Assembly (NCBI GenBank): GCA_963840035.1
Contig: CAWIXE010000002.1
Location: forward strand, 992,099-1,056,098
Direction of reading: 5' to 3'
From: a candidate division FCPU426 bacterium
GTDB lineage: Bacteria > Oederibacteriota > PGYV01 > Palsa-1178
Length of the DNA: 64,000 nucleotides
How positions within the stretch are numbered: the stretch's first letter is position 1; every line of letters starts with the position of its first letter. The notes below the pieces were generated by a model. That model worked only from the letters and a program-made list of their open reading frames with translations. It ran no database searches and was not told the DNA's origin. Positions 1-64,000 of this stretch are shown piece by piece. A program made the translations under genes and the position numbers.

Positions 1-808
1 CCTTATCAATGATTACATTGAAATCCGCAAGCAGCGTCTTTGGCTTTCCCACCGGCAGGTTAAGTTTGTCTTTTTCCTCGTTCTTTTTTGCAAGATATAT
101 GGCTTTTTTATCAGGATTCATCTCGAGGAGTTTTTCAGCCTCTATCTCTTCAGCGGTCATTTTAACAACAACCGTGTTTGACTCGTCATCCTCTTCTATC
201 TCAGGTTTCTTTTCCTTCTTTTCATCCCTGCTTAAGAGGGATATCTGCAGCGACACGCCCCATATGGACCTGGGCCCGTTTTCTTCTTCGCCCGCCGTAA
301 ATACAAGGAAGTTACCTTTTTTATTCCAGACCGGCGGGTCTATGTATTGCGGAAGTTTAAGTTCAGCCGTTGCGGAATTACCTTCAGGGTCGGTAAGCGT
401 CCTGAGTTTTTCTCCAAGATTATATTCTATTTTTTCCTGCTGGCTTTTTGACACAGGCAGGTTCAGATTATACGACTGCCCTGTTATTTCCGCGTTCTCA
501 TCCGGCGGCAATGTTGTCATTCCGATGGAAAGAGCGTTCATTATATTGACTGAGCCTGATTTTTTCTTTTTATCGAACATGTCAAAGGCAAATGACCATG
601 AATCCCCTGACCAGCTTAAGTTGGCGGGCTTGTACTTGTACGAAGGCGTAATCTTGCCGAAGGTCATGACATCAAGCGGTTTCTCGTAAAAAATAGTGGC
701 CGCGTACGCGAAGATGGCCAGAAAAAGAAGCACTATAGTTGAAATGGCTGTTATCCTGGTAGGATACCTGTCATCGTCTTTAAGCGGGTCCTTGGTAACA
801 GACATCAT
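1..808 (-). CDS. hypothetical membrane-anchored Lys/Glu-rich protein, 3' portion (runs off window start)
   Basis: Minus-strand frame is stop-free from ATG ATG at 808-803 to position 1 (hand translation ...MMSVTKDPLKDDDRYPTRITAISTIVLLFLAIFAYAATIFYEKPLD...DFNVIIDK); plus ORF 9..689 is its S/F-rich antisense shadow. May be continuous with 780..1469 through a frameshift. Confidence 0.4.
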   Translation of the reverse strand, partial: MMSVTKDPLKDDDRYPTRITAISTIVLLFLAIFAYAATIFYEKPLDVMTFGKITPSYKYKPANLSWSGDSWSFAFDMFDKKKKSGSVNIMNALSIGMTTLPPDENAEITGQSYNLNLPVSKSQQEKIEYNLGEKLRTLTDPEGNSATAELKLPQYIDPPVWNKKGNFLVFTAGEEENGPRSIWGVSLQISLLSRDEKKEKKPEIEEDDESNTVVVKMTAEEIEAEKLLEMNPDKKAIYLAKKNEEKDKLNLPVGKPKTLLADFNVIIDK

Positions 809-1469
809 CACAAGTATGATGGCCGCCAATGCAAGAACAAAACTTGGGATAACAAAGTAGAAAATGAAACGCAGCTGCTGCCAGGAATATGAGCACCGCG
901 CCGATGAACATATAAATGTCGGCAAGTATCTTTTCCTTGTTTTTCCTGACGTAAATCACAAAATCAATGGTAAAGAGCACAACAAAAACGCCCAAAGCGC
1001 CCAACAAAATGTACTTGTTTATGGTCATAGAGAACCTGTTAAAGAACTCCACGCCAAACACGCCTGCCAGCACCAGAAATACCGATGCCATGATGAATTT
1101 GGAAAGGAGTGATATGTTTTGCGGGTCTTTGCTGAATTTTTTCGCTATGCTTATATCGATGAAAACCGAGATTGCCAGCGCGAGCGCGCCCAATACCGCG
1201 GGAAGCGGTATGAATTCCTGGCCTTTGACGCCGAATACTATGCCGGCGAGTCCCGCTATCATAAGGATGAATTTAAAGACCGTAAAGAATATCCTGGTAT
1301 CGAGGACCGACTGCTTTAACGCCTCATCCAGGTTCTTCGGCTCAGGCTCCGCGGCCTCGGGCGCTGTTGCCTCGCCTTCCGCGGGCGCCGCCTTTTGCTC
1401 GGCCGCGTCAAGCGGGTTCGGGGTTATATCTTTTGGTCCTTTTTCATTCTCAGCCATGATTGCCTCCAA
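780..1469 (-). CDS. polytopic membrane protein with Ala/Pro/Glu-rich N-terminus
   Basis: 229-aa ORF with about 5 hydrophobic helices after a low-complexity N-terminus; the C-terminal 20 aa (CYPKFCSCIGGHHTCDDVCYQGPA) look out of frame. Confidence 0.45.
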   Translation of the reverse strand: MEAIMAENEKGPKDITPNPLDAAEQKAAPAEGEATAPEAAEPEPKNLDEALKQSVLDTRIFFTVFKFILMIAGLAGIVFGVKGQEFIPLPAVLGALALAISVFIDISIAKKFSKDPQNISLLSKFIMASVFLVLAGVFGVEFFNRFSMTINKYILLGALGVFVVLFTIDFVIYVRKNKEKILADIYMFIGAVLIFLAAAAFHFLLCYPKFCSCIGGHHTCDDVCYQGPA

Positions 1470-1553
1470 GTGTTGTTATATTAAATTAAGTGCTATGTGC
1501 CGTGTGGCGCGTGCTAAGTGGTACGTGGTACGCGGCTTGCGCCGGATACCATC

Positions 1554-2474
1554 TTAGTTCATTAAAAACTTCAGCGAATAACTGCCTGCGCTGCCTTTAA
1601 AATTAAATGAGGGGATTTTCGAATCAAGCCAGGCTTCAACACCTGTCTTTTTCCTCTCGGCGATAACAAAAGGCCTGCCTTTTATCCCGGCCATTTCAGC
1701 CGCGCCTTCTATGGCGTCGTCTATGGAACCTATCTCGTCTACAAGGCCGAGTTCTTTGGCTTCCCTGCCCGTAAAGACCCTGCCGTCAGCAATGTTCTTA
1801 AGCATATATTCTTTTATTAATGCCCTTCTTTTTTTCTCATTTTTCTCTTTTATTTTGAAAGCGGCCGCGAGTTTCTCGTCCCTGCCGATTATGACGTCAT
1901 CCACAAACTGGTTTAAAACATCCGTAATAAGCCTCTGCATTATGGCCCTGTCTTCCTCAGTCACAGGCCGTGAAAAAGAACCGGTATCCTTGTATTTTCC
2001 GCTCTTTATAGTGGTGAAATTAACGCCTACTTTTCCCATGAGTTTTTCAGCGTTCATGAAACTCATTATGACGCCGATTGAGCCGGTCAGCGTGCCCGGG
2101 TTTGCGTATATCTTATCAGCGGCTGAAGCCAGGTAATAAGCGCCTGAAGCGCCAAGCTCGCCCATGGATACTATTATTTTTTTGCCTGAAGCTTTCACCT
2201 TATTAATCTGCCTGTAAACTTCCTGAGAAGCCGCAACACCGCCGCCAGGGCTGTCCACGCGAAGGACAATGGCCTTTACAGAGGCGTTATCCTCATATGT
2301 TTTAAGGAGTTCAAGGATGTGGGTAGTGTCGATTATTTCACCGTAAATATTGATAAGAGCCACCTTTTTAACAAGAACCGGCGCGGAAGAAGCGCCCGCG
2401 TAATCAACAGCCTTGCCAATAACCAAAAGAACAAGAATAACCGCGCATATTATTAAAATAACACGTTTTTGCAC
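1554..2474 (-). CDS. sppA: signal peptide peptidase SppA (36K type)
   Basis: N-terminal membrane anchor, 'VLRVDSPGGGVAASQEVYRQI' and 'GELGASGAYYLASAADKIYANPGTLTGSIGV' SppA/ClpP-fold motifs. Confidence 0.9.
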   Translation of the reverse strand: MQKRVILIICAVILVLLVIGKAVDYAGASSAPVLVKKVALINIYGEIIDTTHILELLKTYEDNASVKAIVLRVDSPGGGVAASQEVYRQINKVKASGKKIIVSMGELGASGAYYLASAADKIYANPGTLTGSIGVIMSFMNAEKLMGKVGVNFTTIKSGKYKDTGSFSRPVTEEDRAIMQRLITDVLNQFVDDVIIGRDEKLAAAFKIKEKNEKKRRALIKEYMLKNIADGRVFTGREAKELGLVDEIGSIDDAIEGAAEMAGIKGRPFVIAERKKTGVEAWLDSKIPSFNFKGSAGSYSLKFLMN

Positions 2475-2622
2475 TATAAAACTCCTTATATTAAATGATA
2501 AATATAAAAATATGCTATATTTTAATAGTTTTTTGGGTTTAAGTCAAGAATAATAAAGAAAAAGCAATGGGCTATGAACTAAAGCTATGTGTACTGTTAA
2601 CATGTTCTATTTAAAGTCTATG

Positions 2623-2780
2623 TTTGTCATTGCGAGGAGGCGTTTTTGTAATTTGCCGACGAAGTCCTTCGACTTCGCTCAGGACCATGAGCCTGTCGAA
2701 TGGCAATCCCGCTGTTCCAGAAGGAGAAAACGCGATTGCTTCGTCGCCATAAGTCAACTACGGTTCCTCGCAATGACAAA
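2623..2780. repeat. ~158-bp palindromic MITE/REP-like intergenic element, copy 1
   Basis: Terminal inverted repeats 'tttgtcattgcgagga' / 'tcctcgcaatgacaaa'; internal core 'aagtccttcgacttcgctcaggaccatgagcctgtcgaatggcaatc' identical to copy at 18519..18668. Confidence 0.75.
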
Positions 2781-2869
2781 CTGTAAACATATTTTTTTAA
2801 TATTATAAGTATACGCCATGAATAAAAAATCATTGTATTAACTAATTGCTCATAGCTTATCGCTTAATA

Positions 2870-4726
2870 CTAAAAAGGAATTACCCCGCCCACCAGCAAC
2901 TGTATATTCCCCGCCGACATTGAATCCACTCCGTCAGGAAGCGGGCTGCTCATTATGGATGTGTAGCCAATGAGCCCGTCCAGCTGGATTTTTCCCATGG
3001 CATATCCCGCGCCAAGCGTTATTGTAAGGTCGTTTTGGTTGGGATTATCAGCGGTGCCCGGCGCCGGGCCGCTTACTCCTCCGGCTTTGGTTTTTTCAGA
3101 GGTTGTTGAAAAAGATAAACCGGCCCTTAACGCAAGCTCCCTGGAGAGCTTGTATTCACAACCGGCAGACGCTTTAATTGTGGATTTATCGTCAGTTGAC
3201 TCGCCTCCGGTGTACTTCGCCCCCTGTCCGTTATTTTCAAATTTAAATTCAACGGGTATGAGCAGTGATTCTGAAAGGTTCATCGTCGTGCCGGCTGCTA
3301 TGCCGAGATAGCCAAGCGATATTGTTGTGGGATCCGTATCGGTTGAACTGCTGAAATATTTATACCCCGCGCCTCCTAACTGCACGCCGAGGCCCAGCGT
3401 AAATATTCCGAACCTGTAACGTCCCTTAACTCCGAAGTTCATAAGGGATCCGTCCTTTGCCGGGCTGTATGCAGGCAAATCAGTCGTTGTTGACGCTCCG
3501 GTGCTTATTGTCGTTACAGTCCGTTTGGATGTTGACTTTCCGCCAATCCCGGCTGTCATGCCGAACCCCGCGAGCAATTCAAGATTATCCTTTTCATAAG
3601 CGCCGGCAAGCGATACATTAACTCCTGATGCGGCAATATCCGTGACTGTCGCCACATGAAATCCCATCATCTCATATGTGTCTGTAACTTTAATATTCCG
3701 CAGGTCTATATATGTCTGCGCGCTGTTTACCGAAGGCGCGCTGTATAATGTCATGGAAGCTCCCGGCCATGGCGCGAGCGAGCTTTTATCCGAAACCATC
3801 AATCCTGCCGTAACTTTTCCTGCCGACGCGGCTAATTCAGGGACATATGAGGCTGAAAGCCCCCACTCAATCTGGCTTGTCTCTGTTTTTGTGAGCGCGC
3901 CAAAAGCCAGGTCGCCAATTTCGTCAAACCATCCTCCGTTATAGCCGGCATATACGCCGGCTGAAAATCCGCGGAAGATCAGTCTTGAGTACTCAACCTG
4001 AGTCATAAGCACATTCGCAGGCGCCTTGACTTCCGTTGAGAATCCGCCGCCGGACATTTTTGTGGCAAGCCCTACGTTCATATAGAATAATTTCAGGTTA
4101 AGGACATCACTGTTTGTCAGCCAGTACGTGACAGCGCTATAATTCCTTACCGGATCGGCCGACAGCGGGAATCCGCCGCCGCCCAATTCAAATGTGGAGT
4201 CAATAGGGGGTGATGACACGGACTTTGACCAGGCGCTGAAATAACCTGTTATTGCAGAGGCCAGGTTCTTTCTCGGCCTTAAAACAAGGCCCGAAGCGAA
4301 TCCGGTACCGCCGTACATGTCAAAAGCCGACGACGCGTCGCGCAGTGTAAGCTCAGGGGCGCCCAGCGCAGCCATCCTGCTGTAACTGCCGTTGTAATAA
4401 TAAGCGCCGCCGCCTGCCGCGCCGCGGGGTTTTAAGGAATCAATGTATTTCTTAAGAGCCGGTGATTTTTTTATTTCATATGATTTTTCCAGGTATTGCG
4501 CCGCGCCTGCCCTGTCCTTCATGGCCAGCCTGCAGTACCCCATATACATAAAAGCCGCAGCGTTTTTGGGGTTTAAAGACGCAGCGCCTTCAAAAGCCGT
4601 AAAAGCGGCTGAATACTTCTTTTGGGCATATAGCTTCGAGCCATTTTCCATATAGGTTTTTTCAGAAATACCGAACAACGAAATCGAAAACATGAACAGA
4701 ATGATTATAATTGCGTTTTTTTTCAT
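2870..4726 (-). CDS. secreted TPR-containing protein with C-terminal beta-rich (outer-membrane-like) region
   Basis: Signal peptide (MKKNAIIIILFMFSISLFG), TPR-like N-terminal segment, Gly/Ser/Thr-rich alternating C-terminal region ending in aromatic residue. Confidence 0.5.
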   Translation of the reverse strand: MKKNAIIIILFMFSISLFGISEKTYMENGSKLYAQKKYSAAFTAFEGAASLNPKNAAAFMYMGYCRLAMKDRAGAAQYLEKSYEIKKSPALKKYIDSLKPRGAAGGGAYYYNGSYSRMAALGAPELTLRDASSAFDMYGGTGFASGLVLRPRKNLASAITGYFSAWSKSVSSPPIDSTFELGGGGFPLSADPVRNYSAVTYWLTNSDVLNLKLFYMNVGLATKMSGGGFSTEVKAPANVLMTQVEYSRLIFRGFSAGVYAGYNGGWFDEIGDLAFGALTKTETSQIEWGLSASYVPELAASAGKVTAGLMVSDKSSLAPWPGASMTLYSAPSVNSAQTYIDLRNIKVTDTYEMMGFHVATVTDIAASGVNVSLAGAYEKDNLELLAGFGMTAGIGGKSTSKRTVTTISTGASTTTDLPAYSPAKDGSLMNFGVKGRYRFGIFTLGLGVQLGGAGYKYFSSSTDTDPTTISLGYLGIAAGTTMNLSESLLIPVEFKFENNGQGAKYTGGESTDDKSTIKASAGCEYKLSRELALRAGLSFSTTSEKTKAGGVSGPAPGTADNPNQNDLTITLGAGYAMGKIQLDGLIGYTSIMSSPLPDGVDSMSAGNIQLLVGGVIPF

Positions 4727-4782
4727 ATAAACACCTCTCCCTTTTTTTATATATTAACATGAAAAACGGGGGGTGTAAAGAC

Positions 4783-4856
4783 CATTGACAATTGTTGATT
4801 GACGATTGACAATTAATTACTACAACAATCAAAAAAGCAATTGTCAATTGTCAATT
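4783..4856. promoter_or_regulatory. cluster of ATTGACAATT direct and inverted repeats (candidate operator/hairpin) between PilZ gene stop and TPR-protein gene start
   Basis: 'cattgacaattg', 'gattgacgattgacaatt' and inverted 'caattgtcaattgtcaatt' within 75 bp. Confidence 0.35.
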
Positions 4857-5264
4857 ACTTTCTGGATTTAACAAATAATTCCACACCGACTCAAACTGGT
4901 TCTTGAAATATGCCTCCATGTAACGCCTTTCTTCTTCAGTCATTGCCGCGAATTCGAGGCCTATGCTGTACTGCATGCTTTCTTCGCCAAGGAATATGTG
5001 CCCGTTCCACACTACCTCGCAAACCGCGTGTATTTCCTTTCCGTCAAGGATAAAATCCACCCTTAATATGTCGCCGGGCTGGAACTTGTCATAGGTAAGG
5101 ATGCCTATGCCGCCTTCCGAGATATCATGGCCTTTGGCTTTTACAAACTGTTCATGTTCGACCGCTTCAGCGCCCATCCTTAAGATTTTGTATTTAACAT
5201 CCCTGTTCATCGGAAGCCTTTGCGCCTTTCTTCTCTCTTTTAACATAAGGTCCATAGAATCCAC
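4851..5264 (-). CDS. PilZ domain protein (c-di-GMP receptor-like)
   Basis: 'RRKAQR' (RxxxR) and 'DISEGGIGI' (DxSxxG) PilZ signature motifs. Confidence 0.7.
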   Translation of the reverse strand: MDSMDLMLKERRKAQRLPMNRDVKYKILRMGAEAVEHEQFVKAKGHDISEGGIGILTYDKFQPGDILRVDFILDGKEIHAVCEVVWNGHIFLGEESMQYSIGLEFAAMTEEERRYMEAYFKNQFESVWNYLLNPESN

Positions 5265-5271
5265 CTCCCTG

Positions 5272-7197
5272 CTATTTTAGGATTACCATCTTTTTTGTTA
5301 TCGTTTTACCCTGCGCCGATACCTTTATCAGGTACACGCCGCTTGCGGCTTTCATTCCGCGCTCATTGTCAAGGTTCCATACAACTTCGTTAATCCCCGG
5401 CCGGGTGGCCGCGGCTGTAAGGGTTTTAGCCCAGACCGGCTTATTATTGATATCGGTAATCAACATACCCGCCTCACAGCTTTCCTTTAGGGGGAACCTT
5501 ATCGTTGTAAAATCCCGGCACGGGTTTGGATAGTTATAAGTCTCTGCCGGGTCAAGGGTCTCATAACGAGATTCAACAACTATTGGCGCCGGATTTTTAT
5601 CCGCAAGGACAAAAACCCTAGCGCATTTCTTGCGGGTGTCAATGGCATACTCAACGCCGCATTTCCCGCAGTAAATAATGACACCTTCCGGGAAACCCCT
5701 GGTTAAGAACAACCTGAATAAATTGTCGGCAATTACGCCAAAGTTGGACTTATTGCATCCTTTTTCAGCCATATTGAATTCGCATGATTTTATGGCATGG
5801 CCCTTTGACGGCAGTTCTATATAAATCTTTTCAAGCTTTGTAAAATGGTCATGGGACATCCTGAACCTGAAAACATGCATGCATTTAACTGCTGTCGTTG
5901 CCGGAGTTATTTCGGTTGTGGGCACTTGTGTAGGCATCACGGTTGCCGTCTCTTTAATTATTACAACCACTGTCGCTGTTTCAGTTGGTGTTTGTGTAAA
6001 TGTTTCTGTATCAACAGGCGTTTCAGTAAACGTTTCAGTATTGGTTGGCGTTTCAGTAAACGTTTCAGTATTGGTTGGCGTTTCAGTAAACGTTTCAGTA
6101 TTGGTTGGCGTTTCAGTGAAGATTTCAGTATTGGTTTGTGTTTCAGTGAAAGTCTCAGTATCAGCAGGAGTCTCCGTGAACGTCTCCGTGGCTGTAAATG
6201 TTTCCACAGGCAGCTGCGTCGGTTCTTCAATACGCAGTTCAAAAACAGCTACGCCTTCAGGATAGTTAAACTGCCCCGGCAACGGGCCCTTTACAGCCCC
6301 GAAACTCTTTTCAAACAGTCCATCGGAATTAAATTTCTGTACCCTGTTATTGCCGGCGTCAGCCACATATACATAACCCTCTGAATCCACTGATATGCCG
6401 TATATGTCGCCAAACTGCCCCGCAGCCGCGCCTTTGCTTCCCCATTTTAATTCAAACGCGCCCTCGCGCGAGAACCTCTGCACCCTGTAATTATTCGCGT
6501 CAGCCACATATACCCTGCCGCTGCTGTCGATTGCGGCGGCGCGCGGGTAATTGAACTTGCCTTCCGCCGACCCTATTCCGCCGATTATCTGAAGCGCGTT
6601 GCCGAACGCGTCAAGTTTTTTAACCCTGTTATTTAAAGTATCACATACATATATCAGTCCTGTAACGGTGTCAACTGCCACACCCTGGGGGTTATTGTAG
6701 TCCATGATACCGCTGCCGGCCTTTGTTGAGCCAAAAGTCATAGCCCATGTACCGTCAGCGTTTAAGACCTGTATTCTGTTGTTTCCGGTGTCAGCCACTA
6801 CCACGCGTTCAAGCCCGTCAGTGACTATAACTGCAATGCTGTTCGGGCTGGAAAAACCGCCATTAAGCTTGCTGCTTGCCGGCCCGCCCCAGGTCCCGCG
6901 CCAGTTTCCTGAAGTGTCAAATACCTGCAGCCTGTTATTACCCGTATCAGCTACATATATAAGGCCGCTTGCCATTCCTGCCGCAATGGAACCCGGATAA
7001 CTAAACTGGCTTACCCCGCTGCCTTTTGAGCCCCATGACATAATAACATTGCCGTCAAAATCCATTGATTGGATCCTGTAATTTGAGGTATCAGAGATGA
7101 ATATCGAGCGGATTGTCTGGGCTTGTGTATTATTTGCCAGGAGTAAAAGTACTGTAAGGCTGGTCAGCGTTTGTAGGAGTGATTTTTCTGTTTTCAT
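5272..7197 (-). CDS. secreted NHL-repeat protein with Thr-rich tandem-repeat linker and T9SS-type (Por/FlgD-Ig-like) C-terminal domain
   Basis: Start set at MKTEKS (RBS AAGGAGGTG upstream); repeated 'YVADTGNNRLQVF'-type NHL blades; 'TNTETFTETP' repeats; C-terminus 'NYPNPCRDFTTIRF...GVYLIKV...KKMVILK'. Confidence 0.7.
   Translation of the reverse strand: MKTEKSLLQTLTSLTVLLLLANNTQAQTIRSIFISDTSNYRIQSMDFDGNVIMSWGSKGSGVSQFSYPGSIAAGMASGLIYVADTGNNRLQVFDTSGNWRGTWGGPASSKLNGGFSSPNSIAVIVTDGLERVVVADTGNNRIQVLNADGTWAMTFGSTKAGSGIMDYNNPQGVAVDTVTGLIYVCDTLNNRVKKLDAFGNALQIIGGIGSAEGKFNYPRAAAIDSSGRVYVADANNYRVQRFSREGAFELKWGSKGAAAGQFGDIYGISVDSEGYVYVADAGNNRVQKFNSDGLFEKSFGAVKGPLPGQFNYPEGVAVFELRIEEPTQLPVETFTATETFTETPADTETFTETQTNTEIFTETPTNTETFTETPTNTETFTETPTNTETFTETPVDTETFTQTPTETATVVVIIKETATVMPTQVPTTEITPATTAVKCMHVFRFRMSHDHFTKLEKIYIELPSKGHAIKSCEFNMAEKGCNKSNFGVIADNLFRLFLTRGFPEGVIIYCGKCGVEYAIDTRKKCARVFVLADKNPAPIVVESRYETLDPAETYNYPNPCRDFTTIRFPLKESCEAGMLITDINNKPVWAKTLTAAATRPGINEVVWNLDNERGMKAASGVYLIKVSAQGKTITKKMVILK
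6021..6140. repeat. 30-bp in-frame tandem repeat, 3 perfect + 1 degenerate copies, inside NHL-protein gene
   Basis: Unit 'tttcagtaaacgtttcagtattggttggcg' at 6021, 6051, 6081; degenerate copies flank. Confidence 0.85.
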
Positions 7198-7373
7198 GTC
7201 GCTCACCTCCTTCGCAGTTCCCCTCTCATTTGTAATATAGCTCACAAATGATTTTTTGTCAAGTATTATGTTAAGTATATTGTTAGTATTTAACTAAAGT
7301 GCACGAAAACGCCACTAAAATATGGTGAATTTTTGAAATATCGAATATTGTGTTTTTTGATTTTTTGCGTTTT

Positions 7374-9512
7374 TTAAAAATTATAGGTTAATGATATTCC
7401 CACATTTTCCATATCCAGCATGGGCGCAAACCCTATCTTATTTTCCTTTGCTATTCTTTCGCTTCTGTTGGTATAAACCGCGTTGTAAACCGCGGTATAG
7501 CCGGGCGCGGAAGCCACATCAGCAAGATATGAAATTCCAAATAAAGCAATACCCGCATAGCGCATAAAATCCTGCGTCGTATTCCCTGTTTTTGTCCCCG
7601 GGTTGGCGAGGTATAACACCGCGCCAAGCGCTTCAACGCCTGCCAGAGTAAACGCCGTTGAATAATTTTCCGCGTAAAAATTACCCGCGCCATGCGCGAG
7701 CAGTCCGGGGCCGGCCGCTATTAAAAACGCGATGCCCGGTTCCTTTTCATCTTTCTTTTCCGTTACCTTATACGGGCTGTTCGGGCAAAGAAGCTGTTTG
7801 TAATATTCCGAATTGACATTATCGGTATGCAGCAGCGAGCCATAAAGGTCTATGCACCTCATGACGGTGTAAACGCCGATTGCGGAATACATAAAACCCT
7901 GCGCGATCTTTTTATTATCATCGCCGGCTTTTCCGTTATAAATCATTCCCACCCCGTATGTAATGCCCGTTAAAATCGGCGTGGCAATAAGCAGCTTAAG
8001 CGCTGTCTCGTTATCGCCCGCCCACCAGTGCCCTGCTCCGGGAATAATTCCGGCGGTAAGCGAGAATACGGAAGTAAGGGCCGGGTCTTTGTATTCCACC
8101 CTTTCCTTTTCAACTTTAAGCTCCATCGTTTTTATCTTATTAAGGTACAGCTCCGCGTTCTCGGTTGCCACAAAAGGAGCCGTGACATAATCAGTCAAAA
8201 GCCCCGCCGCCATCATGCCGGCTCCTGCTGACATAAGCGCGTAATCGGATTTTTCCGTATTTTCAAATTTACCGTTGATTATGGCGCCGGCCGTGATAAG
8301 CATGCCGCCCACTATGGTAAGCGACGAAGACGCGGGCGTCCATGTCTGCAGCCTGCTCCGCGAATAGAAATTACCGAACCCGGCGTAAAGCAGGTTTATG
8401 GGAAAAAGGTCTATGTACGAAAACATATGGGCCGAGAAAGGCGATTTAAACTCCTCATCAACATTCCTCCCCGCGTAAATCTTGTCCATACCCGCCGCGT
8501 GCGACGCCTCAAGTTTTGTGAGGTATGACGCGGTGGAAACATCGCCCGGATTATAAGACAGGTATTTTTTATAGAAAACTATTGCCTGCTCTTTATTGCC
8601 GAAAGAAACATAACAGTTGCCGAGGCGCTGATACGCCTGGTATATGCCCGCGTTGAGTTTTACAACCTCGGAATAGGCGTAGAATGCCTGCTTGTAGTTG
8701 CGCTGAGATTCCAGGGCCAGCCCTTTTTTATAATACTCCTGCGCCTTTGCCTTATTATCGTCAACCGGCGCTATTTTACCCGCTTCTTCAGCCAGTTTTT
8801 TATTTTGTTCTTCAAGTTTTTTCGCGTTTTCCTGCTGTTTTTTCTCGCTCTCGCGCTGCTGCTCTTCAAGCTGTTTCTGAGCGTCCTTCTGCTGCTGTTC
8901 ATACTGGCGCTGCTGTTCCTCGGTGCGTTTCTTCGCGTCCTGCTGCTGTTGTTCATACTGACGCTTCTGTTCCTCAGTACGGTTTTTGGCGTCCTGTTGC
9001 TGCTGTTCGTACTGGCGTTTCTGTTCTTCAGTACGGTTCTTCGCGTCTTTCTGCTGCTGTTCATACTGCCGTTGCTGCTCTTCAGTTCGTTTTTTTGCGT
9101 CCTGTACCTGCTGTTCATTCTTTCGTTTCTGTTCTTCAGCCTGTTTCTTAGCTTCATTTAAGCGCTCTTCATAGCGTTTCTGGCTGTCATCAGCCGCCAT
9201 TTTTGAGTCTTTATTCTTCTGTTCGACAGCCTTTAACTGTTCTTCCTTTTTTGCCTTCAGCGCTTCCTGATTCTTTTTATAGGCTTCCTGCCTTGCTTTA
9301 TAATCAGCAAGCTTCTTATTATAAGCCTGCTGTGTAGCCTGCGCCACTGCCGCCTTTATCTTAGAAACTACAGGCTTTACAGTTTTGACTGGAACCGCTT
9401 TAACCGCAGGTTTAACCGTAGGTATTGCCGTAGGCTTAACCGTAGAAGCAGCCGCTCCAAAGAGCATATTTGCCGAAGCCAAAAGCACAATTAGCAGTAT
9501 ATATTTTCTCAT
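7374..9512 (-). CDS. secreted coiled-coil repeat / TPR protein with C-terminal putative beta-barrel-like domain
   Basis: Signal peptide; 18-aa Q/E/K-rich repeats (DAKNRTEEQKRQYEQQQQ); TPR-like segment; C-terminus ends '...ISLTYNF'. Confidence 0.5.
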   Translation of the reverse strand: MRKYILLIVLLASANMLFGAAASTVKPTAIPTVKPAVKAVPVKTVKPVVSKIKAAVAQATQQAYNKKLADYKARQEAYKKNQEALKAKKEEQLKAVEQKNKDSKMAADDSQKRYEERLNEAKKQAEEQKRKNEQQVQDAKKRTEEQQRQYEQQQKDAKNRTEEQKRQYEQQQQDAKNRTEEQKRQYEQQQQDAKKRTEEQQRQYEQQQKDAQKQLEEQQRESEKKQQENAKKLEEQNKKLAEEAGKIAPVDDNKAKAQEYYKKGLALESQRNYKQAFYAYSEVVKLNAGIYQAYQRLGNCYVSFGNKEQAIVFYKKYLSYNPGDVSTASYLTKLEASHAAGMDKIYAGRNVDEEFKSPFSAHMFSYIDLFPINLLYAGFGNFYSRSRLQTWTPASSSLTIVGGMLITAGAIINGKFENTEKSDYALMSAGAGMMAAGLLTDYVTAPFVATENAELYLNKIKTMELKVEKERVEYKDPALTSVFSLTAGIIPGAGHWWAGDNETALKLLIATPILTGITYGVGMIYNGKAGDDNKKIAQGFMYSAIGVYTVMRCIDLYGSLLHTDNVNSEYYKQLLCPNSPYKVTEKKDEKEPGIAFLIAAGPGLLAHGAGNFYAENYSTAFTLAGVEALGAVLYLANPGTKTGNTTQDFMRYAGIALFGISYLADVASAPGYTAVYNAVYTNRSERIAKENKIGFAPMLDMENVGISLTYNF
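8881..9100. repeat. 54-bp in-frame tandem repeats (about 4 copies) encoding 18-aa coiled-coil units
   Basis: Units beginning 'gcgtcct(t/g)ctgctg...ttcatactg...' recur every 54 bp. Confidence 0.75.
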
Positions 9513-9513
9513 A

Positions 9514-10152
9514 TCAGAACCTCCACGAAAGGCGTGCGGGTATGTAATTAAGCGCCCACGCCGAAGGCCCTAAAGGGATGTACCACAACTTAACCACCTG
9601 TCTAAGGTCTGTGGCTTCAGTAAACATCACCGAGAAAGCGGTTGATAAAACCAGGTTGTCGGTAAGGTTAGCTGAAACTCCTACTTCCACAGAGGGAGAA
9701 AAGAAAGATGAAGAGGTGGTTTCAAGCACCGAGTGTATCTCCCCTGTCTCATTCCTCATAGGATAGGAGGCATTGCCGGAATTAAGTTTTTGTCTTGAGA
9801 CAAAGGAAAAAGAAGGCAGCAGGTTGATAAAGAGGCTGTATCTTTCATCAATTGCGGAAGTCCTGGCCCCGAGGATTACGGCTATATTGGTTATCGCGTC
9901 ATTATATACCGTGTCAGAAAGCGTTGCGGAATCATTATAAAGCATGGGTATGTAAGTAAGCCTGCCGCCGATATAGAAGTTATTAGTGGCGTTGTAAACG
10001 CACTGCCCTTCATATACGGGAAGGTTAATAGCCGCCGAAATAGCGTACCCAATCCCGGCCTCAACGCCGTTATCAAAACTCTTCATTTTAAAAGCCGATA
10101 TAACCGGCACAAACAGCGCCACCAAAACAATCGCTCCAATAAGTCTCTTCAT
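9514..10152 (-). CDS. outer-membrane beta-barrel-type protein
   Basis: Start set at MMKRLIGAIVLVALF signal peptide; alternating hydrophobic pattern, C-terminal '...ARLSWRF'. Confidence 0.5.
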   Translation of the reverse strand: MKRLIGAIVLVALFVPVISAFKMKSFDNGVEAGIGYAISAAINLPVYEGQCVYNATNNFYIGGRLTYIPMLYNDSATLSDTVYNDAITNIAVILGARTSAIDERYSLFINLLPSFSFVSRQKLNSGNASYPMRNETGEIHSVLETTSSSFFSPSVEVGVSANLTDNLVLSTAFSVMFTEATDLRQVVKLWYIPLGPSAWALNYIPARLSWRF

Positions 10153-10331
10153 CATTTCTCCTTTTTCCCCAATAAAACAATTATATTTTATCACGTCTTA
10201 CATATATTAGTCAATTTTTAACCAAATTAGTTCCGTTTAAAAGCCCAATCGTAAATCAACAACAAACAACTTCGCAGCACTTATGCTTTTCCATTATATG
10301 CCCGCACAAGCAACAAAATAGTCAGGTTTTC

Positions 10332-10395
10332 GTAGAGACACAGCTTGCTGTGTCTCGCCTTTCAACGTCTGAGACGCAGCAAGCTGCGTCTCTAC
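10332..10395. repeat. 64-bp GTAGAGA...TCTCTAC double-hairpin repeat, copy A
   Basis: 'gtagagacacagcttgctgtgtctcgcctttcaacgtctgagacgcagcaagctgcgtctctac'; two adjacent perfect hairpins; ~97% identical to copy B. Confidence 0.8.
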
Positions 10396-10450
10396 AAAAA
10401 TCCGACTCATCAAGTAGTTCTTAGAATTGCCGTATTACATTTAAAAGCAA

Positions 10451-11104
10451 TTAAAAACTTGTTATGCAACGGGCTGTTTTCATAGGCGTTTTCTTTAACA
10501 TCGTTTTATATTTACCATATGTCCGCCATGTTAAAAAACCCATAAAACGCAAATAATAGATTTCGCATGCCTTCAAAAACGAAAATTTTTGCACCTTATT
10601 CTTATCTGAAACCGTCATTAGCCCGACCATATTCTTTCCTATGCTTGGTTTACCCTGATATAAAAACAGCGCAAAGTATGCGATAAACATTATGAACGCT
10701 ATTATCAGATTTACAGCCATTACGAGGTCGCTTATCACAACATAGCCCCGGATAAAGCCCCACTTAAATTCGCCCGTTCTTAAGTATTCCACACTCAGCG
10801 TAACACAGCTTGTTATCGCGCCGATTGGAATCATCAAAAAAAATGCGTCTATAATAAATGCTGCAGACTTACGTATCCATGACGGCTTTGCGTTAATTAT
10901 CTTAACTTTAAAATCAATGCGCTGAAAAAAATATATGAATACAAGATAAAAAACTGCCACCAGCACGCTTTTCAGTGATGAAACGGCATATACTTTTGTA
11001 GCGCCATTGCTTGATTGTATGGATGTGGCTGAACCAGGATTTAAGAAAATAAGAGCCAAAAATATAACAGTAATTATTTTATCCCAGTTTTTAATTTTAA
11101 CCAC
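10451..11104 (-). CDS. RDD family membrane protein
   Basis: Polytopic membrane protein with 'QGKPSIGKNMVGLMTV' resembling the RDD-domain G-x-[ST]-x-GK...G motif. Confidence 0.5.
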   Translation of the reverse strand: MVKIKNWDKIITVIFLALIFLNPGSATSIQSSNGATKVYAVSSLKSVLVAVFYLVFIYFFQRIDFKVKIINAKPSWIRKSAAFIIDAFFLMIPIGAITSCVTLSVEYLRTGEFKWGFIRGYVVISDLVMAVNLIIAFIMFIAYFALFLYQGKPSIGKNMVGLMTVSDKNKVQKFSFLKACEIYYLRFMGFLTWRTYGKYKTMLKKTPMKTARCITSF

Positions 11105-11147
11105 ATCGCCTTCCTATTCATCTTTGTATTATAAGAATCACAAACCT

Positions 11148-11211
11148 GTAGAGACACAGCTTGCTGTGTCTCGCCCTTCAACGTCTGAGACGCAGCAAGC
11201 CGCGTCTCTAC
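11148..11211. repeat. 64-bp GTAGAGA...TCTCTAC double-hairpin repeat, copy B
   Basis: Same sequence as 10332..10395 with 2 substitutions; lies between uvrA stop and RDD gene start. Confidence 0.8.
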
Positions 11212-11226
11212 AAAAAACAGAACAGG

Positions 11227-14049
11227 TCAGCACTTCGTCCTGCCCATGTGCTTGCACAGGTACTGCCCTGTATAGGAATTCTTCACCTTCATTATTTCTT
11301 CCGGCGAACCTACAGCTACCACATTTCCGCCTTTATCCCCGCCTTCAGGGCCTATGTCTATGATATAGTCGGAGTTTTTAACAACATCAAGGTTGTGTTC
11401 TATTACCACAACCGTATTTCCCAGCTCAACCAGCCTGTTTAATACCGTCAGCAGTTTTTCAATATCCGCGAAATGCAGCCCTGTTGTGGGCTCGTCAAGT
11501 ATGTAAAAGGTGGAGCCTGTGGAGCGCTTGCAGAGCTCTTCGGCGAGCTTTACCCTCTGCGCTTCGCCGCCGGAGAGGGTTGTCGCCTGCTGTCCCATTG
11601 TTATATAGCCAAGCCCCACTTCATCAAGCGTTTCAAGGACAGTTTTTATCTTGGGTACGTTGGCGAAGAACTTTAACGCGTCCTCCACCCTCATATTCAG
11701 GACATCTGATATTGATTTATCCTTATAAAGTATCTCCAGGGTCTCCCTGTTATATCTCTTACCACCGCACTCCTCGCACGGCACATATACATCCGGCAAA
11801 AAGTGCATTTCTATCTTGATAATGCCGTCTCCGCCGCATACTTCGCACCTGCCGCCCTTGACATTAAAACTGAAACGCCCCGGTTCGTATCCGCGCAGTT
11901 TTGCTTCCTTGGTATTCGCGAAGATGTCCCTTATCTCGGTAAAAACACCCGTATATGTGGCCGGGTTTGAGCGCGGCGTCCTTCCTATGGGAGACTGGTC
12001 TATCTCTATGACTTTGTCCACCTGCTGCCAGCCAATCATTTCCTTATAACCCGAGGGCCTTAAACCGCCCCTGTAAACCTCATACATGAGAGCCGGGAAA
12101 AGAGTCTCCGCAATCAGCGATGATTTGCCCGAGCCTGATACGCCCGTGATGCATATGAAATTACCCAGCGGGAACCTGACATTTATGTCCTTTAAGTTAT
12201 TCGTTGTGGCGCCGCGGAGCTCTATGTACTTTTCCGCGCTTCTTTTTGATGTCTTTGGTATGGTTATCTTTGTCTTGTTATTTAAATATTTCGCCGTAAG
12301 TGATGTCTTGTGTTTTAAAATATCCTCCAGCGTCCCTGCCACAACAATTTCGCCGCCATGAACGCCCGGCCCGGGGCCCATGTCTATAACAAAATCGGCC
12401 TTGACTATTGTTTCCTCGTCATGTTCGACGACTATGACTGTATTCCCGAGGTCCCTCAGCTTTTTCAGGGTGCCAAGGAGTTTTTCGTTGTCGCGCTGGT
12501 GAAGCCCTATGGAGGGTTCGTCAAGGATATAAAGCACGCCCATTAACCCCACGCCTATCTGGGTGGCAAGGTGTATCCTCTGGAATTCGCCGCCGGAGAG
12601 CGTGCCTGATTTGCGGTCCAGGGTCAGGTACGCAAGGCCGACGTTTAAGAGGAACTGCAGCCTTCCTTTTATCTCCTTGAGGATCTGCTTTGATATAAGC
12701 TCGTCCTTTTTTGAAAGTTCAATCGAATTAAAATAAGCGTAGGCCTTTTCAATGGACATGGAAGATGCTTCAACAATGGTCTTCCCGCCCACGCGCACAT
12801 TCGCGGCCTCGGGCTTTAGCCTTTTGCCGCCGCATGTCCGGCATTCCTTTTCCATCATGTATTTCTGAAATATGTCGTCGCGTATCCTCTCGGTATCAGT
12901 ATCCTTATAGCGCCTTTCCAGGAACGGTATGAGCCCTTCAAACCCGCCTGTGTGCTTCCAGTCGGACGTATAACTTTTGTATTTATATTTGATGTTCTCG
13001 TCGGAACCGTATAAAATTATCTTCCTTATCTTATCCGGTAGTTTTTTAAATGGTATGCTAAGGCTGAATTTAAAATGCTCGGCTATGCCTGAAACCAGGT
13101 GCCAGTAATACCCGTCCCTGTTGCCCCACGGTTTTAAAGCCCCGTCCTGTATGGACAGTTCCTCGTTTACCACAAGCTTTTCATCCACTTCCACCCTGCT
13201 GCCTATTCCCATGCATTCCGGGCACGCGCCAAACGGGCTGTTAAACGAGAACAGCCTGGGCTCAAGCTTCTGCATTGAGAAGCCGCACTTCGAGCATGAG
13301 AGCTTTTCGGAGAAAAGCGTGTCTGTGTTTTTTTCCGAATCATTTATGATGGCAATACCCTCGCCTATTTTTACGGCGAGCTCCACAGACTGGGTTATCC
13401 TTTTCTTTTCCGCCGCGGACACGGCTATCCTGTCGACCACTATTTCCACGCTGTGTTTTTTGTTCTTTTCAATGGTTATCTTGTCTTCCACGGATTTCAC
13501 AACGCCGTCCACACGGACCCTTAAAAAGCCTTCTTTCTTAATATTCTCAAACATTTTGGAGTACTCGCCTTTTCTTCCCGAGATTACCGGGGCGAGTATG
13601 AGTATCTTCGTGCCTTCCTTCATTTCCAGCACCCGGTCAGTTATCTGCTGGACGCTTACCGACTTTATCTGGGTTCCGTCATTGGGGCAGTATGGCACGC
13701 CGATCCTGGCCCAGAGCAGCCTGAAGTAATCGTAAATCTCGGTAATGGTCCCTACTGTGGACCTCGGGTTTGACCCGGCGCTTTTCTGCTCTATGGCGAT
13801 TGCCGGCGATAGACCTTCTATGGTATCAACATCAGGCTTCTGCATCTGCCCGAGGAACTGCCTGGCGTACGCTGAAAGCGATTCCACGTAGCGCCTCTGG
13901 CCTTCCGCGTATATGGTGTCAAACGCCAGCGAAGACTTGCCGGAGCCCGATACCCCCGTTATGACAACGAGCTTGTCGCGGGGTATGCTGATATCTATAT
14001 TCTTGAGATTGTGTTCCCTTGCGCCTTTGATTGTTATGAATGATGCCAC
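11227..14049 (-). CDS. uvrA: excinuclease ABC subunit A
   Basis: 940 aa; '[57 protein letters not shown]'; duplicated ABC ATPase modules and zinc-finger cysteines. Confidence 0.95.
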
Positions 14050-14059
14050 TTTACACCTG

Positions 14060-14764
14060 TTATTGTAGCAGCCCTTGCGGATTGCTTATTTTCTTCTCAC
14101 TTAACATGAAAAGAATTCTGTCGTACGCGTACTTTTTTGTTTCCTTATCCTTTGTGTTCTTATAGACCCAGGCCCAGTACTTTGCCGCCTCATCAGGGGT
14201 TTTGGAGACTTCATATATGTTTCCCAGCAGCCTTTCAATTATTGCGGGATGGTCGTTAAACTTCAGCGCGTCCTCCAGCAGGCTTATGTATTTAAGGGTA
14301 TCCCCCTGCTTGCTGTACATGATGGCCGCCATGTAATACCTGAGTTTCCAGAACTGCGGGTTATAACGCAGCCCCTTTTGTATCACGGCAATTGCCTCGT
14401 CATATTTTTTAAGGTTAAACGCGAGTATGGCTCCGCCGTAAGTGTAAGCGAAGGTAAAGTGCGGGTCAGCGTCAGTCATGTTGTCAATATACGTGTAGAG
14501 TTTGGTCCACCTGCCGGTCATATTGGACCTGTCGCCGTAATACTGCAGGAAGGATATGTATTCAAAATCCGCCAGCAGCGCCCTGTATCCGAAGGAAACG
14601 CCCATGATATGGTCAAACTTCTTATACGAATGCGGTGTCAGAAAATACCAGTCAGGCTGTGTGGCGAAAAGCATTTTTGCGGCGCCGGAGCTGAAAAAAC
14701 ACATTCCAGCCGCCATGATAACAGCCGATACGGCAAGCACGGACTTCCTGGCAAAAGATCCCAT
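14060..14764 (-). CDS. hypothetical protein with N-terminal signal/anchor and TPR-like helical repeats, co-operonic with ABC transporter
   Basis: Start set at [20 protein letters not shown] (the ORF-track N-terminus overlaps the permease gene). Confidence 0.45.
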
Positions 14765-14765
14765 T

Positions 14766-15539
14766 TTAGAATTCCTTTTTTTCAAATATAAACGAAGCAG
14801 CCATGAGCGTGATGGCCGCATACAGCACAGCGTAACCCAGCACAAACCCCAGATAATTGATGTTAAAGATCCCTTCGGGCGAGGATATTTTATCCTTAAG
14901 GTTAAAAAGCTCCATGTTTGGCACTATGTAATAAACCGCGTCAACCGCTGTTTTTACGACCATATCCGAACCCGCCTTTACAAGGTTCTTTAAATGTATG
15001 GTCAGGTGGCCCAGCGCGTAGAGGAACACGAGGTAAATAACGCATGTCGGGACAGACGTCGTAATCACGGAAAGAAGCAGCGCGGTCGAGGCGATAGTGG
15101 CCACGCCCATGAAGGAATAAAACGCCGACACAATTAACCGCAGGTCCCACGGGTCCCCGCCTTTAATCGAAATGATCACCATAAGCACGATGAGCATCAT
15201 CAGCACATTAATAAAAAGGGTCGCGGCGATGCCTAGATATTTGCCCACTATGTATTCATGGCGCCTGATCGGCTTGACCATAATCATGGATATGGTCTTT
15301 AACTCTGTCTCCTCGAACATCTGGATGGTGATGGAAAGCGCCAATGTGAGGAACGCGAATATCGATATGGCAAAAAGTCCGAAATCCAGCACCATCTTCA
15401 TCTCAGATTCCTGGGCAAGCGCCGATATGGCAAGAGAAAAGCCTATGGCAAAGACCGCGAATATGACAAGAATATTCAGCATCTTGTTCCTGAAGCTCTG
15501 CTTGAAGATGTATTCCGCCACAGCGAGAATCCGCCTCAT
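14766..15539 (-). CDS. ABC-2 family transporter permease
   Basis: 257 aa, 6 predicted TM helices, typical ABC-2 permease size and topology; 4-nt overlap with upstream ATPase gene. Confidence 0.7.
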   Translation of the reverse strand: MRRILAVAEYIFKQSFRNKMLNILVIFAVFAIGFSLAISALAQESEMKMVLDFGLFAISIFAFLTLALSITIQMFEETELKTISMIMVKPIRRHEYIVGKYLGIAATLFINVLMMLIVLMVIISIKGGDPWDLRLIVSAFYSFMGVATIASTALLLSVITTSVPTCVIYLVFLYALGHLTIHLKNLVKAGSDMVVKTAVDAVYYIVPNMELFNLKDKISSPEGIFNINYLGFVLGYAVLYAAITLMAASFIFEKKEF

Positions 15540-16285
15540 TTTTCCACCCCCGCGGTCACTTTTTTAACGAAGTAATTTTCCATGGATTTATATTTCTTCA
15601 TTATGGGTTTCAACGGGCTGACGTCCACAAGCACGCCCTTATTAAGCACCGCCACCCTGTTGCATATCTTTTCCACTTCGCTTAATATGTGCGTGTTAAA
15701 GAATATGGTCTTTCCCCTTGCGTGCAGGGCGAGTATTATGTCCCTGGTCTCCTTGTATCCGAGCGGGTCCAGCCCTGACATGGGCTCGTCCAAAAATAAA
15801 AGGTCCGGGTCGTTTATAATAGCCTGCGCCAGGCCGAGCCTTCCCTGCATGCCCTTGGAAAGCCCCTTAACCATGGTATTCGCCTTATCTTTTAACCTCA
15901 CGGTATCAAGGACATCATCTATTTTCTTATTCACAGTATCAGCGGGTATGCCAAGTACCGCGGCAAAATATTCAAGGACTTCCCTGACTTTTAAATATTT
16001 AGGAAAATAAGGCAGTTCAGAGAGATACCCTATGCGCGCACGCACGCTTATATCGTCTACGGATTTGCCGAATATTTTTATGCTGCCCGAAGTCGGTTTC
16101 AAAAGCCCTAAAAGGACTTTCATAAGCGTTGTCTTACCCGCGCCATTTAACCCAAGAAGCCCGAATATCTCGCCTTTGTATACGGTAAGATTAACATCTG
16201 AGATGGCTGTAGTCCTGTCCTTCTTCCAGAAATCAAGCGCTTTGTAAATCTTTGTCGCGTTTTTTATCTCTACAACAGGTTCCAT
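15536..16285 (-). CDS. ABC transporter ATP-binding protein
   Basis: Walker A 'GLNGAGKTT', signature 'LSKGMQGRLGLAQA', Walker B 'LLFLDEP'. Confidence 0.9.
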   Translation of the reverse strand: MEPVVEIKNATKIYKALDFWKKDRTTAISDVNLTVYKGEIFGLLGLNGAGKTTLMKVLLGLLKPTSGSIKIFGKSVDDISVRARIGYLSELPYFPKYLKVREVLEYFAAVLGIPADTVNKKIDDVLDTVRLKDKANTMVKGLSKGMQGRLGLAQAIINDPDLLFLDEPMSGLDPLGYKETRDIILALHARGKTIFFNTHILSEVEKICNRVAVLNKGVLVDVSPLKPIMKKYKSMENYFVKKVTAGVEK

Positions 16286-16301
16286 AATACCTCCATGAAT
16301 C

Positions 16302-16392
16302 AGCTTAAAACTGAAAGCTTAAAACTGAAAATTGAGTCAAAACCGGACTTGAAATATTATTTCATTTTCAGTTTTCAGCTTTAAACTTTAAA
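16302..16392. repeat. simple-sequence imperfect inverted repeat at operon junction
   Basis: 'agcttaaaactgaaagcttaaaactgaaaattga' vs downstream 'ttcattttcagttttcagctttaaactttaaa'. Confidence 0.6.
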
Positions 16393-16398
16393 TTTGTC

Positions 16399-17211
16399 TT
16401 ACGACCCTATATGTATCGGGTCGACTATCTTCTTAATCAGCACTATGACCGACAGCGCCGTTATATAACTGGTTTTAGGGTTGCGCGGCGACGGAAGATT
16501 CTCCGATATGACCCTGAAACGGCCGAACTCGCCTTCGACTATTATTTCGTGCATATTTGAATTAATGAAAGGGTCTATGACTATCTTTACTTTTGTCCTA
16601 TCCGGCCCAATTCCTGCGATGCTTAACGTGGCTGCCACGTTCACGTTTGCCGGGAAATGCACCACTGCTTCCCTTGCTGACCCGTCGAACACGACAGTTT
16701 CCGTGGTAATAGCATCAAGGTTAATCTTCATCTTTTCAAGGTATTCGTTTCCCTTAAACGCCTGCGGCGGTTTGCGGGTAATAAGCGTGACTGAAGTCAG
16801 TCCGCTGAGTTTGGCCGCGTCAAGTCCGTCAATCCCCACCACGGCGCCGGACGGGACATAAATATTTATCTTCTGTTTCCTTGCCTCCTCCACGAGGTCC
16901 ATGCAGTCGAGCACTCCTCCGGCAGAGAGGAACATGATGTCCCTTTTATGCTTTATCGCCAGCTCAAAAAAGCCCCTTACGGCGGATTTAACCGCGCATT
17001 CCACAACCAGGTCGCAGGACTTTATGAGGTCTTCGACATCCATGAATATCGGTTTTACGCTTTTATACTTTGCGGAAAGCGCGTCAAACTTTGACTTGTC
17101 CTTGTCATAGCAGGCGTGCAAAGTAACATTTATGTCCCCTTTGTCAATGGCCATGGCTATTTCGCTTCCGATGTTACCGCACCCAATTACCCCGAGTTTT
17201 TTCGTGTCCAT
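16399..17211 (-). CDS. nadX: L-aspartate dehydrogenase
   Basis: 'GVIGCGNIGSEIA' Rossmann motif and C-terminal '...ENLPSPRNPKTSYITALSVI...' resembling Thermotoga NadX. Confidence 0.75.
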   Translation of the reverse strand: MDTKKLGVIGCGNIGSEIAMAIDKGDINVTLHACYDKDKSKFDALSAKYKSVKPIFMDVEDLIKSCDLVVECAVKSAVRGFFELAIKHKRDIMFLSAGGVLDCMDLVEEARKQKINIYVPSGAVVGIDGLDAAKLSGLTSVTLITRKPPQAFKGNEYLEKMKINLDAITTETVVFDGSAREAVVHFPANVNVAATLSIAGIGPDRTKVKIVIDPFINSNMHEIIVEGEFGRFRVISENLPSPRNPKTSYITALSVIVLIKKIVDPIHIGS

Positions 17212-17220
17212 TTTTTCCCT

Positions 17221-17580
17221 CTACTTTATCCTGTTATTTTTATCCACTTTCACGATGCGCGGTTTAAAGGCCGACCTTTGCCCCGCCTCGACCAATCCGT
17301 ATGACACAATGATAATGACGTCATTTTTTTCGGCGAGCCTGGCGGCCGCGCCGTTTATGCATATCTGCCCCGAACCTTTTTTTCCTTTTATGACATATGT
17401 CTCAAACCGGTTCCCGTTATTGATATTAAGGACATGCACTTTCTCATTTTCAAAAATATCCGCCGCTTCCATGAGCTTCTCGTCTATGGTAATGGACCCC
17501 TCGTATTCAAGGTGTTTATCCGTCACACTCGCGCGGTGAATTTTTGATTTCAGCATTTCTACAAGCATTGGAACCTCCAT
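17221..17580 (-). CDS. panD: aspartate 1-decarboxylase
   Basis: '[25 protein letters not shown]' with Gly-Ser self-processing site. Confidence 0.9.
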
Positions 17581-17629
17581 AAGGGCGAATTTTCAATTTT
17601 AAATTTTATATTTTCAATTAACACCGGAA

Positions 17630-18481
17630 CTACCCAGCTTGAATTATCGTATTGTCAATCAACCTGGTTTTGCCCACATATATCGCTGCCGCGATTAAAG
17701 CGCTGCCGGTTATCTTTTCGAGCGGCTTTAATGTCTTAGCGTCGACTATCTCCACGTAATCTATCTCTATGTTTGATTCCTTTAGTTTCCTTCTTATTTC
17801 CTTCTTCAGCGTATCGCAGGACTTTTCCCCGAGTTCTATCATGCTTTCCGCCATCTGCAGCGACTTATAAAGCGCCGGCGCGGTATTGCGCTCCTCAGGC
17901 GTTAAGTACATGTTCCTGGAGCTCAGCGCGAGGCCGTCCTTTTCCCTGAAAATCGGGCACACCACAACCTCGGTCTGATAGTTCAGGTCGGCGGCCATCT
18001 TTGTCAGCACTACGGACTGCTGCGCGTCTTTCTGGCCCAGGTAAAGCCTGTCGGGTTTTACTATATTAAGGAGCTTAGTCACTATGGTAGTAACGCCCTT
18101 AAAATGTTCGGGCCTTGTAATGCCGCAAAGGCATTTTGTCATTTCATTTTCGAGCGCCACGTACGTGGCGTACCCTTCCGGGTACATCATGGCGTTGTCC
18201 GGCGTAAACACGCAGTCAACTTTTTTCGACGCCTTTAGCATTTTCAGGTCCTTCTTAATGGGCCTGGGATACTTTTCAAAATCCTCGCCGGCCCCGAACT
18301 GTGAGGGATTCACATAAATGCTTACTATGACCTTTTCATTTTGCTTATCAGCTGCCTCAACAAGCGACATGTGCCCTTCATGAAGCGCGCCCATAGTCGG
18401 GACGAACCCGATGGTATGGCTGCGTTTCTTCAGCTTTGCCGTGTATTCATGCATTTCACTTAAAGTACCGATAATTTTCAT
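17630..18481 (-). CDS. panC: pantoate--beta-alanine ligase
   Basis: 'GFVPTMGALHEGHMSLV' HIGH-type motif, 283 aa. Confidence 0.9.
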   Translation of the reverse strand: MKIIGTLSEMHEYTAKLKKRSHTIGFVPTMGALHEGHMSLVEAADKQNEKVIVSIYVNPSQFGAGEDFEKYPRPIKKDLKMLKASKKVDCVFTPDNAMMYPEGYATYVALENEMTKCLCGITRPEHFKGVTTIVTKLLNIVKPDRLYLGQKDAQQSVVLTKMAADLNYQTEVVVCPIFREKDGLALSSRNMYLTPEERNTAPALYKSLQMAESMIELGEKSCDTLKKEIRRKLKESNIEIDYVEIVDAKTLKPLEKITGSALIAAAIYVGKTRLIDNTIIQAG

Positions 18482-18518
18482 TTCGCTCCTTATAAAATTA
18501 CACTCATTTTCTCAGCCA

Positions 18519-18668
18519 GTCATTGCGATGAGGCGCCTATTACTTCGCCGACAAAGTCCTTCGACTTCGCTCAGGGCCATGAGCCTGTCGAATGGCAATC
18601 TGGCTGTTTTAGAACTTAAACCAGATTGCTTCGTCGCCATAAATCAAATACGGCTCCTCGCAATGACA
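18519..18668. repeat. ~150-bp palindromic MITE/REP-like intergenic element, copy 2
   Basis: TIRs 'gtcattgcgatgagg' / 'cctcgcaatgac'; shares identical 48-nt core with 2623..2780; sits between panC and panB. Confidence 0.75.
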
Positions 18669-18690
18669 GTCCTTAACATTCACGCCATGC

Positions 18691-19479
18691 TTAATAATAA
18701 TTCTTTTTACCCGGGAACTTCCTGCCTCTGACGTCAGCCGAGAATTTTTTTACGGCTGTCACGGTGCGCGCCGCTATCTTTTCATATTGTTTTACAAACG
18801 ACGGCTTGAAATCCTCAAACGCTCCGAGCATGTCGTGCGTGACAAGCACCTGTCCGTCGCACCATGGCCCCGCGCCTATGCCGATGACCGGCACTTTTAC
18901 AGCTTTTGTTATCTCAGCGGCTGTTTTTGCCTCTGTTTTTTCCAGGACAATCGAGAAAACGCCGGCTTTTTCCAGCTGCATGGCTTCCTGTATAAGGCGC
19001 TGCTTGTCTTCCTCTGTCCTTCCCTGCACCGGATACCCGCCGTATTTATTCACTGACTGGGGCTGAAGCCCTATGTGGCCCATGACAGGCACGCCTATGG
19101 CTACCAGCGCCTTAACCTGCGGGATTATCTCTGCCCCGCCTTCTATTTTTACGGCGGACGCGCCTGATTCTTTCATTAACTTTCCGCAGTTCTTCAGCGC
19201 GTCTTTTACGGAAGCCTGATACGTCATGAACGGCATATCAGCCACAACCATGGTTTTTAACGCGCCGCGCTTTACCGATTTCACGTGGTAAATAACCTCT
19301 TCAAGCGTAACCGGAAGAGTGTCTTTTATCCCCTGAAAAACCATTCCAAGGGAATCGCCCACCAGTATTATATCGACGCCTGATTTTTCGAGGTATGACG
19401 CCATCAGGTAATCATACGCGGTAAGCATAACTATCTTCTGTTTTGACTTAAGTGATTTGACGAACGGGGCGGTAAGCAT
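18691..19479 (-). CDS. panB: 3-methyl-2-oxobutanoate hydroxymethyltransferase
   Basis: 'KIVMLTAYDYLMASYLEKSGVDIILVGDSLGMVFQG' PanB signature. Confidence 0.9.
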   Translation of the reverse strand: MLTAPFVKSLKSKQKIVMLTAYDYLMASYLEKSGVDIILVGDSLGMVFQGIKDTLPVTLEEVIYHVKSVKRGALKTMVVADMPFMTYQASVKDALKNCGKLMKESGASAVKIEGGAEIIPQVKALVAIGVPVMGHIGLQPQSVNKYGGYPVQGRTEEDKQRLIQEAMQLEKAGVFSIVLEKTEAKTAAEITKAVKVPVIGIGAGPWCDGQVLVTHDMLGAFEDFKPSFVKQYEKIAARTVTAVKKFSADVRGRKFPGKKNYY

Positions 19480-20127
19480 TTATTTCTCCTGCCTCGGGGT
19501 GTAATAGTTTATGCCGCCTTTAATATTCAGCACATAATTTTTTATCATCTGGTAGGCCTTTTTGTCAGAGGCAAAATCCACCTCGTCAGTATTTACAATG
19601 GCAAGCGGCGCCGATGTAAACGTGGAGAAAAAGTGGTTATAGGCCTGCGTGAGGTTGTATAAGTATTCCTTGGAAACTGATTTTTCAAAACTGCGTCCGC
19701 GCTTTTTTATCCTTTCCATAAGCGTTTCAATGGAAGCCTGCAGATAAATCACCAGATCCGGCTTTGCCAGGTTGCCTTCGTTGACAACGCTGGAGTATAT
19801 CTTTTCATACAGGTTAAGTTCGTTTTCATTTAGGGTGATATACGCGAATATGCGGTCCTTTTCTATAAGGTAATCCGCCACTATCTTTTTTGAAAAGAGG
19901 TCCATCTGCTTTAAGGGTTCCTGCTGCATGGCGCGGTTGACCAGGAATGTAAGCTGGGTCTGAAGGGCAAACGTGTCCATATCCTTATAAAATTTCTCAA
20001 GGAAAGGGTTATTGTCAACCTGCTCTAATACGATCTTTGCCTCAAGGTCGTCCGCAAGCATCTTGGCAAAAGTGGTCTTGCCGACACCGAGGACCCCCTC
20101 AACCGCTATATAGTGAAAATCCTTCAT
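19480..20127 (-). CDS. deoxynucleoside kinase family protein
   Basis: P-loop 'IAVEGVLGVGKTTFAKML' and dNK-like layout, 215 aa. Confidence 0.75.
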   Translation of the reverse strand: MKDFHYIAVEGVLGVGKTTFAKMLADDLEAKIVLEQVDNNPFLEKFYKDMDTFALQTQLTFLVNRAMQQEPLKQMDLFSKKIVADYLIEKDRIFAYITLNENELNLYEKIYSSVVNEGNLAKPDLVIYLQASIETLMERIKKRGRSFEKSVSKEYLYNLTQAYNHFFSTFTSAPLAIVNTDEVDFASDKKAYQMIKNYVLNIKGGINYYTPRQEK

Positions 20128-20610
20128 TTACAGCTCTCCAATCTTTTTTACGGATTCGCTGAAATTGCCATTTTTTAAGAGTTCTTTTATTGTTAATTTA
20201 AGGGCCGGATGAACGAAATCCGCCGCTATTTCCGATAAAGGCTCAAGCACAAACCTTCTTGCCGCTATTTCAGGATGCGGAATTTTAAGTTTTTCGCTGT
20301 CTATAATTATATTCTTATAAAACAATATGTCAATATCTATAATACGCTGGCCCCACCTGTCCGACCTGACCCTTCCCATGTCTTTTTCAATCTTTTTGGC
20401 GGTTTCCAGCAGTTTTTCAGGGTCAAGCTGGGTTTCCACCTGCAGGCAGATATTGTTGTAATCAGGCTGGCTTTTGACGCCTACCGGCTCAGATTCATAT
20501 AAACCTGTCTTTTTTATTATGGTAACGCCATTCTTTTCAAGAAGATGAATAGCGGTACGCAGGTTGTCCGCCCTGCTGCCAATGTTGGTCCCGAGACAAA
20601 GGTATATCAT
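20128..20610 (-). CDS. folK: 2-amino-4-hydroxy-6-hydroxymethyldihydropteridine pyrophosphokinase (HPPK)
   Basis: 'IYLCLGTNIG...RIIDIDILFY' HPPK motifs, 160 aa. Confidence 0.85.
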   Translation of the reverse strand: MIYLCLGTNIGSRADNLRTAIHLLEKNGVTIIKKTGLYESEPVGVKSQPDYNNICLQVETQLDPEKLLETAKKIEKDMGRVRSDRWGQRIIDIDILFYKNIIIDSEKLKIPHPEIAARRFVLEPLSEIAADFVHPALKLTIKELLKNGNFSESVKKIGEL

Positions 20611-21770
20611 TACTTCTTCAGACCCACCTTTTTAAGCCTGTCTATGGCTTTCTGTATCTTATCCTCTTCCACTGTCAGCGCGATACGGAAATACCTGTCG
20701 CCCGAGAGGCCGAATCCGATGCCGGGCGTGATTACCATATCAGCTTCCTCAAGCACCTTTGTGCAGAATTCCATGGATGTGAAGCCTTCCGGCACTTTTA
20801 CCCAAAGATATAGCGTGCCTTTTGATTCAAGGACATCATAACCGAGCGTCTTTAAACCGGCTGTAAAAGCGGCTGCCCTGTTGCGGTAAAGCCCGCGTAT
20901 CTTAGCCGCTTCATCATCACAGTTTGCAAGCGTCCACGCGGCTGTTTCCTGTATGGCCGTAAATGTCCCCGAGTCCATGTTTTCCTTTACCTTGCCAAGC
21001 CCGTCTATGATCTTTTCCGCGCCCACGGCAAAGCCTATCCTCCATCCCGTCATGTTGTATGTTTTTGACATGGAGTAAAACTCGATTACGTGGTCCTTTG
21101 CCCCCTGTATCTGCAGCATGGAAATGGGCGGCGCCCCGAAATAAATTTCCGAATAGGGCGCGTCCTGGGCGATTATGAAATCGTACTTTTCCGCGTAAGA
21201 GAGCGCTTCCTCATAAAACTGATAATCAGCCATGGCTGATGTCGGGTTATTCGGATAGTTTAACCACATTATTTTTGTCTTTTTAAAGACATCTTCCGGT
21301 ATCAGGCTGAAATCAGGGAGAAAATTATTTTCCGCGATGAGCGGCATGACATGCGTCTTTCCTCCGGATAAAAGCGTGCCGGAAGTATAACCGGGATATC
21401 CGGGATCGGGCACAAGCACTATGTCGCCCGGATTAATGAACGCAAGCGGCAGGTGCGTGATACCGTCCTTTGCCCCTATCAGGCAGGCAACTTCCTTATC
21501 AGTGATGGCGACATCAAACCGCTTGTCCATCCAGTCAACAACAGCCTGCTTAAACTGCTTGCTTCCGCGGCCGATAGGATACTGGTGGTTCGACGCCTTT
21601 TGCACAGACTCTTTGAAGTTGTCAATGATGGCCTGCGGAGTCGGCCTGTCCGGGTCGCCTATGCCAAGGTCCAATATGTCCCTGCCCGCCTCTCGCGCGG
21701 CTTTTTTCTTCTTATCCAGTTCAACAAAGACATAGGGCGGTAAAGACTTTAGATTGTTTGAAAATTCCAT
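20610..21770 (-). CDS. dapL: class I PLP aminotransferase, LL-diaminopimelate aminotransferase-like
   Basis: N-terminus 'LPPYVFVELDKKK...GRDILDLGIGDPDRPTP' typical of DapL-type enzymes; located in a dapB-dapA-dapF-lysA cluster lacking dapD/dapC/dapE. Confidence 0.6.
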   Translation of the reverse strand: MEFSNNLKSLPPYVFVELDKKKKAAREAGRDILDLGIGDPDRPTPQAIIDNFKESVQKASNHQYPIGRGSKQFKQAVVDWMDKRFDVAITDKEVACLIGAKDGITHLPLAFINPGDIVLVPDPGYPGYTSGTLLSGGKTHVMPLIAENNFLPDFSLIPEDVFKKTKIMWLNYPNNPTSAMADYQFYEEALSYAEKYDFIIAQDAPYSEIYFGAPPISMLQIQGAKDHVIEFYSMSKTYNMTGWRIGFAVGAEKIIDGLGKVKENMDSGTFTAIQETAAWTLANCDDEAAKIRGLYRNRAAAFTAGLKTLGYDVLESKGTLYLWVKVPEGFTSMEFCTKVLEEADMVITPGIGFGLSGDRYFRIALTVEEDKIQKAIDRLKKVGLKK

Positions 21771-21868
21771 AACGTTCTCCTTCTTGGTAACCGCAACCTT
21801 TAGGCCGCGATACCGGGTATATTTTGTCCGCAGGCTGAAGCCTGCGACTACCGGAATTTAATGTATAA

Positions 21869-22630
21869 CTAGCGTACGTAGTTAATAAGTCGTCCTATTT
21901 CGCCTATTTCAACTTCCACTTTATCCCCGCGTTTCATGGGGCCAATCCCCGCTGGGGTTCCGGTGCTTATCACGTCTCCCCTGTTTAAGGTCATAACTTG
22001 CGATACAAAGCTCACTATTTTTCTCATTTTAAATATAAATTTCGACGTGTTCGAATCCTGCTTCAATTCTCCGTTTAAGTAAAGTTTTATATCCTGTTTG
22101 TCAGGATTTATATCTTTAACTATGTAAGGCCCGATCGGGGCGAATGTGTCGAACGACTTTGCCCTTGTCCACTGTCCGTCCACGCTCTGAAGGTCACGCG
22201 CGGTAATGTCGTTAAAGCACGTATACCCCAGGACGTTCATGTCCACCATGTCCTCGGAGATGTTTTTGCATGTGTTCTTGATTATTACCGCAAGCTCCGC
22301 CTCAAAATCCACGCGCGACGACATTTCCGGGTATATTATCTCGTCCATGTGGCCTATTAATGACGACGGCGGTTTCAAAAATATTACCGGTTCCTTTGGC
22401 TTGTCAGCTTTCATTTCCTTCGCGTGGTCGGAATAATTAAGCCCCACGCAAATAATCTTTGAAGGTTCGCATGGCGGCAGTATGCGCACCCTGCCGAACT
22501 CAATGACATTGGGCATGACCTTATACTGCGTATATATGTCGCCTTCTATATCGGTAATGTTCTTGTTATTATTAACTATACCCCACTGCGCCGGACTGCC
22601 TTCTATCGAATAACGCACGAACTTAAGCAT
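21869..22630 (-). CDS. fumarylacetoacetate hydrolase (FAH) family protein
   Basis: 'KIICVGLNYSDHAKEM...PVIFLKPPSSLIGH...FEAELAVIIK' FAH-fold motifs. Confidence 0.75.
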   Translation of the reverse strand: MLKFVRYSIEGSPAQWGIVNNNKNITDIEGDIYTQYKVMPNVIEFGRVRILPPCEPSKIICVGLNYSDHAKEMKADKPKEPVIFLKPPSSLIGHMDEIIYPEMSSRVDFEAELAVIIKNTCKNISEDMVDMNVLGYTCFNDITARDLQSVDGQWTRAKSFDTFAPIGPYIVKDINPDKQDIKLYLNGELKQDSNTSKFIFKMRKIVSFVSQVMTLNRGDVISTGTPAGIGPMKRGDKVEVEIGEIGRLINYVR

Positions 22631-22647
22631 GAAGACTCCTCAATGAT

Positions 22648-22764
22648 CGGGAATGGGGAATTGGGAATGGGGAATGGCAGACATAACATCCAGCCACAAA
22701 CCCAAAAACCAAATCCTTACGCCCTTTATTATTGCCATTCCCTATTGCCCATTCCCTATTCCCC
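22648..22764. repeat. simple-sequence imperfect inverted repeat filling the FAH-dapB intergenic region
   Basis: 'cgggaatggggaattgggaatggggaatggcag' vs 'ttgccattccctattgcccattccctattcccc'. Confidence 0.65.
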
Positions 22765-22766
22765 AC

Positions 22767-23546
22767 TTACAGCCCCAACACATCCGCCATCGTATACATG
22801 CCCGGCTGTTTGCCGGCTACAAACTTCGCCGCCTTTAAAGCGCCCATTGCCAGTGTTTCCCTGGAAAAAGCCGTATGTGATATTTCAAGCTTATCGCCCA
22901 TGGAACCGAATATGACTGTGTGCTCGCCGACTATGCCTCCGGCGCGTACCGCGAAGACTCCGATTTGATCCCTGTTTCTTTCATTATTCCTGCCGTCCCT
23001 GCCAAAGACCATGTTGGCTTTCGGGTCAAGCCCTTTTTCCCTGAGGATTACTTCCGCCGTTGTTAAAGCCGTGCCTGACGGCGCGTCTTTTTTCATCCTG
23101 TGATGGGATTCCACTATGTCAATATCATAATCTTCTTTTAATGCCTTTGTAGCCTCTTTGAGCAGCTTCCACATGACATTAATGCCGACGGAATAGTTTG
23201 AGGACAGGACTATGGGTATTTTCTTGGACGCGGTCTCAATCTCAAATAATTCATTCGCGTCAAATCCCGTAGTGCCGATCACCATGGGTTTCTTCGCCTC
23301 TACAAGCGCTTTTATGTGGTTAAGCGTGGCAACAGGCGTGGTAAAGTCTATAAAAACATCCGTGCCCGCTACGCCGGACTTCAGGTCATCGCTGATGGTA
23401 AACCCGTTTATGTTTCCGCCGACAGCTTTGTTTCCTTTCGCCTCAAGCAGCATGGAAATACGGAAATCATCCGGCTGCTGCGCGGCTGAAGATATAAGAG
23501 CCTGCCCCATACGGCCGGCCGCCCCGGAAATGCCTACTTTTAACAT
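22767..23546 (-). CDS. dapB: 4-hydroxy-tetrahydrodipicolinate reductase
   Basis: 'MLKVGISGAAGRMGQ' NAD(P) motif and 'ESHHRMKKDAPSGTA' catalytic motif. Confidence 0.9.
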   Translation of the reverse strand: MLKVGISGAAGRMGQALISSAAQQPDDFRISMLLEAKGNKAVGGNINGFTISDDLKSGVAGTDVFIDFTTPVATLNHIKALVEAKKPMVIGTTGFDANELFEIETASKKIPIVLSSNYSVGINVMWKLLKEATKALKEDYDIDIVESHHRMKKDAPSGTALTTAEVILREKGLDPKANMVFGRDGRNNERNRDQIGVFAVRAGGIVGEHTVIFGSMGDKLEISHTAFSRETLAMGALKAAKFVAGKQPGMYTMADVLGL

Positions 23547-23634
23547 AAAATCCTCCTTGTTAGTTCAAAGCCCAGAGACCAAAGCTCAAGTAAAACCTGA
23601 CTTGGGCTTTTTAACCTTGAGCTATGGGCTTGAT

Positions 23635-24513
23635 TTATATCTTTATCCCGTAATCCTTCATAGCTTTCTTAATCTTCTCGAGGTTTTCTCCGTCCGGAAC
23701 AGTCATCGGAAGCCTGATCTCGGTCTCTACTAATCCCATTAAGGCGGCGGCTGCTTTCACCGGGATCGGGTTTGTCTCTATGAACATCGCTTTTATCAGC
23801 GGGAACATTCTGTGGTGCATGGCCTGCGCTTTCTTAATGTCGCCTTTTTCAAAAGCCGTCACCATTTCTTTTACATCCTTCGGGATAATATTCGCGACAA
23901 CCGATATAATACCCTTTCCGCCTATGGCCAGCAGCGGGAGCGTGAGCGCGTCATCGCCCGAGAGCACGTCAAAATCAGGGCCGCACTGTTCTATGACTTC
24001 GCTCATCTGAGCGAGGTCTCCGCTTGCTTCCTTGACGCCTTTTATATTCGGGCATTCCTTGGCAAGCCTGGCAAGCGTTGAAGTGGCGACATTAACCCCT
24101 GTCCTGCCCAGTATGTTATAAACTATGACAGGTATCTTTACGGACTGCGAAATAGCTTTAAAGTGTTCATATAAACCCTTTTGCGTGGGCTTGTTGTAGT
24201 AAGGGTTTACCACGAGGGCCGCGTCAGCGCCCGCCTTTTCCGCCGCCTGCGTGTATTCGATGGCTTCAGCCGTGGAATTCGACCCTGTTCCGGCCATGAC
24301 CTTCATGCGCTTGTTCACAAGTTTTACTGTAAGCGCGATTAAGTGTTCATGTTCTTCAGGCGTTAAAGTCGGCGACTCGCCCGTTGTTCCCGCGGGCACA
24401 ATCCCGTCAGTGCCGGCGGCAGCGTGCATTTCAATGAGCCTCTTATAAGCTTCCTCGTCGAGCTTCCCGTTCTTAAACGGGGTTACGATTGCTACGTAGG
24501 ATCCGCTAAACAT
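23635..24513 (-). CDS. dapA: 4-hydroxy-tetrahydrodipicolinate synthase
   Basis: 'AIVTPFKNGKLDEEAYKRLIE...GTTGESPTL' DapA signature. Confidence 0.9.
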   Translation of the reverse strand: MFSGSYVAIVTPFKNGKLDEEAYKRLIEMHAAAGTDGIVPAGTTGESPTLTPEEHEHLIALTVKLVNKRMKVMAGTGSNSTAEAIEYTQAAEKAGADAALVVNPYYNKPTQKGLYEHFKAISQSVKIPVIVYNILGRTGVNVATSTLARLAKECPNIKGVKEASGDLAQMSEVIEQCGPDFDVLSGDDALTLPLLAIGGKGIISVVANIIPKDVKEMVTAFEKGDIKKAQAMHHRMFPLIKAMFIETNPIPVKAAAALMGLVETEIRLPMTVPDGENLEKIKKAMKDYGIKI

Positions 24514-24557
24514 GATAGACCTCCAGAAATTTTCAATTTTATATTTTCAATTTTCTA

Positions 24558-25370
24558 TTACCATTTTAATGCTTCAGGACCCGCCATGCCTTCGGCTACA
24601 ACCCTTGCGTTACCTTCAAGAAAAACATCATTAATTATGCCGCCGTTATCCTTGAAATATATCGTCAGTTTTCCGCCTTTGGCAAAGAGCGTTACCGGCG
24701 ATTTTGCCACGCCGTTTAAATACAGCGCGATGCCCGCGGCTGTCGCGCCTGTGCCGCACGCGTAAGTTTCAGCTTCCACTCCGCGCTCATACGTCCTTAT
24801 GGCGAATGAATTCTTGCCTGTTTTCTGGACAAAATTTACGTTTGTGCCCTTAGGGCCGAACACCCTGTGAAACCTGAGCATCCTTCCCGTCTTTGCCACA
24901 TCAACTTTTTTTATATCCTTAACCGGCACCACAAAATGCGGCACTCCGGTATTCATGAAAGCGCCTTCCACTCCGCCCGCTGTAACCGCTTTTTTTATGT
25001 CAAAAGGGTCTGTCATGCCAAGTTTCACTTCTCCGTTGGGCTTTACCTGGGCCGTATGCGGCCCGTCATTGGCCATGAACTTAACCGTCGTTCCGGAGTA
25101 TCCCTTCAGGTAAGAGAACCTGGAAATGCACCTCGCGCCGTTTCCGCACATGTCAGCTTCTTTGCCGTTGTTGTTATAAAACTTCATGGTAAAATCAAAT
25201 CCCTTTGAAGGCTTATTCAAAAGTATAAGCCCGTCAGCGCCTATGGAAAACCTGTTAGCGCAGAGCGCGGCTATTTCCTTAGCGGAAAGTTTTATCTTCC
25301 CCTTGTAATTGTCTATCACTATAAAATCATTCCCGTTGCCGGACATCTTGGTGAAGCGCAGTTCTTTCAT
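24558..25370 (-). CDS. dapF: diaminopimelate epimerase
   Basis: 'FTKMSGNGNDFIVIDN' and second-half Cys motif 'YERGVEAETYACGTGATAAG'. Confidence 0.9.
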   Translation of the reverse strand: MKELRFTKMSGNGNDFIVIDNYKGKIKLSAKEIAALCANRFSIGADGLILLNKPSKGFDFTMKFYNNNGKEADMCGNGARCISRFSYLKGYSGTTVKFMANDGPHTAQVKPNGEVKLGMTDPFDIKKAVTAGGVEGAFMNTGVPHFVVPVKDIKKVDVAKTGRMLRFHRVFGPKGTNVNFVQKTGKNSFAIRTYERGVEAETYACGTGATAAGIALYLNGVAKSPVTLFAKGGKLTIYFKDNGGIINDVFLEGNARVVAEGMAGPEALKW

Positions 25371-25382
25371 GAATTACTCCTT

Positions 25383-25466
25383 TGATATTTGATATGCGAT
25401 ATCGGATATTAGATATATATCCTTCTGCCTTCAACGTTTATATCTAATATCAAATATCCAATATCA
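25383..25466. repeat. simple-sequence imperfect inverted repeat between lysA and dapF
   Basis: 'gatatttgatatgcgatatcggatattagatata' vs 'tatatctaatatcaaatatccaatatc'. Confidence 0.65.
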
Positions 25467-25475
25467 CACATGCCC

Positions 25476-26717
25476 TTAAATCTCGTTTTCAACCAGCGTA
25501 TCGTAAGTCTCGCGTTTCCTTATGAGTTTGTGCTCGCTTCCGTCCACCATCACCTCAGCCGCGCGCGGCCTTGAGTTGTAATTGGACGCCATTACCATGC
25601 CGTACGCGCCTGTGGAGCGCACGCACAGGAGCTCCCCGTTTTCTATCTCAGGCATGTGCCTGTCTTTGGCGAGGAAATCCCCGCTCTCGCATATCGGGCC
25701 CACTATGTCGCATACCTGAAGCTTCGAGCCCTTCTTTACATTTACAGGCAGTATCTTGTGGTAAGAACCGTATAATGACGGCCTTATCAAGTCGTTCATG
25801 CCGGTATCGGTTATGATGAAGTTCTTCACGCGCCCTTTTTTATTGTAAGTCACCCTGGAAACAAGCACACCAGCGTTGCCGATGATGAATCTACCCGGCT
25901 CAAGAATCAGCTTTATATCCAGCCCTTCAAGGTACGGCTTTACAGCCTTGGCAAAGACATCGGCTGTCGCCGGTTTTTCCTCGTTGTAAATTATGCCGAG
26001 CCCGCCGCCGATATTAAGGTACTGTATCCGCACGCCTTCCTTACGCAGCTGCTTTACAAACTCGACTATCTTCGTCACCGCGCTTATGTACGGTATGGGC
26101 GTTGTTATCTGCGAGCCTATATGCATATCAACGCCGATCAGATTTATGTGCTTTAACTTCTTAGCGCTCTTATAAAGCCCCAGCGCCAGGTTTATGTCTA
26201 TGCCGAACTTTGATTCCTTCTTGCCTGTATTCACGTAAGCGTGCGTTAAAGCGTCGACGTCAGGATTAATACGCACCGCGATATCAGCCTTCCTTTTCAT
26301 GGACTTGGCTATATCATTTATGGCCTTTAACTCCTCCTGCGACTCCACGTTAAACATAAGTATGCCTGACTTTAAGGCGTACTTTATCTCTTCCTCGGTC
26401 TTGCCGACACCCGCGTATACTATCTTCTTGGGGTCCACACCGGTCCTTAAAGCCCTGAAAAGCTCGCCGCCCGAGACTATATCAAACCCCGCGCCTTCCT
26501 TTTTCATTTCCTTAAGTATGGCGCCGTTTGAATTGGCCTTAACCGAGTAGCATATAAGGGTATCCATACCCGCAAAAGCGTCCTTAACCTTCCTGAAATG
26601 CTCTAAAAAGGTCCTCTTGCTGTAGACATAAAGCGGCGTGCCGTACTTCTCAGCCAGCACGTTAATATCCACATTTTCCGCGTATAAAGTGTTCTTTTTG
26701 TAGTTAAAATAGTCCAT
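25476..26717 (-). CDS. lysA: diaminopimelate decarboxylase
   Basis: Start set at MDYFNYKK (RBS GGAGG upstream); 'YSVKANSNGAIL' PLP-lysine region; C-terminal 'CESGD' motif. Confidence 0.9.
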   Translation of the reverse strand: MDYFNYKKNTLYAENVDINVLAEKYGTPLYVYSKRTFLEHFRKVKDAFAGMDTLICYSVKANSNGAILKEMKKEGAGFDIVSGGELFRALRTGVDPKKIVYAGVGKTEEEIKYALKSGILMFNVESQEELKAINDIAKSMKRKADIAVRINPDVDALTHAYVNTGKKESKFGIDINLALGLYKSAKKLKHINLIGVDMHIGSQITTPIPYISAVTKIVEFVKQLRKEGVRIQYLNIGGGLGIIYNEEKPATADVFAKAVKPYLEGLDIKLILEPGRFIIGNAGVLVSRVTYNKKGRVKNFIITDTGMNDLIRPSLYGSYHKILPVNVKKGSKLQVCDIVGPICESGDFLAKDRHMPEIENGELLCVRSTGAYGMVMASNYNSRPRAAEVMVDGSEHKLIRKRETYDTLVENEI

Positions 26718-27097
26718 TTTAAGCCTCCGTAAATGCGTAAGTGTATAGTTTAAGAAATATAACATAATTGCGTTTTTTAGTCAATTTATAGATATAATGG
26801 CTGATTCGGGATTCTGGATTCTAAATTCTGGATTAAAACATCCCAAAACAATTTTACGCTTTATTTTAAAGCAATTTCCGGAAAACGGCAGACGGGAAGC
26901 TGATTTTTGAATAAGCTAAACGGGCACATAGTCATGCTTCACCTCCTGGTATATCCCAATCAAGCCGGCCCGCCAGACCAAAAACCAACCGTCAATTATA
27001 TCGCCTCAGCATCTCACATTATCACTGCAGCCTCCAGCACACCCCGTCAGCTAATTCAAAAATCAGCTTCCCGCCTGCCGCTTCTACGTGGTCTGTC

Positions 27098-27130
27098 TTA
27101 AAAAAAAAAAGCCCGGCTTTCGCCGGGCTT
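27098..27130 (-). terminator. Rho-independent terminator downstream of SPFH gene (bidirectional form)
   Basis: Hairpin 'gcccggctttcgccgggc' flanked by A11 on one side and T4 on the other; on minus strand GC stem followed by 11 U. Confidence 0.7.
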
Positions 27131-27149
27131 TTAAATTTCAGGATTTGTT

Positions 27150-28025
27150 TTACTGCTGACCCGCCTCGACTTCGTTTATCTGCTTGAGGTCAATTATCAT
27201 CCCGCTTCCATTGCCCGACATGATTTTCGGAAGTTTCCCGTCCCATTTGTCTATCCACATTTTTTTAAGCATTATCCCTGAAAGGGTTGTTTTCTGCATT
27301 CTCTGCGCTTCAGCATCGCCGCGCGCCTGGTTGATTTTCGCCTGAGCTTCAGCCTCAGCCTGCTTTGCCACATAAATGGCTTTCTTTGCGTTTTGCTCAG
27401 CCACCTGTTTTTCCTCGATAGCCCTGTTAAATTCGTCGCCGAAAGTGAAATTCACAAGGCTCACATCAATTACAATTATCCCGTACTTTTCCATCCTGAG
27501 CTTAAAATTATTGTCTATTTCCAGTTTTAAGGATTCCCTTTCGGTTAATATGGACTCCGCGTTCTTTTTAGCCGTTGCCGCCTTTACCACTTCATTGACA
27601 GCCGGGTTCATGATATCGCCGAGCACGTCATTCTCGTCGCCGATGGTCTGGTAAATTTTGTTAACCTGCGCCGGGTCCAGCTTCCAGTTGATCGCAACCC
27701 TTGTATGGACGTTCTGCATGTCCTTTGTCGCCGCCTGAGCGTCAACTTCGGACTTTTGTATCTGTACCGTCATTTTCTTTACAGCCGTAAATATGGGGAC
27801 CCTCCAGTGAAAGCCTTCATCATAAACCTTACTCATATCCACCTTACCGAGGTTAACTATAACACCCCTCTCGCCCGGCCCGATAATGACAAACGGGACA
27901 AGCAGGAAAAACACTACTACAACTACAACTCCAGCAATAAGAAACTTTACAACATTGTTTGTTTCCGGCATGTTAAACACCCCTTCTTTATTTTTGGTTA
28001 ATGGAATTTCGACTTTCCGCGCCAT
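27150..28025 (-). CDS. SPFH/band 7 (prohibitin-like) membrane protein
   Basis: N-terminal TM anchor, SPFH core, Ala/Glu/Gln-rich coiled-coil tail 'AEQNAKKAIYVAKQAEAEAQAKINQARGDAEAQR'. Confidence 0.8.
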   Translation of the reverse strand: MARKVEIPLTKNKEGVFNMPETNNVVKFLIAGVVVVVVFFLLVPFVIIGPGERGVIVNLGKVDMSKVYDEGFHWRVPIFTAVKKMTVQIQKSEVDAQAATKDMQNVHTRVAINWKLDPAQVNKIYQTIGDENDVLGDIMNPAVNEVVKAATAKKNAESILTERESLKLEIDNNFKLRMEKYGIIVIDVSLVNFTFGDEFNRAIEEKQVAEQNAKKAIYVAKQAEAEAQAKINQARGDAEAQRMQKTTLSGIMLKKMWIDKWDGKLPKIMSGNGSGMIIDLKQINEVEAGQQ

Positions 28026-28096
28026 TACATTCCCTCCGTCTGAATAAAATCATATTTAAATCTTATCATGTACCGGCCAATAATCAATAATAAACA

Positions 28097-28867
28097 TTAT
28101 TTTTTCACCGCCGTTATCATCCAATCCCAAGGAAAAGGCTCTTTCATCCATTTCGGCGGGGATTCAAACTCCGTATCCCAGCCATATTCCACCTTTTCAA
28201 ATTCAAGGCCGGTAAATCCGTATTTCGGGAGCATCACTTCAAGCTCCTCCTTCAGATAATGTTTTGTTGTGACGTTATCAATGTTTATCAGGCCATGGCA
28301 GACAGAACCTTTTCTTTTATGCGTCGATCTTAATCCGTCTTCTATGGCTTGTTTACGGCTCACGCCGGTGTTTAAGTTCCATTCAAAGAGCCTGCAATTG
28401 ACATAAAGCGACGACTCATGCGAAGGCACAACAAAAACCATACATCCGCCTTTTGCCACGCAGGCGCTGATGTTTTTTAGTATTTTATCCCGTATAACCT
28501 GCGATTCCGCAATAAGCACATTTGTACATATCCCGAACTTTACAGGCCTATTTAACGGCTTCTTTTTAGCCAGGTCTGCCTGTGAAAAATCCACATTTTT
28601 ATATTTAGCGTACTTCTTTATCGCCTTGTCCACCAGCTGTCGCGAAAGGTCCATGGCGTATACATGTTTAAAAGAGGCAGCCAGCAGCGGAATATAAAGC
28701 CCGATACCGCAGCCAAAATCAGCGGCAGCGACACTCTTTGACGCAAATTTGTTTATGCGTTTCCTTATAACCCCGCGCATGTCGCTGTCGAGTGAGCTGA
28801 ATATTTCTTCCTCATAGCTCTTGGCAAGCTTATCCCAGTATTTTTTATCCACTTCCGCCCCTTTCAT
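28097..28867 (-). CDS. class I SAM-dependent methyltransferase
   Basis: Motif I 'AADFGCGIGLY'. Confidence 0.7.
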   Translation of the reverse strand: MKGAEVDKKYWDKLAKSYEEEIFSSLDSDMRGVIRKRINKFASKSVAAADFGCGIGLYIPLLAASFKHVYAMDLSRQLVDKAIKKYAKYKNVDFSQADLAKKKPLNRPVKFGICTNVLIAESQVIRDKILKNISACVAKGGCMVFVVPSHESSLYVNCRLFEWNLNTGVSRKQAIEDGLRSTHKRKGSVCHGLINIDNVTTKHYLKEELEVMLPKYGFTGLEFEKVEYGWDTEFESPPKWMKEPFPWDWMITAVKK

Positions 28868-28948
28868 ATTTATTTTATGGTTTTATTATACCATTGTCAA
28901 ATATACTTGTCTAAAACATTAATGTATAGCCGGGGTTTTATTTTCATG

Positions 28949-28976
28949 TTGAAAAACCGGGCAGATACTATATAAT
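28949..28976 (+). promoter_or_regulatory. sigma70-like promoter TTGAAA-N16-TATAAT
   Basis: -35 at 28949..28954, -10 at 28971..28976, about 40 nt upstream of the ATG at 29017. Confidence 0.4.
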
Positions 28977-29016
28977 TAGAGTATATTATAAACGCTGTCA
29001 AACATACTACCCCGAG

Positions 29017-29412
29017 GTGCTTATGCCGGCAATTGACGACCCTGTTTCAAAGGTTAAGCTGGGATTCACCAGCGTCAATGGCAAAAGACTTTTCCGCGCC
29101 GAACTTAACGATTACAAGGGAGAGAATTTTGACGAGCTGCTAGTTAGGGGCGGCAAATTCATAAGGAATGAACCTCCCGGTTCAGTGCTTTGTCTTTGTG
29201 TCTTTAACGACCATACGCCAATGGTCACCAATAAAAACGACATTTCCGAATATTTGAAGGCCAATAAACCCTACATAAAAGCCTCCGCAGCCTGCGGCTT
29301 TAACAAATTCTTCACACCTATTTACAACGCTATCTTTTCCATATCCGGCAGGCAGGATATCAGGGTTTTCAGCAGTGAAAAAGAAGCCACCGACTGGCTC
29401 TTATCACGGTAA
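29017..29412 (+). CDS. small hypothetical protein, possibly STAS/SpoIIAA-like fold
   Basis: 131 aa; C-terminal '...DIRVFSSEKEATDWL' resembles anti-sigma-antagonist-like endings; own promoter and terminator. Confidence 0.4.
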   Translation: MLMPAIDDPVSKVKLGFTSVNGKRLFRAELNDYKGENFDELLVRGGKFIRNEPPGSVLCLCVFNDHTPMVTNKNDISEYLKANKPYIKASAACGFNKFFTPIYNAIFSISGRQDIRVFSSEKEATDWLLSR

Positions 29413-29420
29413 AATAAAAA

Positions 29421-29447
29421 GGGCGCGGTTTTACCCGCGCCCTTTTT
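29421..29447. terminator. bidirectional Rho-independent terminator
   Basis: 'aaaaagggcgcggttttacccgcgccctttttc': GC stem with A-run upstream and T-run downstream; between convergent genes. Confidence 0.7.
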
Positions 29448-29457
29448 CATTTATACC

Positions 29458-31860
29458 TTAGATCATTTCGAACTTCAAAACAATCTCACCGGATACCGTG
29501 CCAAACCCTGCCTTTTCAAAGATCTTCCTGAGCGTCTCATTATCAGCGCCTTTTCCTTTATAACTTTTTACCGTTACAGACTTAACTTTGCCGTTCTCAA
29601 CCCTGAGCTGTACTTCCAAACCTGTCAGCCCGTTATCCGCAAAGTACTTGTTCAGTTCATTCTTTATCTTCCCAAATACTTCAGTCTCAGCTTCATCCAG
29701 GGTATATCCGGCAGGCACACTGCCGTCGGAAATTGCGAGTGATGAGCCCGCATTTGCTGTTGCCGCATCGTCGGTAGAACTCTTATCCTTCTTCCCCCAC
29801 GAACCAAACCCCAGCTGAAGCTTTGATGACTCTTCTTTTTCTTCAGCCAAATCATACAGCGGTTCAGATGCCGGCGCGTTTGACATCATCTTCATGGCGC
29901 GCGTAGAACTTCCGCCGGAGTATCCTGAGTAATTGGCCGGAGCAGCCGCGGCCTGCAGCTGCGTCCCTACCGCATTATCGCTTACGCCTTCAGGCAGCGG
30001 GAGCGGCTGTTTTACAGTAACCACTTCGCCTGTTTCCCTGACCACTTTATCTACCGCTACAAAAGATGTGTAGGCTGTCATCAGATGGTACTTTAAGCCA
30101 AGCTCTGTCACTTCATCCTTAACATTCGCGCCCACTTTGGAGTAATCATCAAGCCTGGCCACTTTTTCGCGGGCCCAGAGGTACTTAATCGCTTCATTTC
30201 TCGGGTCCTGCTCATATCCGCCCATATTTATTACCTTTTCAAATTTTCCGTTTGCCGACATGCCGGTTACTATTATCCTGCCTGACGCGTGTTTATATTT
30301 GCCCGATATAACCAGAGGCCTCTGCGCGAAAAGGTCCGGGACTGATTCAGGTTCAACGTCATACGCGTCAAAGCCTTCATACTTTACCTTTATGTCCGTC
30401 AATACAGGCGACTTTATGTAACTTATGAACTTATCAGCTGCTGCCTGCGCCTCGTCCTGCCCCGTTACAACGAACGGCTCGCCTTTTCCCATCCTTGCCA
30501 TGCCTTCAATTAAAAACCTGTTCACGGATGTGCCGATGCCGAAAGAGAAAAAGTTTGCGCTGCCCATCTTTTTGGCCATCAGGTCAAAAACTTCCTTTTC
30601 AACCGAGATGTAACCGTCCGTCATCGTAACAATAATGCGCGACATGCCTTCTTTTTTCGCCAGGCCTGAAGCCTTTGTAAAAGCCTCGAGTATTTCAGTG
30701 CCGCCCGAGCCTTCCTGTTTGGTTATCATCTCTATGGCTTTGTTCCTGTTATTGGATGTGGCAGGCATGGGTTTCTCAAAAAGCGTGTTTGACCCGCCGG
30801 CAAAGAACATGATATTGAAGTAGTCCTGTCCGCGCAGGTTTGAAAGTATTTCTTTAATGACTTTCTTGGATATTTCCAGCGGGAACCCGCTCATGGAGCC
30901 TGATACGTCCATAATGAAGAGGTATTCCCTCGGAGGTATCATTGACGCTTCAACCTTTGCCGGAGGCTCTATCATGGTCAGGAAGAAGTTCTCATCCTGC
31001 CCCGGATAAAGAAGCACGCCGGTATTTATGGCATTGCCCCTGAGCGAATACTTAAGGATGAAATCCCTGTTGCCGCCGTTCTCTTCCTTGGGTGATAACG
31101 CGACCTTCACGTTATTGCCGTCTGTAAAGTCGGTAATAATCTTGTGCGACGGCGACCATGCTTTCGCGACCATGATACCCGACTTGATATTCACGTTCAT
31201 GCCGAATGTATACGGCGCAAGCTTGCCTTCGTGCTGATACGGATTAACCGTCCAGTTGTCCTTGCCTTTTAAGTCCTCAGTTGAAGACTCTCCGGTAAAC
31301 CTGGGCCCCACAACCGTCGGAAAAATAAAGCCGTATTCGCCTGCGTCAGGTATGAGCGCTTCGGAATAGTAAACAGTCACTTCTACCTTATCACCGGGCA
31401 TGATGTTCGCCACGTTCATCTGGAAAACATTCGGCCTTTTCTGTTCCAGCAGCGATGCTGTCTTGCCCTGATTCTTTGCCGCTTCGTAAATCTGCCTTGC
31501 CTCTTCAGTTTTGTGGATGTCAGCTTCGATTATTCTGGTCCCTATCTGCATCCTCATGGCGTTAATCGCCGACTTGGTACCCAGAGGAAATACGTAAATC
31601 GCCTCTATGGTTTTCTTCCCGTCATTCTTATAAACCTGTTTGAGTTCGGTCTGAGCCACCATTCCCGCGATGCTCACATTAGCCGTAGTAGAAAGCAAAG
31701 GAAACCCCTCAACATCCCCCGCGCCCTGCACCAGGAAGTAAGGTGAAAGTGACTCCTTATCCTCCTTGGCAAAAAGACTAATCATGCTTAAAGCTAAAAA
31801 CACAACAACAAACAACAACACCTTAACCCTCATCCTTCCCCTTATCCTTAGCTGTTCCAT
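29458..31860 (-). CDS. secreted VIT domain + von Willebrand factor type A domain protein with C-terminal TonB-C-like module
   Basis: Start set at MEQLRIRGRMRVKVLLF (RBS AAGGAGG); vWA MIDAS motif 'FIMDVSGSMSG'; VIT-like N-terminal region. Confidence 0.7.
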   Translation of the reverse strand: MEQLRIRGRMRVKVLLFVVVFLALSMISLFAKEDKESLSPYFLVQGAGDVEGFPLLSTTANVSIAGMVAQTELKQVYKNDGKKTIEAIYVFPLGTKSAINAMRMQIGTRIIEADIHKTEEARQIYEAAKNQGKTASLLEQKRPNVFQMNVANIMPGDKVEVTVYYSEALIPDAGEYGFIFPTVVGPRFTGESSTEDLKGKDNWTVNPYQHEGKLAPYTFGMNVNIKSGIMVAKAWSPSHKIITDFTDGNNVKVALSPKEENGGNRDFILKYSLRGNAINTGVLLYPGQDENFFLTMIEPPAKVEASMIPPREYLFIMDVSGSMSGFPLEISKKVIKEILSNLRGQDYFNIMFFAGGSNTLFEKPMPATSNNRNKAIEMITKQEGSGGTEILEAFTKASGLAKKEGMSRIIVTMTDGYISVEKEVFDLMAKKMGSANFFSFGIGTSVNRFLIEGMARMGKGEPFVVTGQDEAQAAADKFISYIKSPVLTDIKVKYEGFDAYDVEPESVPDLFAQRPLVISGKYKHASGRIIVTGMSANGKFEKVINMGGYEQDPRNEAIKYLWAREKVARLDDYSKVGANVKDEVTELGLKYHLMTAYTSFVAVDKVVRETGEVVTVKQPLPLPEGVSDNAVGTQLQAAAAPANYSGYSGGSSTRAMKMMSNAPASEPLYDLAEEKEESSKLQLGFGSWGKKDKSSTDDAATANAGSSLAISDGSVPAGYTLDEAETEVFGKIKNELNKYFADNGLTGLEVQLRVENGKVKSVTVKSYKGKGADNETLRKIFEKAGFGTVSGEIVLKFEMI

Positions 31861-31972
31861 ATATTTCCTCCTTTTTCCGGGCGTTCGCCCTGTGTTTTGT
31901 GCCTTCACTGAGGAAGACACCAACCCGGGAAAAAGGTTCCATAATAAAACGCATTATTTATAAGGCCATTTG

Positions 31973-31997
31973 TAGGGACAGCGCTCCCGCGCTGTCC
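31973..31997. repeat. GC-rich hairpin, inverted duplicate of hairpin at 32062..32083
   Basis: 'tagggacagcgctcccgcgctgtcc', palindromic stem 'ggacagcgc'/'gcgctgtcc'. Confidence 0.7.
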
Positions 31998-32045
31998 GCG
32001 CGGGGATTATGTTATGATTTTTAAACGTGGCTATAAATTCAGGTG

Positions 32046-32083
32046 AAAAAAAAACGCCGGCGGACAGCGCGGGAGCGCTGTCC
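32046..32083 (-). terminator. Rho-independent terminator immediately after 32084..32602 gene
   Basis: Minus strand reads 'ggacagcgctcccgcgctgtcc' followed by 'gccggcg' and U9. Confidence 0.65.
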
Positions 32084-32602
32084 CTACTCTGCGTACACCC
32101 ATTCAAAATCTCTTATTTTACTATTCCAATAAGCAATCGCGCTGTCAGCGTGAAACCGTTTAAACATGATTACCGGCGTTTTAAAAGTCCGGCCCTGCCA
32201 TGTCCCGGTGAAACTTTCCAGGCTGAGGTTATCCGGTAAGGATTTATACTTTCCCAGGAAATATTTCCTGTAATTGGAGCCTTCGCTGATCAAAGCGATA
32301 GCCTGAGCGGAAAAATTCACAACAACCCCGTTTTCCACCACATCCGACCTGACAATAAAGGCATAATCCTTTATGCCGTCAGAGTTAAAATCCGTGTTTA
32401 CATATCCCGGGCTTTTTAGTGTTATCTTGTGTTTCTTTAAAAAGGTTAAAAAATCATCGCTTAAATCCTTTACAGTCATTGTCCTTGCGTCAGGGCCGAA
32501 TGACATGAGCACGCTTTCAAAATTAAGGCCTTCAATTGGCCAGATCTGTGAAAAACAGAAAACAGGAAGTAATATTAAAACAAGTACAAAGATTTTTTTC
32601 AT
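32084..32602 (-). CDS. secreted hypothetical protein
   Basis: 172 aa, signal peptide MKKIFVLVLILLPVFCFSQ; no recognised motif. Confidence 0.5.
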   Translation of the reverse strand: MKKIFVLVLILLPVFCFSQIWPIEGLNFESVLMSFGPDARTMTVKDLSDDFLTFLKKHKITLKSPGYVNTDFNSDGIKDYAFIVRSDVVENGVVVNFSAQAIALISEGSNYRKYFLGKYKSLPDNLSLESFTGTWQGRTFKTPVIMFKRFHADSAIAYWNSKIRDFEWVYAE

Positions 32603-32624
32603 ACCCGCCCCTTTTAAGTCCCAC

Positions 32625-32652
32625 GTAGAGATGGGGTTAACCTCATCTCTAC
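32625..32652. repeat. GTAGAGA...TCTCTAC hairpin (12-bp stem, 'ttaa' loop)
   Basis: 'gtagagatggggttaacctcatctctac'; same terminal heptamers as the 64-bp repeat family. Confidence 0.6.
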
Positions 32653-32658
32653 GAAGGC

Positions 32659-33705
32659 TTATTTTCCCTGCGACATTTTCAACACCGCGCCTGTTGCCGC
32701 GTCTATTTCAATTCCCGGAACACTGCCGGCCCATCCTTCGACAGGCTTGCCGTCTATTTTCCACACATTATCTTTGAGCAATACCGCATATGGTTTAAAT
32801 GAATCTAATGTTGCTTTATCAAATCCGGCTTTTATCCAGGCCTTTTCCGCGATCTCAACAGCCTGCACTTTTGTAATTGCAGCTTTTATACTTACCCCTG
32901 CTGTTTTTGTAGCGCCCCACGAATCAAAAGCCGCTTGTGACTCAAAACCGGGAGCCGCCTGTTCAGTTGAAACCCCTTTATAAAAATTCAAAGCTGAATC
33001 CTCAGTTTTGTCATATTCATAATTAGCCTTTAATTCGACACTTTCCGCTTGCGGTTCCATTAACCCTAGCGATTTTTTTGCCTTATATTCAATATTGACG
33101 CCTGCCGGTTCCGCGGGTGCCGCGGGCTGCGCCTGTGCTTTTGGCGCTGACGCCGGCATAGCCCTTTTAGCGCCGCTGACCGCCGCGCCTGTATCCTTTT
33201 TTGCCTTCGCAATATCAAATACCGCTTCTGCCTTGCCTGACCCTTTTGAAAGGCCTATTTCTTCATTTAATTCAGCCAGCTTATTATCCATTGCTTTTTC
33301 CTTCACCTGCGTCTCAGCCTCAAATTTTGCCGCGTCTTTTACGCCTGCCGCTGATTTATACTCGGGGGTATTTGTAATCTGCCTTATGAAAAAAGCTATC
33401 AGTATTACCCCAAACCCGGTTGCAAAGGCCCTGAAATACGGGTTAAAGACAAAACTTGCCTTCTTTTTGTCCGCCGCATTGAGCTTTTGGTCAAGCTTCG
33501 CGTAAAAGTTTTGCGGCAGTTCCAGCTCTTTTGCCTTTGTATTTTTAAGCTCATTGACGGCCTTTCGCGTAAGTTCAAGTTCCAACGGGCAGTCTTTGCA
33601 TGTTTTTAAATGCGCTTCGAAATCAGACAACGCTTTGCCCGTCAGTTTCTTATCTATATACTCTGATATGCTGTTGTGGAATTCTTTATGATTCATCTTC
33701 ATCAC
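32659..33705 (-). CDS. anti-sigma factor, zf-HC2 zinc finger, single TM, periplasmic C-terminal domain
   Basis: 'HLKTCKDCPLELELTRKA' zinc-finger; TM 'FATGFGVILIAFFIRQI'; overlaps sigma gene stop. Confidence 0.7.
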   Translation of the reverse strand: MMKMNHKEFHNSISEYIDKKLTGKALSDFEAHLKTCKDCPLELELTRKAVNELKNTKAKELELPQNFYAKLDQKLNAADKKKASFVFNPYFRAFATGFGVILIAFFIRQITNTPEYKSAAGVKDAAKFEAETQVKEKAMDNKLAELNEEIGLSKGSGKAEAVFDIAKAKKDTGAAVSGAKRAMPASAPKAQAQPAAPAEPAGVNIEYKAKKSLGLMEPQAESVELKANYEYDKTEDSALNFYKGVSTEQAAPGFESQAAFDSWGATKTAGVSIKAAITKVQAVEIAEKAWIKAGFDKATLDSFKPYAVLLKDNVWKIDGKPVEGWAGSVPGIEIDAATGAVLKMSQGK

Positions 33706-34291
33706 CTATTATCGGCGTCAGCTTGATTTTAAGCGCTTCCCTTGCCCTTGCTATCCTTGACTTCACAGTTCCGAGCGCCACTTTTGTTATTTCCGATATT
33801 TCCTCGTAACTTAACTCCTCTATCTCCCGCAGCACAAGCATTTCCCTTGCCTGCTCCGGGAGTTCGTCCACGGCCTTTCGTACTATCTCTTTTCTGTGGA
33901 ATTTCTCAAACTCCTCGTCTGCGCCCGGCTTTTTATCCGGCAGTTCAAGCTTTATCGAGCCTTCTTCGCCTTCTATGACCTCATCGAGCGAATCATGCTT
34001 AAAAAAGAACCTGCGGCTTTCATATCTCACCCTGTTCTTCCAGGCGTTTATGGCTATCCTGTATACCCAGTTCCCGAACGGACAGTCATGCCCGAACCTG
34101 TTTATGGAGTTATAAGCGTTCACAAAAGCGTCCTGGGCAATATCCTCAGCCGCCTCTTTTGAATTAGAGAGCCGGTAACAAAGATTATATACCTTAGCAG
34201 CGCATGACCTAACCAGCGCGTCAAAAGCATTCCTGTCGCCCTTTTTAGCTTTTAAAACAAGCTCTTTTTCTTCTTTAGTTATCTCAGCCAC
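33686..34291 (-). CDS. ECF-type RNA polymerase sigma factor
   Basis: sigma-70 region 2 and region 4 ('LSYEEISEITKVALGTVKSRIARAR'). Confidence 0.85.
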   Translation of the reverse strand: MAEITKEEKELVLKAKKGDRNAFDALVRSCAAKVYNLCYRLSNSKEAAEDIAQDAFVNAYNSINRFGHDCPFGNWVYRIAINAWKNRVRYESRRFFFKHDSLDEVIEGEEGSIKLELPDKKPGADEEFEKFHRKEIVRKAVDELPEQAREMLVLREIEELSYEEISEITKVALGTVKSRIARAREALKIKLTPIIGDEDES

Positions 34292-34363
34292 TTAAACAGA
34301 CACCATTCCTTTATTTTTGTTCCAGGTGTTTAAAAACGCCAATCGACAATAGTCAATCATCAA

Positions 34364-35269
34364 TTATTTGACAACATCGGTCTTACCTATGAGCATATTA
34401 CCCAGAATCCTCAGATAGTCTTTTATCGTTATATAAACCGCGTTATCAGGCATAGGAACCTTGTGCGGAAACGGCCTTGAATATACGTTAACCAGCGTAT
34501 GGTGAAGCACGTGTTCCCTTGTGTCACCATGGGTAAAGAACAGGAATATTTTTTCCATAAACCCCTTGTCGCTTAAATTCCTGGTTTTAATGTTCCTGTT
34601 GTTATAATCCCCCTCAACTATCAGGTTGCCGTGCTCTATCATCTGCGAATGGTGCAGGAAGAAAGAATTGATCCAGATGGAAACCAGGTATGAAACAGCC
34701 ACAGCCCCGGCGCTGACGCCGAATACGAAATGCGCGGCTGTGCCAAGCCCTCCCAAAAACAGGGCTATCATCAGCAGTGTCAGCAGCGATGATGATCTCC
34801 TGTATTTAGCTTTATACTTAGGATGAGCGGGCAGAACAGCCGTTCCCATAAGCGAAATAAACGCTATGCCCAGGAAAATTTCGGCAATGTTATAAATGAT
34901 CTTAACTGCCCTGCTCTTTATCTCGCCGAGCGGGTGGAACTCAGTGTCATCCCATGTATTTACTTGGGAGTGATGAAATCCGTGAAGGATCTTATATATC
35001 TGGGGGTCTGTCAGAAGCATCCAGGAAAGGACATAATACAATTTTTCATTGTCAATATTTGTCACATATTTATGCCAGGTCTCATGCATAAGGTATCCAA
35101 GCCAGGTAAAAAGATATAGCCCGGGGAATATCATATAAGCAACAGACCACCATCCCGCTGCGGCAAAAACATAAGGAAGCGTAAAAAGATAAGCCGGCCA
35201 CGCAAACATGATGAAATAGAACTTCCAGGCCTGAGATTTAATTTCCTGTTCAGATATGTATTCAGCCAT
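34364..35269 (-). CDS. membrane fatty-acid desaturase family protein
   Basis: Histidine boxes 'HETWH', 'HGFHH', 'HHSQMIEH', 'HVLHH'. Confidence 0.75.
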   Translation of the reverse strand: MAEYISEQEIKSQAWKFYFIMFAWPAYLFTLPYVFAAAGWWSVAYMIFPGLYLFTWLGYLMHETWHKYVTNIDNEKLYYVLSWMLLTDPQIYKILHGFHHSQVNTWDDTEFHPLGEIKSRAVKIIYNIAEIFLGIAFISLMGTAVLPAHPKYKAKYRRSSSLLTLLMIALFLGGLGTAAHFVFGVSAGAVAVSYLVSIWINSFFLHHSQMIEHGNLIVEGDYNNRNIKTRNLSDKGFMEKIFLFFTHGDTREHVLHHTLVNVYSRPFPHKVPMPDNAVYITIKDYLRILGNMLIGKTDVVK

Positions 35270-35395
35270 ATAACCCTCCTATATGAGTAGATAACGACAT
35301 AATTATATATAGTAAAAGGTTTTTTTGCAATGTTTTTGAAGCAGGTTATTGACATCAGGACATGGCTTGCCACCCACTACTCACCACCCACTACC

Positions 35396-37470
35396 CTACC
35401 TCACACACACCAGCTTCTCAAACCCCTGCGCCTTTTCCCCTGTCTCTATCTGCGCTGTGACCGAGTATATAAAAGTCCCTGAAGCTATGTGTCTTTTTGC
35501 CCTGTTTTTTCCGTCCCAGTGGAAGTTATTATGGCCGGCTTTCGCGTTTATGCCGCATTCTTCTATGACTATCTCGCCTGATACGGTAAACACCCTCACG
35601 CACACCTCAGCGTCCCTTGAAAGCCAGTAAACTATGTTTGTGTCCTCGGCAAAAGGGTCGTTATAATTGCCTTTTAGTATAAGCTGTAACCGCGGAGTTA
35701 CCGGGGTAACAGTTGCAGACGCCTGCGGTGTCGAAGTTACTGTGCGGGTCGGTGTTGCAGTAATTGTCTTTGTAAATGTCAATGTTGGTGTAATTGTCCT
35801 TGTTATTGTTTTTGTCGGGGTAAATGTCATGGTCTGAGTTTTTGTAATCGTATCTGAAACAGTCATTGTCGGCGTTATGCTGAAAGTTGTTGTCATGGTC
35901 TGCGACGGTGTCAGTGTTTGCGTGACAGAATTAGTCAGGGTGACTGTCCGGGTCGGCAGAAGCGTTTCTGTGTGTGTTACGGTATAACTCGGGGTCTCAG
36001 TCAAGGTATCCCCGGGCGTCTGCGTCTGTGTATAAGTCGGGGTCCTGGTAAAAGTCGGCGAATTCGGACTTGTTGCGGTCCTTGTCGCTGTTCTTGTTCC
36101 GGTCGGAGTGCGCGTTGGCGTTACTGTAGCGGTAGAAGTGGATACGAAATCCGTCATCCCTGACCCGCCCGGATAGCCATATCCATCCTGGTCGTCAAAA
36201 CCGTACACGTTGACGCCTATTGGAAGCGGTGAAATAATGTTGTGGCTCCCGACCCCGACGCTTACGCGCGTGGCCGAAAAACCGCTGGATGCAATAGAAA
36301 TAAAACTACCCGCAGGTATAACCGAACCGTCAACTGATAATAGCCCGGCTGCGGCGTCAGGGGCAGTGATATTTAAATAATTCGCAGAGAAACCGGATTG
36401 TGGCGTCCCAACAGTGTAATTATCCAGATACTGCTCGACAGGTTCTATAATCATCATGAACGGGTCGCCGGTTGTGGAATCAAACATGGTGCTGTTTGAA
36501 TACTGCATAACAAGCACCCGGTTGTTCGAAGTTATCATTCCCGCCCCGCTGATTAACGCCTCAAAAAACGCGCCTTTGACCATAGGCGACGGGTTTAAAA
36601 GAGCCCCGTCAAGGTACAGGTATGTGCCGTTTTGTGACGCCATAATTCTGTAGGTATCGGTCCCTGACCTTCCCGCAAGCGGAACGATAATAAATTGTTT
36701 CCCCCAGCTCGATGTCGGGGCAGCTGTTCCACAAGGTAATTGCAGTAGTTGGATGACACCGGGATATCCGCGCAGATATGGCCCCCGAAAACAGCAATAC
36801 GCCTGTCAGAATCCACGGTTGTTCCGGTTAAATCCTCACTGCCGGGATTGTCATCTCGCAGTAAATAGACCTGCCCTTTATTCAGAATTACGTCATACGG
36901 GACATTCTGGATCCTGCCGCCTATCGTGCAGTTAAGCCTGATTGTCACCGTGGTGTTATCTTCGACAGCCACTACGGCAAATTCACTTCCTACCGGGTTA
37001 TTTACGCCGCCGTTATTGAATGAAAGAATTATATGGTTGGTGCCAAGCGCTTCCACAGGAAGGCCCAAAAACGCGTCTGTAATGACAGGGCTGTGCGAAT
37101 AACCGTATACGGTTACCGGATCAGCCGAGGTTACATGTATACCCCTCACCGAAACAACGTCGCTGTCAAAAACGTCGCTGTTCCATGGCAGGTCCACATA
37201 GGTTATAGCGCCGGCAGTCACATTTACATTTTTGTTAAACGTCAGGACCGGCGATAAGGATATGGTCATGTTCACGGTTGCTGTCGTATTGGTCTGTGAA
37301 GTGATGAGTATTTGCTTTGCAGGCGATATTCCCGAACTGTAAGGCGAATAATATGACCCCGGGATGCAAATCCAGAAATCAGTCCCTTCGCTGGTGGGTG
37401 AAGAAAATGCATAAAACGGCATTATGAAAAGATATGCCATTACTGTCAAAACCTTAATTTTTAATTTCAT
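35396..37470 (-). pseudogene. frameshifted gene for secreted IgGFc-binding-like domain protein with Thr-rich linker and T9SS-type C-terminal domain
   Basis: ORFs 36595..37470 and 35396..36643 are one gene: the '...NYCNYLVEQLP' frame continues as 'PTSSWGKQFIIVPLAGRSGTDTYRIMASQNG...' in the next frame; shift at G4 run 36717..36720. Confidence 0.6.
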
Positions 37471-37558
37471 TCCCGCTCCAGTAAGGATGGACTTATTTCT
37501 CTATAAATATATCGGAAATATGGGAGAAACCTTGAATTGAATTAATGTTTTAAACACC

Positions 37559-37725
37559 GGTAGCCCGCAACCTTCGAGATGCTATTGCTAGCCTTGGCGG
37601 GCAAACATTAAATCAGCGCAATTCATCTAATCTTGCCGTGTTAATCACGGCTGGTTGCGAAAGGCAGGTTCTCGCCCGCCTGACACCGGCAGCCAGCCTT
37701 GCGCAACCTGAAGGTTGCGGCTACC
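37559..37725. other. GC-rich ~170-bp intergenic element with nested inverted repeats (candidate structured RNA or MITE)
   Basis: Closing stem 'ggtagcccgcaaccttc'/'gaaggttgcggctacc'; internal 'ggcgggc'/'gcccgcc' and three 'gcaacc'/'ggttgc' pairs. Confidence 0.3.
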
Positions 37726-37729
37726 AGAA

Positions 37730-38800
37730 CTATAAAATACCTTTCTTTAATTCTTCCATATAAACTTTCTTAGCCGTTTTTCCCGACTTATATATGGCCT
37801 CGACCATCCACTGCGTCTCAAGCCCGGCATCCTCGTCAACGTCCACAGGCGTGTTATTTATAATCGCTTCGTAAAAACGCCTTATCTCCACCGAATGGCA
37901 ATAGCCCCAGTATTCTTTCCATCCGCTTCCATAATCAATGAACTCGCTCTTTTTAGGTTTGGCTGAAAGATGGCTTCCAAAAAGTTTCTTCTCATTAAAA
38001 TAAACGTCTGCCTGGTCCTTCACTATTTTTACTTTGCCTTTTTCGCAGTGTATTTCCATGACCACGTCATCGTCGTATGAATAATGGCATATGGTATAGA
38101 AGTTGATGTACGAACCGTTCTTAAACATCACAACGCCGGCCGCGTCGTCTTCTACCTGTACTTTTACATGCATCCTGTTGGCGATGGACGCGTCTACCCA
38201 GTCTATTTCAGAGTTAAATACGTAACGTAGAATGTCCAATGAATGGATTGCCTGATCTATAATAACCCCGCCGCCCTCTTTATCCCATGTCCCCTTCCAG
38301 TCGCTTTTAAGATAATACTCGTCAGGCTTGCACCATGAAAGTATCAGCTTTGCCGAGAGTATCTTTCCCAGTTTTCCTGACTCAATTGTCTTTTTAGCCA
38401 GCTGCGTGGAGGGGTTATACCTGTTCTGGAACGAAATGGCAAACTTTACCTTCTTTTCTTTTATCTTTTTATAAAGCGCCACAGCGTCAGCTGCGCTTGT
38501 GGTCATGGGTTTTTCCTGGTAAATGTGGACGCCGCGTTCAGCGGCGTATTCAGTCATTTCTTTGTGCAGGTAGTGCGGGGTACACACATGTACCACGTCT
38601 GGTTTTACCTGGTCAATCATGCTTTTATAATTGGCGAATGTTTCACAGCCGTATTTATTCCCCGCGGCCAGAAGCCTGTCCTGTTTTATGTCACAAACAG
38701 CCTTTAATTCGGCAATATCCTTACATGCCTGACGCACAGATTCCGCGTGCATCGGAAAAATAGTTCCGCATCCTATGATCGCAACCTTTAACTTAGCCAT
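37730..38800 (-). CDS. Gfo/Idh/MocA family oxidoreductase
   Basis: Start set at MAKLKVAIIGCG (RBS GGAGGG); Rossmann motif and Gfo/Idh/MocA C-terminal domain. Confidence 0.8.
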   Translation of the reverse strand: MAKLKVAIIGCGTIFPMHAESVRQACKDIAELKAVCDIKQDRLLAAGNKYGCETFANYKSMIDQVKPDVVHVCTPHYLHKEMTEYAAERGVHIYQEKPMTTSAADAVALYKKIKEKKVKFAISFQNRYNPSTQLAKKTIESGKLGKILSAKLILSWCKPDEYYLKSDWKGTWDKEGGGVIIDQAIHSLDILRYVFNSEIDWVDASIANRMHVKVQVEDDAAGVVMFKNGSYINFYTICHYSYDDDVVMEIHCEKGKVKIVKDQADVYFNEKKLFGSHLSAKPKKSEFIDYGSGWKEYWGYCHSVEIRRFYEAIINNTPVDVDEDAGLETQWMVEAIYKSGKTAKKVYMEELKKGIL

Positions 38801-38812
38801 ACCTAACCCTCC

Positions 38813-38857
38813 ATTTGTCTTATTTGTCTTATTTGTCTTATTTGTCCTATTTGTCCT
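38813..38857. repeat. 9-bp tandem repeat x5 immediately upstream of oxidoreductase RBS
   Basis: 'atttgtctt' x3 then 'atttgtcct' x2. Confidence 0.85.
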
Positions 38858-38865
38858 ATTAGCCA

Positions 38866-39432
38866 TTACTCAAAAACGTGCGTCAGCTGCACTCCGGCAA
38901 AAATACCGCTCAAATCAATATACCCCGGATCAAAAGGCGCGTAGTTAAAGCCGGCTTTGTAATACCTGTATCCGACTTCCAACCCGGCATAAAACTGCCC
39001 CTTTACCTGATAAAGAAACGCTTCTTTAACCGCAAATTCAAAACCTCCGCCTTTTTCATCATTTACATCTATTCTATACCTTGCAATTCCATATCCGGCC
39101 GACACTGTTGACCAGAGCATATATTTTTTTTCATCAAATAACACCATATAGCCAAGGTCCACCGAAGGTATCGGCGAGATGATTCTCATGTTATGGCCTG
39201 ACAAATCCAAATCCTCAATGCCCAAATGATTATAAGCAAACCCCGCGCTGAAACCATTTTCCCAAACCCAGCCCAACCCTCCGTTTGGCACGGCAACCCT
39301 TCCGGATTTTATCCCGAAATCTTTATTTTCCCCGTACATCTCCTGATCATATCCGAGAGTAAGGTATAATCCGGCATTTATAATCGCCGACATAGCAGCA
39401 ACAAAAAAAAGTATCAGCACTGTTCTTTTCAT
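38866..39432 (-). CDS. small outer-membrane beta-barrel-type protein
   Basis: Signal peptide MKRTVLILFFVAAMSAIINA; Gly/Tyr-rich alternating strands; C-terminal 'LTHVFE'. Confidence 0.5.
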   Translation of the reverse strand: MKRTVLILFFVAAMSAIINAGLYLTLGYDQEMYGENKDFGIKSGRVAVPNGGLGWVWENGFSAGFAYNHLGIEDLDLSGHNMRIISPIPSVDLGYMVLFDEKKYMLWSTVSAGYGIARYRIDVNDEKGGGFEFAVKEAFLYQVKGQFYAGLEVGYRYYKAGFNYAPFDPGYIDLSGIFAGVQLTHVFE

Positions 39433-39440
39433 GTTCCCTC

Positions 39441-40196
39441 CTAAATTTGTATGCTTAAATATTCATTCCCGCCTTTTACAAACTCAAAATCAACCCTCTT
39501 TATCTCAAACTTTACCTTTGTAAATTTCATATCATTCATTATCCTGTCCACAAATTCGCACCTTTTCCACCTTAAGTTCACTATCGGGAATATCCTTATT
39601 TCCTCCCTCGTGACCCTGATGAGTTCCGATATGGCGTCGCAGTGGAAGTTATAGTCCAGGTGCTCATCATACAGGAAGAGAAAATGCGAAACAAGCGTCA
39701 GGTCAAACTCCTTATCAGTCAGAACCGTGTCAGGCAAAGACGTGTTTATGTACCTGTAATTGCCCTTTGCCTTATAATCAACAATGAACCTTTTATAAGC
39801 CTCTTCGCGGTATTTTTTAAGGGTTTCAATATCCTTATAAAAGCCCCAGTTATAGTTATCCTTTACAGCCGGCAGTTTCGATATCATCTCAGCCAGGTCT
39901 TGCCTGCATTTTGGCTCAAGTTCTTCAGGCGAATACTTATAGAGCCTGTCCGCTGATTTTGCGTCAAACCCCAGCTCATTTGCCTCCGCGGTAAAAGAAG
40001 AAACCCCTCCGCCCGCATCCAGTATCTGGGTATTCTTAAGCTCAGTAAACCGCAGGTCAAACATCCGGGAATACTCATCAAGCGTCCTGCCGATTGCGAT
40101 AATATCATTCAGTTCAAACTTTTCGATACTCAATTTGATACACCCCGTAAGTGTTTGCGGGTAGAGGGTTGAGTCCGAAGTAACTCCGAACCCCAC
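39441..40196 (-). CDS. SAM-dependent methyltransferase-like protein
   Basis: 'ILDAGGGVSSF' motif-I-like; true start may be internal because the annotated 5' end overlaps an intergenic hairpin. Confidence 0.45.
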   Translation of the reverse strand: MGFGVTSDSTLYPQTLTGCIKLSIEKFELNDIIAIGRTLDEYSRMFDLRFTELKNTQILDAGGGVSSFTAEANELGFDAKSADRLYKYSPEELEPKCRQDLAEMISKLPAVKDNYNWGFYKDIETLKKYREEAYKRFIVDYKAKGNYRYINTSLPDTVLTDKEFDLTLVSHFLFLYDEHLDYNFHCDAISELIRVTREEIRIFPIVNLRWKRCEFVDRIMNDMKFTKVKFEIKRVDFEFVKGGNEYLSIQI

Positions 40197-40212
40197 CCTC
40201 CACCCTCAAAAC

Positions 40213-40896
40213 CTAATTCAATCCTTCTTTATACCTGTCCTCAACTTTAACATTCATTATATCCGTGACTTTTGTCAATACCGCGTCAAATTCCGCCTCT
40301 TTTCCCTCTTCGCAGATAAGGTAAGCCCTGAGCGCCACAGAATCGCTTACCATGGCGTTTTTTACAGGCAGGTAATAGCCCGCCTCTACAGGCCCGGGAT
40401 TATAACCGGTGGTAAAAAACTCCACTACCAGGTTTGTTTCAAGTCCGCCTTCGAGCCTTAACCCAACTGTAAGGGCCAGGTTCATGGTTGTATAGTCCAT
40501 GTAATACTTATACACTTTATCTATGTTATAAACAATTTTTTCAAAGATATACTTGATCTCAGCCGGGGTATATTTGTGGAAAAACTCGTCATCTACCTCG
40601 ATAATCTCCTCATCAACTTCATCCATGGCCTGCGATACCGGGTCCGCAGGCGCGTGTTCGTGCTCAGGACCGTGCTCATGGCCGCATTCCTCGCATTCAT
40701 GAGTATCATTTTCCATGGATAAAAACTTCTTGATATCTGCCATCTCCGGGTCATTTACAGATTTTAAAGCGTCCCTTAAGTCCTCAAGCTCCAGGCATGT
40801 TATGCTGCCCTGCTCCACATGGCCGTTTAAGGTAAACTGATACAGAAAATCAGGTATCATTGAGGCAAGATCCAGGTTAAAATTAATTTTTTGCAT
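40213..40896 (-). CDS. hypothetical acidic protein with His/Cys/Glu-rich motif
   Basis: Start set at MQKINFNLD; 'HECEECGHEHGPEHEHAP' metal-binding-like stretch. Confidence 0.5.
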   Translation of the reverse strand: MQKINFNLDLASMIPDFLYQFTLNGHVEQGSITCLELEDLRDALKSVNDPEMADIKKFLSMENDTHECEECGHEHGPEHEHAPADPVSQAMDEVDEEIIEVDDEFFHKYTPAEIKYIFEKIVYNIDKVYKYYMDYTTMNLALTVGLRLEGGLETNLVVEFFTTGYNPGPVEAGYYLPVKNAMVSDSVALRAYLICEEGKEAEFDAVLTKVTDIMNVKVEDRYKEGLN

Positions 40897-42011
40897 TATG
40901 CTTATTCTCCGCTTCCATTTTGAGGTAGGCCTCGACATATACATCCAGGTCGCCGTCTAAAACTTTATCCACATCGCTGCGCTCCAAGTCGGTGCGCAGG
41001 TCTTTTATCATTTTATAAGGGTGCAAAACATAAGAGCGTATCTGGCTGCCCCACGCAATCTCGCGCTTATCACCGGCTATCGACGCAATGTTCTCCTTAT
41101 GCTGTTCTTCTTTTATGGCTACCAGTTTGGATTTTAGGACTTTCATGGCTATTGCCCTGTTTTTCATCTGGGAACGGTCTACCTGACAGGCTACAATCAC
41201 TCCGGTGGGTATATGGGTTATCCTGATGGCTGATTCGGTCTTGTTCACGTGCTGTCCGCCTGCGCCTGATGACCTGTATGTATCGACTTTCAGGTCTTCC
41301 GGCCTGATATCCACTTCCACGTCTTCTTCTATCTCGGGAATGACCTCCAGCGAGGCAAATGAGGTATGCCTGCGCTTGTTGGAATCAAATGGCGATATCC
41401 TGACAAGCCTGTGAACGCCCTTTTCCGGCCGGAAACAACCATAGGCGTAGTCGCCTATGACTTCAAAGGTCACATTTTTAATGCCAGCCTCGTCGCCGGG
41501 CATGGAATCAGTGACATTTACCTCAAAACCTTTCTTTTCACACCACATTACATACATCCGCAGCAGCATCTGCGCCCAGTCACAGGACTCTGTCCCGCCC
41601 GCGCCGGCATGCAGGGTTACTATGGCGTTGCTTCTGTCATATTTTCCGGAAAACATCTGGTTGAATTCTTCGTTATCCACAGCCTTCTTTAATTCCGCAA
41701 ATTTCTTCTGAAGTTCAGCCTCAAGCGACGCGTCTTTCTCGCTTTCAAGGAGTTCAAGCGTCACTTCAACCTCTTCAATTAAAGTGTTTATTTTATTTGT
41801 TTTTGTTATATCGTTATTGATGGCTTTTAACTTTAACTGTACTTCAGCCGCAGCCTTATTGTTGCTCCAGAAATCAGGCTCGGCAGTCATTGTCTCCAGC
41901 TTTATTTTTTCAACTTTCTTGTCTTTAACGTCAAAGATACACCTCTATCTTCGATGCTCTCTGCTTAATATCAGACAATGCTGACCTTATTTCCTTTATT
42001 TCCAGCGCCAT
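40883..42011 (-). CDS. prfB: peptide chain release factor 2, with programmed +1 ribosomal frameshift
   Basis: Frame 0 'MALEIKEIRSALSDIKQRASKIEVYL' ends at CTT TGA C (41936..41930) preceded by SD-like GAGGTG; +1 frame continues DVKDKK...; 'SPF' and 'GGQ' motifs present. Confidence 0.9.
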
Positions 42012-42070
42012 CACTACCTCCGGGTTAAATAGTTCATTTTGTTCAAGACAAATGATAATATAGCACAGCC

Positions 42071-42099
42071 ATTTTTGCAAGAAAAATCTGTAAAAAGGC
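42071..42099 (-). promoter_or_regulatory. candidate sigma70-like promoter for prfB (TTGCAA-N17-TATCAT)
   Basis: Read on minus strand in the divergent prfB/pheT intergenic region. Confidence 0.3.
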
Positions 42100-42277
42100 C
42101 TATTTTCACCTTTTTACCATATCCTTTATATAGATATCTATTATGTTTATTCTTTATTTTAAATCTTTATAAACCGCTTTTGCTCCTTATTTATATGGCA
42201 TTTTATTCATTTTAGGCCATTTTCAGTCATAACGTTTCTAAGGTATTCCTCGTTTTATTATACCATTACATTTAAAA

Positions 42278-42306
42278 TTGACATTTATTCTCTATTATGT
42301 AATAAT
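42278..42306 (+). promoter_or_regulatory. candidate sigma70-like promoter for pheT (TTGACA-N17-AATAAT)
   Basis: -35 TTGACA at 42278..42283; RBS AGGAG just before ATG at 42334. Confidence 0.4.
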
Positions 42307-42333
42307 CAGAAAAACCTTAATTTACAGGAGAAT

Positions 42334-44745
42334 ATGATGCTTGTCAGTTACAATTGGCTCAAAAATTACATTAATTTAACCATCTCCCCTGCGGAACTGG
42401 CTGATAAACTTAATATAGCCGGGCTTCCTGTAGAAGAGATCACAGAGAAGAAGGCACCCTTTACCAATGTAGTCATAGGTAAAGTACTTGCGGTTGAAAA
42501 ACACCCTCAGGCAGACAATCTTAACCTCTGTGACGTATCAGACGGTACAGAAACCTTAAAGATAGTATGCGGCGCGGCAAATGTCGCCGCCGGACAAACC
42601 ATAGCCCTTGCCAGGATTGGGGCTGTCCTTCCCGGAGATTTCAAGATTAAGAAAGCAAAGATCAGGGGCGTGGAATCCAACGGCATGATTTGTTCCGAGT
42701 CTGAGCTTGGCCTAGCAAAAGAATCATCAGGCATCATGGTCCTGGATGAGAAAAAGTATACTCCCGGACAGCCCTTTGAGCCGGTAAAACCCGACACAAT
42801 TTTCAGCCTTGAGATAACCCCGAACAGGCCTGACCTGCTGTGCGTAACCGGCGTCGCCCGTTTTATTTCGTCGCGCCTTGGCATTGATTTTAAGTACCCG
42901 TCATGCGAAGTATCCCCCGGCAACATTGACCAGTCACTCGACGCCGGCGCTGTGGTTAAAATCGAGAACCTTGACGCGGTACGCTGCCCGAGGTACGCGG
43001 CAAGGGTCATAAAGGGCGTTAAGATATCCGATTCACCTGAGTGGCTAAAGGAAGCCTTAACCGCCGTGGGTGTGCGGCCTATTAATAACGTAGTCGACAT
43101 CACGAATTATATACTCATGGAGATAAACCATCCCCTTCACGCTTTTGACTTGAGCAAGCTCAAGGGAAAAACCATAAAGATAAGGACCGCTGTACACGGC
43201 GAAAAAATTCTCGCCCTTGACACTAAGGAATACCATCCTCACGCTGAGGACCTTGTTATAGCCGATGACAAAGACCCTGTGGCCTTAGCAGGTATCATGG
43301 GCGGCGAACATTACTCCGTAGATTCTTCCACTTCCACGGTCGTCCTCGAGTCAGCCTGTTTCCAGCCTAAGACAGTAAGGAAGACATCACGCCGCCTGGG
43401 GGTATCTTCTGATTCCTCCTACAGGTTTGAGCGCGGTATTAACATAGACAACGTCACGAATGCCTTAAACAGGGCCGTGGAGCTCATCATACAGGTCGCA
43501 GGCGGAAAAGCCTCAAAGAACATCACGGACATTTACCCCTCGCCTGCCGTGCCGAAAGTCATTTCCCTGCGCTTTGCAAGGGTCAATCAAATACTCGACA
43601 TGGCGCTTTCAGCGCAGGAAATTAAGGCCCTCATAGAAATGCTTTACTTCCCCATAAACAACGTGTCCGCGGATTCAATGGAAGTAACAATCCCGGGTTA
43701 CAGGGTCGATATTTCCGAGGAGATAGACCTTATCGAGGACATCGCCCAGATAATGGGTTATGACAAAATACCGGTAAACCTGCCCGCTTCCCTGATGGGC
43801 GTCAGCCGCGAGTCAGGCATCGCGCTGTTCAAAAAATCGCTATCCAACTCAATGATGTCATGCGGTTTTTCCGAAGTAATAAACTACAGTTTCGTCAACA
43901 ACAAGCTCTTAAAGCAGCTTAAAGCGGAAACCCCTCTTCCCGAAGGAGCGATAGCCCTTAAGAACCCTTTTAATGACGAAGAAACGCATATGAAAACCAC
44001 GCTTCTGCCGGACCTTATTAAAAACCTAATCACCAATTACAATAACGAAAATGAGAACATACACATATTTGAGGTCTCTAACTCATTTTTAAAGCACGGC
44101 AGCAGCTACCTCCAGCTGCCGAAGATCGGCGCTGTAACCTATGGCAGCGTCATTAACCAGGCTTTTAACCGCAAGGAATTTACGACTGATTTTTATTACC
44201 TGAAATCGGTCATCGGCTCCCTGTGTCATACTGCGTCGCCCGAAATAGAACCTGTTTATAAAACGGCCCCAGCCGGCAATGATTTTTATGAATATTTCGC
44301 GGAGATATCAATAAACGGCAGGATAATCGGCACGGCCGGCCAGATAAAACAGGACATACTTTATGACAACAAATTCAAATCAAAGGCATTTGCCTTTGAG
44401 ATAGATATTGAAGCCCTTTATTCTTTCATTTCAAAGAACACGTCTTACAGCCATATCGCGCGCTTCCCTTCGGTTAAAAGGGATATTTCAGTGGTTGTAA
44501 AAGACTCGGTGGCCCAGGCCAGCGTTGAGTCGCTTATTACGGCGGATTATAAGGCGCTCATAAAGTCGCTCACCCTTTTTGACTTGTATAAAGGAAGCCA
44601 GGTGCCGGAAGGCTCAAAATCTTTAAGCTACAACATTATCTTCCAGTCTGAAAAAAAGACTCTCTCTGAACAGGATATAAATAAAGCCATGGAACGCATT
44701 ATTGGAAGGTTAAAATCCGAACTTCAGGCTGAATTGAGGTCATAA
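42334..44745 (+). CDS. pheT: phenylalanine--tRNA ligase beta subunit
   Basis: 803 aa; N-terminal tRNA-binding domain 'GKVLAVEKHPQADNLNLCDVSDGTETLKIVCGAANV', B3/4 and B5 regions. Confidence 0.95.
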   Translation: MMLVSYNWLKNYINLTISPAELADKLNIAGLPVEEITEKKAPFTNVVIGKVLAVEKHPQADNLNLCDVSDGTETLKIVCGAANVAAGQTIALARIGAVLPGDFKIKKAKIRGVESNGMICSESELGLAKESSGIMVLDEKKYTPGQPFEPVKPDTIFSLEITPNRPDLLCVTGVARFISSRLGIDFKYPSCEVSPGNIDQSLDAGAVVKIENLDAVRCPRYAARVIKGVKISDSPEWLKEALTAVGVRPINNVVDITNYILMEINHPLHAFDLSKLKGKTIKIRTAVHGEKILALDTKEYHPHAEDLVIADDKDPVALAGIMGGEHYSVDSSTSTVVLESACFQPKTVRKTSRRLGVSSDSSYRFERGINIDNVTNALNRAVELIIQVAGGKASKNITDIYPSPAVPKVISLRFARVNQILDMALSAQEIKALIEMLYFPINNVSADSMEVTIPGYRVDISEEIDLIEDIAQIMGYDKIPVNLPASLMGVSRESGIALFKKSLSNSMMSCGFSEVINYSFVNNKLLKQLKAETPLPEGAIALKNPFNDEETHMKTTLLPDLIKNLITNYNNENENIHIFEVSNSFLKHGSSYLQLPKIGAVTYGSVINQAFNRKEFTTDFYYLKSVIGSLCHTASPEIEPVYKTAPAGNDFYEYFAEISINGRIIGTAGQIKQDILYDNKFKSKAFAFEIDIEALYSFISKNTSYSHIARFPSVKRDISVVVKDSVAQASVESLITADYKALIKSLTLFDLYKGSQVPEGSKSLSYNIIFQSEKKTLSEQDINKAMERIIGRLKSELQAELRS

Positions 44746-45018
44746 ATGCCGCTTATCGCCCTTGACATACTCGACAACAAGATAAAAGAGCTGCTTATCA
44801 TCATCAGCCACCTTAAGGATGAGAACACCGCCTTAAAGGCCAAAATAAACGAAAACAGGCCTGCATCCTCCTCTTCTGTCAATGTATCTCCGGAGCTTAT
44901 GTATGAACTTGAGAACATGAAAAAGACGGTCATAAAATATAAAAATGACAGGAACCAGCTTTATTCAAAACTTGCCGGCATCTTAAGGCAGGTTGATGAA
45001 ATAATAAACAGGGAGTAA
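44746..45018 (+). CDS. small coiled-coil protein (ZapB-like)
   Basis: 90 aa, heptad-rich; immediately upstream of zapA. Confidence 0.45.
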   Translation: MPLIALDILDNKIKELLIIISHLKDENTALKAKINENRPASSSSVNVSPELMYELENMKKTVIKYKNDRNQLYSKLAGILRQVDEIINRE

Positions 45019-45019
45019 C

Positions 45020-45457
45020 ATGGAAAAATCAGTCATAACAGTAAACATATTCGGGAATGAATACACGATCAAAGGCGTGGCGCGTCCCGACTATATTATC
45101 TCCCTTGCCAACTACCTCAATAATAAAATGACCGAAGTACAGGAAGCAACGGGCCTAAAGGACGCGAAGAAAATAGCTATTTTAGCAGCCATTAACATAT
45201 CAGACGAGTTGTTCGAAGCTAAACGCGCAATGAAAGAAGGGTTTGTCCCTAATGACCAGCTTGCGGCCATAAGGAATAAGGTAGAGGGATTAATCGCCAC
45301 CATAGACCGTGAACTTCCATCGGGAATTGATATATCATCTGAAGTTCCGGCTCAGGGCGCGGGAAATACAGCTTCCCAGGCGCCTGCCGCTGACGAAGCC
45401 ATTAAAGAAGACATCACACCCCCGGATAATCCGTCCCTACCGCCAAAAACCGAATAA
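45020..45457 (+). CDS. zapA: cell division protein ZapA
   Basis: 'ITVNIFGNEYTIKG...AKKIAILAAINISDELFEAK' ZapA signature. Confidence 0.8.
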   Translation: MEKSVITVNIFGNEYTIKGVARPDYIISLANYLNNKMTEVQEATGLKDAKKIAILAAINISDELFEAKRAMKEGFVPNDQLAAIRNKVEGLIATIDRELPSGIDISSEVPAQGAGNTASQAPAADEAIKEDITPPDNPSLPPKTE

Positions 45458-45468
45458 GCTCCCGGATT

Positions 45469-46659
45469 CTAATAAGTTCCGTTGCTGTCCGTTTTAACAA
45501 AATATATGTTATATGAATTTTCGCCTGAAGGATTCTTTACCCATCCTGTTACCGCAATTCCGAAGTCCTTAGAGAGCGCGATACCTCCGAGATAATCGTC
45601 CATTTTGGTCCCGAAATTCCGGCTCCACAAAGGCGTGCCTGAACTGTCAGTCTTTATAATATACAGGTCGCTGCTGCCCTGGGTAAAGGATTCGCTAGTG
45701 GAACCTATTACATAGCCGCCTTTACCGTCGCTAATCACAGACTCACCGAATTCATTCAGCATGTCGCCGTACGTCCTGGCCCATACACAATCCCCTTCGG
45801 CGTCGGTTTTAACCAAGTATATGTCATTATTTTCAGCGGTTGAAACATATGTAGTGCCGCATATCAAATAACCGCGGTCGTCAGTTTGTATTATCTTGGC
45901 AGCGCTGTCATCTAAATTTCCGCCATACGCTCTCGTCCACACCGTATTTCCGCTTAAATCAAATTTTACGATTGCGGCATCAGTTTTTTCTTTTACATTT
46001 TTTACGGCTTCGCCTGAGACAACATATCCCCCGTCAATGCCCGCAATTATGCATTTTGCCTTGAATGAATGAAAACCAGCATCCGTCACTTTCGTCCACA
46101 CGCTGTTTCCGTCCTGATCTATCTTTATCAGCATGCATGAATACCGATTTGATTTAAGGGGGTCATGCGCTGAACCCGCAATTATAAAACCTCCGTCAGA
46201 AGTTTCCATGATGGCAGACGCCTCTTCATTCTCCGCGGTACCGTATGTCCTCAGGAACTTTATATTCCCTTTTTTGTCCGTTCTGACAGCTAAAAAATCA
46301 GCAAGGCCGGCGCCGTATGATGTAGTTGCCCCGGCCATGACAAAATCACCGTTTGAAGCGATTACTACAGAATAGAACCGATCATCCCCAGCTCCGCCAA
46401 AATAATTGTCCCATTGCTTTTTTCCATGACTGTCAAGTTTAAGCAAGTATGCGTCCACATAACCGGCGCCAGCGGCAGTGGACATGCCGGCAATGACATA
46501 ACCGTTATCATCAGTTGCTTTTATATCCCGCGCGCTGTTATATTTTACGCCGGTAATAACAGCGGGTTTTATACGCGAAGGCGGCAATACTGACAGCACG
46601 GCGGCAAATATTCCGGATAAAATAATTACAATAAATATTATAACTGCCATTTTTTTCAT
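45469..46659 (-). CDS. membrane-anchored beta-propeller repeat protein (SBBP-like repeats)
   Basis: N-terminal anchor; six to seven repeats of the pattern 'YGG..D...S...T.DGGY...G.T.S.G.G..D..L.K.D..GN..W'. Confidence 0.5.
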   Translation of the reverse strand: MKKMAVIIFIVIILSGIFAAVLSVLPPSRIKPAVITGVKYNSARDIKATDDNGYVIAGMSTAAGAGYVDAYLLKLDSHGKKQWDNYFGGAGDDRFYSVVIASNGDFVMAGATTSYGAGLADFLAVRTDKKGNIKFLRTYGTAENEEASAIMETSDGGFIIAGSAHDPLKSNRYSCMLIKIDQDGNSVWTKVTDAGFHSFKAKCIIAGIDGGYVVSGEAVKNVKEKTDAAIVKFDLSGNTVWTRAYGGNLDDSAAKIIQTDDRGYLICGTTYVSTAENNDIYLVKTDAEGDCVWARTYGDMLNEFGESVISDGKGGYVIGSTSESFTQGSSDLYIIKTDSSGTPLWSRNFGTKMDDYLGGIALSKDFGIAVTGWVKNPSGENSYNIYFVKTDSNGTY

Positions 46660-46674
46660 ATTATTCTCCGATTG

Positions 46675-46974
46675 TTAAAGGATTTTACTGGCTTTATTAT
46701 TGGATTTATAGACAAACACGAGCACTTCCGCTATGAGTTTGTATAGTTCGGGCGGTATTTCCTGGCCTAAATCAAGCTTCGAAAGCACTTCAATAAGGTC
46801 CGGGTCTTCGTGCATCGGTATGTTATGTTTCCTGGCGAGCTCGATTATCTTATCCGCCATTACCCCTTTACCTTTGGCTACTATTTTAGGGGCCGAATCC
46901 GTATTTTTATCATAATGTATGGCAAGCGCCTGTTTCTTTTTCTGTGGAAGGTTTGGGCTCAGCTTTTCATCCAT
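46675..46974 (-). CDS. FlhB C-terminal-domain paralog (YlqH/FhlB family)
   Basis: 'ALAIHYDKNTDSAPKIVAKGKG...IPPELYKLIAEVLVFVYK' aligns with the FlhB C-terminal domain in this window ('IAVALRYKEGVDGAPTVVAKG...IPNELFQAVAEILAFVYQ') but lacks NPTH. Confidence 0.75.
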   Translation of the reverse strand: MDEKLSPNLPQKKKQALAIHYDKNTDSAPKIVAKGKGVMADKIIELARKHNIPMHEDPDLIEVLSKLDLGQEIPPELYKLIAEVLVFVYKSNNKASKIL

Positions 46975-46976
46975 TA

Positions 46977-49616
46977 TTATGCCTGAAGGTTGATCCTGCC
47001 GACATTTACATAACCTTCACCCGAGGAAGGCGAAGAACCGGCTTTTTCGCTGTCTATTAGTATCTGAAATGCCTTCATATTAAAATTAACAGTATTTAAG
47101 CCTTCCATGAAGTCGTTTTTGCCCCTCATAAGCGCCTGCTTTGCCTTTTCGCTTGCTATGTTTACCGTGCATTCGACGTCGTTCTTATGGATCGTCATGC
47201 TTATCTTCACGCTGCCCAGGTTGGATGTATTTAGCATGAAGACAATATTTACAGGCATTGATTTTTCAAAACTGTCTTTTACTCCGCCTTTCCTGAACCA
47301 CACCTGGACTTCACCGTTAAAGAGTTTGTTGCTTAAGAATACGGGAAGCTGCGCGTATATCATCTCAAATGCAGCGGGTTTCTGGTTTATAAACTGCAGC
47401 GCGTTCATGTTTGTGAGTATGTCCGTTGCAGCGTCCTTTATCTGGCGTATTGATTCCTTGTGGGCGGGGCTTAGCTTGTATGAATCCATATTTTCGGTGA
47501 CCGAGCCCAGCTTAATCAGCGCCGACTTAAGGTTGTCTTTCATGCCCGCAATGTCCGTTGCGAGCCTTGCGGCCGCCTGATTGTTATCCTTTACTATTGA
47601 CTCATTTTTCAGGACAGCGTCCTTTAGTTTGTTCTCAATATTTAGCCCGCTTGATTCCATAAAACTCTTCAACTGCTGTTCTATAACCTGCTGTTTTAAG
47701 TTAGTATCCTCCGGGTTTATGACTACCTGGCGGATGGCGGTTTTTACGGCTTCAGCAGCGTTATACAATGCCGCGATATAAGGGGCATCCTCTTTTGGCA
47801 GGGCGTTTGACTGTTTAAGGCCGTCAAAACGGTTGATGGCATTGGATAGTTTCTCCAGTCCCTGGTTTAATTTCATGTCATCCTTAAAATATTTTCCCAT
47901 GGTATCTATGAATTTGTCATTGCCTGTCGATATATCCCTGGATTTAAGAAACGTCAGCGACTCCACCGTCGATTCGACATCAAATTCCGCGTTGGCAGCC
48001 GTGATCTTTAAAGCCTGGCTTTCCGCAACCCGGGGTTTAATTACGCTGAGCAGCTCGCTTTTCGCCATAAAATCTTTCATAACTGACTGAAATTTTAAAT
48101 AATCTTTGGGCGCTATCATTGTTTCTTCAGGATTATTCGTTATGCCTGTTTTTTGGATCAACTGGGTTATGTTGTCCGCCGCCTTATTTATCTCAGACCT
48201 GAAATTGTTTATCTGGCCCTGGGTTATAACCGATTTATCAACTGATTTATCAAGCCCTTCGCTTAACATCGTTATCCCGACATTTAACTTTGTTATGGCG
48301 GCGGCTATATCCTTAACGTTCTGGGGGAGGTTTGTTTCTCCGGGAGTTAACACATTCCTTTTTAATTCGGCGAATGAATCCCTGATTCCGGTTATTATCT
48401 GTTTCGCCTGCTGGTTTACCGCGTCAAAAATATCCGCTTTCTGATTTATGCCGTCAGGAGCCTTAAGGGCCAAAGCCTGGCTCCCAAGAAGTTTATTTAC
48501 AAAAACGTCCCTTAAGGCATTCGCGGCAGTATTTTCAGAAGCCTGCCCCGTTGACGGGGATGTTATAAACGCCTCCATGTCCGCCTTTAAGCTGCCAAAG
48601 GTTATTTCCAGGTCATTGTTAGGAGACATTGTCATCCTGATGTTTGCTGAATTTATAACGGCAGGCTGCCCGGTGGATACGGCCGCGATCATAACTTTAG
48701 CGTCAGCTGACGATATAAGCCCGTTCTTGACGGAATCATAAACAGCGTTTTCCATAATCTGCTTTGACGCGTTTTTAATTGTTACTGTTACACCGCCCTG
48801 ATTTGCCGCCACATTTATATCCCTGACCTGGCTGGAAACGCCGGCCAGCGTATTTATGATGTTTGTAAATTTTATCGCGGTGCCGGTCTTATCTCCGGAT
48901 GGCTGCGCAAGTGAGACGGCCTGCGCGGGCTGTTTTAGAGATTCCGGCGTATTTGCCGCAGCGGTTTCAAGCGCCTGAAAAGGCTGCGATATCTGAGCGG
49001 CTTCAATGGCGCTTTTGGCTGCATTTGCGGCTTCGGCGCTGAGTTTTATCATCCCTGAAACAAATACTTCTTTGGCCACGGGAAGGGTCTCAATATTCAA
49101 CGCCCTGATATCTATACCTTTTGCGTCCATGTAGCGTATCAGGCTCTGGTTAATATCCGCCATGTTCTGGGCTGTCACAGGCAGGTGATAGTCCATAAGT
49201 TTCTGGGCGATAAAAATATTTTGTTCATTGACAGGCACTTTGATATTTGTCAGCGTCTGCATAATCTGGCTTAATGAAACCTGCTGTCCCTGGAGTTGCG
49301 GGATATCCGCGCCTTTTCCTATATCAGCGGCAGGATTGGGTATTAGTTTCATCATGATCTGATTATTTATCTGCGATACTTCCACATTAATTATGTCGCC
49401 CTTCTGGACGCCCATACCCTGCGGAAGCTGAGATATTATGTTATACCCTTTAAAGTTTATAATGGCTTTATTTTCTCCGGGAATAATGTCAACCACCCTG
49501 CCTTTTAGGGTATCTCCGGGGTTTAATGTGGCGATAAAATCCCTTATGTCCTTATCAGCCGCGTTCAAAAGCTGGAATAAATTTTGATTTACGCTTTGTA
49601 CCGACATTTTTTCCAC
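46977..49616 (-). CDS. large FliK-like (hook-length control domain) protein
   Basis: 879 aa, Gln/Asn/Ala-rich; C-terminal region resembling the FliK Flg_hook domain; flagellar-locus context. Confidence 0.4.
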   Translation of the reverse strand: MEKMSVQSVNQNLFQLLNAADKDIRDFIATLNPGDTLKGRVVDIIPGENKAIINFKGYNIISQLPQGMGVQKGDIINVEVSQINNQIMMKLIPNPAADIGKGADIPQLQGQQVSLSQIMQTLTNIKVPVNEQNIFIAQKLMDYHLPVTAQNMADINQSLIRYMDAKGIDIRALNIETLPVAKEVFVSGMIKLSAEAANAAKSAIEAAQISQPFQALETAAANTPESLKQPAQAVSLAQPSGDKTGTAIKFTNIINTLAGVSSQVRDINVAANQGGVTVTIKNASKQIMENAVYDSVKNGLISSADAKVMIAAVSTGQPAVINSANIRMTMSPNNDLEITFGSLKADMEAFITSPSTGQASENTAANALRDVFVNKLLGSQALALKAPDGINQKADIFDAVNQQAKQIITGIRDSFAELKRNVLTPGETNLPQNVKDIAAAITKLNVGITMLSEGLDKSVDKSVITQGQINNFRSEINKAADNITQLIQKTGITNNPEETMIAPKDYLKFQSVMKDFMAKSELLSVIKPRVAESQALKITAANAEFDVESTVESLTFLKSRDISTGNDKFIDTMGKYFKDDMKLNQGLEKLSNAINRFDGLKQSNALPKEDAPYIAALYNAAEAVKTAIRQVVINPEDTNLKQQVIEQQLKSFMESSGLNIENKLKDAVLKNESIVKDNNQAAARLATDIAGMKDNLKSALIKLGSVTENMDSYKLSPAHKESIRQIKDAATDILTNMNALQFINQKPAAFEMIYAQLPVFLSNKLFNGEVQVWFRKGGVKDSFEKSMPVNIVFMLNTSNLGSVKISMTIHKNDVECTVNIASEKAKQALMRGKNDFMEGLNTVNFNMKAFQILIDSEKAGSSPSSGEGYVNVGRINLQA

Positions 49617-49638
49617 CTTTGTTCTTTATTTATATAAT

Positions 49639-49665
49639 ATATCGGAAATCCGCTGAAAATCTTTA
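49639..49665 (-). promoter_or_regulatory. sigma-28 (FliA)-type promoter TAAA-N15-TCCGATAT
   Basis: On minus strand: TAAA (49665..49662), 15-nt spacer, TCCGATAT (49646..49639); about 25 nt upstream of the FliK-like gene start. Confidence 0.45.
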
Positions 49666-49672
49666 GCGCAAA

Positions 49673-50278
49673 TTAACGCTTAATATTGCGTATTAACTGT
49701 ATTTCGCCCCTTGTAAGGCCGGTTACTTTGGCAATTTCATCCACGGATAGGCCGTTATTTAAAAGGGTATTTATATGCTGGTATTTATCCCTTCCTGCAG
49801 CCTTAAAATCCTTATCCATTACAGGCGCTTCAGCGTTATCTTCCAGGCCGTTAACAACAAGCCTGGACACGGCCGGCGTGTCCTTAACATCCTGTGTGTT
49901 ATCGCCTTCCAGGCTGTCTGATTTTTCGGCAGCGGGTATCTCGGATGGTGTATCATGTATGGCCTCTTTATATTCAGCCTGCCTTCTCAGCTGGTTTCTT
50001 TCCATGAGGTACTTCATCTCATTTATGCGCTCGGTAGCCGCTTTCATGGTCTGCTCAACAGATTTTTTCACTTCCTCCATCGCTATAATCCTTGTATTCG
50101 CGATCACGCTAAGCTCATCAATAAGCGATTTGAGATTTTGCTGGAATTCTATGAGGTCAATGCCTTCAAGTTCGGACATGGGGCCTGATTCGCGGGGTTT
50201 ATTAAGTTTGATAAGAAGAAAAACAACAACAGCTATGAGAATTAAATTTAGGACAACCAGTGTTATGAACATATCCAT
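49673..50278 (-). CDS. hypothetical membrane-anchored protein with C-terminal helix-turn-helix
   Basis: N-terminal TM 'FITLVVLNLILIAVVVFLLI'; C-terminal 'LSVDEIAKVTGLTRGEIQLI'. Confidence 0.45.
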   Translation of the reverse strand: MDMFITLVVLNLILIAVVVFLLIKLNKPRESGPMSELEGIDLIEFQQNLKSLIDELSVIANTRIIAMEEVKKSVEQTMKAATERINEMKYLMERNQLRRQAEYKEAIHDTPSEIPAAEKSDSLEGDNTQDVKDTPAVSRLVVNGLEDNAEAPVMDKDFKAAGRDKYQHINTLLNNGLSVDEIAKVTGLTRGEIQLIRNIKR

Positions 50279-50281
50279 CCT

Positions 50282-50602
50282 TTACGCTTTAATGTCGATT
50301 ATGTAGCCTTCGCCGGGGGATTTAACATCAGTTTCCGGTTTCCGGGAAACGTCAGCCTGCGCCTTTTTTAGGGGCTGTTTTTCTTTCTTAAGCTGTTTTC
50401 CGCGCCGGCCTTCTTCGCTTAAGGCTTTTGACGCGTGTTCTTCCTCGGCTTTCTGGGCCTGGGTAAGTTTAATATTCGCCTGCTCATTTATCTGCATGGC
50501 ATTTTGAGATTGGGCCAGTTGGCCCTGGTTTTGGTTTAAATTATGGAACTTATCCGCGGTGTTTAATGCGCTTATAGCCACCTGTACGTCATGCAGTCTC
50601 AT
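50282..50602 (-). CDS. hypothetical small Gln/Lys-rich protein in flagellar locus
   Basis: 106 aa, no recognised motif; operonic spacing with flanking genes. Confidence 0.35.
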   Translation of the reverse strand: MRLHDVQVAISALNTADKFHNLNQNQGQLAQSQNAMQINEQANIKLTQAQKAEEEHASKALSEEGRRGKQLKKEKQPLKKAQADVSRKPETDVKSPGEGYIIDIKA

Positions 50603-50634
50603 GGGCGCATCATCTCCTTCAGATATATTACGGG

Positions 50635-52293
50635 TTATCCCGAGTAAGGCAGGATCTGGATTTCGCCGTTTTTCTCGACAAAGGTAGCGTACTTTAACTC
50701 ATCCGATATGGTTCGCTGGACTTTGTTTATCACTATTTTTACGCCGGTGTAAATTATGCCCAGGCAGCTTACTTTGCCTCTTTTGGTTGTCGACATTTCC
50801 TTTGCTTTCGCGTCAAGCTTGGACTTTGTTTCTTCCCATTTTTTCTGGTCGGTCATGAGCTTAAACTGCGTCCTGGTAAGTTTCGCGAGCATATCGCGTT
50901 TGTCGGGAGGCAATGCCCCGCCGGCTTTCGCGCTTAAGTCTTTAAGGAATATTATCCCTTTTTTTGTCTTATCAAGCTGTTCCTCGATATTTTTCAGTTC
51001 AGTGACCGCTTTATTCATCTCTTCCCTCATCTTGGGGGTTTCGCCGATGGATATTTCAGTCGGGGTCGCCATTTTCGCGCCCATTTCCTTCGCTGATACT
51101 TCGTGAGCGGCAGCGATCGTCCCGCCTACAAGCAGGCCTTTGGCACCCTGGACAAGTATTTTCTCGCCGGATATAAGCGTGGAATGCATGGCCGCTTCGT
51201 TGACAATGATTGATTTTTCAGTTTCAACATTGGAGTTCCTGATGTATTTCGCGGTTACTTCCCCGCCGGCAGTCACTTTTGCCTTAACTATGCCGCCCTT
51301 AACAGAAACCTTTCCTCCGCATATAAGCGTCGAGGAATCGGCTACATCGTCAATGATAATATCCTCGCCTGCTTTTATCGTGAATTCGCCGACACTTCCG
51401 TGGACTATTACGGTCCCCACGAAGTCAATATTGCCGATGGATAAATTAACATCGCCCTGTATTTCATATACTTCAAGAACTTCAAGTTTGTTGTTTTTAT
51501 AAACTACCTGTCCGTCATTTGCCGCTACAAAGAGTTCCGGGTTTCCTACGGCAGGTTCAACGCCTTTTCCAAATACAAACTTAACATCAGCGCCGGATGA
51601 AGCGGGTATTTCCTCGCCGGTAACGGTCATTCCGTTAATACCGTTCGTCGGGGATACTTTTCTCGCGAGAGCCTCGCCTTTTTTAACATTCTGAATCGAT
51701 TTCACATTTTTATAATCAACTTTATCCTGATCCGCGCCTTCGGCGGCGGCGGCTTCGTTCATGGAAGTGTCTGACTGGAAAAGAAGCTCAAGTTTTGCGT
51801 CCTCGCCGTTAACCATGGAGGTGCCTTCGGCAACAATGTCCTCAATTGATTCCAGCAATATGGTGGGATCCATCCTGGCTTCAAGTCCTCTTTTTACAAG
51901 CGCCTGAATAATATTTTCTTTGAGGCCGAAAACCACTCCATTTTCAGTAAGCGCGGCTTTGGCTGTCTCGAGTGTTATATCCTTGCCGTTACCCTGCGGG
52001 GGAACGATGGTTAACATAGCCGACATTTTTTCGCTGTCAACTTTTACAAAAATCTGCCCGTCCTTTACGCTTACCTGTTCATGCACTATCAGGATCTGCT
52101 GACCGGTTGACTCGCGTACCGCCCTTTCAACCATGGTCCAGTCAACATCCTTGCCTTTATAGGCGTCCTTTTCAAGCTCGGATTTAACAACTGAAAGGTC
52201 GACTTTTTTCCCTTTGCCTTTTGGCGGGAAAACCGTCAGATAAAGCCCGTCTTCTTCCGTACTAATTGTAGGATAACCGTCCATGTCGACCAT
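50635..52293 (-). CDS. flagellar assembly protein FapA (DUF342 family)
   Basis: 552 aa; beta-helix-like Gly/Val/Ile repeat region; C-terminal coiled coil; adjacent to fliA. Confidence 0.65.
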   Translation of the reverse strand: MVDMDGYPTISTEEDGLYLTVFPPKGKGKKVDLSVVKSELEKDAYKGKDVDWTMVERAVRESTGQQILIVHEQVSVKDGQIFVKVDSEKMSAMLTIVPPQGNGKDITLETAKAALTENGVVFGLKENIIQALVKRGLEARMDPTILLESIEDIVAEGTSMVNGEDAKLELLFQSDTSMNEAAAAEGADQDKVDYKNVKSIQNVKKGEALARKVSPTNGINGMTVTGEEIPASSGADVKFVFGKGVEPAVGNPELFVAANDGQVVYKNNKLEVLEVYEIQGDVNLSIGNIDFVGTVIVHGSVGEFTIKAGEDIIIDDVADSSTLICGGKVSVKGGIVKAKVTAGGEVTAKYIRNSNVETEKSIIVNEAAMHSTLISGEKILVQGAKGLLVGGTIAAAHEVSAKEMGAKMATPTEISIGETPKMREEMNKAVTELKNIEEQLDKTKKGIIFLKDLSAKAGGALPPDKRDMLAKLTRTQFKLMTDQKKWEETKSKLDAKAKEMSTTKRGKVSCLGIIYTGVKIVINKVQRTISDELKYATFVEKNGEIQILPYSG

Positions 52294-52297
52294 TATG

Positions 52298-53068
52298 TCA
52301 CCTCTCCCGTTCCAGTTTCCTGAAACCGCTCCTCAGTTTTATAATCAGTTTTGTATGTATCTGACACACCCTAGATTCAGACACATTCATCGCCATCCCT
52401 ATTTCCTTAAGCGTCAAACCATCCCAGTAATACATCTCAAGCATGGCTCTTTCTTCGTTATCAAACTTTTCTATGATTTCAGCGAGGTGGCTGACAGCTT
52501 CTTTTTTCTCAAATTTCTCGAGTGTGCTGTCACTTTCGCCCATTATGTCTTCAAAATAGAAAGAATCCCCATCGCTGCTAAGGATTTCACTGTCCATAGA
52601 TATAAGAGAAATCCCTTTCATTTTATCGAGTATAACATAAAACTCTTCCTTTGTCATCCTCATTTCTTTCATAATTTCCTCATCATTTGCGGGCCTTCCA
52701 TACTCCGATTCAAAGCGTATATAGGCCTGTTCCAGCTTTTTTATCTGTTCCCTGACGTTCTTTGGAAGCAGATCCTCCTTGCGCAGCGCGTCAATTATGG
52801 CGCCCCTAACCCTTTTTGACGCGAATGTCTCGAATTTGACGTTTTTTTCAAGGTCAAATTTGTCAATGGATTCCATGAGGCCTATTATGCCTTCAATATA
52901 AAGGTCTTCCTTGTCGTTTGAGCGTACTTCCTGCGGAAGGTGTGAGGCTATCCTGTCAGTCATGTATTTAACAAGGGGCATGTAGTTTTTTACAAGCAAT
53001 TCCCTGTCTTTATCATTTTTATTCCTGACGTACCTTTTCCACAACTCGTCCGCATTGATATTGTCCAT
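52298..53068 (-). CDS. fliA: RNA polymerase sigma factor for flagellar operon (sigma-28)
   Basis: sigma-70 regions 2, 3, 4; 'LTLKEIGMAMNVSESRVCQIHTKLIIKLR' region-4 HTH. Confidence 0.9.
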   Translation of the reverse strand: MDNINADELWKRYVRNKNDKDRELLVKNYMPLVKYMTDRIASHLPQEVRSNDKEDLYIEGIIGLMESIDKFDLEKNVKFETFASKRVRGAIIDALRKEDLLPKNVREQIKKLEQAYIRFESEYGRPANDEEIMKEMRMTKEEFYVILDKMKGISLISMDSEILSSDGDSFYFEDIMGESDSTLEKFEKKEAVSHLAEIIEKFDNEERAMLEMYYWDGLTLKEIGMAMNVSESRVCQIHTKLIIKLRSGFRKLERER

Positions 53069-53073
53069 AGCCC

Positions 53074-53427
53074 CTATTTTCCGTAAATATCATCAAATAA
53101 ATCGTCATCCACTTTGGTAACAATGTCTAATTTCTTTCCTTTTATCGGATCGCTTTTCTTTAAACCCGCCGGTTTTTCCGCCGGCATGTTTTTTTTATCA
53201 GCTGTAAATTCTTTAACGGCAGTTTCCGGGCCGTTTTTACCGGCGAAAACCAGCTTTAAGGAATAGAAAACAGCGATAAAAACAATTACTCCTGTTATTA
53301 CCGCGGATAAGACTATTTTAATGATATCCGCGTCATTTACATTTATAAGCCCGCCGATAAAAAAGCCCAATACCCCGGCTAAGATAGCGGCTTCAGCGTA
53401 TGTTTTATTATCAGTTTGTCCGCTCAT
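53074..53427 (-). CDS. hypothetical small membrane protein
   Basis: 117 aa, two hydrophobic helices; overlaps PilZ gene by 4 nt. Confidence 0.4.
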   Translation of the reverse strand: MSGQTDNKTYAEAAILAGVLGFFIGGLINVNDADIIKIVLSAVITGVIVFIAVFYSLKLVFAGKNGPETAVKEFTADKKNMPAEKPAGLKKSDPIKGKKLDIVTKVDDDLFDDIYGK

Positions 53428-53792
53428 TTTTTCTTGTTGGGTTTGGCTTTTACGCCTTCCCTGAGTATGTATTTGATCAGCCTGTCCTGGTCCGGGCCTT
53501 CCAGGTCCTTGAATTTGATAACAGCCTCAAACTGGCCGCCCGATATTTCCTTCATGCCGATTATGGTTCCTGCTGTATCTATCGGCTTTTCCCCGGGAAG
53601 CTTTACCGCTATTTCAAGCAGCGTCCCTTTTTCTATCTTCTTAGGGACAAACATGGTCATGCCGTTCCCGCTTATAGTGTCGGTAAACGATGTATTCGGG
53701 GCTATAGCGGTGCTTGCGAACCTTTCTATTATTACCTTATACTCGATCTCAACCCTTTTCTGAAGCCTTACGTGATCCCTTCTTTCAGCCAT
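53424..53792 (-). CDS. PilZ domain protein in flagellar operon (YcgR/MotI-like c-di-GMP receptor)
   Basis: 'RRDHVR' (RxxxR) and 'DTISGNG' (DxSxxG). Confidence 0.7.
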   Translation of the reverse strand: MAERRDHVRLQKRVEIEYKVIIERFASTAIAPNTSFTDTISGNGMTMFVPKKIEKGTLLEIAVKLPGEKPIDTAGTIIGMKEISGGQFEAVIKFKDLEGPDQDRLIKYILREGVKAKPNKKK

Positions 53793-53809
53793 ATTGCACC
53801 CCCTTTATT

Positions 53810-54766
53810 TCATTTGAATAATTCAAATATTCTTTTAAAGACATTTCCCGCAGCCGCGTTCTTTAAGGCGCCCGCGCTGCCGGCTTCCCTTGTCATGCGC
53901 TGTGATATTTTCGCTGCTATTTCCTTTATGCATTCAGACGCCCTGGAATTCGGATGGAGCACCGTGTAGGGACGCTGGGCCATTACGCTTGAAAGCACAT
54001 TTTTATCCCTGTAAATAAAGCCATATGATTCCACAAAGGTATTTAGAAAGCGGCGGGCTAAAAGCACCACCCTTGACGCGATTTCCTTTGCCTCTTCCTT
54101 TGAATTAACCATGTTTACTATGAGCTTAAGGGGCACTGTTGATTTATTCATGGATGATACTTTTATAAGACCATAAGCATCCATTAACGCCGTAGGTTCC
54201 GGAGTGGTGACTACGATGGAATAATCAGAGGCGTATATGAAGCTCATTGTGTTTCTGCTTATGCCGGCTCCCGTGTCTATGAGCAGTACATCCACCATAT
54301 CCTCAAGCTCAGATATCTTTTCAATAAATTCAGAACGCTGCTGATTGCTTAAGTTGACAAGCTCCTTAACACCCGATCCGCTGGCAATTACCTTAATGCC
54401 GTACTCTGTCTCAGTTATTATATCCTTAATGTCCTTTTCCCCGCGCAGGACATGCACCAGGTTATATTTGGGGTTAATACCGAGCAATATGTCAATATTC
54501 GCAAGGCCTAAATCCGCGTCCAGTATCATTACGCGGTTTCCCATCTTGGATAGTTCAAGCGCCACGTTAACCGTAAAATTAGACTTGCCAACCCCGCCTT
54601 TTCCGCTGGCAACGGCTATGACCTTGGTTGTGGGCCTTGCTTCATGCGAATCAACTATCTCCTCGCCTGTCTCGGGGTCAATTTCTCCGCCGCCTTCAGG
54701 GGATGCGTTCATTGATTCCTGTTTTCTGGATTTTACGAGTTCCCTTAGCCTCTCTGCCTGATCCAT
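53810..54766 (-). CDS. flhG: flagellar number regulator FlhG (MinD-like ATPase)
   Basis: Deviant Walker A 'VIAVASGKGGVGKSNFTVNVA'; follows flhF. Confidence 0.85.
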   Translation of the reverse strand: MDQAERLRELVKSRKQESMNASPEGGGEIDPETGEEIVDSHEARPTTKVIAVASGKGGVGKSNFTVNVALELSKMGNRVMILDADLGLANIDILLGINPKYNLVHVLRGEKDIKDIITETEYGIKVIASGSGVKELVNLSNQQRSEFIEKISELEDMVDVLLIDTGAGISRNTMSFIYASDYSIVVTTPEPTALMDAYGLIKVSSMNKSTVPLKLIVNMVNSKEEAKEIASRVVLLARRFLNTFVESYGFIYRDKNVLSSVMAQRPYTVLHPNSRASECIKEIAAKISQRMTREAGSAGALKNAAAGNVFKRIFELFK

Positions 54767-55989
54767 GTTTCAAAATCTCCTTTGATGACAAGTCTGGATA
54801 TTACTTTTGGGTCCGCGATTTCAAGGTCATCCGGCACTGTCTGCCCGACCGTTAAAAATGATACCGGGATACCGCCTGAACCAACTGAAAGGTTAAGGAG
54901 CATTCCGTAGTTTTTGGTCTCGTCAAGTTTGGTAAAAAGCATCCTGTGTATGGGGACCATACCAAAATTATTAATAACGCTTAAAGCGTCATAATACTTT
55001 GTCATGGCGCTGATGACTATATGTGTTTCAATAGGGGAATGCACTTCAAGGAATTCCTTGAGTTCCGCCAGATGCTGCCTGTTCCTGGGGCTCCTGCCTG
55101 CCGTGTCAAAAAATATGAGATCCTTATCCATGTGCTTGTTAATTACCTTTTTAAAATCAGAAGGCGTCAGTACAATTTCCACCGGAATCCCCATTATCTC
55201 GCCGTATTTCTTAAGCTGCAGGTCCGCCGCTATCCTGTAAGTATCCGCCGTAACCATCACGACGCTTTTGCCTTCTATGAGCGCGTACTTCGCTGCCAGT
55301 TTGGCTATGGTGGTTGTTTTTCCTACGCCCGTGGGGCCTATGAATGCCACTACTTTAGAGCTTCCCGGCGTTGTTTTAATCGGCCCGGATACCTGCACCA
55401 TGTTCGCTATATAATCAAGAAGGTATTGCTCCATGAAGACTTTATTATTTATCTGAGTATCATTTAACTGCGCGTTTATATTCTGAAGCGTGCGGTATAC
55501 AAGGCTTTCCTCAACTCCGTTCTCAATTAACATTTTCTGTATGCGTCCTATACCCTGTTTTAAACTCACGGCAGGCTGCATGGAAGACATTGTCTCGCGC
55601 TGAGGACGCATGGCTGAATTTAAAGCCACTTTGCCTTCACTTAATTCCCTGGCAAGGGCTTCATTTTTCATGGAAATATCTTCAACCCGGTTATATACGG
55701 GCTGCATGGGTTCAAGACGCGGCTGGATATGATGCTGCTGGGATGATTTTTGTTGCTGATTATTTTGCTGCGGTGAATACCGCTGGGGTTCATTCATTGA
55801 CTGGCGGGGTTTCTCGACATTGATGTCTATTCCAGCGGTTACTTCAGTCATTTCCCTTCCAAAAAGCCCGAACACCCCGCCTTTTTTATACTTTTTCGTA
55901 TGAAGTATGACAGCTTCCGGGCCGAAATCCCTCTTAACTTTGGCGAGCGCTTCCTGGAGTGTGTCTGCCTCGTATTTTTTGATCCTCAT
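54745..55989 (-). CDS. flhF: flagellar biosynthesis GTPase FlhF
   Basis: SRP-type GTPase 'VVAFIGPTGVGKTTTIAKLAA', 'DTAGR'; follows flhA. Confidence 0.85.
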   Translation of the reverse strand: MRIKKYEADTLQEALAKVKRDFGPEAVILHTKKYKKGGVFGLFGREMTEVTAGIDINVEKPRQSMNEPQRYSPQQNNQQQKSSQQHHIQPRLEPMQPVYNRVEDISMKNEALARELSEGKVALNSAMRPQRETMSSMQPAVSLKQGIGRIQKMLIENGVEESLVYRTLQNINAQLNDTQINNKVFMEQYLLDYIANMVQVSGPIKTTPGSSKVVAFIGPTGVGKTTTIAKLAAKYALIEGKSVVMVTADTYRIAADLQLKKYGEIMGIPVEIVLTPSDFKKVINKHMDKDLIFFDTAGRSPRNRQHLAELKEFLEVHSPIETHIVISAMTKYYDALSVINNFGMVPIHRMLFTKLDETKNYGMLLNLSVGSGGIPVSFLTVGQTVPDDLEIADPKVISRLVIKGDFETWIRQRG

Positions 55990-58085
55990 ATATCAACTTT
56001 CACCGTCCCTACAGCGCGGACCTCAACTTTAGGAAGGATCTCGTTGTATGAAAGAACGGCAAGATTTGGCAGTATCTTCTCCGCGATTTTCCTGAAATAA
56101 CTTCTGATAATAGGCGAGCAGAGTATGACCGGGTCATATTCAGTGCTGGCGCTTTTTCTGTATTCCTGGATTAAGCTGTTATATATCATCTGGATAACCC
56201 TTGGTTCAAGTCCGATAATACCCGGCCTGTCGGATGCCCTGACAGAATCAACTATCTTCTGCTCAAGCCCCGAATCAAGTGTTATGGCGTACATAATGCC
56301 GTTCTTGGTATGCTTGCTTGTGAACTGCCGCGCCATACCCTGCCTTACAAACTCCGTTAACAGGTCTGTTTCTTTTGTGGTTTTCGCGTAGTCAGCAAGT
56401 ATTTCAAATATGGAAACAAGGTCCCTGATGGAAACTTTTTCCCTTAATAAATTCTGCAGTACTTTCTGGACATCGCCCAGCGAAAGCGCGCCCGGGACAA
56501 GCTCGTCTACAACAGCCGGATTGTTCTTTCTGACTACTTCCACGAGTTTCTGGACATCCTGCCTTGTTAAAAGCTCGTCAGAATGTGTCTTAATGATCTC
56601 TGATAAGTGCGTGGACATAACCGAAGGCACATCCACGACAGTATAGCCTTTCATTTCAGCTTTTTTCTTTTCATCCTCTTTAATCCACTTTGCCGGCAGG
56701 TTAAATGCCGGGTCTTTGCCGGCCACGCCGTCTAAATCAGAACCGTCAGATCCTGGCTTCATGGCAAGGTAATAACCTATCTCAACCTTGCCTGAGGATA
56801 CTTCAACACCCTTAATTTTAATTGAATATGAGTTCGACGGCAGCTGCATGTTGTCCCTGATCCTGATGGGCGGCACCACAAGCCCCAGGTCAATGGCTAT
56901 CTGTTTGCGGAGCATTGTCACCCTGTCCAGAAGATCCCCGCCCTGTGATGGGTCTACAAGCGGTATGAGGGCAAAACCTATCTCAAGCTCCATGGTATCA
57001 ACCTGTATAAGCGGCATGACATTCTCAGGCTCGCGCTTGACTTCTTCCTTGTCTTTTTTAACGGCTTCTTCTTCCTCTGTTTTCTTGACAGCCAGGTTCA
57101 GCGTATACGCCAGTATCCAGGCAGCGATGGCGATTATGAAGAATAATACTTTAACCAGCGGCGACGGAAATACAACGCCCAGAAGGAAGAGCACAATTCC
57201 CACAATGCTGATGGCCCTTGGTTGCCCGAGCATTTCTTCCGCAAAATCCTGCCCGAGATTGGCTTCAGAGGCAGCCCTGGTTACTATAATACCTGTTCCG
57301 ACCGATAATAAAAGCGCGGGTATCTGTGTAACAAGGCCTTCGCCGATGGTCAGTATGGTGTATGTTATGGCTGCTTTTGAAAGTGAGAAGCCGTGGAACA
57401 TTATTCCTATGAAGAATCCCGCTACGATGTTAATGATAACAATAACTATGGCGGCTATCGCGTCTCCGCGCACAAATTTTGAGGCACCGTCCATGGCGCC
57501 GTAGAAGTCAGCTTCCTTTTCTATAGACCTGCGCCTTGCCCTTGCCTGTTCATCTGTTATAAGGCCTGCGTTTAAGTCAGCGTCTATGGACATCTGTTTG
57601 CCCGGCATGGCGTCCAAAGTAAAACGCGCCGCCACTTCGGCGACTCGCTGCGCGCCGGAAGTGATTACGACAAACTGGACAAGAATTATAATGGCGAAAA
57701 TAACGAGACCTACCACCAGGCCGCTGAAATCCGCGGACCCTACGACAAAGTTCCCGAACGTTTCTATGACCTTACCCGCCTCAGCTTTGCTTAAAATTAA
57801 CCGGGTAGCGGATATGTTAAGGGCAAGCCTGAATACGGTTGTTATAAGAAGAAGCGTCGGGAAAGTGGAAAAGTGCAGAGGTTCCTGGGTATATACGGTA
57901 ACCAGAAGTATCAATAAAGCAAGGGCAATATTCAATGTAAGCAGTACATCAAGCAGCCATGTGGGCATGGGTACAACTATCATGAGTACTACAGCTATAA
58001 TAGCCATAACTATGACAAGGTCTACCGACCTTCTCATAGCAAATGCAAGGCCGGCTTTGTTATTGTCCGCGGCTCCGTTTGCCAT
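55986..58085 (-). CDS. flhA: flagellar export apparatus protein FlhA
   Basis: 699 aa; conserved N-terminal TM region 'FRLALNISATRLIL...' and cytoplasmic domain. Confidence 0.95.
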   Translation of the reverse strand: MANGAADNNKAGLAFAMRRSVDLVIVMAIIAVVLMIVVPMPTWLLDVLLTLNIALALLILLVTVYTQEPLHFSTFPTLLLITTVFRLALNISATRLILSKAEAGKVIETFGNFVVGSADFSGLVVGLVIFAIIILVQFVVITSGAQRVAEVAARFTLDAMPGKQMSIDADLNAGLITDEQARARRRSIEKEADFYGAMDGASKFVRGDAIAAIVIVIINIVAGFFIGIMFHGFSLSKAAITYTILTIGEGLVTQIPALLLSVGTGIIVTRAASEANLGQDFAEEMLGQPRAISIVGIVLFLLGVVFPSPLVKVLFFIIAIAAWILAYTLNLAVKKTEEEEAVKKDKEEVKREPENVMPLIQVDTMELEIGFALIPLVDPSQGGDLLDRVTMLRKQIAIDLGLVVPPIRIRDNMQLPSNSYSIKIKGVEVSSGKVEIGYYLAMKPGSDGSDLDGVAGKDPAFNLPAKWIKEDEKKKAEMKGYTVVDVPSVMSTHLSEIIKTHSDELLTRQDVQKLVEVVRKNNPAVVDELVPGALSLGDVQKVLQNLLREKVSIRDLVSIFEILADYAKTTKETDLLTEFVRQGMARQFTSKHTKNGIMYAITLDSGLEQKIVDSVRASDRPGIIGLEPRVIQMIYNSLIQEYRKSASTEYDPVILCSPIIRSYFRKIAEKILPNLAVLSYNEILPKVEVRAVGTVKVDI

Positions 58086-58087
58086 AA

Positions 58088-59224
58088 CTAACTACCTCCG
58101 ATCTCCGGATTGGGTATATATTTATCAGCTAAAATACTATTATCCACTTTTTTCGTATTTTCTTCAAGTCTTATTTTTCCCTTTGCCTGATAGACAAAAG
58201 CCAGGATTTCAGCCACAGCCTGGAATAATTCGTTGGGTATTTCCCACCCTACTTCAAGCTTAACAAGCGCCCTTGCAAGCGGCGGATTAGGTACTATAAT
58301 AACCTGGTTTGCCCTGGCTATTTCCTTAACTTTTTCAGCCATCAGGTTTATGCCCTTTGCCACTACAGTCGGCGCGCCATCCACACCCTCTTTGTAGCGC
58401 AGGGCGACGGCAATGTGGGTCGGATTCGTTATTACCACGTCAGCCTGTGGGATTTCCGATATCATCCTCTTGCGGGCCAGCTCGCGCTGCACCTGCCTTA
58501 TCCTGGCTTTTATGATGGGGTCGCCCTCCATCTGCTTCATCTCGTCTTTTACTTCCTGCTTGGACATCTTAAGGTTGTCTTCAAACTCGTACTTCTGGAA
58601 AAGGTAATCCAGTATTGAAAATATGACAAAAGCCACAATAAGTTTCATCCCGAGCTTGTATACCGCCGCCGCGGAAAAAAGAAAGTATGTATTTACATCC
58701 ATGAGCGGCGTTAAAAATATGTCATCCAGGATCTTTTTAACCGCCGAATAAAATATGTATACTATAACCACAATCTTAACGACAGCTTTCACTATTTCAA
58801 AGATAATCCTCTTTGAAAGAAAGAGCCGCTGAAAACCCTTTGCCGGGTTTATTCTGTCGATACTCGGCTTCAAAGGCTCAAAAGAAACCATGAATCCTAC
58901 CTGCGCGACATTTGATATGACGCCCATTAAGAAAACCGCGGCAAGCAGGGGCAGGAGTATCATTATTAATTTGAGTATTATTTCCGTCGTAAACGGCATG
59001 ATCATATTCATGTCTATGGGGGTGCTAAGCACGCTGCTCCATATTTTTGCGGATACTTCCTTCATCTGATGAAAGATGTATTCTCCGGTTATCTTCAGTA
59101 TCAAAAAAGATACAAGCACGTTTAATACCGCGTTGATCTCCATAGATCTGGCAACCTGCCCCTTTTTTCTGGCTTCATCCTTGCGCTTTGGGGTGGCGTT
59201 CTCTGTTTTTCCGGGATCTGCCAT
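58088..59224 (-). CDS. flhB: flagellar export apparatus protein FlhB
   Basis: 'NPTH' autocleavage motif ('VVITNPTHIAVALRY'). Confidence 0.95.
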   Translation of the reverse strand: MADPGKTENATPKRKDEARKKGQVARSMEINAVLNVLVSFLILKITGEYIFHQMKEVSAKIWSSVLSTPIDMNMIMPFTTEIILKLIMILLPLLAAVFLMGVISNVAQVGFMVSFEPLKPSIDRINPAKGFQRLFLSKRIIFEIVKAVVKIVVIVYIFYSAVKKILDDIFLTPLMDVNTYFLFSAAAVYKLGMKLIVAFVIFSILDYLFQKYEFEDNLKMSKQEVKDEMKQMEGDPIIKARIRQVQRELARKRMISEIPQADVVITNPTHIAVALRYKEGVDGAPTVVAKGINLMAEKVKEIARANQVIIVPNPPLARALVKLEVGWEIPNELFQAVAEILAFVYQAKGKIRLEENTKKVDNSILADKYIPNPEIGGS

Positions 59225-59225
59225 G

Positions 59226-60014
59226 TTAAACCCTCATGCTCTGTATAAGATAGTAAATATCATTCCACATGTCCGTCATAAGCGCGCTGAAGAGGTTTAC
59301 GATAATGGGCATTGATATCATGACAGCCACAAGGCCTACAAGTATGTTCAGCGGAAGGCCTACCATAAAAACATTCATCTGGGGTATGGTCCTGGCAATG
59401 AATCCCAGTGTTACGTTTGTCAAAAGCAGCGCCAGAGTGGCAGGTCCGGCAATCTTGAAGGCTATTATGAACATGTTATAAAACAGGTCAGCCAGTTTCG
59501 TTGTGGTTTCTTCCGATACGCCTACTTTTAAAAGCGGCACAATCCTAAAACTGTCAACCATAGCCTGAAAAAGGACGTGGTGGCCGTTTATTGTCAGGAA
59601 AATAAGCACCCCGAGAATAAACTGGAACTGGCCGATGATTGATACCTGCGTATTTGACATCGGATCAATAACATTTACGATGCCAAACCCCATCTGAAGG
59701 TCAATGATCTGCCCTGAAAGCTGTATGGCTATGAAGACCATATAGGTTGAAAACCCGAGTATGACCCCAAGTATTATTTGGTTAAGCACAAGCAGTCCGT
59801 ATGACATCGTATTTGTAGGCAGAACCAAGTTATGGTCAAGAACCGGATACAGTATGAAAGCGACTAAAAAAGCGAACCCTATTTTGACTATCACGGGTAT
59901 GTTTCTGCTTCCGATTATAGGCGCTGTCATGAAGATCGAAGTAACCCTGACAAATACGAGCAGAAAAATCTGAAGCTGGTTTAATGCCATATTGAGAAGG
60001 TCTGTATACTGCAT
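59226..60014 (-). CDS. fliR: flagellar export apparatus protein FliR
   Basis: 262 aa polytopic membrane protein, position after fliQ. Confidence 0.85.
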   Translation of the reverse strand: MQYTDLLNMALNQLQIFLLVFVRVTSIFMTAPIIGSRNIPVIVKIGFAFLVAFILYPVLDHNLVLPTNTMSYGLLVLNQIILGVILGFSTYMVFIAIQLSGQIIDLQMGFGIVNVIDPMSNTQVSIIGQFQFILGVLIFLTINGHHVLFQAMVDSFRIVPLLKVGVSEETTTKLADLFYNMFIIAFKIAGPATLALLLTNVTLGFIARTIPQMNVFMVGLPLNILVGLVAVMISMPIIVNLFSALMTDMWNDIYYLIQSMRV

Positions 60015-60018
60015 GGCC

Positions 60019-60291
60019 TTACATTTTCATGTATTCGGGCAGGTTTAAGAAAAGCGTGGTGGTGAAGTTAATGAGTATCCTTAAAATCCAGGGCCCGAAA
60101 ACGATGACTGTCAGCATCACAACTATTATTTTTGGCACAAAAGTAAGTGTCATTTCCTGTATCTGAGTCACAGCCTGGAAAATGCTTATGATAACACCGA
60201 TTAAAAGGGCAAACCCTAAAAGCGGGGCGGATACTATAAGGGTAACAAGGAGCGCTTCCCTTCCTAAGTTAGTTACAAATTCAATGCTCAT
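60019..60291 (-). CDS. fliQ: flagellar export apparatus protein FliQ
   Basis: 90 aa, two TM helices, 'QAVTQIQEMTLTFVPKI'. Confidence 0.9.
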   Translation of the reverse strand: MSIEFVTNLGREALLVTLIVSAPLLGFALLIGVIISIFQAVTQIQEMTLTFVPKIIVVMLTVIVFGPWILRILINFTTTLFLNLPEYMKM

Positions 60292-60362
60292 TCTGCACCT
60301 TTTGTTTCTATGATTTATGACACAATTTGTAATTTGTCATTGGTAATTAGTAATTAAGCCCT

Positions 60363-61124
60363 CTAAAAGCTTACTATTAAAGCCCTCGCGATAAGATGCC
60401 AGCCGTCTACAAGTATGAAAAGCAGTATTTTAAACGGCAATGAAATCATTACGGGCGGCAACATCATCATACCCATGGACATTAAGACGCTTGCCACCAC
60501 CATGTCTATAATCAGGAATGGTATGTATATCATGAAACCAACTGTAAACGCGGTCTTTAATTCGCTTATGATAAATGCCGGTATGAGTACGGTAGTCGGG
60601 ACTCCGTCCTGATTTTTCGGACGGGCTGTTTTTGACAGGAATATAAAAAGCGCAAGGTCCTTTTCCCTTGTCTGTTTGAACATAAAAAGCCTTAAAGGCT
60701 TTACAGCCGCTTTCATGGAATCATCTATGGTTATTTTATTGTCAACATACGGTTTCCAGGCCTTGTCATATATTTCCTGCCCCGTAGGCATCATAATAAA
60801 AAATGTCATAAAAAGCGCGAGCCCTATAAGAATCTGGTTCGGCGGTATCTGCTGGCTTCCAAGCGCCTGCCTTAGGAATGATAGCACAATGACGATCCTT
60901 GTAAAAGAAGTCATGAGCATCAGTATGGCCGGGGCCATGGTTAAAATGGTCAAAAGAAGTATTATCTGTATGGAAGCCGCCACGTCTTTCGGGGTATTCG
61001 CGTTGGTAACGCTTATCCCTATCTTCGGTATGGTTATCTCGGCAAAAACGCTGCTGAAGGCAAACACGCACATCATCAGCACCGAAACAGCTATGATACT
61101 TTTTTTGATCCACTTGGATTTCAT
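60363..61124 (-). CDS. fliP: flagellar export apparatus protein FliP
   Basis: 'MTSFTRIVIVLSFLRQALG...IPPNQILIGLALFMTFFIMMP' FliP signature. Confidence 0.9.
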   Translation of the reverse strand: MKSKWIKKSIIAVSVLMMCVFAFSSVFAEITIPKIGISVTNANTPKDVAASIQIILLLTILTMAPAILMLMTSFTRIVIVLSFLRQALGSQQIPPNQILIGLALFMTFFIMMPTGQEIYDKAWKPYVDNKITIDDSMKAAVKPLRLFMFKQTREKDLALFIFLSKTARPKNQDGVPTTVLIPAFIISELKTAFTVGFMIYIPFLIIDMVVASVLMSMGMMMLPPVMISLPFKILLFILVDGWHLIARALIVSF

Positions 61125-61749
61125 TTGGGCCCGTCCTTTTTCCTGAATTTATCCACTATATTTTTAATGACCACGTTGCCGCCGTCCACAAGTTTCTTCC
61201 CCTGTTTAAGATAGGTGGCTTTTAACTCTTCGTCAAACTTGCTTTCAGCCTTAAGCCTGTATTTGGATATGTACTCATTTGCCTGCTCTTTAATTTTAAT
61301 GATTGTTTCAGGGTCAGTAACTTCGGTGATGGTATTTAATCCGCTGGATGACGAACCCACGAGCATTATCTTGCCGGCAAACTCCACGACATAGAGCAGG
61401 TTCTTGCTGTCGAGGTATTCTTTTGCCAGGACCGTGACGACATTCTCGCTGCGCATCGGTATGGATGCCTTGACATAAAAGTATTTAATGGCTGCCATAA
61501 TTATATATATCAGGATAATTATGATTATTAACGAACCAATGAGGCTTATTACCGTGGATAAAACGCTGTTGGAAGGGATAGCCCTCGGGTATTCTATGTC
61601 CTTATAGGCATTTGACAGATATCCGGAATCCTTCTGCGCCGTATTTACAGCAGTATTGCTTACGGACGCAGTGGATTTATCTGCCGCGGCGCATAATAGT
61701 AGCGGTGCTAAAAAAAAAGAAACGCTGCGGTTATAATATTCTTTTTCAT
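61121..61749 (-). CDS. fliO: flagellar protein FliO/FliZ, interrupted by a frameshift in a 9-nt homopolymer
   Basis: ATG at 61749 sits 3 nt after the fliY stop; reads MKKNIITAAFLFF then TAG, while the +1 frame runs stop-free into the 61121..61498 ORF through a TM helix (VISLIGSLIIIIILIYII); A9/T9 tract at 61710..61718. Confidence 0.55.
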
Positions 61750-61752
61750 TAT

Positions 61753-62706
61753 TTATATCTTCGGTATTCTGTCCGCCGGCCTGACGATATCAGTGATCCT
61801 GATACCAAAGTTTTCGTCTATGACTACGACTTCGCCTTTGGCTATGTACTTCTGGTTGACAAGGATGTCAACCGGTTCGCCAGCGAGCTTATCGAGTTCG
61901 ATAACCGATCCCGGGGAGAGTTCAAGCACGTCACGGACAAGTTTTTCTGTCCTTCCGAGCTCTACTGTTACCTGCAGCGGAACGTCCATGACGATGTCAA
62001 GGCTGCGGTCATAAACTGAACCTACCGCGCGTTCCGGCTGTAATTCAGATGTTGATATATTCTGTGCTGTTGCGGCTTTCTGCATTTTTTTCCCTCCGCC
62101 TCCCGTGATATCTCCTACAAAGCCTTCTGTCGAGGCTTCTGCTTTTTTACCTGACTTTATAGCCGATGCTACTTCGCCCGAAAATATAAGGGCAAGCTTG
62201 CCCGGATTAAATTCGCCGATGTTAAGGTCCGCGTCAACAACAAGCACTTCCCCGTCTATGCCGGGTATCGAACCTGAACCAAGGTCAATAACACTGACTT
62301 CTGAAGGATTAGACATCAATCCCTGGCCTATCTGCGACGCTACTGAACTGATAATCGCGTCATTTACCTGGTTTGCAAGCTCTGTTACCGCGCTCAAATG
62401 AAGGTCTTCGAGGGCAGCGGGAGGATTTGATCCGTCCTGGCCTATCATGAGGTCTGCCATTATAGCGGCCTGCTCCTCTGATACTATCAACGCGACATTT
62501 CCCATGCCGTCGCCAAGTTCTATGGGAACAACAAGGTTCCTGCCCGGCATCATTGAAGCGACTGATCCCGAGTCTGTTTCCTCAACCGAACTCATGGAAA
62601 CAGAAGTAGCTTTCCCGAGCAGTTCGGATAACATCTTTTCCCCGTTTGGTATGGCATTACCTAATATCTCTGCTGCGTTATTTTTTTCTTTGTCATTTAA
62701 GGCCAA
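61753..62706 (-). CDS. fliY: flagellar motor switch protein FliY (CheC-like domain + FliN domain)
   Basis: C-terminal FliN region 'DVPLQVTVELGRTEKLVRDVLELSPGSVIELDK'; N-terminal CheC-like region. Confidence 0.85.
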   Translation of the reverse strand: MALNDKEKNNAAEILGNAIPNGEKMLSELLGKATSVSMSSVEETDSGSVASMMPGRNLVVPIELGDGMGNVALIVSEEQAAIMADLMIGQDGSNPPAALEDLHLSAVTELANQVNDAIISSVASQIGQGLMSNPSEVSVIDLGSGSIPGIDGEVLVVDADLNIGEFNPGKLALIFSGEVASAIKSGKKAEASTEGFVGDITGGGGKKMQKAATAQNISTSELQPERAVGSVYDRSLDIVMDVPLQVTVELGRTEKLVRDVLELSPGSVIELDKLAGEPVDILVNQKYIAKGEVVVIDENFGIRITDIVRPADRIPKI

Positions 62707-62763
62707 TTTCGCACCTCCGAAAGTTATTTTGACTTAACCGAGAATTTCTTCTCGTAAGATGTA

Positions 62764-63786
62764 TCATGTTTTCTTTATGATAGCGGTAATCTTGACCGCC
62801 TTCTTTTTGCCTTTTGTGCCGACCTTACCGTAGAACATCGGCTTATTCTCAACAGTTACTAAAAGGTCGTCCTTAGCGCCGGTTTCAAGCTTGATGATAT
62901 CGCCGAGCTTTAAATTCACGACATCCTTCATCTTAAGCGTGGCTGAACCGAGATTAACGTACATCGGAACCCATGTATGCTTGACTTTATCGTCTAGAAT
63001 CTGCTGGGTTTCCTGGTTCATCTCTTCTTTTGAAAGCGTGAACCACTGCTTCGCGCTTAACTTATAAAGAACTGACTCAATGACCATGTACGGTATGCAC
63101 ATGGACATGGAACCTACGTGTTCCTTTATTTTAATTTCAAAGTTAAGGTTTAAGCACATTTCATTCGGGGCCACAATCTGCACAAACTGCGGATTTGTTT
63201 CCCTTGCTTTAATCTCCGGGTCAAAATCCACGATCCTGTGCCATGAATCCTTAAGGTTAAGGAACCCTTTTTCTATAATTTTGCCTACGATGGCTTGCTC
63301 TAAGTCAGTAAGTTCCCTGGGTTTCGCGATAGCTTCACCCTGGCCGCCGAGCACCCTGTCAATAATCGGAAAAATAATCGAAGGATTAATTTCAAATATC
63401 GCGAGGCCTTTTAAAGGCTCAACGCTGAATACCGCGATTGATGTAGGGTTTGGTATCTTTTCAACGTATTCCATGTATGTCAGCTGTTTTACAGATGTGA
63501 CTGTGACTTCAGCTATGGTCCTGATATACCCTGAAAGGTCCGCGCCAAAATGCCTGGCGAAACTTTCATGCATCATCTCTATGGTCCTGATCTGGTCTTT
63601 GGAGAATTTATCCGGCCTGCGGAAATCATACATCTTCATTTTGCCTTTTTTCCGCGTTACTGCTGCCGGCCCGGCAGAAACAGTTTCCTGCTCGTCATCT
63701 CCGCTTTCGGCTTGCTGTTTTGGCCCGTCTTTCATACCTGCTAAGAGGGCGTCAAGTTCACCGTCAGACAGAATATCGTCAGCCAT
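62764..63786 (-). CDS. fliM: flagellar motor switch protein FliM
   Basis: N-terminal CheY-P binding motif 'ILSDGELDALLAG'; 340 aa. Confidence 0.9.
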   Translation of the reverse strand: MADDILSDGELDALLAGMKDGPKQQAESGDDEQETVSAGPAAVTRKKGKMKMYDFRRPDKFSKDQIRTIEMMHESFARHFGADLSGYIRTIAEVTVTSVKQLTYMEYVEKIPNPTSIAVFSVEPLKGLAIFEINPSIIFPIIDRVLGGQGEAIAKPRELTDLEQAIVGKIIEKGFLNLKDSWHRIVDFDPEIKARETNPQFVQIVAPNEMCLNLNFEIKIKEHVGSMSMCIPYMVIESVLYKLSAKQWFTLSKEEMNQETQQILDDKVKHTWVPMYVNLGSATLKMKDVVNLKLGDIIKLETGAKDDLLVTVENKPMFYGKVGTKGKKKAVKITAIIKKT

Positions 63787-63815
63787 TAATCACACCCCGT
63801 AATTTATTATTTTGT

Positions 63816-64000
63816 TTACTGTATCGCGAACGATGTAAAATAAACCTTGGCCAGCTGGCCCCTGTTTAATATCGCGTTTATTTTGTCCTTTAATTCCTGC
63901 TTTAAGGCTTCCCTGTTTTCCGGGTCCTGAAGCTGTATGGATGTCTTTGACCCGAGGGTTGATATTACTATGTCCTTTATCTGCGGCATCCTCTTATCAA
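63816..64000 (-). CDS. fliL: flagellar basal body protein FliL, C-terminal part (gene runs off window end)
   Basis: Hand translation of minus strand: '...IQLQDPENREALKQELKDKINAILNRGQLAKVYFTSFAIQ*', typical FliL C-terminus; stop at 63816..63818, 27 nt upstream of fliM. Confidence 0.6.
   Translation of the reverse strand, partial: DKRMPQIKDIVISTLGSKTSIQLQDPENREALKQELKDKINAILNRGQLAKVYFTSFAIQ

Follow-up and report, generated by a model that had tools for sequence, protein, structure and literature searches.

Heptanucleotide repeats and intercistronic palindromes in bacteria

Among the long simple-sequence repeats of many prokaryotic genomes, those with a heptanucleotide unit are the most over-represented, as reported by Mrazek et al. 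2007 (cited in PMC4692102 and PMC4679880). A link between heptamers and polymerase slippage, or the footprint of DNA polymerase, was proposed as speculative in the same work, again as cited in these two papers, and three STRR heptamers described in Calothrix are cited in PMC4692102. The arrays described here resemble these LSSR/STRR repeats in their 7-nt unit, in their short tandem intergenic arrays, in the lack of enrichment of other periods, and in the occurrence of several motifs per genome. They differ in their host, which is an uncultured FCPU426-type lineage instead of a cyanobacterium or proteobacterium. They further differ in being short (three to five tandem units) and slightly degenerate, in forming inverted pairs in about half of the cases, and in being concentrated in operon spacers between a stop codon and the next ribosome-binding site (RBS). 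The features that characterize STRR-type repeats were all found, namely 7-nt tandem units in at least three copies, an excess of period 7 together with an excess in non-coding DNA, and a length and presence that vary among relatives.

Paired heptamers are known from Xanthomonas campestris, in which 186 GGGAATC-type repeats have been reported, about 70 of them in convergent inverted pairs (Rehm et al. 2015, PMC4692102). These repeats are intergenic and transcribed, their length varies between species, and the formation of G-quadruplexes has been proposed for them (PMC4692102). The motif is given as GGGAATC (GGGANTN) in X. campestris and X. citri and as GGGGA(T/C)T in Nostoc PCC 7120 (Rehm et al. 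2015, PMC4692102). The hairpin at the center of the present analysis takes the form of (GGGAATN)4 followed by a convergent (NATTCCC)4, which is nearly the same motif in exactly the same architecture. Whereas Xanthomonas harbors essentially one motif, the G-rich motif is here only one among more than ten heptamers that share this architecture, and G-quadruplex (G4) formation can therefore not be the general rationale.

TAACTGA heptamers occur in marine Beggiatoaceae, cyanobacteria, and Bacteroidetes (MacGregor 2015, PMC4679880). Like the arrays described here, they are intergenic direct heptamers in two to six copies that often adjoin stop or start codons and can give stops in all three frames (PMC4679880). 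Unlike them, they comprise a single motif that lies mostly directly upstream of start codons, often replaces the RBS, and almost never forms inverted pairs (one case). Here, by contrast, many motifs are used, the arrays are stop-proximal, the RBS is kept, and inverted pairs are common.

REP/BIME elements and other intercistronic stem-loops stabilize upstream mRNA segments, as in the malE-malF type of Escherichia coli. REPs belong to families of conserved sequence with GTAG-type heads and are spread by RAYT transposases. As imperfect palindromes in untranslated operon spacers, the heptamer hairpins are similar to REP/BIME elements, and a comparable behavior would be expected at the RNA level. 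An assignment to REP/BIME was nevertheless rejected, since arms and loops carry no common family sequence and the genuine GTAG-headed, REP-like palindromes that co-exist in the window are distinct from the heptamer hairpins. No RAYT gene was found in Pfam scans of about 40 open reading frames.

Structure of the hairpin between dapB and the FAH gene

The window, which is the whole stretch of DNA that was analyzed (64,000 nucleotides), is part of a 1.7-Mb contig. It has a G+C content of about 46%, carries nearly every gene on the minus strand, and contains no tRNAs. The flagged gap is located inside a series of 12 co-directional genes that were assigned by Pfam as lysA-dapF-dapA-dapB-FAH-aminotransferase-folK-dNK-panB-panC-panD-nadX. 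Within this operon, the elements lie in the spacer that separates a stop codon from the Shine-Dalgarno sequence of the following gene.

The hairpin (22645–22766, minus strand) is flanked upstream by dapB (22767–23546, minus strand, stop codon 22767–22769) and downstream by a gene of the FAA-hydrolase family (FAH; 21869–22630, minus strand, start codon 22628–22630). Its 5′, mRNA-proximal arm (22733–22766, minus strand) starts 1 nt past the dapB stop codon and reads GGGGAAT AGGGAAT GGGCAAT AGGGAAT GGCA in mRNA sense, which includes four G3+ tracts. The arm is followed by a loop of 51 nt (22682–22732, minus strand) that is G/U-rich in mRNA sense, bears no likeness to the other loops, and belongs to no Rfam family. 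The 3′ arm (22645–22681, minus strand) reads TGCC ATTCCCC ATTCCCA ATTCCCC ATTCCCG and forms 30 pairs with the 5′ arm, interrupted by single mismatches every 4–10 nt. On the plus strand, a left array (CGGGAAT GGGGAAT TGGGAAT GGGGAAT GGCA) is separated by the same 51 nt from a right array (TGCC ATTCCCT ATTGCCC ATTCCCT ATTCCCC). The flagged stretch is two arrays of 7-nt units in inverted orientation, a convergent pair in which the G-rich arm is the 5′ one on both strands.

The minimum free energy of 22645–22766 is −53 kcal/mol, with a z-score of −3.3 to −3.4 when folded as RNA and −3.9 as DNA. The Shine-Dalgarno sequence GAGGAG of the FAH gene (22637–22642, minus strand) lies unpaired just 3′ of the hairpin; the mRNA continues from the stem as GAUCAUU-GAGGAG-UCUUC-AUG, and the RBS of the next gene stays free in the fold. 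Rfam 15 gave no matches in the window at the gathering score, and the sub-threshold matches at 22637–22774 are plant miRNA hairpins that score by chance (26 bits against a threshold of 135 bits).

Heptamer arrays in the window

The preliminary description had listed eight gaps, each filled with a tandemly repeated short motif and its mirror image. All eight intervals are intergenic and hold tandem short motifs, although 40140–40210 is intergenic only when the downstream start is re-set to TTG at about 40133, a shift that is backed by alignment to the L005 homolog. The mirrored arm was confirmed for part of the list: an array plus its mirrored reverse complement is present in six of the eight gaps and yields imperfect stems of 14–30 pairs. 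Five of these hairpins are convincing (4780–4858, 16300–16396, 22645–22766, 25378–25472, and 40151–40212) and one is weaker (23565–23634), whereas the gaps 24514–24557 and 60292–60362 contain direct arrays only.

All of these elements are read on the minus strand. The lysA→dapF hairpin (25378–25472) is built of GATATNN heptamers with arms at 25380–25417 and 25437–25471 (z = −4.0). Between a PilZ gene and an OMP/TPR gene, ATTGACA and TGTCAAT heptamers form a hairpin (4780–4858) whose upstream arm overlaps the stop codon at 4851–4853, and the gap folds with z = −4.8. The nadX→ABC-transporter hairpin (16300–16396, z = −2.6) consists of 14-nt super-units (AGCTTAA AACTGAA) that are mirrored between the arms. 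The junction hairpin at 40151–40212 pairs GAGGGTG GAGGGTG GGG with CTCAACC CTCTACC C, with an arm duplex of −24.9 kcal/mol. The dapA→dapB hairpin (23565–23634) is imperfect; its arms, with AAGCCCA and TAGCTCA-like units, are heptameric only loosely, and its z-score is −1.4 in sense and −3.0 in antisense. The dapF→dapA junction holds an unpartnered direct array of TGAAAAT and ATAAAAT units (24527–24559) that overlaps the dapF stop codon, and the gap 24514–24557 folds no better than its shuffles (z = +0.8). The fliP→fliQ array (60323–60357) is likewise direct and composed of AATTACN-type heptamers, with no significant hairpin in the gap 60292–60362 (z = +0.6).

The constant 7-nt unit had been overlooked in the preliminary description, as had several further arrays, which are again on the minus strand where a strand was assigned. 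A GATAAGC-type array lies directly past a stop codon (2842–2869), and its distal partner arm (2562–2589) is about 250 nt away; the two are split by a MITE-like palindromic element (2622–2781) and form a duplex of −21.2 kcal/mol, compared with −8.1 ± 2.8 kcal/mol for shuffled arms. Direct arrays occur at the panC→panD junction (17586–17619) and between a fatty-acid-desaturase gene and a sigma-factor gene (34337–34367), where ATTGNNN units overlap the stop codon. GGTAGTG GGTGGTG AGTAGTG follows directly on the stop codon of an IgGFc-binding-domain gene (35375–35396), and a CCAGAAT-type array (26801–26834) is located just upstream of a promoter-like site that precedes lysA. A further array is found at 28078–28099.

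The feature that unifies these elements is the 7-nt period and not the palindrome. Tandem Repeats Finder reports a period of 7 or 14 at all eight listed sites and at several unlisted ones. Under a strict criterion (three units with at most two mismatches), 189 intergenic bases (42 per kb) fall in period-7 arrays, compared with 0.55 per kb in coding DNA and with 0.9 ± 4.5 bases in dinucleotide shuffles of the intergenic DNA; periods 6 and 8–12 cover zero intergenic bases in the window under the same criterion. A looser criterion (at least 11 of 14 self-matches at lag 7) yields 17 arrays, all but one of which fall in the non-coding 7% of the window, and half of the 24 co-directional gaps of at least 40 nt bear a period-7 array. 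The same excess of period 7 in non-coding DNA is seen in five related loci, and periods 6, 8, and 9 are at about zero across all 12 clade loci. The evidence for an excess of period-7 arrays over chance is overwhelming.

The palindromes themselves also exceed expectation. A comparison with shuffled controls, as had been proposed with the original list, gives z ≤ −2.6 for 12 of the 26 gaps of 40–300 nt. Only four of these 12 are heptamer hairpins, and the other two thirds are REP-like GTAG palindromes, the MITE-like element, and genuine terminators.

Two simple accounts of the units were tried and rejected. Backup stops in all three frames, which a step of 7 (1 modulo 3) could supply, are found in 13 arrays in sense and in 8 in antisense among 37 oriented clade arrays and do not hold as a general rule. 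The stop-proximal arrays of the window had seemed biased, in part because the array itself includes the true stop codon, and clear counter-examples are TTGTTCT/AGAACAC in L003 and CAGGGTC in L004. A conserved core with a contiguous variable linker within each unit was rejected as well, the contiguity of the variable columns being that of random placement (P = 0.24–0.5).

Conservation and turnover among relatives

The nearest relatives are metagenome-assembled genomes in which DapB is 57–80% identical. One is labeled "candidate division FCPU426" and some "Spirochaetia", while more distant ones are labeled "Goldbacteria". L015, an independent Logan assembly, is 100% identical to the window over 13.4 kb and is the sole further copy that was found; apart from it, the closest relatives have a DapB identity of about 80% or lower, so that the comparison covers diverged genomes.

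All twelve clade loci have the 12 genes in the same order, but their junctions vary. L001, L005, L006, L035, and L037 have minimal spacers (stop codon, 10–50 nt, GGAGG, ATG) and no period-7 arrays. Such arrays are present in the window (16), L002 (5), L003 (5), L004 (4), L034 (5), and L036 (3), in which the array-bearing junctions reach 100–260 nt. The dapB→FAH junction measures 136 nt in the window, 185 nt in L003, and 135 nt in L004. In L003 it is filled by a hairpin of AATTNAA heptamers whose loop contains two further palindromic elements, and in L004 by a direct CAGGGTC array. Outside these three it is 10–62 nt long or the genes overlap, with 29 nt in L001, 10 nt in L005, and overlapping genes in L002 and L018.

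In a neighbor-joining tree of concatenated proteins, the window groups with L034 and L035, and L002, L003, and L036 form another group. The GATAT-heptamer hairpin at lysA→dapF is shared by the window and L034, and L035 has a junction of 22 nt at this position. At the desaturase→sigma-factor junction, L034 carries an AATTACN array where the window has ATTGNNN. The dapA→dapB junctions of L002, L003, and L036 all hold AATTACN arrays, whose copy numbers differ and of which only the one in L002 has an inverted partner. Judged from these comparisons, arrays persist for a long time at one site and yet change in length, motif, and pairing, and they can be lost altogether.

The same architecture is also found outside the clade. 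L030, an unrelated contig (DapB 40% identical, 51% G+C), carries hairpins built from heptamer arrays at the junctions of its dap genes, and one of these hairpins includes a nested palindrome. Together with the published Xanthomonas repeats (PMC4692102), it indicates that the phenomenon is not specific to this lineage, and the earlier term "lineage-specific" was too strong.

Pairing of the arms and proposed origin

At roughly half of the junctions, a second, reverse-complement array follows 15–60 nt downstream of the first, or about 250 nt downstream where another element has been inserted. Spacers with two arrays, counted over the window and its relatives, hold complementary ones in about ten cases and ones of unrelated motif in two. 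Variant units of one arm recur in mirrored order in the other. In L003 (4175–4335), 31 consecutive pairs include a single GAC variant unit, and in L002 an ATGACTA unit pairs with TAGTCAT. This mirrored order suggests that an array whose units had already diverged was copied in inverted orientation to give its partner, as opposed to independent slippage in each arm.

Some sequence is shared between sites. An identical 18-mer, AATTGAAAATATAAAATT, occurs at 17602–17619 in the panC→panD array and about 7 kb away at 24535–24552, with a chance expectation of 0.06 matches. L004 contains paralogous inserts at two adjacent junctions, and AATTACN repeats recur in five genomes (the window, L002, L003, L034, and L036). 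AATT is present in 19 of 38 array consensus units of the clade, compared with 6.0 ± 2.0 in letter-shuffled units, a count in which the arrays are not all independent. The preliminary claim that each gap has a different motif thus holds in that motifs vary by site, and it fails for the shared 18-mer and the common AATT core. The shared 18-mer, the paralogous inserts of L004, and the AATT excess call for copying between sites, or for a sequence preference of the generator, in addition to local slippage.

The reading that we favor, with a probability of roughly 65%, is that the elements are heptanucleotide simple-sequence repeats of the STRR/LSSR class that grow by slippage and inverted duplication and that probably act as passive intercistronic stem-loops. 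The arrays would grow and shrink by replication slippage in steps of 7 nt (or 14 nt), and they would be eliminated from coding sequence, since a unit of 7 is not divisible by 3. A partner arm would arise when template switching copies an array in inverted orientation, and the same process may uphold the likeness of the arms. Occasional copying from junction to junction could account for the AATT-core motifs that recur and for the 18-mer found at two sites. Within the polycistronic transcript, paired arrays are predicted to form long, imperfect stem-loops, with the following RBS left free. Such stem-loops are most likely passive or mildly useful, as barriers to 3′-exonucleases or by masking naked A/U-rich spacer, rather than terminators or sequence-specific signals.

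The two parts of this reading stand at different strengths. Slippage in 7-nt steps combined with inverted copying is the best-supported mechanism, as inferred from the sequences, and a role at the RNA level as intercistronic stem-loops is plausible. Among the suggestions made earlier, expansion of hairpins by slippage came closest. The strict 7-nt period with its 14-nt super-units, the confinement to non-coding DNA, and the rapid gain, loss, and change in copy number speak for it, whereas the mirrored order of unit variants speaks for an inverted copy of an array already in place and not for independent slippage in each arm. The slippage model gives no reason for a step of 7 rather than 6 or 8, and the AATT enrichment, the shared 18-mer, and the L004 inserts are not expected from purely local slippage.

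Alternative explanations

The hairpins could instead be a selected form of operon punctuation that is maintained for setting relative expression within the operon. They might block 3′→5′ exonucleases, direct endonuclease processing, keep Rho from loading on long untranslated spacers, or uncouple the translation of neighboring genes. The placement of the hairpins always leaves the RBS free, diverged relatives retain them at the same junction, and complementary pairs far outnumber unrelated ones, all of which is in line with this idea. The sense strand also folds slightly better in five of the six window hairpins, and G·U pairs exceed A·C mismatches by 14 to 6 in the arms. The latter asymmetry is not significant, however, and selection at the RNA level was rejected as its explanation; the larger difference over whole gaps (33 against 12) comes from the G/U-rich loops and not from the arms. 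Close relatives manage the same 12-gene operon with bare junctions of 10–50 nt, many arrays are partnerless and unable to fold, and the same architecture is found in unrelated lineages and contexts. Compensatory changes, moreover, provide no evidence for such selection, because the arms are copies and not co-varying pairs. Taken together, selected punctuation is rather unlikely. The retention of arrays at one junction over about 20% protein divergence and the weak G·U excess are observations that also fit a selected RNA function.

A further, improbable reading holds that the AATT-core heptamers are self-propagating or enzyme-templated. They would be copied between junctions and as inverted pairs and would specifically colonize the spacers between stop codon and RBS, where a nuclease or a factor that binds nucleic acids would recognize them in a 7-nt register and so tune operon expression. 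If this were true, the number 7 would reflect that machinery and not the footprint of DNA polymerase.

Slippage with inverted copying can also be set against the insertion of small non-autonomous mobile elements, REP- or MITE-like, between stop codon and RBS. Such elements would account for the 18-mer common to two junctions, for the paralogous inserts at adjacent junctions of L004, for the occurrence of the AATTACN motif in five genomes, and for the presence/absence polymorphism at orthologous sites. The hairpins, however, have no common termini, no target-site duplications, and no shared loop, their motifs differ from site to site, and arrays differ by whole units and occur as single arms. 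The true REP- and MITE-like families of the window are conserved sequences quite unlike the heptamer hairpins, which makes mobile elements a quite improbable explanation. The MITE class was rejected for the lack of direct repeats flanking the hairpins and for arms that are internally repetitive and site-specific. Integron attC sites were also rejected, as the genes form a syntenic housekeeping operon and are not cassettes, and the arm ends carry no RYYYAAC or GTTRRRY core sites.

The arrays might otherwise serve as putative recognition or structure elements, either as G-quadruplexes or as binding arrays for proteins of the Csp/S1 type, for example, with one protein per heptamer. At the flagged locus, the 5′ arm of either strand offers four G3+ tracts with loops of 3–4 nt in nearly the Xanthomonas motif (PMC4692102), and the GGGANTN motif is present with at least four intact G3 tracts (CGGGAATGGGGAATTGGGAATGGGGAATGG). 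The AATT-core enrichment hints at a sequence preference, and PMC4679880 cites CspB as a protein that binds heptamers. The other arrays are mostly not G-rich, though, with only one or two G-rich ones among about 17 in the window, and pairing of the arms buries the G-tracts within the stem. The motifs are also too varied for one sequence-specific binder, so that this explanation is very improbable.

Intrinsic (Rho-independent) terminators or attenuators, which had been proposed as a lineage-specific solution and to which the long stems straight after stop codons would correspond, are extremely unlikely: no U-tract or T-run follows the heptamer hairpins, which are therefore not intrinsic terminators, a GGAGG-type site and a start codon come 10–25 nt past each of them inside an operon whose order is conserved and whose junctions are elsewhere of zero length or overlapping, and a terminator consensus scan picked none of them, although canonical terminators with a GC-stem and T-run exist at 27107–27132, which the scan found, and at 29413–29457.

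Implications

The repeat class itself is known; what is new is its host lineage, the use of many motifs in one paired architecture, and a clean set of operon junctions for comparison. To our knowledge, neither the reason for the 7-nt step nor a function of heptanucleotide repeats has been established after 35 years. For the annotation of uncultured genomes, hairpins of this kind should not be labeled as terminators. The conserved 12-gene housekeeping operon, with about 12 relatives in which junctions are bare or hold a single array or an inverted pair, constitutes an unusually clean natural experiment. It makes three questions open to direct testing: how the arrays affect the processing of mRNA and its expression, whether an array comes first and its inverted copy second, and how motifs turn over.

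Array upstream of lysA

The heptamer array at 26801-26834, a run of tandem 7-nt units, adjoins a good promoter-like site before lysA that is characterized by TTGACT-17-TATATT with an extended TG (array and site within window 26756-26834). The array would take up the UP-element position here and would not be part of an mRNA spacer.

Repeats and irregularities within coding sequences

Tandem repetition is also found inside genes. Gene 37730-38866 begins with a nearly perfect in-frame 9-nt repeat (38813-38860; 5.3 copies of ATTTGTCTT, with 97% matches) near its 5' end, so that its N-terminus is possibly length-variable. Long in-frame coding repeats are located at 6017-6180 and 8853-9173; an NHL-repeat/T9SS-tail protein harbors in-frame tandem repeats with periods of 30/60, and a TPR protein those with periods of 54/108.

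The IgGFc-binding-domain protein is split over two ORFs (35396-36643 and 36595-37470) that overlap by 49 nt. Positions 1-127 of the Pfam profile fall in one ORF and positions 147-297 in the other. A frameshift, pseudogenization, or a fault in the assembly may lie behind this split. The release-factor gene (ORF 40883-41890), which encodes PCRF and RF-1 domains, is preceded upstream by a short ORF (~41930-42011). This ORF ends in AGAGGTGTATCTTTGAC, the site of classical +1 programmed frameshifting in prfB, where CUU UGA C comes after an SD-like sequence. The prfB-type motif is likewise present in the compared locus L005.

REP-like palindromes

Two window gaps (10320-10407 and 11147-11212) and several related genomes contain a REP-like double-hairpin family, GTAGAGACGCAGCTTGCTGCGTCTC ... 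GAGACACAGCAAGCTGTGTCTCTAC, with outside copies at the HK to ABC1 junction of L035 and at the FAH to AT junction of L007 and L020. Folding of the window gap copies is very strong, with z = -6.8 for one and -8.0 for the other; the sense strand of the family folds better than the antisense strand. Additional GC-rich palindromes at 21771-21868, 31972-32087, 32603-32658, and 37471-37729, most of which carry a GTAG head (e.g., GTAGTCGCAGGCTTCAGCCTGCGGAC), resemble members of several REP families; in one pair the 28-nt arms are perfect (GTAGGGACAGCGCTCCCGCGCTGTCCGC). The ~40 ORFs scanned included no RAYT-type transposase.

Palindromic elements nested in heptamer hairpins

A MITE-like palindromic element of ~160 nt, GTCATTGCGAGGAG ... 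CCTCGCAATGAC, is present in two window copies. The copy at 18519-18667 enlarges the panB to panC junction to 209 nt, compared to mostly ~11-27 nt in relatives (48 in L037, 86 in L035). The other, at 2622-2781, is located between both arms of a heptamer-array pair (2562-2589 and 2842-2869). The loop of the dapB to FAH heptamer hairpin in the related locus L003 (3217-3401) holds two further palindromes, one with TATTGTTGCGAGCCTTAAGGCTCGCAACAATA and one with GTCGC...GCGAC. Hairpins of inverted heptamer arrays like those of the window also occupy dap-gene junctions in L030 (1-191, 8836-8977, and 10736-10830), an unrelated metagenomic contig with 51% G+C and a DapB of 40% identity. One of its pairs, (AGAAGCA)5 / (CTAGCTT)n, encloses a nested G/C-rich palindrome. 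G/C-rich 'CCCCTTTGTAAGGGGAGG' palindromes recur in other parts of the contig. Taken together, L003 3217-3401, window 2562-2869, and L030 suggest that small palindromic elements land preferentially in the loops of heptamer hairpins.

Follow-up and report, generated by a model that had tools for sequence, protein, structure and literature searches.

The lysA upstream region

The window analysed here is the whole 64-kb (64,000-nucleotide) stretch of DNA, in which lysA, the first gene of lysA-dapF-dapA-dapB, follows an MTase-SPFH operon on the minus strand. Position 27150 is the end of the SPFH (Band_7) gene, and after it comes an intrinsic terminator with an 11-bp stem (7 GC) and a run of 11 T, which also scores as a terminator on the plus strand; by our own reading, the putative promoter of this operon is TAGACA-17-TATAAT. 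From the terminator to the lysA ATG there are about 380 nt, a length that the sequence-only reading of this DNA gave correctly and interpreted as the untranslated region of lysA. The features of the spacer and its borders are the following:

27097..27132, minus strand: intrinsic terminator of the MTase-SPFH operon, stem-loop at 27107-27132 and T-run at 27097-27106
27042..27083, minus strand: 5' arm (in the lysA sense) of a long inverted repeat, AAGCGGCAGGCGGGAAGCTGATTTTTGAATTAGCTGACGGGG
26925..27041, minus strand: interior of the inverted repeat, 117 nt, with no more structure than shuffled sequence on either strand
26883..26924, minus strand: second (3') arm of the repeat, CCCGTTTAGCTTATTCAAAAATCAGCTTCCCGTCTGCCGTTT, with 36 of its 42 positions complementary to the first arm
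26861..26935, minus strand: mini-ORF of 24 codons, MTMCPFSLFKNQLPVCRFPEIALK, with codons 4-18 encoded by the repeat arm
26803..26834, minus strand: tandem array of a CAGAATC-like heptamer, 4.6 copies, between the inverted repeat and the lysA promoter, one of many in the lineage
26756..26784, minus strand: lysA promoter, with TTGACT as the -35 box (26784-26779), TATATT as the -10 box (26761-26756) and, between them, 17 nt that end in TGT
25476..26717, minus strand: lysA (diaminopimelate decarboxylase), true start MDYFNY at 26717, preceded by GGAGG at 26724-26728

A long inverted repeat with an unstructured interior

An inverted-repeat search delimited an element of 201 bp (26883-27083) whose 42-nt arms are 86% complementary and stand 117 nt apart, and no other inverted repeat in the 64-kb window is as long. 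The 27-bp stem described from the sequence alone is thus real and forms part of a longer one. Its core is the 27-mer ATTCAAAAATCAGCTTCCCGYCTGCCG, of which there are exactly two occurrences, one on the minus strand (26886-26912) and one on the plus strand (27054-27080); the repeat had been placed at the right position with ends off by 1-3 nt, and the segment enclosed by the two 27-mers counts 141 nt instead of the proposed ~135 nt. No match to this 27-mer was found in 100 dinucleotide shuffles, even with up to three mismatches allowed, and the inverted repeat is far above chance expectation. The arms differ at six of their 42 positions. Three of these differences are transitions, all of which become G.U pairs on the lysA-sense strand, a weak bias with a chance probability of ~0.125 (about 1 in 8), and the only difference within the core 27-mer is the single G.U pair already pointed out in the sequence-only reading.

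The 226-nt segment that contains the repeat folds at -96.8 kcal/mol on the lysA-sense strand (z = -6.7) and at -67.4 kcal/mol on the opposite strand (z = -6.3). Neither strand of the 117-nt interior showed an excess of folding with respect to shuffled sequences (z = +0.77 and +1.28), and the long stem itself is the only significant structure of the element. When the interior was scanned for promoters, neither strand gave a sigma-70-like site whose spacer measured 16-18 nt; the best promoter-like site was GTGATA-19-TATAAT, with a 19-nt spacer, and the standard scan gave no promoter on the plus strand. Additionally, the scan found no promoter-like site in the interval between the terminator T-run and the repeat, which measures 14 nt and is therefore too short to hold a promoter of the repeat's own on the lysA-sense strand.

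lysA has a conserved promoter downstream of the repeat

The lysA loci of relatives named here L005, L014, L007, L009, L015 and L019/L023, whose LysA proteins are 84, 83, 81, 81, 79 and 75% identical to that of the window, respectively, were compared with it. All of them retain the lysA-dapF-dapA-dapB order, and the upstream neighbour is different in nearly every one. When the window spacer was aligned to these loci with blastn, only the first lysA codons and a block of 42-44 nt (26785-26742) aligned. In multiple alignments this block reads TTGACTAAA-N8-9-TTATG(T/A)TAT(A)T, and TTGACTAAA..TTATG(T/A)TAT is invariant in the window, L005, L007, L009, L014 and L015; the promoter is also present in L019/L023, with a diverged spacer. 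A consensus scan independently picked out the same site, which matches 10 of 12 positions and carries a TG. As the block is conserved in the relatives and the consensus scan agrees, we place the lysA promoter at 26784-26756. Transcription would then start near 26749, giving a 5' untranslated region of about 32 nt, so that what had been taken for a ~380-nt leader corresponds to the distance between terminator and start codon and not to a transcribed leader. The distance from the end of the inverted repeat at 26883 to the -35 box downstream of it is 98 nt, and since the repeat lies between a strong terminator and the lysA promoter it would enter the lysA mRNA only through read-through of that terminator.

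Conservation of the promoter block extends beyond the hexamers, with AAA after the -35 box, TTATG before the -10 box and TCTTAAACTWTA after it (window 26742-26785; L005 3894-3935; L009 3880-3923; L019 2921-2964), and TCTTAAACTWTA is found downstream of the lysA promoter in the 75% group (L019/L023) as well. Judged from the alignments, this extended conservation could reflect an overlapping operator for a regulator of the dap/lys operon. Some relatives have a further motif, AAAACCGGRCATTNTTATTTTG, on the upstream side of the lysA promoter, with two copies in direct repeat in L007 (3853-3902) and L014 (about 19-70) and one copy in L009 (about 3548-3572); the window does not have it. This motif is a possible regulator-binding site.

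Searches for a lysine riboswitch agreed with the statement, made from the sequence alone, that no L-box is recognisable. Rfam cmscan over 26300-27500, on both strands and at E<=10 with 4227 families, gave no match to the lysine riboswitch (RF00168). It returned 27 weak sub-threshold matches, 25 of which fall on the SPFH terminator, and none inside 26883-27041. At gathering scores, there were no Rfam matches in the whole 64-kb window or in five orthologous loci. The element shares with the L-box its position upstream of a lysine-biosynthesis gene, but it differs in having no model match at E<=10, an unstructured interior and a location upstream of the promoter, and the loci of the relatives also lack a lysine riboswitch. 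An L-box was therefore ruled out, as there is no covariance-model match and the repeat stands upstream of the promoter instead of in the 5' untranslated region. A leader-peptide attenuator does not fit either, because only two of the 24 mini-ORF residues are Lys, the ORF lies upstream of the promoter and no terminator separates it from lysA. Taken from sequence evidence, the inverted repeat is not part of the lysA transcript and is not a riboswitch, and the suggestion that it might be a different regulatory device within the lysA leader fails because it lies upstream of the conserved promoter.

The mini-ORF

The 24-codon ORF overlapping the 3' arm and its strong ribosome binding site are both present as had been described, apart from a shift of 2 nt in the ORF coordinates. 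The Shine-Dalgarno sequence AGGAGGTG occupies 26940-26947, 4 nt ahead of the ATG. The pattern AGGAGG-N4-9-ATG has six sites in the window, five of which are starts of long genes, the sixth being the mini-ORF. In second-order Markov shuffles, ORFs of this type with 24 or more codons came up by chance ~0.96 times per window, so one incidental ORF is to be expected. As two thirds of the mini-ORF (codons 4-18) are dictated by the repeat arm, both the ORF and its Shine-Dalgarno sequence are probably incidental. The encoded peptide has two Lys in 24 residues, non-adjacent and without any lysine run, and a role as lysine leader peptide was rejected on this ground and because the ORF is upstream of the lysA promoter. 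Furthermore, a six-frame query against 5.8 billion proteins found no homologue in any frame, and the Logan gene calls on the same DNA placed no gene at the mini-ORF.

Distribution among relatives

None of the relatives examined has this inverted repeat upstream of lysA. The SPFH orthologues (71-74% identity) occupy other neighbourhoods and have no such repeat downstream, and the idea that the repeat belongs to an SPFH cassette was rejected for these reasons. In L019/L023, lysA is divergent from a 129-aa gene across a plain 168-nt spacer without repeat. The homologue of this gene in the window is ORF131 (29017-29412, plus strand; 46% identical), and because it adjoins lysA in L019/L023, the MTase-SPFH operon and the repeat sit between ancestral neighbours. 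The alignment of the window with L005 is anchored at the 3' end of the VIT/VWA gene (29522-29458) and at the lysA promoter. The closest database genome has a LysA 84% identical to that of the window and no genome keeps the SPFH-lysA adjacency, so an empty-site comparison is impossible. The LysA homologues at 51-73% identity that have a name are labelled Candidatus Goldbacteria/Goldiibacteriota, and the organism of the window is therefore probably related to that phylum.

Two relatives have long inverted repeats of their own, which lie some 50 nt before the lysA promoter and have arms 88-91% complementary: L005 at 3742-3846 (33-nt arms, 39-nt spacer) and L009 at 3629-3830 (34-nt arms, 134-nt spacer). 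Local alignment of the upstream regions showed no significant similarity of either to the repeat of the window. A likeness seen by eye to arms in L005 and L007 (GGCAGNCGGG..GATTTTT) was also discarded as homology, since its local alignment scores did not exceed those of dinucleotide shuffles.

Copy number

No second copy of the 27-mer exists in the 64-kb window with up to three mismatches, nor was one found in about 120 kb of the relatives' loci by 14-mer search and blastn. Exact scans of larger collections returned chance matches only: three in the GTDB species genomes (20-mers), all in Bacteroidota; one in the JGI metagenomes (20-mers), in coding sequence; and two in IMG/VR (18-mers). All of these matches had flanks unrelated to those of the element, and the matches were coding wherever the sequence was read. 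Plasmids and phages gave no blastn match, and the concatenated six-frame translation of the element gave none among the 5.8 billion proteins.

The Logan assembly holds each 31-mer just once by construction (PMC12424806). In the run of the source sample, ERR11594406, a k=31 contig is identical to window positions 18639-31998 and continues unbroken through 26883-27083. Its ends lie inside the two-copy GTCATTGCGAG family (18519-18668) and a perfect 28-nt inverted repeat (31972-32087). Since the contig passes through the repeat and breaks at these two others, near-identical copies elsewhere in the genome are unlikely; diverged copies are possible. Where a full genome is absent, contig breaks of this kind may be used to gauge the copy number of a repeat.

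No target-site duplication was found; comparing the flanking sequences CCACGTAG and TCCGGAAA at each plausible boundary gave no direct repeat. Additionally, no large ORF of the 64-kb window has a transposase or recombinase domain.

Comparison with known mobile and palindromic elements

Well-known bacterial MITEs and foldback elements include Correia/NEMIS in Neisseria, ERIC/IRU in enterobacteria and RUP/BOX in pneumococci. The element of the window has the shape of a MITE, with terminal inverted repeats (42 nt), a size of 201 bp (below ~600 bp) and no coding content, but no dispersed copies were found in the sequences searched. The suggestion of a MITE in the sequence-only reading holds for shape and not for multiple copies, the search for the 27-mer elsewhere having returned no second one. 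With those families it shares a length of about 200 bp, non-coding sequence, long imperfect terminal repeats that could fold into a long hairpin if transcribed, a position that follows a terminator and precedes the next promoter, and absence from the orthologous sites of relatives. It differs from them in its one detectable copy, the lack of a target-site duplication, the absence of any parent IS or transposase among what was found, and a sequence unlike any element in the databases searched.

REP and REPIN elements are GTAG-headed palindromes mobilised by RAYT transposases. A GTAG before the 5' arm prompted this comparison, and the intergenic inverted-doublet geometry is indeed shared; however, neither arm is a palindrome or contains a hairpin of its own, there is no GTAG at the other end, and the spacer is 117 nt long instead of a few tens, so that this identity was rejected. 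Other candidates were rejected by inspection: a retron ncRNA (no reverse-transcriptase gene downstream), an integron attC site (no RYYYAAC/GTTRRRY cores), a Tn3-type TIME (GGGG at the inner and not the outer ends) and IS66-like GTAA ends (at one end only).

Other repeats and features of the window

Heptamer arrays of 4-5 units, with a different unit at each site, are found in many spacers, including those within lysA-dapF-dapA-dapB (4780-4856, 16302-16391, 17588-17619, 22649-22763, 24528-24559, 25381-25471, 26803-26834 and 60324-60355). At four of these sites, two arrays stand in inverted orientation and form hairpins of 28-38 nt (e.g. GGGAATG x4 with ATTCCCT x4), and the relatives L005, L007 and L014 have heptamer arrays with other units at equivalent spacers. 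They resemble the STRR repeats of cyanobacteria. A similar resemblance is seen to the intergenic TAACTGA repeats of Beggiatoaceae (PMC4679880). The arrays of the window differ from both in having no common unit.

Three REPIN-like elements (10320-10407, 11148-11221 and 31972-32087) consist of inverted doublets of short GTAG-headed hairpins (GTAGAGACACAGCTTGCTGTGTCTC; GTAGGGACAGCGCTCCCGCGCTGTCC). Two copies, 95-97% identical, flank a gene for a 217-aa RDD-like protein, and no RAYT transposase is present in the 64-kb window. Another family, MITE-like and about 160 bp long, has the ends TGTCATTGCGAG...CTCGCAATGACA and two members in the window, 2622-2781 and 18519-18668, which are 87-90% identical. 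Visual inspection shows an element sharing these ends at about 3890-4070 of the relative L025, downstream of its SPFH orthologue. The inverted repeat upstream of lysA has no sequence relation to these REPIN-like and other palindromic elements of the window.

One IgGFc_binding domain at 35396-37470 is divided between two minus-strand ORFs that overlap each other, its N-terminal half (PF17517 positions 1-127) lying in 36595-37470 and its C-terminal half (positions 147-297) in 35396-36643. This suggests that the gene is frameshifted or split, or that the sequence contains an error. Two further genes contain in-frame tandem repeats, one for an NHL-repeat protein (5272-7245; 30-nt units at 5954-6223) and one for a TPR protein (7374-9512; 54/108-nt units at 8776-9207).

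Origin and possible roles of the repeat

In our view, the best explanation, to which we give a probability of roughly 55%, is that 26883-27083 is a lineage-specific, apparently single-copy orphan foldback in a permissive spacer, with no dedicated role for lysA. It might have arisen as a MITE-like insertion, of which it could now be a relic, or as a local inverted duplication, in the non-essential spacer that extends from the MTase-SPFH terminator to the lysA promoter. The lysA-dapF-dapA-dapB operon would be transcribed from its own sigma-70 promoter, with a short untranslated region and no riboswitch. On the rare occasions when SPFH transcripts read through, the 42-bp stem might at most add a barrier or stabilise the 3' end, by analogy with REP and ERIC elements. 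Both the mobile or duplicative origin and the lack of a dedicated function are what we infer from these comparisons, and a transposable nature is unproven, since neither a second copy nor a target-site duplication was found, nor a transposase in the window. In addition, the window has several further intergenic palindromes at comparable places between a gene stop and a gene start, three of them multi-copy, so this genome readily accumulates such elements. The repeat looks like an ordinary intergenic palindrome of a familiar bacterial kind, in a new single instance.

A hairpin that insulates lysA, whether incidental or selected, acting as back-up terminator or 3' stabiliser of MTase-SPFH read-through transcripts and shielding the lysA promoter, is an unlikely alternative with precedents in the insulating and stabilising hairpins of REP, BIME and ERIC elements. 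Its placement would suit this role, as the repeat begins just past the T-run, and UUU closes its 3' arm, with one more U next to it. The stem is also very stable, the G.U bias of the transitions, weak as it is, favours the sense strand, and unrelated long inverted repeats stand at the same relative place in L005 and L009. However, a strong canonical terminator already precedes the repeat, the L005 and L009 repeats have no significant similarity to it, and three of the six lineages have no convincing repeat there. In this regard, about 15% of the spacers of the window (~8 of ~55) hold such repeats, and the chance of finding them in three of six lineages is ~0.05.

We consider it very unlikely that the element is an independent small gene, coding either for a structured sRNA on one of the two strands (the plus-strand RNA ending at the bidirectional terminator) or for the 24-aa peptide. 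The strong, well-spaced AGGAGGTG-N4-ATG speaks for a gene, given that the other five of the six AGGAGG-N4-9-ATG sites are real gene starts, and the MTase-SPFH terminator also scores as one on the plus strand. Against it, neither strand has an acceptable promoter (GTGATA-19-TATAAT being the best), about one such ORF per window is expected by chance, two thirds of this one are set by the repeat arm, the interior is unstructured, and neither a homologue in any frame nor a Logan gene call was found. Overall, we see only a slim chance that a position-specific functional device, be it an insulating or regulatory stem or a separate gene encoding a structured RNA or the 24-aa peptide, is located here.

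Invertible switches such as fimS, the flagellar and cwpV switches of C. difficile and the invertons of Bacteroides also have inverted repeats around a short intergenic segment beside an operon. A recombinase flipping the 117-141-bp interior could in this way alter lysA or SPFH expression, and the geometry suits, with repeats of 27-42 bp around ~120-140 bp of intergenic DNA just upstream of an operon. The element differs from typical invertons in its longer and less perfect arms, in the absence of an internal sigma-70-like promoter in either orientation and in the lack of a nearby recombinase, no recombinase or invertase domain being present in any large ORF of the window. Furthermore, lysA already has its own conserved promoter, a single orientation is seen in two assemblies, both from the same sample, and phase variation would be unexpected for a housekeeping biosynthetic operon. 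All this makes an inverton highly improbable.

Lastly, the long cis-regulatory lysA leader of the sequence-only reading, with stem and mini-ORF as a new riboswitch or attenuator, is barely credible: the repeat is on the lysA-sense side, the G.U pairs favour that strand and the ORF overlaps the 3' arm, but the repeat directly follows a strong terminator and precedes the conserved promoter, it is missing in every relative while operon and promoter are kept, and there is no Rfam match, no excess structure in the interior and no lysine run in the ORF.

Returning to the orphan foldback that we favour, the L005 and L009 repeats at the same spot could still hint at a positional function. For the organism, the lysA-dapFAB operon of this lineage, which is close to Goldbacteria/Goldiibacteriota, would have a sigma-70 promoter with a short leader and no lysine riboswitch, and the case illustrates that mapping a conserved promoter across relatives can exclude a proposed leader RNA. 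The window exemplifies how a small genome gathers unrelated intergenic palindromes and heptamer arrays.

Follow-up and report, generated by a model that had tools for sequence, protein, structure and literature searches.

In the 64-kb stretch of DNA analysed here (the window), which comes from a candidate division FCPU426 bacterium, two GC-rich hairpins of the same sequence stand in inverted orientation between two genes on the minus strand, a 172-aa open reading frame (ORF) and a gene encoding a VIT-vWA protein. The original prediction regarded one of them as a clean terminator of the upstream gene and placed the other in the 5' region of the VIT-vWA gene; together they were thought to form one long stem or a terminator/antiterminator pair. 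The question raised by this locus is thus whether the two hairpins are a regulatory device dedicated to the neighbouring genes or repeats of a more general kind. We present evidence that the feature is very probably a head-to-head (HH, GTAG-outward) homodimer of a GTAG-tagged repetitive extragenic palindrome (REP), in the arrangement known as BIME in E. coli and REPIN in Pseudomonas. On this view it brings a new sequence to a familiar class of intergenic repeats and is not a dedicated regulatory switch.

Structure of the inverted repeat

A repeat finder and the sequence itself agree on an inverted repeat with arms of 28 nt that are 100% complementary and have 60 nt between them (Table 1). Each arm is composed of GTAG, a 9-bp stem with a 4-nt loop, and a final GC; both arms thus show the GTAG tag, the perfect 9-bp stem and the 4-nt loop of a GTAG-tagged REP. 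The claim of two inverted hairpin copies is borne out in a stronger form than originally proposed, as the repeat is perfect over 28 nt and includes the unpaired GTAG, a tag that had been overlooked together with the membership of the hairpin in a dispersed repeat family. The positions given for the second hairpin (32062-32083) were correct, those of the first were off by one (it occupies 31976-31997), and the reported distance of 60 bp is that between the 28-nt arms, the 22-nt hairpins proper being 64 nt apart. The two REPs are inverted with their tags outward, and a single stem is predicted for the pair (-74.5 kcal/mol for the minus strand, -80.1 kcal/mol for the plus strand), which is the geometry of a BIME/REPIN doublet. 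A weak sigma-70-like hexamer pair is located inside the dimer spacer (32033-32006, minus strand).

Table 1. Positions of the REP dimer, the surrounding genes and signals, and further repeats and terminators in the window
Feature	Positions	Strand	Remarks
Left REP unit, GTAGGGACAGCGCTCCCGCGCTGTCCGC	31972-31999	+	Arm of perfect inverted repeat
Parts of left unit	GTAG 31972-31975; stem GGACAGCGC 31976-31984; loop TCCC 31985-31988; stem GCGCTGTCC 31989-31997		Followed by GC
Dimer spacer	32000-32059	.	AT-rich, 60 nt
U9 on minus-strand transcript (A9 on plus)	32046-32054	-	Possible terminator tail; 7 nt past right stem
Right REP unit	32060-32087	-	Exact reverse complement of left unit (sequence, repeat finder)
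VIT-vWA gene, 800 aa	29458-31860	-	Pfam VIT, VWA; ATG 31860-31858; RBS AGGAGG 31872-31867
ECF-sigma-type promoter motif	31915-31940	-	GGAAC (31940-31936)-N17-GTCT (31918-31915); from alignment; downstream of both hairpins
172-aa orphan ORF	32084-32602	-	Signal-peptide-like N-terminus; 3' end abuts right REP
Single GTAG...CTAC hairpin of another type, GTAGAGATGGGGTTAACCTCATCTCTAC	32625-32652	.	Between anti-sigma gene and orphan ORF
Anti-sigma factor gene	32659-33705	-	zf-HC2 domain
ECF sigma factor gene	33686-34291	-	
Second-type GTAG-REP head-to-head dimer	10332-10395	+	Stems GAGACACAG / GAGACGCAG, 14-nt spacer
Second copy of second-type dimer	11148-11211	+	Near-identical
Canonical bidirectional intrinsic terminators	27107-27132, 29416-29447		A-run, GC stem, T-run directly abutting; between convergent genes

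The window-type dimer occurs once, with its two copies, in the 64-kb window: no further 22-mer copies were found at up to 3 mismatches (100 dinucleotide shuffles gave 0 matches), and no further 28-mer copies at up to 7 mismatches. It is not the only GTAG-tagged repeat of the window, which contains a total of seven GTAG-tagged hairpins of three types; among its 20 perfect GC-rich hairpins, five carry the tag. The second type forms 64-bp outward-tagged heterodimers, whose two stems differ by a compensatory pair. These dimers are found in successive intergenic gaps around a low-GC RDD-like ORF (10451-11104, minus strand) near uvrA. Since a hairpin of the remaining type and the right REP stand on either side of the orphan ORF, this ORF is bracketed by GTAG-tagged repeats. 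Elsewhere in the window, a 712-aa ORF (7374-9512, minus strand) contains a long run of near-identical EEQ(K/Q)RQYEQQQ(K/Q)DAK(N/K)RT repeats and, after these, segments of TPR-like and membrane type.

An Rfam search over the whole window recovered no family at gathering thresholds, and relaxed thresholds yielded only chance matches of microRNA precursors to the long hairpin. An integron attC site was considered as well and rejected, as a GTTRRRY-type core is missing and each arm matches a dispersed repeat perfectly.

A dispersed family of REP units

The original prediction had suggested searching for the hairpin elsewhere, and this search revealed a dispersed repeat family. Using the unit GTAGGGACAGCGC-N4-GCGCTGTCC in metagenomes, we found 118 exact copies of the tagged unit in 109 contigs, while the number expected by chance is well under one (a rough estimate that assumes ~5e11 bases). 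Representative genomes were scanned with the bare, untagged palindrome; the copy numbers per genome are counted among the matches listed and are lower bounds. This pattern is too loose, and most of the 116 matches listed are unrelated GC-rich hairpins in high-GC genomes; about 15 of the 116 carry GTAG/CTAC directly at the stem, against a chance expectation of about one. At least two to four tagged copies each are present in several MAGs, which by their labels represent four or more phyla: candidate division FCPU426, 'bacterium SpSt-1175', Spirochaetia bin.56, two termite-gut Oscillospiraceae, a groundwater Verrucomicrobia MAG and a Chthoniobacterales MAG. In IMG/VR viral contigs the window-type REP is absent, and the second REP type of the window has one match (L234, 3540-3641), itself an HH dimer.

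Similarity between the copies extends beyond the stem. Contigs L012, L016, L017 and L062 match the window arm over TTTGTAG...GTCCGC, and these copies are mostly single and intergenic. In 108 of the 118 metagenome copies the stem is followed by G, and T predominates at both positions ahead of GTAG. The family can be divided by loop sequence: TCCC or TCCT is found in low-GC contigs like the window and CCCT or CCCA in the termite gut, while a high-GC soil sub-family has the loop GCTT or GCCT and then a second small hairpin. Many low-GC members have T-rich tails. In addition, the copies in low-GC contigs are biased towards extragenic positions, with 26% of them located in open frames of at least 120 aa compared with 69% of random positions (p = 1e-9). 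Because flanks are conserved, loops and tails define sub-families and ORFs are avoided, we infer that the family copies are related by common descent and are not convergent terminators.

The short-read assembly of the same organism (ERR11594406) breaks at both REP arms, which weakly supports the arm being repeated in the genome. Contig L001 of this assembly ends (10545) just past the right arm, and the start of L002 (1) falls within the left arm. At its last base L001 (..GTCCGCCA) departs from the window (..GTCCGCCG), a hint that the sample contains a further copy or a variant. In the FCPU426 MAG contig L017, a larger GTAG-headed palindrome, GTAGGGGCGGAC...GTCCGCCCGCTGCAG, is located at 125-195, about 100 bp from a pair of window-type REPs.

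Outward-tagged dimers recur in other contigs, namely L167 (61-nt spacer), L165 (40 nt) and L129 (27 nt, twice). The spacers of outward-facing pairs thus range from 27 to 61 nt, and other copies occur alone. In the termite gut the copies form heterodimers, tags outward, around a conserved spacer of 23 nt, GGGATTTTGATGAAATTTAACGG. In an alignment, the first ~30 nt of the window spacer (GCGGGGATTATGTTATGATTTTTAAACG) and the tail in L017 resemble this termite-gut spacer; the window spacer as a whole is not conserved with other dimers, and the same arms carry different spacers in other contigs. Other arrangements comprise one inward-facing pair (L017) and two tandem pairs (L148, L195).

Association with a REP-associated transposase

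In two contigs from different metagenomes (L139 and L203), two outward-facing copies of the unit, 566 bp apart from start to start, flank a 191-aa ORF. This ORF scores above the cutoffs of both the NCBIfam model NF047646, 'REP-associated tyrosine transposase' (RAYT; 82.2 bits against 80), and Pfam Y1_Tnp (33.1 bits against 23); its sole PDB match is 4ER8, E. coli TnpArep (E = 8e-7). Among the 120 of 807 homologues of the L139 RAYT that were listed, the name given by the source is 'REP element-mobilizing transposase RayT'. A second RAYT, which passes NF047646 with 88.8 bits, adjoins a REP copy in L130. With a RAYT flanked by REP copies in L139 and L203 and one adjoining a copy in L130, the REPtron arrangement described in PMC3733652 and PMC8266576 is thus found at the level of the repeat family. 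The 64-kb window itself contains no RAYT detectable with an HMM built from the 120 homologues (best E = 1.6), with the L139 RAYT as a probe, or by tblastn with an approximate sequence of E. coli YafM. Open frames of ~940 aa in L149 (7221-10049) and L159 (3202-6030) each include a weak RAYT-like segment ~1.6 kb from a REP copy; their scores with the RAYT HMM are E = 6e-9 and E = 2e-10, respectively.

The nature of this enzyme also bears on a different kind of mobile element. A small intergenic element with perfect 28-nt terminal inverted repeats could be a MITE, but of the hallmarks of a MITE only the terminal inverted repeats are present. The flanks of the arms contain no target-site duplication (...CATTT directly before GTAG on the left, CTAC followed by TCTGC... 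on the right), the arm is mostly found as a single unit or with many different unrelated spacers, and the enzyme encoded between such arms is a Y1/HUH RAYT and not a DDE transposase. A MITE is thus very unlikely. HUH/Y1 enzymes are not expected to generate target-site duplications, and the lack of a direct repeat at the flanks therefore counts in favour of a REP.

Gene context and orthologous loci

All genes at the locus are encoded on the minus strand, in the order ECF sigma factor, anti-sigma factor, 172-aa ORF, hairpin pair and VIT-vWA gene. The 172-aa ORF belongs to no Pfam family and has no homologue other than itself among 5.8 billion proteins. The GTAG in the right arm (32087-32084, minus strand) provides the TAG stop codon of this ORF (32084-32086); this codon is the sole overlap of the dimer with coding sequence, and the dimer otherwise lies between the two ORFs. 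The exact sequence of the VIT-vWA protein has been called in public assemblies.

VIT-vWA orthologues with 76, 70 and 67% identity are found in the same sigma/anti-sigma/VIT-vWA synteny in L119, L121 and L124. Alignment of the four loci, including that of the window, showed that ATGGAAC and GGTGTC are invariant, and promoter motif, leader and RBS are conserved in all four genomes. The motif GGAAC-N17-GTCT is typical for promoters recognized by ECF sigma factors. Its conserved position ahead of the VIT-vWA gene suggests that this gene is a target of the adjacent ECF sigma factor. In the relatives the motif is located at 9923-9950 in both L119 and L121 and at ~9843-9870 in L124. Past the promoter motif, just ahead of the VIT-vWA RBS, the leader contains a small conserved hairpin (GGGC...GCCC) whose loop varies.

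Neither the 172-aa ORF nor the dimer of the window is present in any of the three syntenic relatives, which are distant (67-76% protein identity). In two of them the same gap contains other GTAG-tagged hairpins, which in L119 are of two types and in L121 comprise three copies of GTAGAGAGGGGGCTTGCCCCCTCT; L124 has no GTAG REP there. The occurrence of other GTAG REPs in two of three orthologous gaps suggests that the site is a REP-accepting gap whose occupants turn over.

Terminator, long stem or attenuator

Read on the minus strand, the stop codon of the 172-aa ORF is followed by the hairpin, GCCGGCG and U9, with the stem starting 1 nt past the stop codon. In the RNAfold prediction the REP stem is lengthened by ACGC/GCGU plus two more pairs and reaches the U-run (-23.3 kcal/mol); a scan for the terminator consensus picked only a weaker alternative 6-bp stem. 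The right hairpin might therefore be a plain intrinsic terminator of the upstream ORF and the left one a local inverted duplication of it, with no involvement of mobile repeats. As in intrinsic terminators, a GC-rich hairpin stands just past a stop codon ahead of a U-run, which the predicted extended stem abuts. Calling it a clean terminator nevertheless goes too far, for the U-run starts 7 nt past the 9-bp stem, in contrast to the canonical terminators of the window, where it abuts the stem directly. Moreover, more than 100 copies elsewhere have the same unpaired GTAG, loop and flanking bases, which would not be expected of independent terminators, nor would such terminators flank a RAYT gene. 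Taken together, this makes a plain terminator unlikely as an explanation of the pair, but termination is compatible with the REP dimer as a secondary, co-opted role. Roles as terminators or stabilisers are known for REPs. Because such roles are known, the predicted extended stem abuts the U-run and many low-GC members of the family have T-rich tails, it is plausible that the right REP and U9 serve as a co-opted terminator or stabiliser.

Folding of the minus-strand RNA also reproduced the one long stem that had been envisaged, which is strongly predicted provided that both arms are transcribed on one RNA (-74.5 kcal/mol, z = -8.1). This stem, together with the U9 that follows the proximal hairpin, could be taken to indicate a purpose-built attenuator, either a terminator/antiterminator pair or a single long regulatory stem that controls the VIT-vWA gene. 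The order of the elements argues against such a device: the alternative pairing partner is located 3' of the U-run and cannot pre-empt termination, as the second arm is made too late to compete. Both hairpins are also upstream of the conserved GGAAC-N17-GTCT promoter, so that the left hairpin, contrary to the original prediction, is probably outside the main 5' UTR of the VIT-vWA gene. In addition, the pair is absent from the leaders of the orthologous loci, its arms are copies of a repeat that is found in more than 100 unrelated contexts, and no Rfam family matches. An attenuator is thus exceedingly unlikely at this locus.

Comparison with known REP systems

The dimer of the window is in good agreement with published descriptions of REPs. 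According to Di Nocera, De Gregorio and Rocco 2013 (PMC3733652), GTAG-tagged REPs have stems of 6-13 bp and occur as singletons and dimers, among which the HH type is favoured and spacers are usually 20-100 bp long; most of these repeats are found downstream of an ORF, and they also flank RAYT genes. The units described there resemble the one found here in having an unpaired GTAG at one end and a stem with a short loop, and the families share with it the presence of singletons and HH dimers, the co-occurrence of several families per genome, the location downstream of ORFs and the flanked RAYT. The stem GGACAGCGC has no occurrence in the text of that paper, whose 24 family consensus sequences stand in figures.

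In E. coli (REP/BIME and TnpA-REP, RAYT group 2; PMC8266576, 4ER8), GTAG is likewise combined with a palindrome, REPs form inverted pairs with a linker, and a single-copy Y1 transposase flanked by REPs (the REPtron) is found as for the REP type described here. In contrast to the short perfect stem and the homodimer of the window, E. coli has REPs of 29-37 nt whose palindromes are imperfect and bulged, and its dimers combine different types (y with z). A closer counterpart in geometry is the REPtron Sm of Stenotrophomonas maltophilia (RAYT group 3; PMC8266576), where GTAG directly precedes a perfect 8-bp palindrome with a 3-nt loop, nearly the 9 bp and 4-nt loop seen here, although sequence and host phylum differ. 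The REPINs of Pseudomonas fluorescens SBW25 (Bertels and Rainey 2011, PMC3116915) also consist of inverted REPs that form a long hairpin. REP doublets were proposed in that study to be the replicating unit, mobilised by the RAYT. A REPIN is defined by the repetition of the whole doublet including its spacer in the genome, which holds for the second type of the window and for the termite-gut relatives.

Origin of the dimer and implications

Based on these observations, the following scenario can be proposed for the dimer. REP units would be non-autonomous elements that a domesticated, single-copy RAYT (HUH/Y1), encoded elsewhere in the genome, would recognize as folded single-stranded DNA. In the published mechanism (PMC8266576, PMC3116915), the single-stranded REP is bound in its folded form, GTAG included, by the RAYT, which then cleaves and rejoins it (PMC8266576), and cutting and rejoining of REP units by the same mechanism would account for their intergenic scatter in the case considered here. 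With less certainty, the right REP together with U9 probably ends or stabilises the transcript of the upstream ECF-sigma operon. The VIT-vWA gene would start from its own conserved ECF-type promoter further downstream, and the distal (left) REP would be a dimer partner only.

A more far-reaching view concerns the spread of the family. The same REP core (GTAG-GGACAGCGC-N4-GCGCTGTCC) is found with lineage-specific loops, tails and partners in at least four labelled phyla (candidate division FCPU426, Spirochaetia, Oscillospiraceae and Verrucomicrobia) and in high-GC soil contigs. It is conceivable, and we put this forward as a speculative proposal, that this pattern reflects repeated transfer of REP/RAYT systems between phyla, or else a very old and strongly constrained co-evolution of RAYT and substrate, and that the GTAG-outward dimer with its U-rich tails acts as a two-way terminator insulating the ECF-sigma operon from its target promoter. 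According to published work, inheritance of RAYTs is mostly vertical, and most work on REPs and RAYTs has been done in Proteobacteria.

For this locus, the correct label is a REP dimer and not a riboswitch-like attenuator, and the VIT-vWA gene should be read with its own ECF-type promoter downstream of the dimer. The current understanding of REPs is left unchanged by these findings; what they add is a type of REP sequence, together with a matching RAYT, from uncultured lineages outside the Proteobacteria. The presence of a common REP core in distant phyla is mildly unusual and bears on how REP/RAYT systems spread.

Follow-up and report, generated by a model that had tools for sequence, protein, structure and literature searches.

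Two adjacent open reading frames (ORFs) on the minus strand of the 64,000-nucleotide stretch of DNA analyzed here (hereafter, the window) are the two halves of one gene, which is interrupted by a lesion of 1 nt in a run of C residues (Table 1). A split of this kind, caused by a 1-nt frameshift at a G4/C4 run, had been proposed in the original prediction, and it is borne out by the division of a Pfam domain between the fragments and its restoration upon repair, by the homologues of the protein, by a syntenic orthologue, and by an independently assembled contig (L003). The coordinates and peptide given there agree exactly with the ORF translations, as does the estimated length of ~690 aa with the 691 aa of the repaired product. 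Judging from these sequence comparisons, the split probably reflects an error of sequencing or assembly, with one base under-called in the deposited contig.

Table 1. Coordinates of the interrupted gene, its parts, and the sites at which two assemblies differ (window positions)
Feature	Position	Strand	Details
Interrupted gene	35396..37470	minus	Secreted IgGFc_binding-domain surface protein, 691 aa after addition of one base; repair equals P0122
Upstream fragment	36595..37470	minus	291 aa as called; signal peptide, N-terminal beta module, first 40% of PF17517
Downstream fragment	35396..36643	minus	415 aa as called; homologous frame reaches back to the C run
C4 run (G4 on plus strand), site of missing base	36717..36720	minus	C5 in independent assembly; CCT CCT (Pro-Pro) in orthologue
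PF17517 IgGFc_binding domain	36200..37077	minus	Repaired residues 132-424; broken at residue 251/252
Probable signal peptide	37402..37470	minus	MKLKIKVLTVMAYLFIMPFYAFS/SP; by inspection: K-rich n-region, hydrophobic core, AFS
Thr/Pro-rich low-complexity linker	35672..36151	minus	~Residues 441-600 (~160 residues); from translation
C-terminal beta-sandwich, FlgD-Ig/T9SS-CTD-like	35399..35689	minus	~Residues 595-691 (~95 residues); from profile and fold matches
G_GGA_AAC heptamer (incidental)	36697..36703	minus	In frame of upstream ORF; TGG GGG AAA (W-G-K) in intact allele
A6 (window) vs A5 (Logan L005)	~59163	minus	flhB ORF 58088..59224
ACATGA (window) vs ACA-GA (Logan L005)	~62766	minus	Gene 62764..63786
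SNP C/T (window vs L005)	63142	minus	Gene 62764..63786

The minus strand at the junction reads AAT TAC CTT GTG GAA CAG CTG CCC CGA CAT CGA GCT GGG GGA AAC, which is translated as NYLVEQLP-RHRAGGNN in the frame of the upstream ORF and as APTSSWGKQFIIVPLAGRSGTDTYRIMASQ in the other frame. The two ORFs overlap by 49 nt in different frames, and the stretch over which both frames are open extends only from 36806 to 36595. Joining the frames across the junction requires a shift of -1 (or +2), and by homology the missing base belongs to the C run; insertion of one C here generates the 691-aa product, which contains YLVEQLPPTSSWGKQFIIVPLAGRSGTDTYRI. The called proteins differ from this product at their inner ends. 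The 291-aa ORF terminates in a 40-residue out-of-frame tail (RHRAGGNNLL...GLF and stop) without homology, and the start ATG of the 415-aa ORF is an internal methionine codon (YRIMASQ) that lacks the Shine-Dalgarno sequence found at most neighboring genes.

The lesion cuts the IgGFc_binding domain at profile position ~120-127. Residues 132-259 of the upstream ORF match positions 1-127 of the PF17517 profile (E 3e-34, 119 bits), and the other frame, read from 36724, matches positions 119-297 (E 1.5e-33, 117 bits). Because the fragments match contiguous profile coordinates, they constitute a single split domain of 297 positions, far beyond what would be expected by chance. The repaired product matches the profile in one stretch over positions 1-297 of 297, with a score of 246.3 bits (E 5e-73) against a Pfam gathering threshold of 25.6 bits, and the IgGFc-binding domain proposed earlier for this protein is thus recovered over its full profile.

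A homologue search with the N-terminal 441 residues of the repaired product returned 535 relatives. The best 120 of these are single chains of ~510-770 aa that cover 78-100% of the query, the lone exception being P0095, which is the downstream fragment itself. The break falls within the most conserved motif of the family, C-D-H-x-V-E-Q-L-P-P-T-x-x-W-G (CDH-VEQLPPT--WG), and this motif is contiguous in the window gene only once one base is restored, consistent with the earlier proposal that the conserved stretch calls for five rather than four G residues on the plus strand. In an alignment of 119 homologues, C243 and F260 are present in every sequence, E248 and G257 in 118, P252 in 116, and W256 in 115. 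Residues 244-262 are gap-free in 119/119. Homologues that end or begin at the junction had been named as the sign of two real genes; none of the 119 starts or ends within 30 columns of it.

In its repaired form, the protein resembles bacterial PF17517 surface proteins with C-terminal T9SS-type, Big_1, or FlgD-Ig domains. It shares with them the full-length PF17517 match, a length within the ~600-730 aa of hundreds of homologues, and the combination of an N-terminal signal peptide with a C-terminal beta-sandwich. It differs in having a long Thr/Pro-rich linker where most PF17517 homologues carry Big_1 (PF02369) domains.

The closest relative, P0001, is a 713-aa protein with 66% identity that is encoded by one intact gene on contig L001. 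It aligns with the repaired product without gaps over the junction, where its gene reads CTG CCT CCT TCG as compared to CTG CCC CG ACA in the window. The two loci share a gene order consisting of a MocA-type oxidoreductase, the surface protein, a fatty-acid desaturase, an ECF-type sigma factor, and a zf-HC2 anti-sigma factor. Relative to the orthologue, pN is 0.17 and 0.21 in the two halves of the window gene, and pS is saturated. With synonymous sites saturated against the only close orthologue, omega was limited to the C-terminal 100 codons, in which it is ~0.08. These sequence measures give no sign of decay on either side of the lesion. Scans of the surface-protein locus for promoters and terminators gave no signal above background.

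Two other features of this neighborhood are of note. The genes for the ECF-type sigma factor (201 aa) and the zf-HC2 anti-sigma factor (348 aa) overlap and lie directly downstream of the desaturase (32659..34291, minus strand), and the C-terminus of the anti-sigma factor matches the Imm-NTF2-2 and PepSY domains. At 38813..38860, a perfect-looking 9-nt tandem repeat (ATTTGTCTT, 5.3 copies, plus strand) encodes MANRTNRTNKTNKTNKTNGG, an odd extension at the N-terminus of the MocA-type oxidoreductase (ORF 37730..38866). The oxidoreductase is 378 aa in the window and its orthologue in L001 is 355 aa; because the orthologue is shorter, translation may in fact begin at the internal MAKLKVAIIGCG, which would place the repeat in the leader.

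Inspection of the N-terminus of the repaired protein indicates a probable signal peptide, and in an AlphaFold model of the orthologue P0001, built from a 48-sequence alignment, the corresponding region forms a helix (residues 2-18) followed by a low-confidence hinge. Residues 25-443 of the model are all-beta, with pLDDT mostly >90, and the junction falls after strand 244-250 and before strand 257-262 of this one module. Foldseek matches to the N-terminal module were discarded as meaningless (TM ~0.1, rmsd >25 Å), and no PDB match was obtained by sequence. The model is disordered over residues 444-612. For the orthologue C-terminus, Foldseek returned the FlgD hook cap (7eha/7bhq) with a probability of 1.0 over ~100 columns, as well as the Fn-like domain of ScpA and the C-terminus of PorU (6za2), likewise over ~100 columns.

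At the level of profiles, the C-terminal domain of the repaired product scores 24.1 bits against FlgD_ig (PF13860; gathering cut-off 27), the CHU_C score is 15.2 bits against a cut-off of 27, and PF18962 and TIGR04183 are not matched at E up to 0.1. The PorU and PorZ models are matched locally at their C-termini, though below threshold. No T9SS genes (PorU/PorV/SprA etc.) were seen within the 64-kb window. Of the T9SS C-terminal domain anticipated in the original prediction, what stands is a FlgD/CTD-like beta-sandwich; we describe it as CTD-like, as it falls below the thresholds of the T9SS sorting-domain families.

An independent assembly of the same population provides an intact version of the gene. 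A cluster at 90% identity holds both fragments, which are called as separate proteins in one NCBI/ENA contig (1,707,679 nt), together with P0122, a 691-aa protein that stems from the Logan assembly of run ERR11594406 and has exactly the sequence of our conceptual repair. P0122 is encoded on Logan contig L003, whose alignment with window positions 47470..32059 spans 15,413 nt and contains no mismatch and a single gap of 1 nt; the sole difference is CCCCC in L003 vs CCCC in the window at the C run, and the gene itself carries zero substitutions. Adding contigs L004-L008 of the same run, six contigs in all, widened the comparison to 56,224 bases out of the 64,000 in the window. Over these bases, all differences amount to three 1-nt indels and one SNP. 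The three indels are all in coding sequence and two of them are in homopolymers, corresponding to 2 discrepancies among ~1,150 runs of at least 4 bases in the compared 56 kb. Because there is a single SNP in 56 kb, we take the two assemblies to derive from the same clonal population.

At the other two indels, it is L005 that is one base shorter than the window. The A6 run of the window gives a canonical FlhB N-terminus (MADPGKTENATPKRKDEARKKGQVARS / MADPGKTENATPKRKDEARKKGQVARSME), whereas A5 in Logan frameshifts flhB, which is called as 351 aa vs 378 aa and is thus 27 codons short; this deletion looks like a consensus error in the Logan assembly. At ~62766, Logan lacks the T of a stop codon, and the 340-aa protein encoded there becomes longer by 14 residues; the gene for this protein adjoins, upstream, a gene encoding a FliMN_C domain. 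The Logan method discards k-mers seen once and keeps those seen at least twice. With each retained k-mer occurring at least twice, C5 is real in ERR11594406; this does not imply that C4 is absent from the population.

We also looked for the two alleles elsewhere. A pattern covering both C4 and C5 found no match in JGI metagenome contigs or GTDB representative genomes, and a related-locus search of genome contigs yielded no further carrier of either allele. The source is an uncultivated bacterium near Candidatus Goldbacteria; its PheT is 65-70% identical to proteins from metagenome-assembled genomes (MAGs) and 52-53% identical to those of Candidatus Goldiibacteriota/Goldbacteria MAGs.

Of the three causes offered in the original prediction (sequencing error, pseudogene, and recoding), these data favor the first, the C5 run leaving the gene intact in L003. 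The gene would encode a secreted cell-surface protein composed of a signal peptide, an all-beta module containing PF17517, a Thr/Pro-rich stalk, and a FlgD/CTD-like sandwich. Its C5 homopolymer was probably under-called by one base, either in the sequencing itself or when the consensus was built, so that the deposited contig has CCC CG for the Pro-Pro codons CCC CCG, and gene callers would then have output two fragments from the under-called run. The C run comes immediately after CAGCTG, and a basecalling error linked to methylation might, speculatively, be involved. The intact run length in an independent assembly, with most of the other differences between the assemblies being single-base indels, is what a homopolymer error of assembly or consensus should leave behind. 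Because the differences are mainly private single-base deletions, each of which breaks a conserved gene in one assembly, consensus error fits the pattern and strain divergence does not. Long-read consensus and MAG assemblies are well known to contain homopolymer indels that break up gene calls (Sereika et al. 2022, PMC9262707). As in those nanopore-type assemblies, loss of one homopolymer base here leaves a conserved gene in two neighboring frames, another assembly of the population has the gene whole, and indels outnumber SNPs; unlike in those assemblies, the run is short (C5 to C4) and the discrepancy rate is low (3 indels/56 kb). Two points weigh against an artefact: with current chemistries, 4-5 bases is a short tract for a homopolymer error to persist in the consensus, and the rest of the window is very clean.

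That otherwise accurate assembly, together with the existence of both alleles on record in otherwise identical backgrounds, lends some weight to C4 being real, either as a very recent slipped-strand deletion that left a pseudogene in the sequenced lineage or as a segregating C4/C5 polymorphism, possibly acting as a crude ON/OFF switch. Surface proteins such as this one are, moreover, the class most often lost or phase-variable (contingency loci). We nonetheless regard a real C4 as unlikely. Homopolymeric contingency tracts are typically at least 7 nt, and the tract here is only 4-5 nt in a window whose longest G/C runs are 5-6 nt. The run is not kept at the DNA level, the orthologue having CCT CCT; the site lies mid-domain in the most conserved motif and not close to the 5' end; and no further substitution is found anywhere in the gene. 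The differences between the assemblies are also dominated by indels and are reciprocal, with flhB broken in Logan, a pattern better explained by technical error than by variation among strains. The gene thus resembles the phase-variable contingency loci of Neisseria, Haemophilus, and Campylobacter in encoding a surface protein, in varying by one nucleotide (+/-1 nt) in a C/G homopolymer, and in having both lengths recorded, albeit in different assemblies; it departs from them in its far shorter tract, its mid-gene position in a conserved motif, and an orthologue in which there is no tract. The more specific scenario of a genuine C4 coexisting with C5 in a natural population of a Goldbacteria-like bacterium, as a low-rate ON/OFF switch or as a gene caught at the moment of pseudogenization, appears still less probable.

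Recoding could in principle produce the full-length protein from the C4 template through a programmed -1 shift in the overlap. A scan of the overlap for slippery heptamers turned up one canonical X_XXY_YYZ example, G_GGA_AAC, in the frame of the upstream ORF, 14 nt downstream of the C run, and a slip at this site would yield a 691-aa product. Across 30 ordinary genes of the window, however, such heptamers are found at 0.76% of codons, which predicts ~0.5 in the 70-codon overlap; in the shifted product, RHRAGGN would replace PTSSWGK, with loss of the near-invariant P252 and W256; and a 141-nt segment that surrounds the junction and extends downstream folds no better than shuffled sequences (z = 0.03). 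The C run is itself not slippery, since a slip on CUG CCC CGA would lead to GCC. The homologues and the orthologue are all read without a shift, as is the C5 allele in its identical background. We rejected G_GGA_AAC as a shift site because it occurs at chance frequency, would cost the protein invariant residues, and lies in another frame in the intact allele, and we consider recoding highly improbable.

A mechanism of the prfB type is a +1 shift, and the junction needs -1/+2; a Shine-Dalgarno-like element with CUU UGA C, or an equivalent hungry or stop codon, is absent from the junction. The window does contain a textbook programmed +1 frameshift in prfB itself (release factor 2; 42011..40883, minus strand). 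Its ORF0 of 26 codons, MALEIKEIRSALSDIKQRASKIEVYL, ends at an in-frame TGA, with the Shine-Dalgarno-like GAGGTG at 41945..41940 and CTT TGA C at 41936..41930 (both minus strand), and the +1 frame continues with DVKDKKVEKIKLETMTAEPDFW into the PCRF/RF-1 ORF (40883..41890), which is called as only 335 aa. What the split gene has in common with programmed frameshifting, whether of the prfB type (+1, CUU UGA C) or of the dnaX/IS type (-1, A_AAA_AAG with Shine-Dalgarno sequence and hairpin), is a pair of overlapping frames that together encode one protein; unlike those systems, it has no conserved shift site or stimulator, and its relatives are unshifted.

Finally, the deposited record calls the fragments as separate proteins, as expected if a 291-aa secreted protein and a 415-aa protein were genuine products of two genes. 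We give this reading almost no credence and rejected it on the basis of homologue termini, the missing Shine-Dalgarno sequence, and the split fold. The cut lies within a single Pfam domain, between two strands of one confidently modeled fold; 0/119 homologues end or begin at the junction; the downstream ORF would start without a signal peptide as well as without a ribosome-binding sequence; and the upstream ORF would end in the non-homologous tail described above.

With an under-called base as the preferred explanation, the importance of this locus is mainly one of data quality. At least one gene call in the deposited contig is frameshifted and needs merging or a flag, and the 291- and 415-aa proteins in public collections are most likely artefactual halves of the 691-aa protein. 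Were C4 real, a surface protein would have lost its function in one recent event, a matter of local interest only. The Logan contigs of ERR11594406 carry single-base deletions of their own (in flhB and, apparently, in the stop codon of the gene at 62764..63786), and for this reason neither assembly is to be taken as truth without the reads.

The flhB gene belongs to a flagellar export and regulation cluster that occupies 46977..63786 of the window (minus strand). In addition to the FliMN_C-domain gene, fliO/P/Q/R, and flhB, this cluster includes a 699-aa ORF (55986..58085), an flhF-like SRP54 GTPase, a MinD/ParA-like ATPase, a PilZ protein, a sigma-28-like factor, a FapA-domain protein, and an 876-aa Flg_hook-domain protein followed by a 99-aa Bac_export_2 fragment-like gene.

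Follow-up and report, generated by a model that had tools for sequence, protein, structure and literature searches.

In Bacillus subtilis the promoters of the sigma-28 class follow the consensus TAAA-N15-GCCGATAT, and the SigD-dependent autolysins of that organism are non-flagellar members of its sigma-28 regulon. The corresponding consensus of Escherichia coli is TAAAGTTT-n11-GCCGATAA, and mutation of -35 position 1, 3 or 5 of the aer promoter in this species abolishes sigma-28-dependent activity, position 2 lying outside that study (PMC2859248). Further cases are the flagellar co-expressed determinants (Feds) of Campylobacter jejuni, a term confirmed in the literature, and the WhiG-controlled type IV pili of Rubrobacter (PMC8325347). 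That sigma-28 regulons can extend to secreted or surface proteins without a flagellar role is already well known, and the result presented here leaves established sigma-28 biology unchanged; what is new is a predicted member of such a regulon in an uncultured phylum, together with a lineage-specific consensus. As with the Feds, the SigD autolysins and the Rubrobacter pili, a gene that does not build the flagellum stands behind a sigma-28-type promoter and its product is secreted or surface-exposed. Unlike them, the cargo combines an IgGFc_binding domain with a C-terminal domain resembling the sorting signals of the type IX secretion system (T9SS), the organism belongs to an uncultured phylum, and the link to the flagellum is predicted, conserved and yet optional.

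The stretch of DNA analysed here, 64 kb in all and referred to as the window, contains exactly two copies of the 14-mer AATATATCGGAAAT (plus strand; ATTTCCGATATATT on the minus strand), at 37506-37519 (site 1) and at 49636-49649 (site 2), and all of the genes relevant to them lie on the minus strand. Site 1 is placed in the 259-nt gap (37471-37729) that precedes the IgGFc_binding gene, its 14-mer ending 35 nt before the ATG at 37470, and the 14-mer of site 2 ends 28 nt before the ATG of a fliK-like gene at 49607, an alternative GTG at 49616 falling 19 nt past its end. Both copies are intergenic, co-oriented with the downstream gene and less than 200 nt from its start codon; with up to two mismatches allowed the window yields two additional matches (33789 and 58452), both intragenic and in the opposite orientation. 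The preliminary description of this DNA had reported an identical 14-mer at the two places and had read it as part of a sigma-28 promoter; the identity is exact, and its coordinates, distances to start codons and -35 readings all proved correct on re-inspection.

Each 14-mer forms part of a complete two-part motif, T(A/C)AAG-N14-TCCGATAT. The minus-strand sequence of site 1 runs TCAAG (37531-37535), gtttctcccatatt, the -10 element TCCGATAT (37509-37516) and atttatagagaaataagtccatccttactGGAGcgggaATG, followed by the ATG at 37470, and a GGAG ribosome-binding site (37476-37479) stands 6 nt before this ATG and is also kept in two relatives, L001 and L007. Site 2 reads TAAAG (49661-49665), attttcagcggatt, TCCGATAT (49639-49646) and attatataaataaagaacaaaGGTGGaaaaaATG, followed by the ATG at 49607. 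Written in the spacing form, the sites are TCAA-N15-TCCGATAT and TAAA-N15-TCCGATAT, respectively. They share with the promoters of the FliA/SigD/WhiG group the bipartite structure, the 15 nt from TAAA to the 8-mer, the CCGATA core, a position 30-60 nt upstream of a start codon and a cognate sigma gene in the flagellar cluster. The 8-mer agrees with GCCGATAT at seven of eight bases; relative to the E. coli -35 consensus TAAAG, site 1 carries a C at position 2, and it has a T instead of a G before CCGATA. Measured against TAAA and GCCGATAA, site 1 accumulates three mismatches and would fail the two-mismatch rule applied in one earlier study (PMC8325347). It is nevertheless likely, in our estimation, that the 14-mer represents the -10 region, in extended form, of a promoter dependent on FliA (sigma-28).

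The candidate sigma factor is encoded close at hand. The fliA gene (52298-53068, minus strand) scores 213.9 bits against TIGR02479 (FliA_WhiG), for which the cut-off is 189.6, and the closest solved relatives of its product in the PDB are WhiG and FliA. The gene is separated by 2.7 kb from site 2, which lies downstream of it, and by 14.8 kb from site 1, and belongs to a flagellar cluster ordered fliM-fliN-fliO-fliP-fliQ-fliR-flhB-flhA-flhF-flhG-pilZ-orf-fliA-fapA-orf-DUF2802, after which site 2 follows. The first gene beyond site 2 (46977-49607, minus strand) encodes a fliK-like protein of 876 aa with a C-terminal Flg_hook domain (PF02120, 36.7 bits). Behind it come a 99-aa protein made up solely of the FlhB C-terminal domain (46675-46974, minus strand; TIGR00789 flhB_rel, 110.7 bits, just under the cut-off of 117.35) and a 396-aa beta-propeller, lipoprotein-like protein (45469-46659, minus strand) with weak SBBP/LipL53-like matches. 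The gaps between these genes measure 2 nt and 15 nt, the three probably share one transcript as judged from this arrangement, and the same order, with a lipoprotein-like protein of ~395 aa, recurs in the relatives L010, L011 and L012. From the fliK unit to site 1 is a distance of ~12 kb, past zapA/zapB/pheT, prfB and a GFO_IDH_MocA oxidoreductase gene. The preliminary description had spoken of co-regulation with late flagellar genes, and site 2 does precede a flagellar gene; the target, however, is the fliK-like/flhB-like/lipoprotein-like unit and not flagellin, and no flagellin gene was found within the 64-kb window. Two minor features fall in this part of the window. The prfB gene (minus strand), which encodes RF2, carries a programmed +1 frameshift at TAT CTT TGA C (41930-41936), with a first ORF that runs from an ATG at 42011 into the frameshift site, itself preceded by a Shine-Dalgarno-like AGAGGTG, and a main ORF at 40883-41890; this frameshift is genuine, unlike the break in the surface-protein gene that is discussed below. 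Within the PilZ gene (53424-53792) lies a motif close to the E. coli sigma-28 consensus, TAAAG-N14-GCCGATAG (53578-53605, minus strand), with the 117-aa ORF in front of fliA ~150 nt downstream; by the weight matrix described below it is the third-best match of the window, its 15.5 bits equal the level of shuffled maxima, and L010 and L011 show no counterpart above 15 bits at that position. Either a weak autoregulatory promoter or a chance match is conceivable.

Further evidence comes from relatives of this organism. A protein search returned 24 homologues of the window FliK, several of them named Candidatus Goldbacteria, and FliK homologues at 35-41% identity are labelled Candidatus Goldbacteria or Goldiibacteriota, while one orthologue of the surface protein bears the label "Spirochaetia bacterium"; by these names the lineage is probably Candidatus Goldbacteria-like. 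Goldbacteria are reported to have flagellar genes, sister clades being without them (PMC7031533). A scan of genome contigs with PheT identified one relative only, L004, a metagenome-assembled genome (MFD03726.bin.1.65), and a scan of metagenome contigs with the FliK alignment found no relative. The five closest homologues of the surface gene with readable context are syntenic, in the order pheT-prfB-...-[gene]-...-lysA-dapF where visible, the contigs of L008 and L013 being short enough that synteny is visible on one side only. Upstream of the surface gene the motif reads TCAAG ctttccgctgtttt TCCGATATA in L001 (66% protein identity), TCAAG aatctcccttatta ACCGATATA in L007 (48%), TAAAG ttagctttaaaata ACCGATATA, with a canonical -35, in L008 (47%) and TTAAG ttttttcatttttt TCCGATATA in L013 (49%), so that CCGATATA is unchanged in all five motif-bearing regions, the window included. 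The two half-sites and the 15-nt spacing are therefore kept across proteins that have diverged to 47-66% identity, which argues for selection. In an alignment of the window with L001 the promoter block and the ribosome-binding site align, and past the -35 element, in the upstream part of the intergenic DNA, the alignment is lost.

The fliK promoters tell the same story. The gap between DUF2802 and fliK contains the motif in all five genomes read, as TAAAG-N14-TCCGATAT in the window, L004 and L011, as TCAAG-N14-TCCGATAT in L012 and as TCAAG-N14-GACGATAT in L010. Taken together, the ten promoters have a 15-nt spacer without exception and a -35 element that varies at position 2 only (A in four, C in five, T in one, the rest being T-AAG). 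The positions critical at aer, 1, 3 and 5, are invariant in all ten, and a variable position 2 beside fixed positions 1, 3, 4 and 5 agrees with the E. coli mutational data. TCAAG is on these comparative grounds probably a normal variant of the lineage and not a defect, because it also occurs at the fliK promoters of L010 and L012; the preliminary description was right that TCAA departs from TAAA by one base, and its reading of this -35 as a weak match finds little support beside those two flagellar promoters. The lineage differs from the sigma-28 consensus in having T or A, not G, before CCGATA, A, C or T at -35 position 2, an extended T-rich stretch before the -10 element and ATA(T/A) after it. 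The two 14-mers of the window are probably identical because both lie near the same consensus and share a T-rich spacer, not because DNA was duplicated; duplication was considered and set aside, as the flanks of the two sites differ. Unlike classic sigma-28 targets, the flagellar target is fliK rather than flagellin, and the promoters of this lineage are predicted ones.

Not every homologue is so equipped. Two homologous loci lack the motif, namely L005, which is syntenic, and L014, which has no visible synteny and a different upstream neighbour. In L005 (5392-6004), and also in L006, a PIN toxin-antitoxin pair lies between the GFO_IDH_MocA gene and the surface orthologue and overlaps the start of the latter, and by this arrangement L005 illustrates the natural replacement or loss of such a promoter. 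The surface gene itself is absent from three syntenic, flagellated relatives, in the regions 4724-7168 of L004, 20706-22514 of L011 and 20170-22239 of L012. Because it is missing from these flagellated genomes, the gene is, as far as this comparison goes, an optional insert at a fixed place and not a core flagellar component. L004 has nearby instead a gene for an 814-aa beta-propeller protein with a C-terminal domain of the FlgD_ig type, upstream of which the sigma-28 motif is absent.

Could the conserved block be read by something other than FliA? It might be recognised by a housekeeping sigma factor that takes TATATT for its -10, by a different alternative sigma factor or by a regulatory DNA-binding protein, and there are points in favour of such a reader: CCGATATATT contains TATATT, which approximates TATAAT, TTCAAG loosely resembles TTGACA, an ECF sigma/anti-sigma pair is encoded 3 kb downstream, and the connection of FliA with site 1 is a predicted one. 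The bases that have stayed invariant are, however, CCGATA and T-AAG and not those of a TTGACA/TATAAT pair, TATATT would require a spacing of 19 nt, and a scan of the gap at 37471-37729 on the gene strand for sigma-70 patterns returned no promoter. The same motif precedes fliK within the flagellar cluster of five genomes. ECF-type promoters are commonly quoted as GAAC-N16-CGT, and this pattern is not matched. A reader other than FliA is accordingly an unlikely explanation of site 1. A match of sigma-70 type, TTGACA-17-CATAAT with 11 of 12 bases, occurs at 37421-37449 (minus strand), past the ATG and within the part of the surface gene that encodes the signal peptide; it is probably a chance match, because the N-termini of the orthologues align from the ATG at 37470. 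A riboswitch or small RNA was also entertained for the conserved block and dropped, as Rfam returned no RNA family anywhere in the window.

The FliA-type promoter predicted at site 1 would serve the surface-protein gene (35396-37470, minus strand), which in this assembly appears as two overlapping ORFs (36595-37470 and 35396-36643). The encoded protein begins with an N-terminus that by inspection resembles a Sec signal peptide (MKLKIKVLTVMAYLFIMPFYAFS/S), continues with an IgGFc_binding domain and ~180 aa of Thr/Pro-rich linker, and ends in a C-terminal domain of ~95 aa. The IgGFc_binding domain (PF17517) is full-length across the two frames, positions 1-127 of the profile matching in the first ORF (119 bits) and 147-297 in the second (82.7 bits), and 497 homologues were obtained at an E-value of 1e-10 or lower. 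Restoring a single C to the homopolymer at 36717-36720 (minus strand; C4 in the window, CTGCCCCGACATCG, vs CTGCCCCCGACATCG in L003) joins the two frames. L003, the Logan assembly of run ERR11594406 and thus an independent short-read assembly, aligns to the window along 15,413 nt without a mismatch and with a single gap, which is precisely this C5 vs C4 difference, and it encodes an intact protein of 691 aa (P0122, in the same 90% cluster) that is identical to the frame-restored reconstruction. Exact look-up of the two split ORFs in the protein collection gave no match. Homopolymer errors are typical of long-read assemblies, and the window may come from one. The frameshift is, from this comparison of assemblies, almost certainly an assembly error, and since the break is a homopolymer error the annotation should show an intact gene; a pseudogene or a genuine frameshift, which had been candidates, were rejected on the same C5 and intact ORF in an otherwise identical assembly. 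The gene had been described as frameshifted in the preliminary description, a view that no longer stands now that the break is confined to one assembly.

These observations bear on the possibility that site 1 resembles a sigma-28 promoter and is inactive or very weak in vivo, so that no meaningful co-regulation with the flagellum would result. Such a reading would be suggested by the C at -35 position 2 and the T in place of G before CCGATA, by a gene that reads as two ORFs in this assembly, and by its dispensability, the gene being absent from L004, L011 and L012. Against this stand the intact frame in the otherwise identical assembly, the use of TCAAG at the fliK promoters of relatives, and the conservation of half-sites and spacing across 47-66% protein identity, and we regard an inactive site as quite improbable. 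Site 1 is instead probably a real and functional sigma-28-type promoter, by virtue of its motif and its conservation, and expression of the surface protein is probably coupled to that of the flagellum.

Downstream of the surface gene the search for a terminator was unsuccessful, the interval 35270-35395 giving no hit in a pattern scan and an RNA fold equal to shuffles (z = -0.05), and for this reason transcripts may conceivably extend into the genes for the fatty-acid desaturase and the ECF sigma/anti-sigma pair. A sigma-70-like site, TTGCAA-17-TATAAT (35330-35302), precedes the desaturase gene.

The C-terminal domain of the surface protein deserves separate treatment. In the 415-aa ORF it reaches 25.1 bits against FlgD_ig (cut-off 27), with weak matches to the C-termini of PorU and PorZ, and the PF18962 and TIGR04183 profiles do not match this ORF; taken in isolation, the domain scores 28.1 bits against FlgD_ig. 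The orthologous domains are more readily recognised, five of seven matching Por_Secre_tail (PF18962; best E-value 1.6e-6) and four of seven CHU_C. A profile of the seven orthologous domains, compared by hhalign with the C-terminal domains of Ignavibacteria homologues, gave a probability of 99% and an E-value of 2.9e-18, and most of those homologues are annotated at source as "T9SS type A sorting domain-containing protein". By profile comparison, then, the domain is homologous to T9SS-type sorting domains. The label T9SS-CTD given to it in the preliminary description is borne out as regards homology and less so as regards the curated models, since the full ORF falls below the Pfam cut-offs and TIGR04183 finds nothing in it. 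The protein resembles T9SS type A cargo of Bacteroidota and Ignavibacteria (PF18962/TIGR04183) in its signal peptide, in a passenger of adhesin type and in the ~95-aa length of its C-terminal domain; unlike such cargo, it stays under the curated PF18962 and TIGR04183 cut-offs, and its NPF motif is degenerate (NDPF). To our knowledge the phylum is not known to have a T9SS. A search of the 64-kb window for T9SS component genes, such as those of PorK/L/M/N, Sov/SprA and PorU/V, found none, and a term search of the Goldbacteria paper met type IX secretion solely in a reference on Cytophaga (PMC7031533). A second surface-type protein is encoded at 5272-7245 (minus strand), with NHL repeats, 30-nt tandem repeats at 5954-6223 and a C-terminal domain that scores 26.0 bits against Por_Secre_tail and 25.7 bits against FlgD_ig, both just under the 27-bit cut-offs; the organism therefore has several proteins with such domains. 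The sigma-28 motif is absent upstream of this gene.

How much of the resemblance between sites 1 and 2 might arise by accident can be judged from the composition of the window. The shared 14-mer is by itself not significant, because ~37 repeated 14-mers (27-48) are expected by chance according to second-order Markov shuffles; 200 are observed, the excess deriving mostly from tandem repeats inside genes and MITE-like elements. The CCGATA core shows no intergenic enrichment, 3 of its 41 copies being intergenic in the window where ~3 would be expected (non-coding DNA makes up 7.5%). The signal that rises above chance is the whole two-part motif at its proper location. Four fliK promoters, all from genomes other than the window, provided a weight matrix that covers the -35 pentamer and 14 columns around the -10. 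With it site 1 ranks first in the window at 27.4 bits and site 2 second at 27.2, no other position exceeding 15.5; the maxima of 300 Markov-2 shuffled windows have a mean of 15.3 (sd 2.0), the largest being 22.1. Across ~220 kb of lineage DNA, on both strands, scores of at least 19 bits occur solely upstream of fliK and of the surface gene, the latter scoring 27.4 bits in the window, 24.8 in L001, 21.2 in L007 and 19.3 in L013; the L008 site, at 15.7 bits, is still the best match of its locus. The preliminary description had called for a genome-wide count of the 14-mer, in place of which this lineage DNA was scanned with the matrix; the sigma-28-type promoter that it suggested before the surface-protein gene is supported by the matrix ranking and by conservation at four other loci. 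That two unrelated AT-rich intergenic stretches merely happen to share 14 bases, as the abundance of repeated 14-mers and the lack of intergenic enrichment of CCGATA might lead one to think, is scarcely credible when the match extends to a -35 element spaced at exactly 15 nt, both sites score ~5 bits over the best of 300 shuffled windows with a matrix derived from other genomes and the motif is kept at the orthologous position in four further distinct genomes, and the shuffles and the lineage scan effectively refute it. A dispersed repeat or mobile element was likewise rejected, the flanks of the 14-mer being different and neither site belonging to any repeat family of the window.

With sigma-28-type promoters at both sites as the preferred reading, a simple scheme can be proposed, in which we infer FliA binding, the transcript start and the co-expression of the two units from sequence. 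The FliA holoenzyme would recognise T(A/C/T)AAG, 14 bases and then (T/A)CCGATATA, the lineage consensus, its matrix being drawn from fliK promoters alone. At site 2, just downstream of the fliA operon, it would start the fliK-like/flhB-like/lipoprotein-like unit, and at site 1 the gene of the secreted IgGFc_binding surface protein with its T9SS-type C-terminal domain. Initiation at site 1 would take place a few bases downstream of 37509, at ~37500-37503 if the usual sigma-28 geometry applies, and would produce a leader of ~30 nt with the GGAG ribosome-binding site. The surface protein would then be made whenever FliA is free, at the same time as the fliK-like unit is expressed. A further-reaching proposal, which we put forward as doubtful, is that in Goldbacteria-like bacteria the FliA regulon includes a conserved branch for the expression of an adhesin-like protein with a T9SS-type sorting domain, so that swimming cells would be pre-armed for attachment. 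Members of the Goldbacteria phylum are reported to bind cellulose (PMC7031533), and if the proposal is true such swimmers would perhaps attach to particles such as cellulose. It would also imply a working T9SS-like route of export or anchoring outside the Fibrobacteres-Chlorobi-Bacteroidetes, and in a flagellated rather than a gliding organism; the locus would gain in significance if its C-terminal domain served as a functional T9SS signal in such a flagellated organism, one that stands apart from the Bacteroidota group. At the level of the promoter, T(A/C/T)AAG-N14-(T/A)CCGATATA is a predicted motif and a first comparatively supported sigma-28 consensus for an uncultured phylum, useful for the annotation of Goldbacteria metagenome-assembled genomes and for predicting the surface proteins of motile cells.

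The window also contains several repeat structures. A MITE-like unit of ~130-160 nt with inverted ends (TGTCATTGCGAGGAG...) occurs twice between genes, at 2622-2781 and 18541-18668, with ~90% identity. Two copies of a 74-nt palindromic element, 95% identical (10332-10405 and 11148-11221), flank an RDD-family gene at 10451-11104. A 42-nt inverted repeat, 86% complementary and with a 117-nt spacer (26883-27083), lies upstream of an SPFH/Band 7 gene, and a perfect 28-nt inverted repeat with a 60-nt loop (31972-32087) separates a VIT/VWA gene from the next gene.
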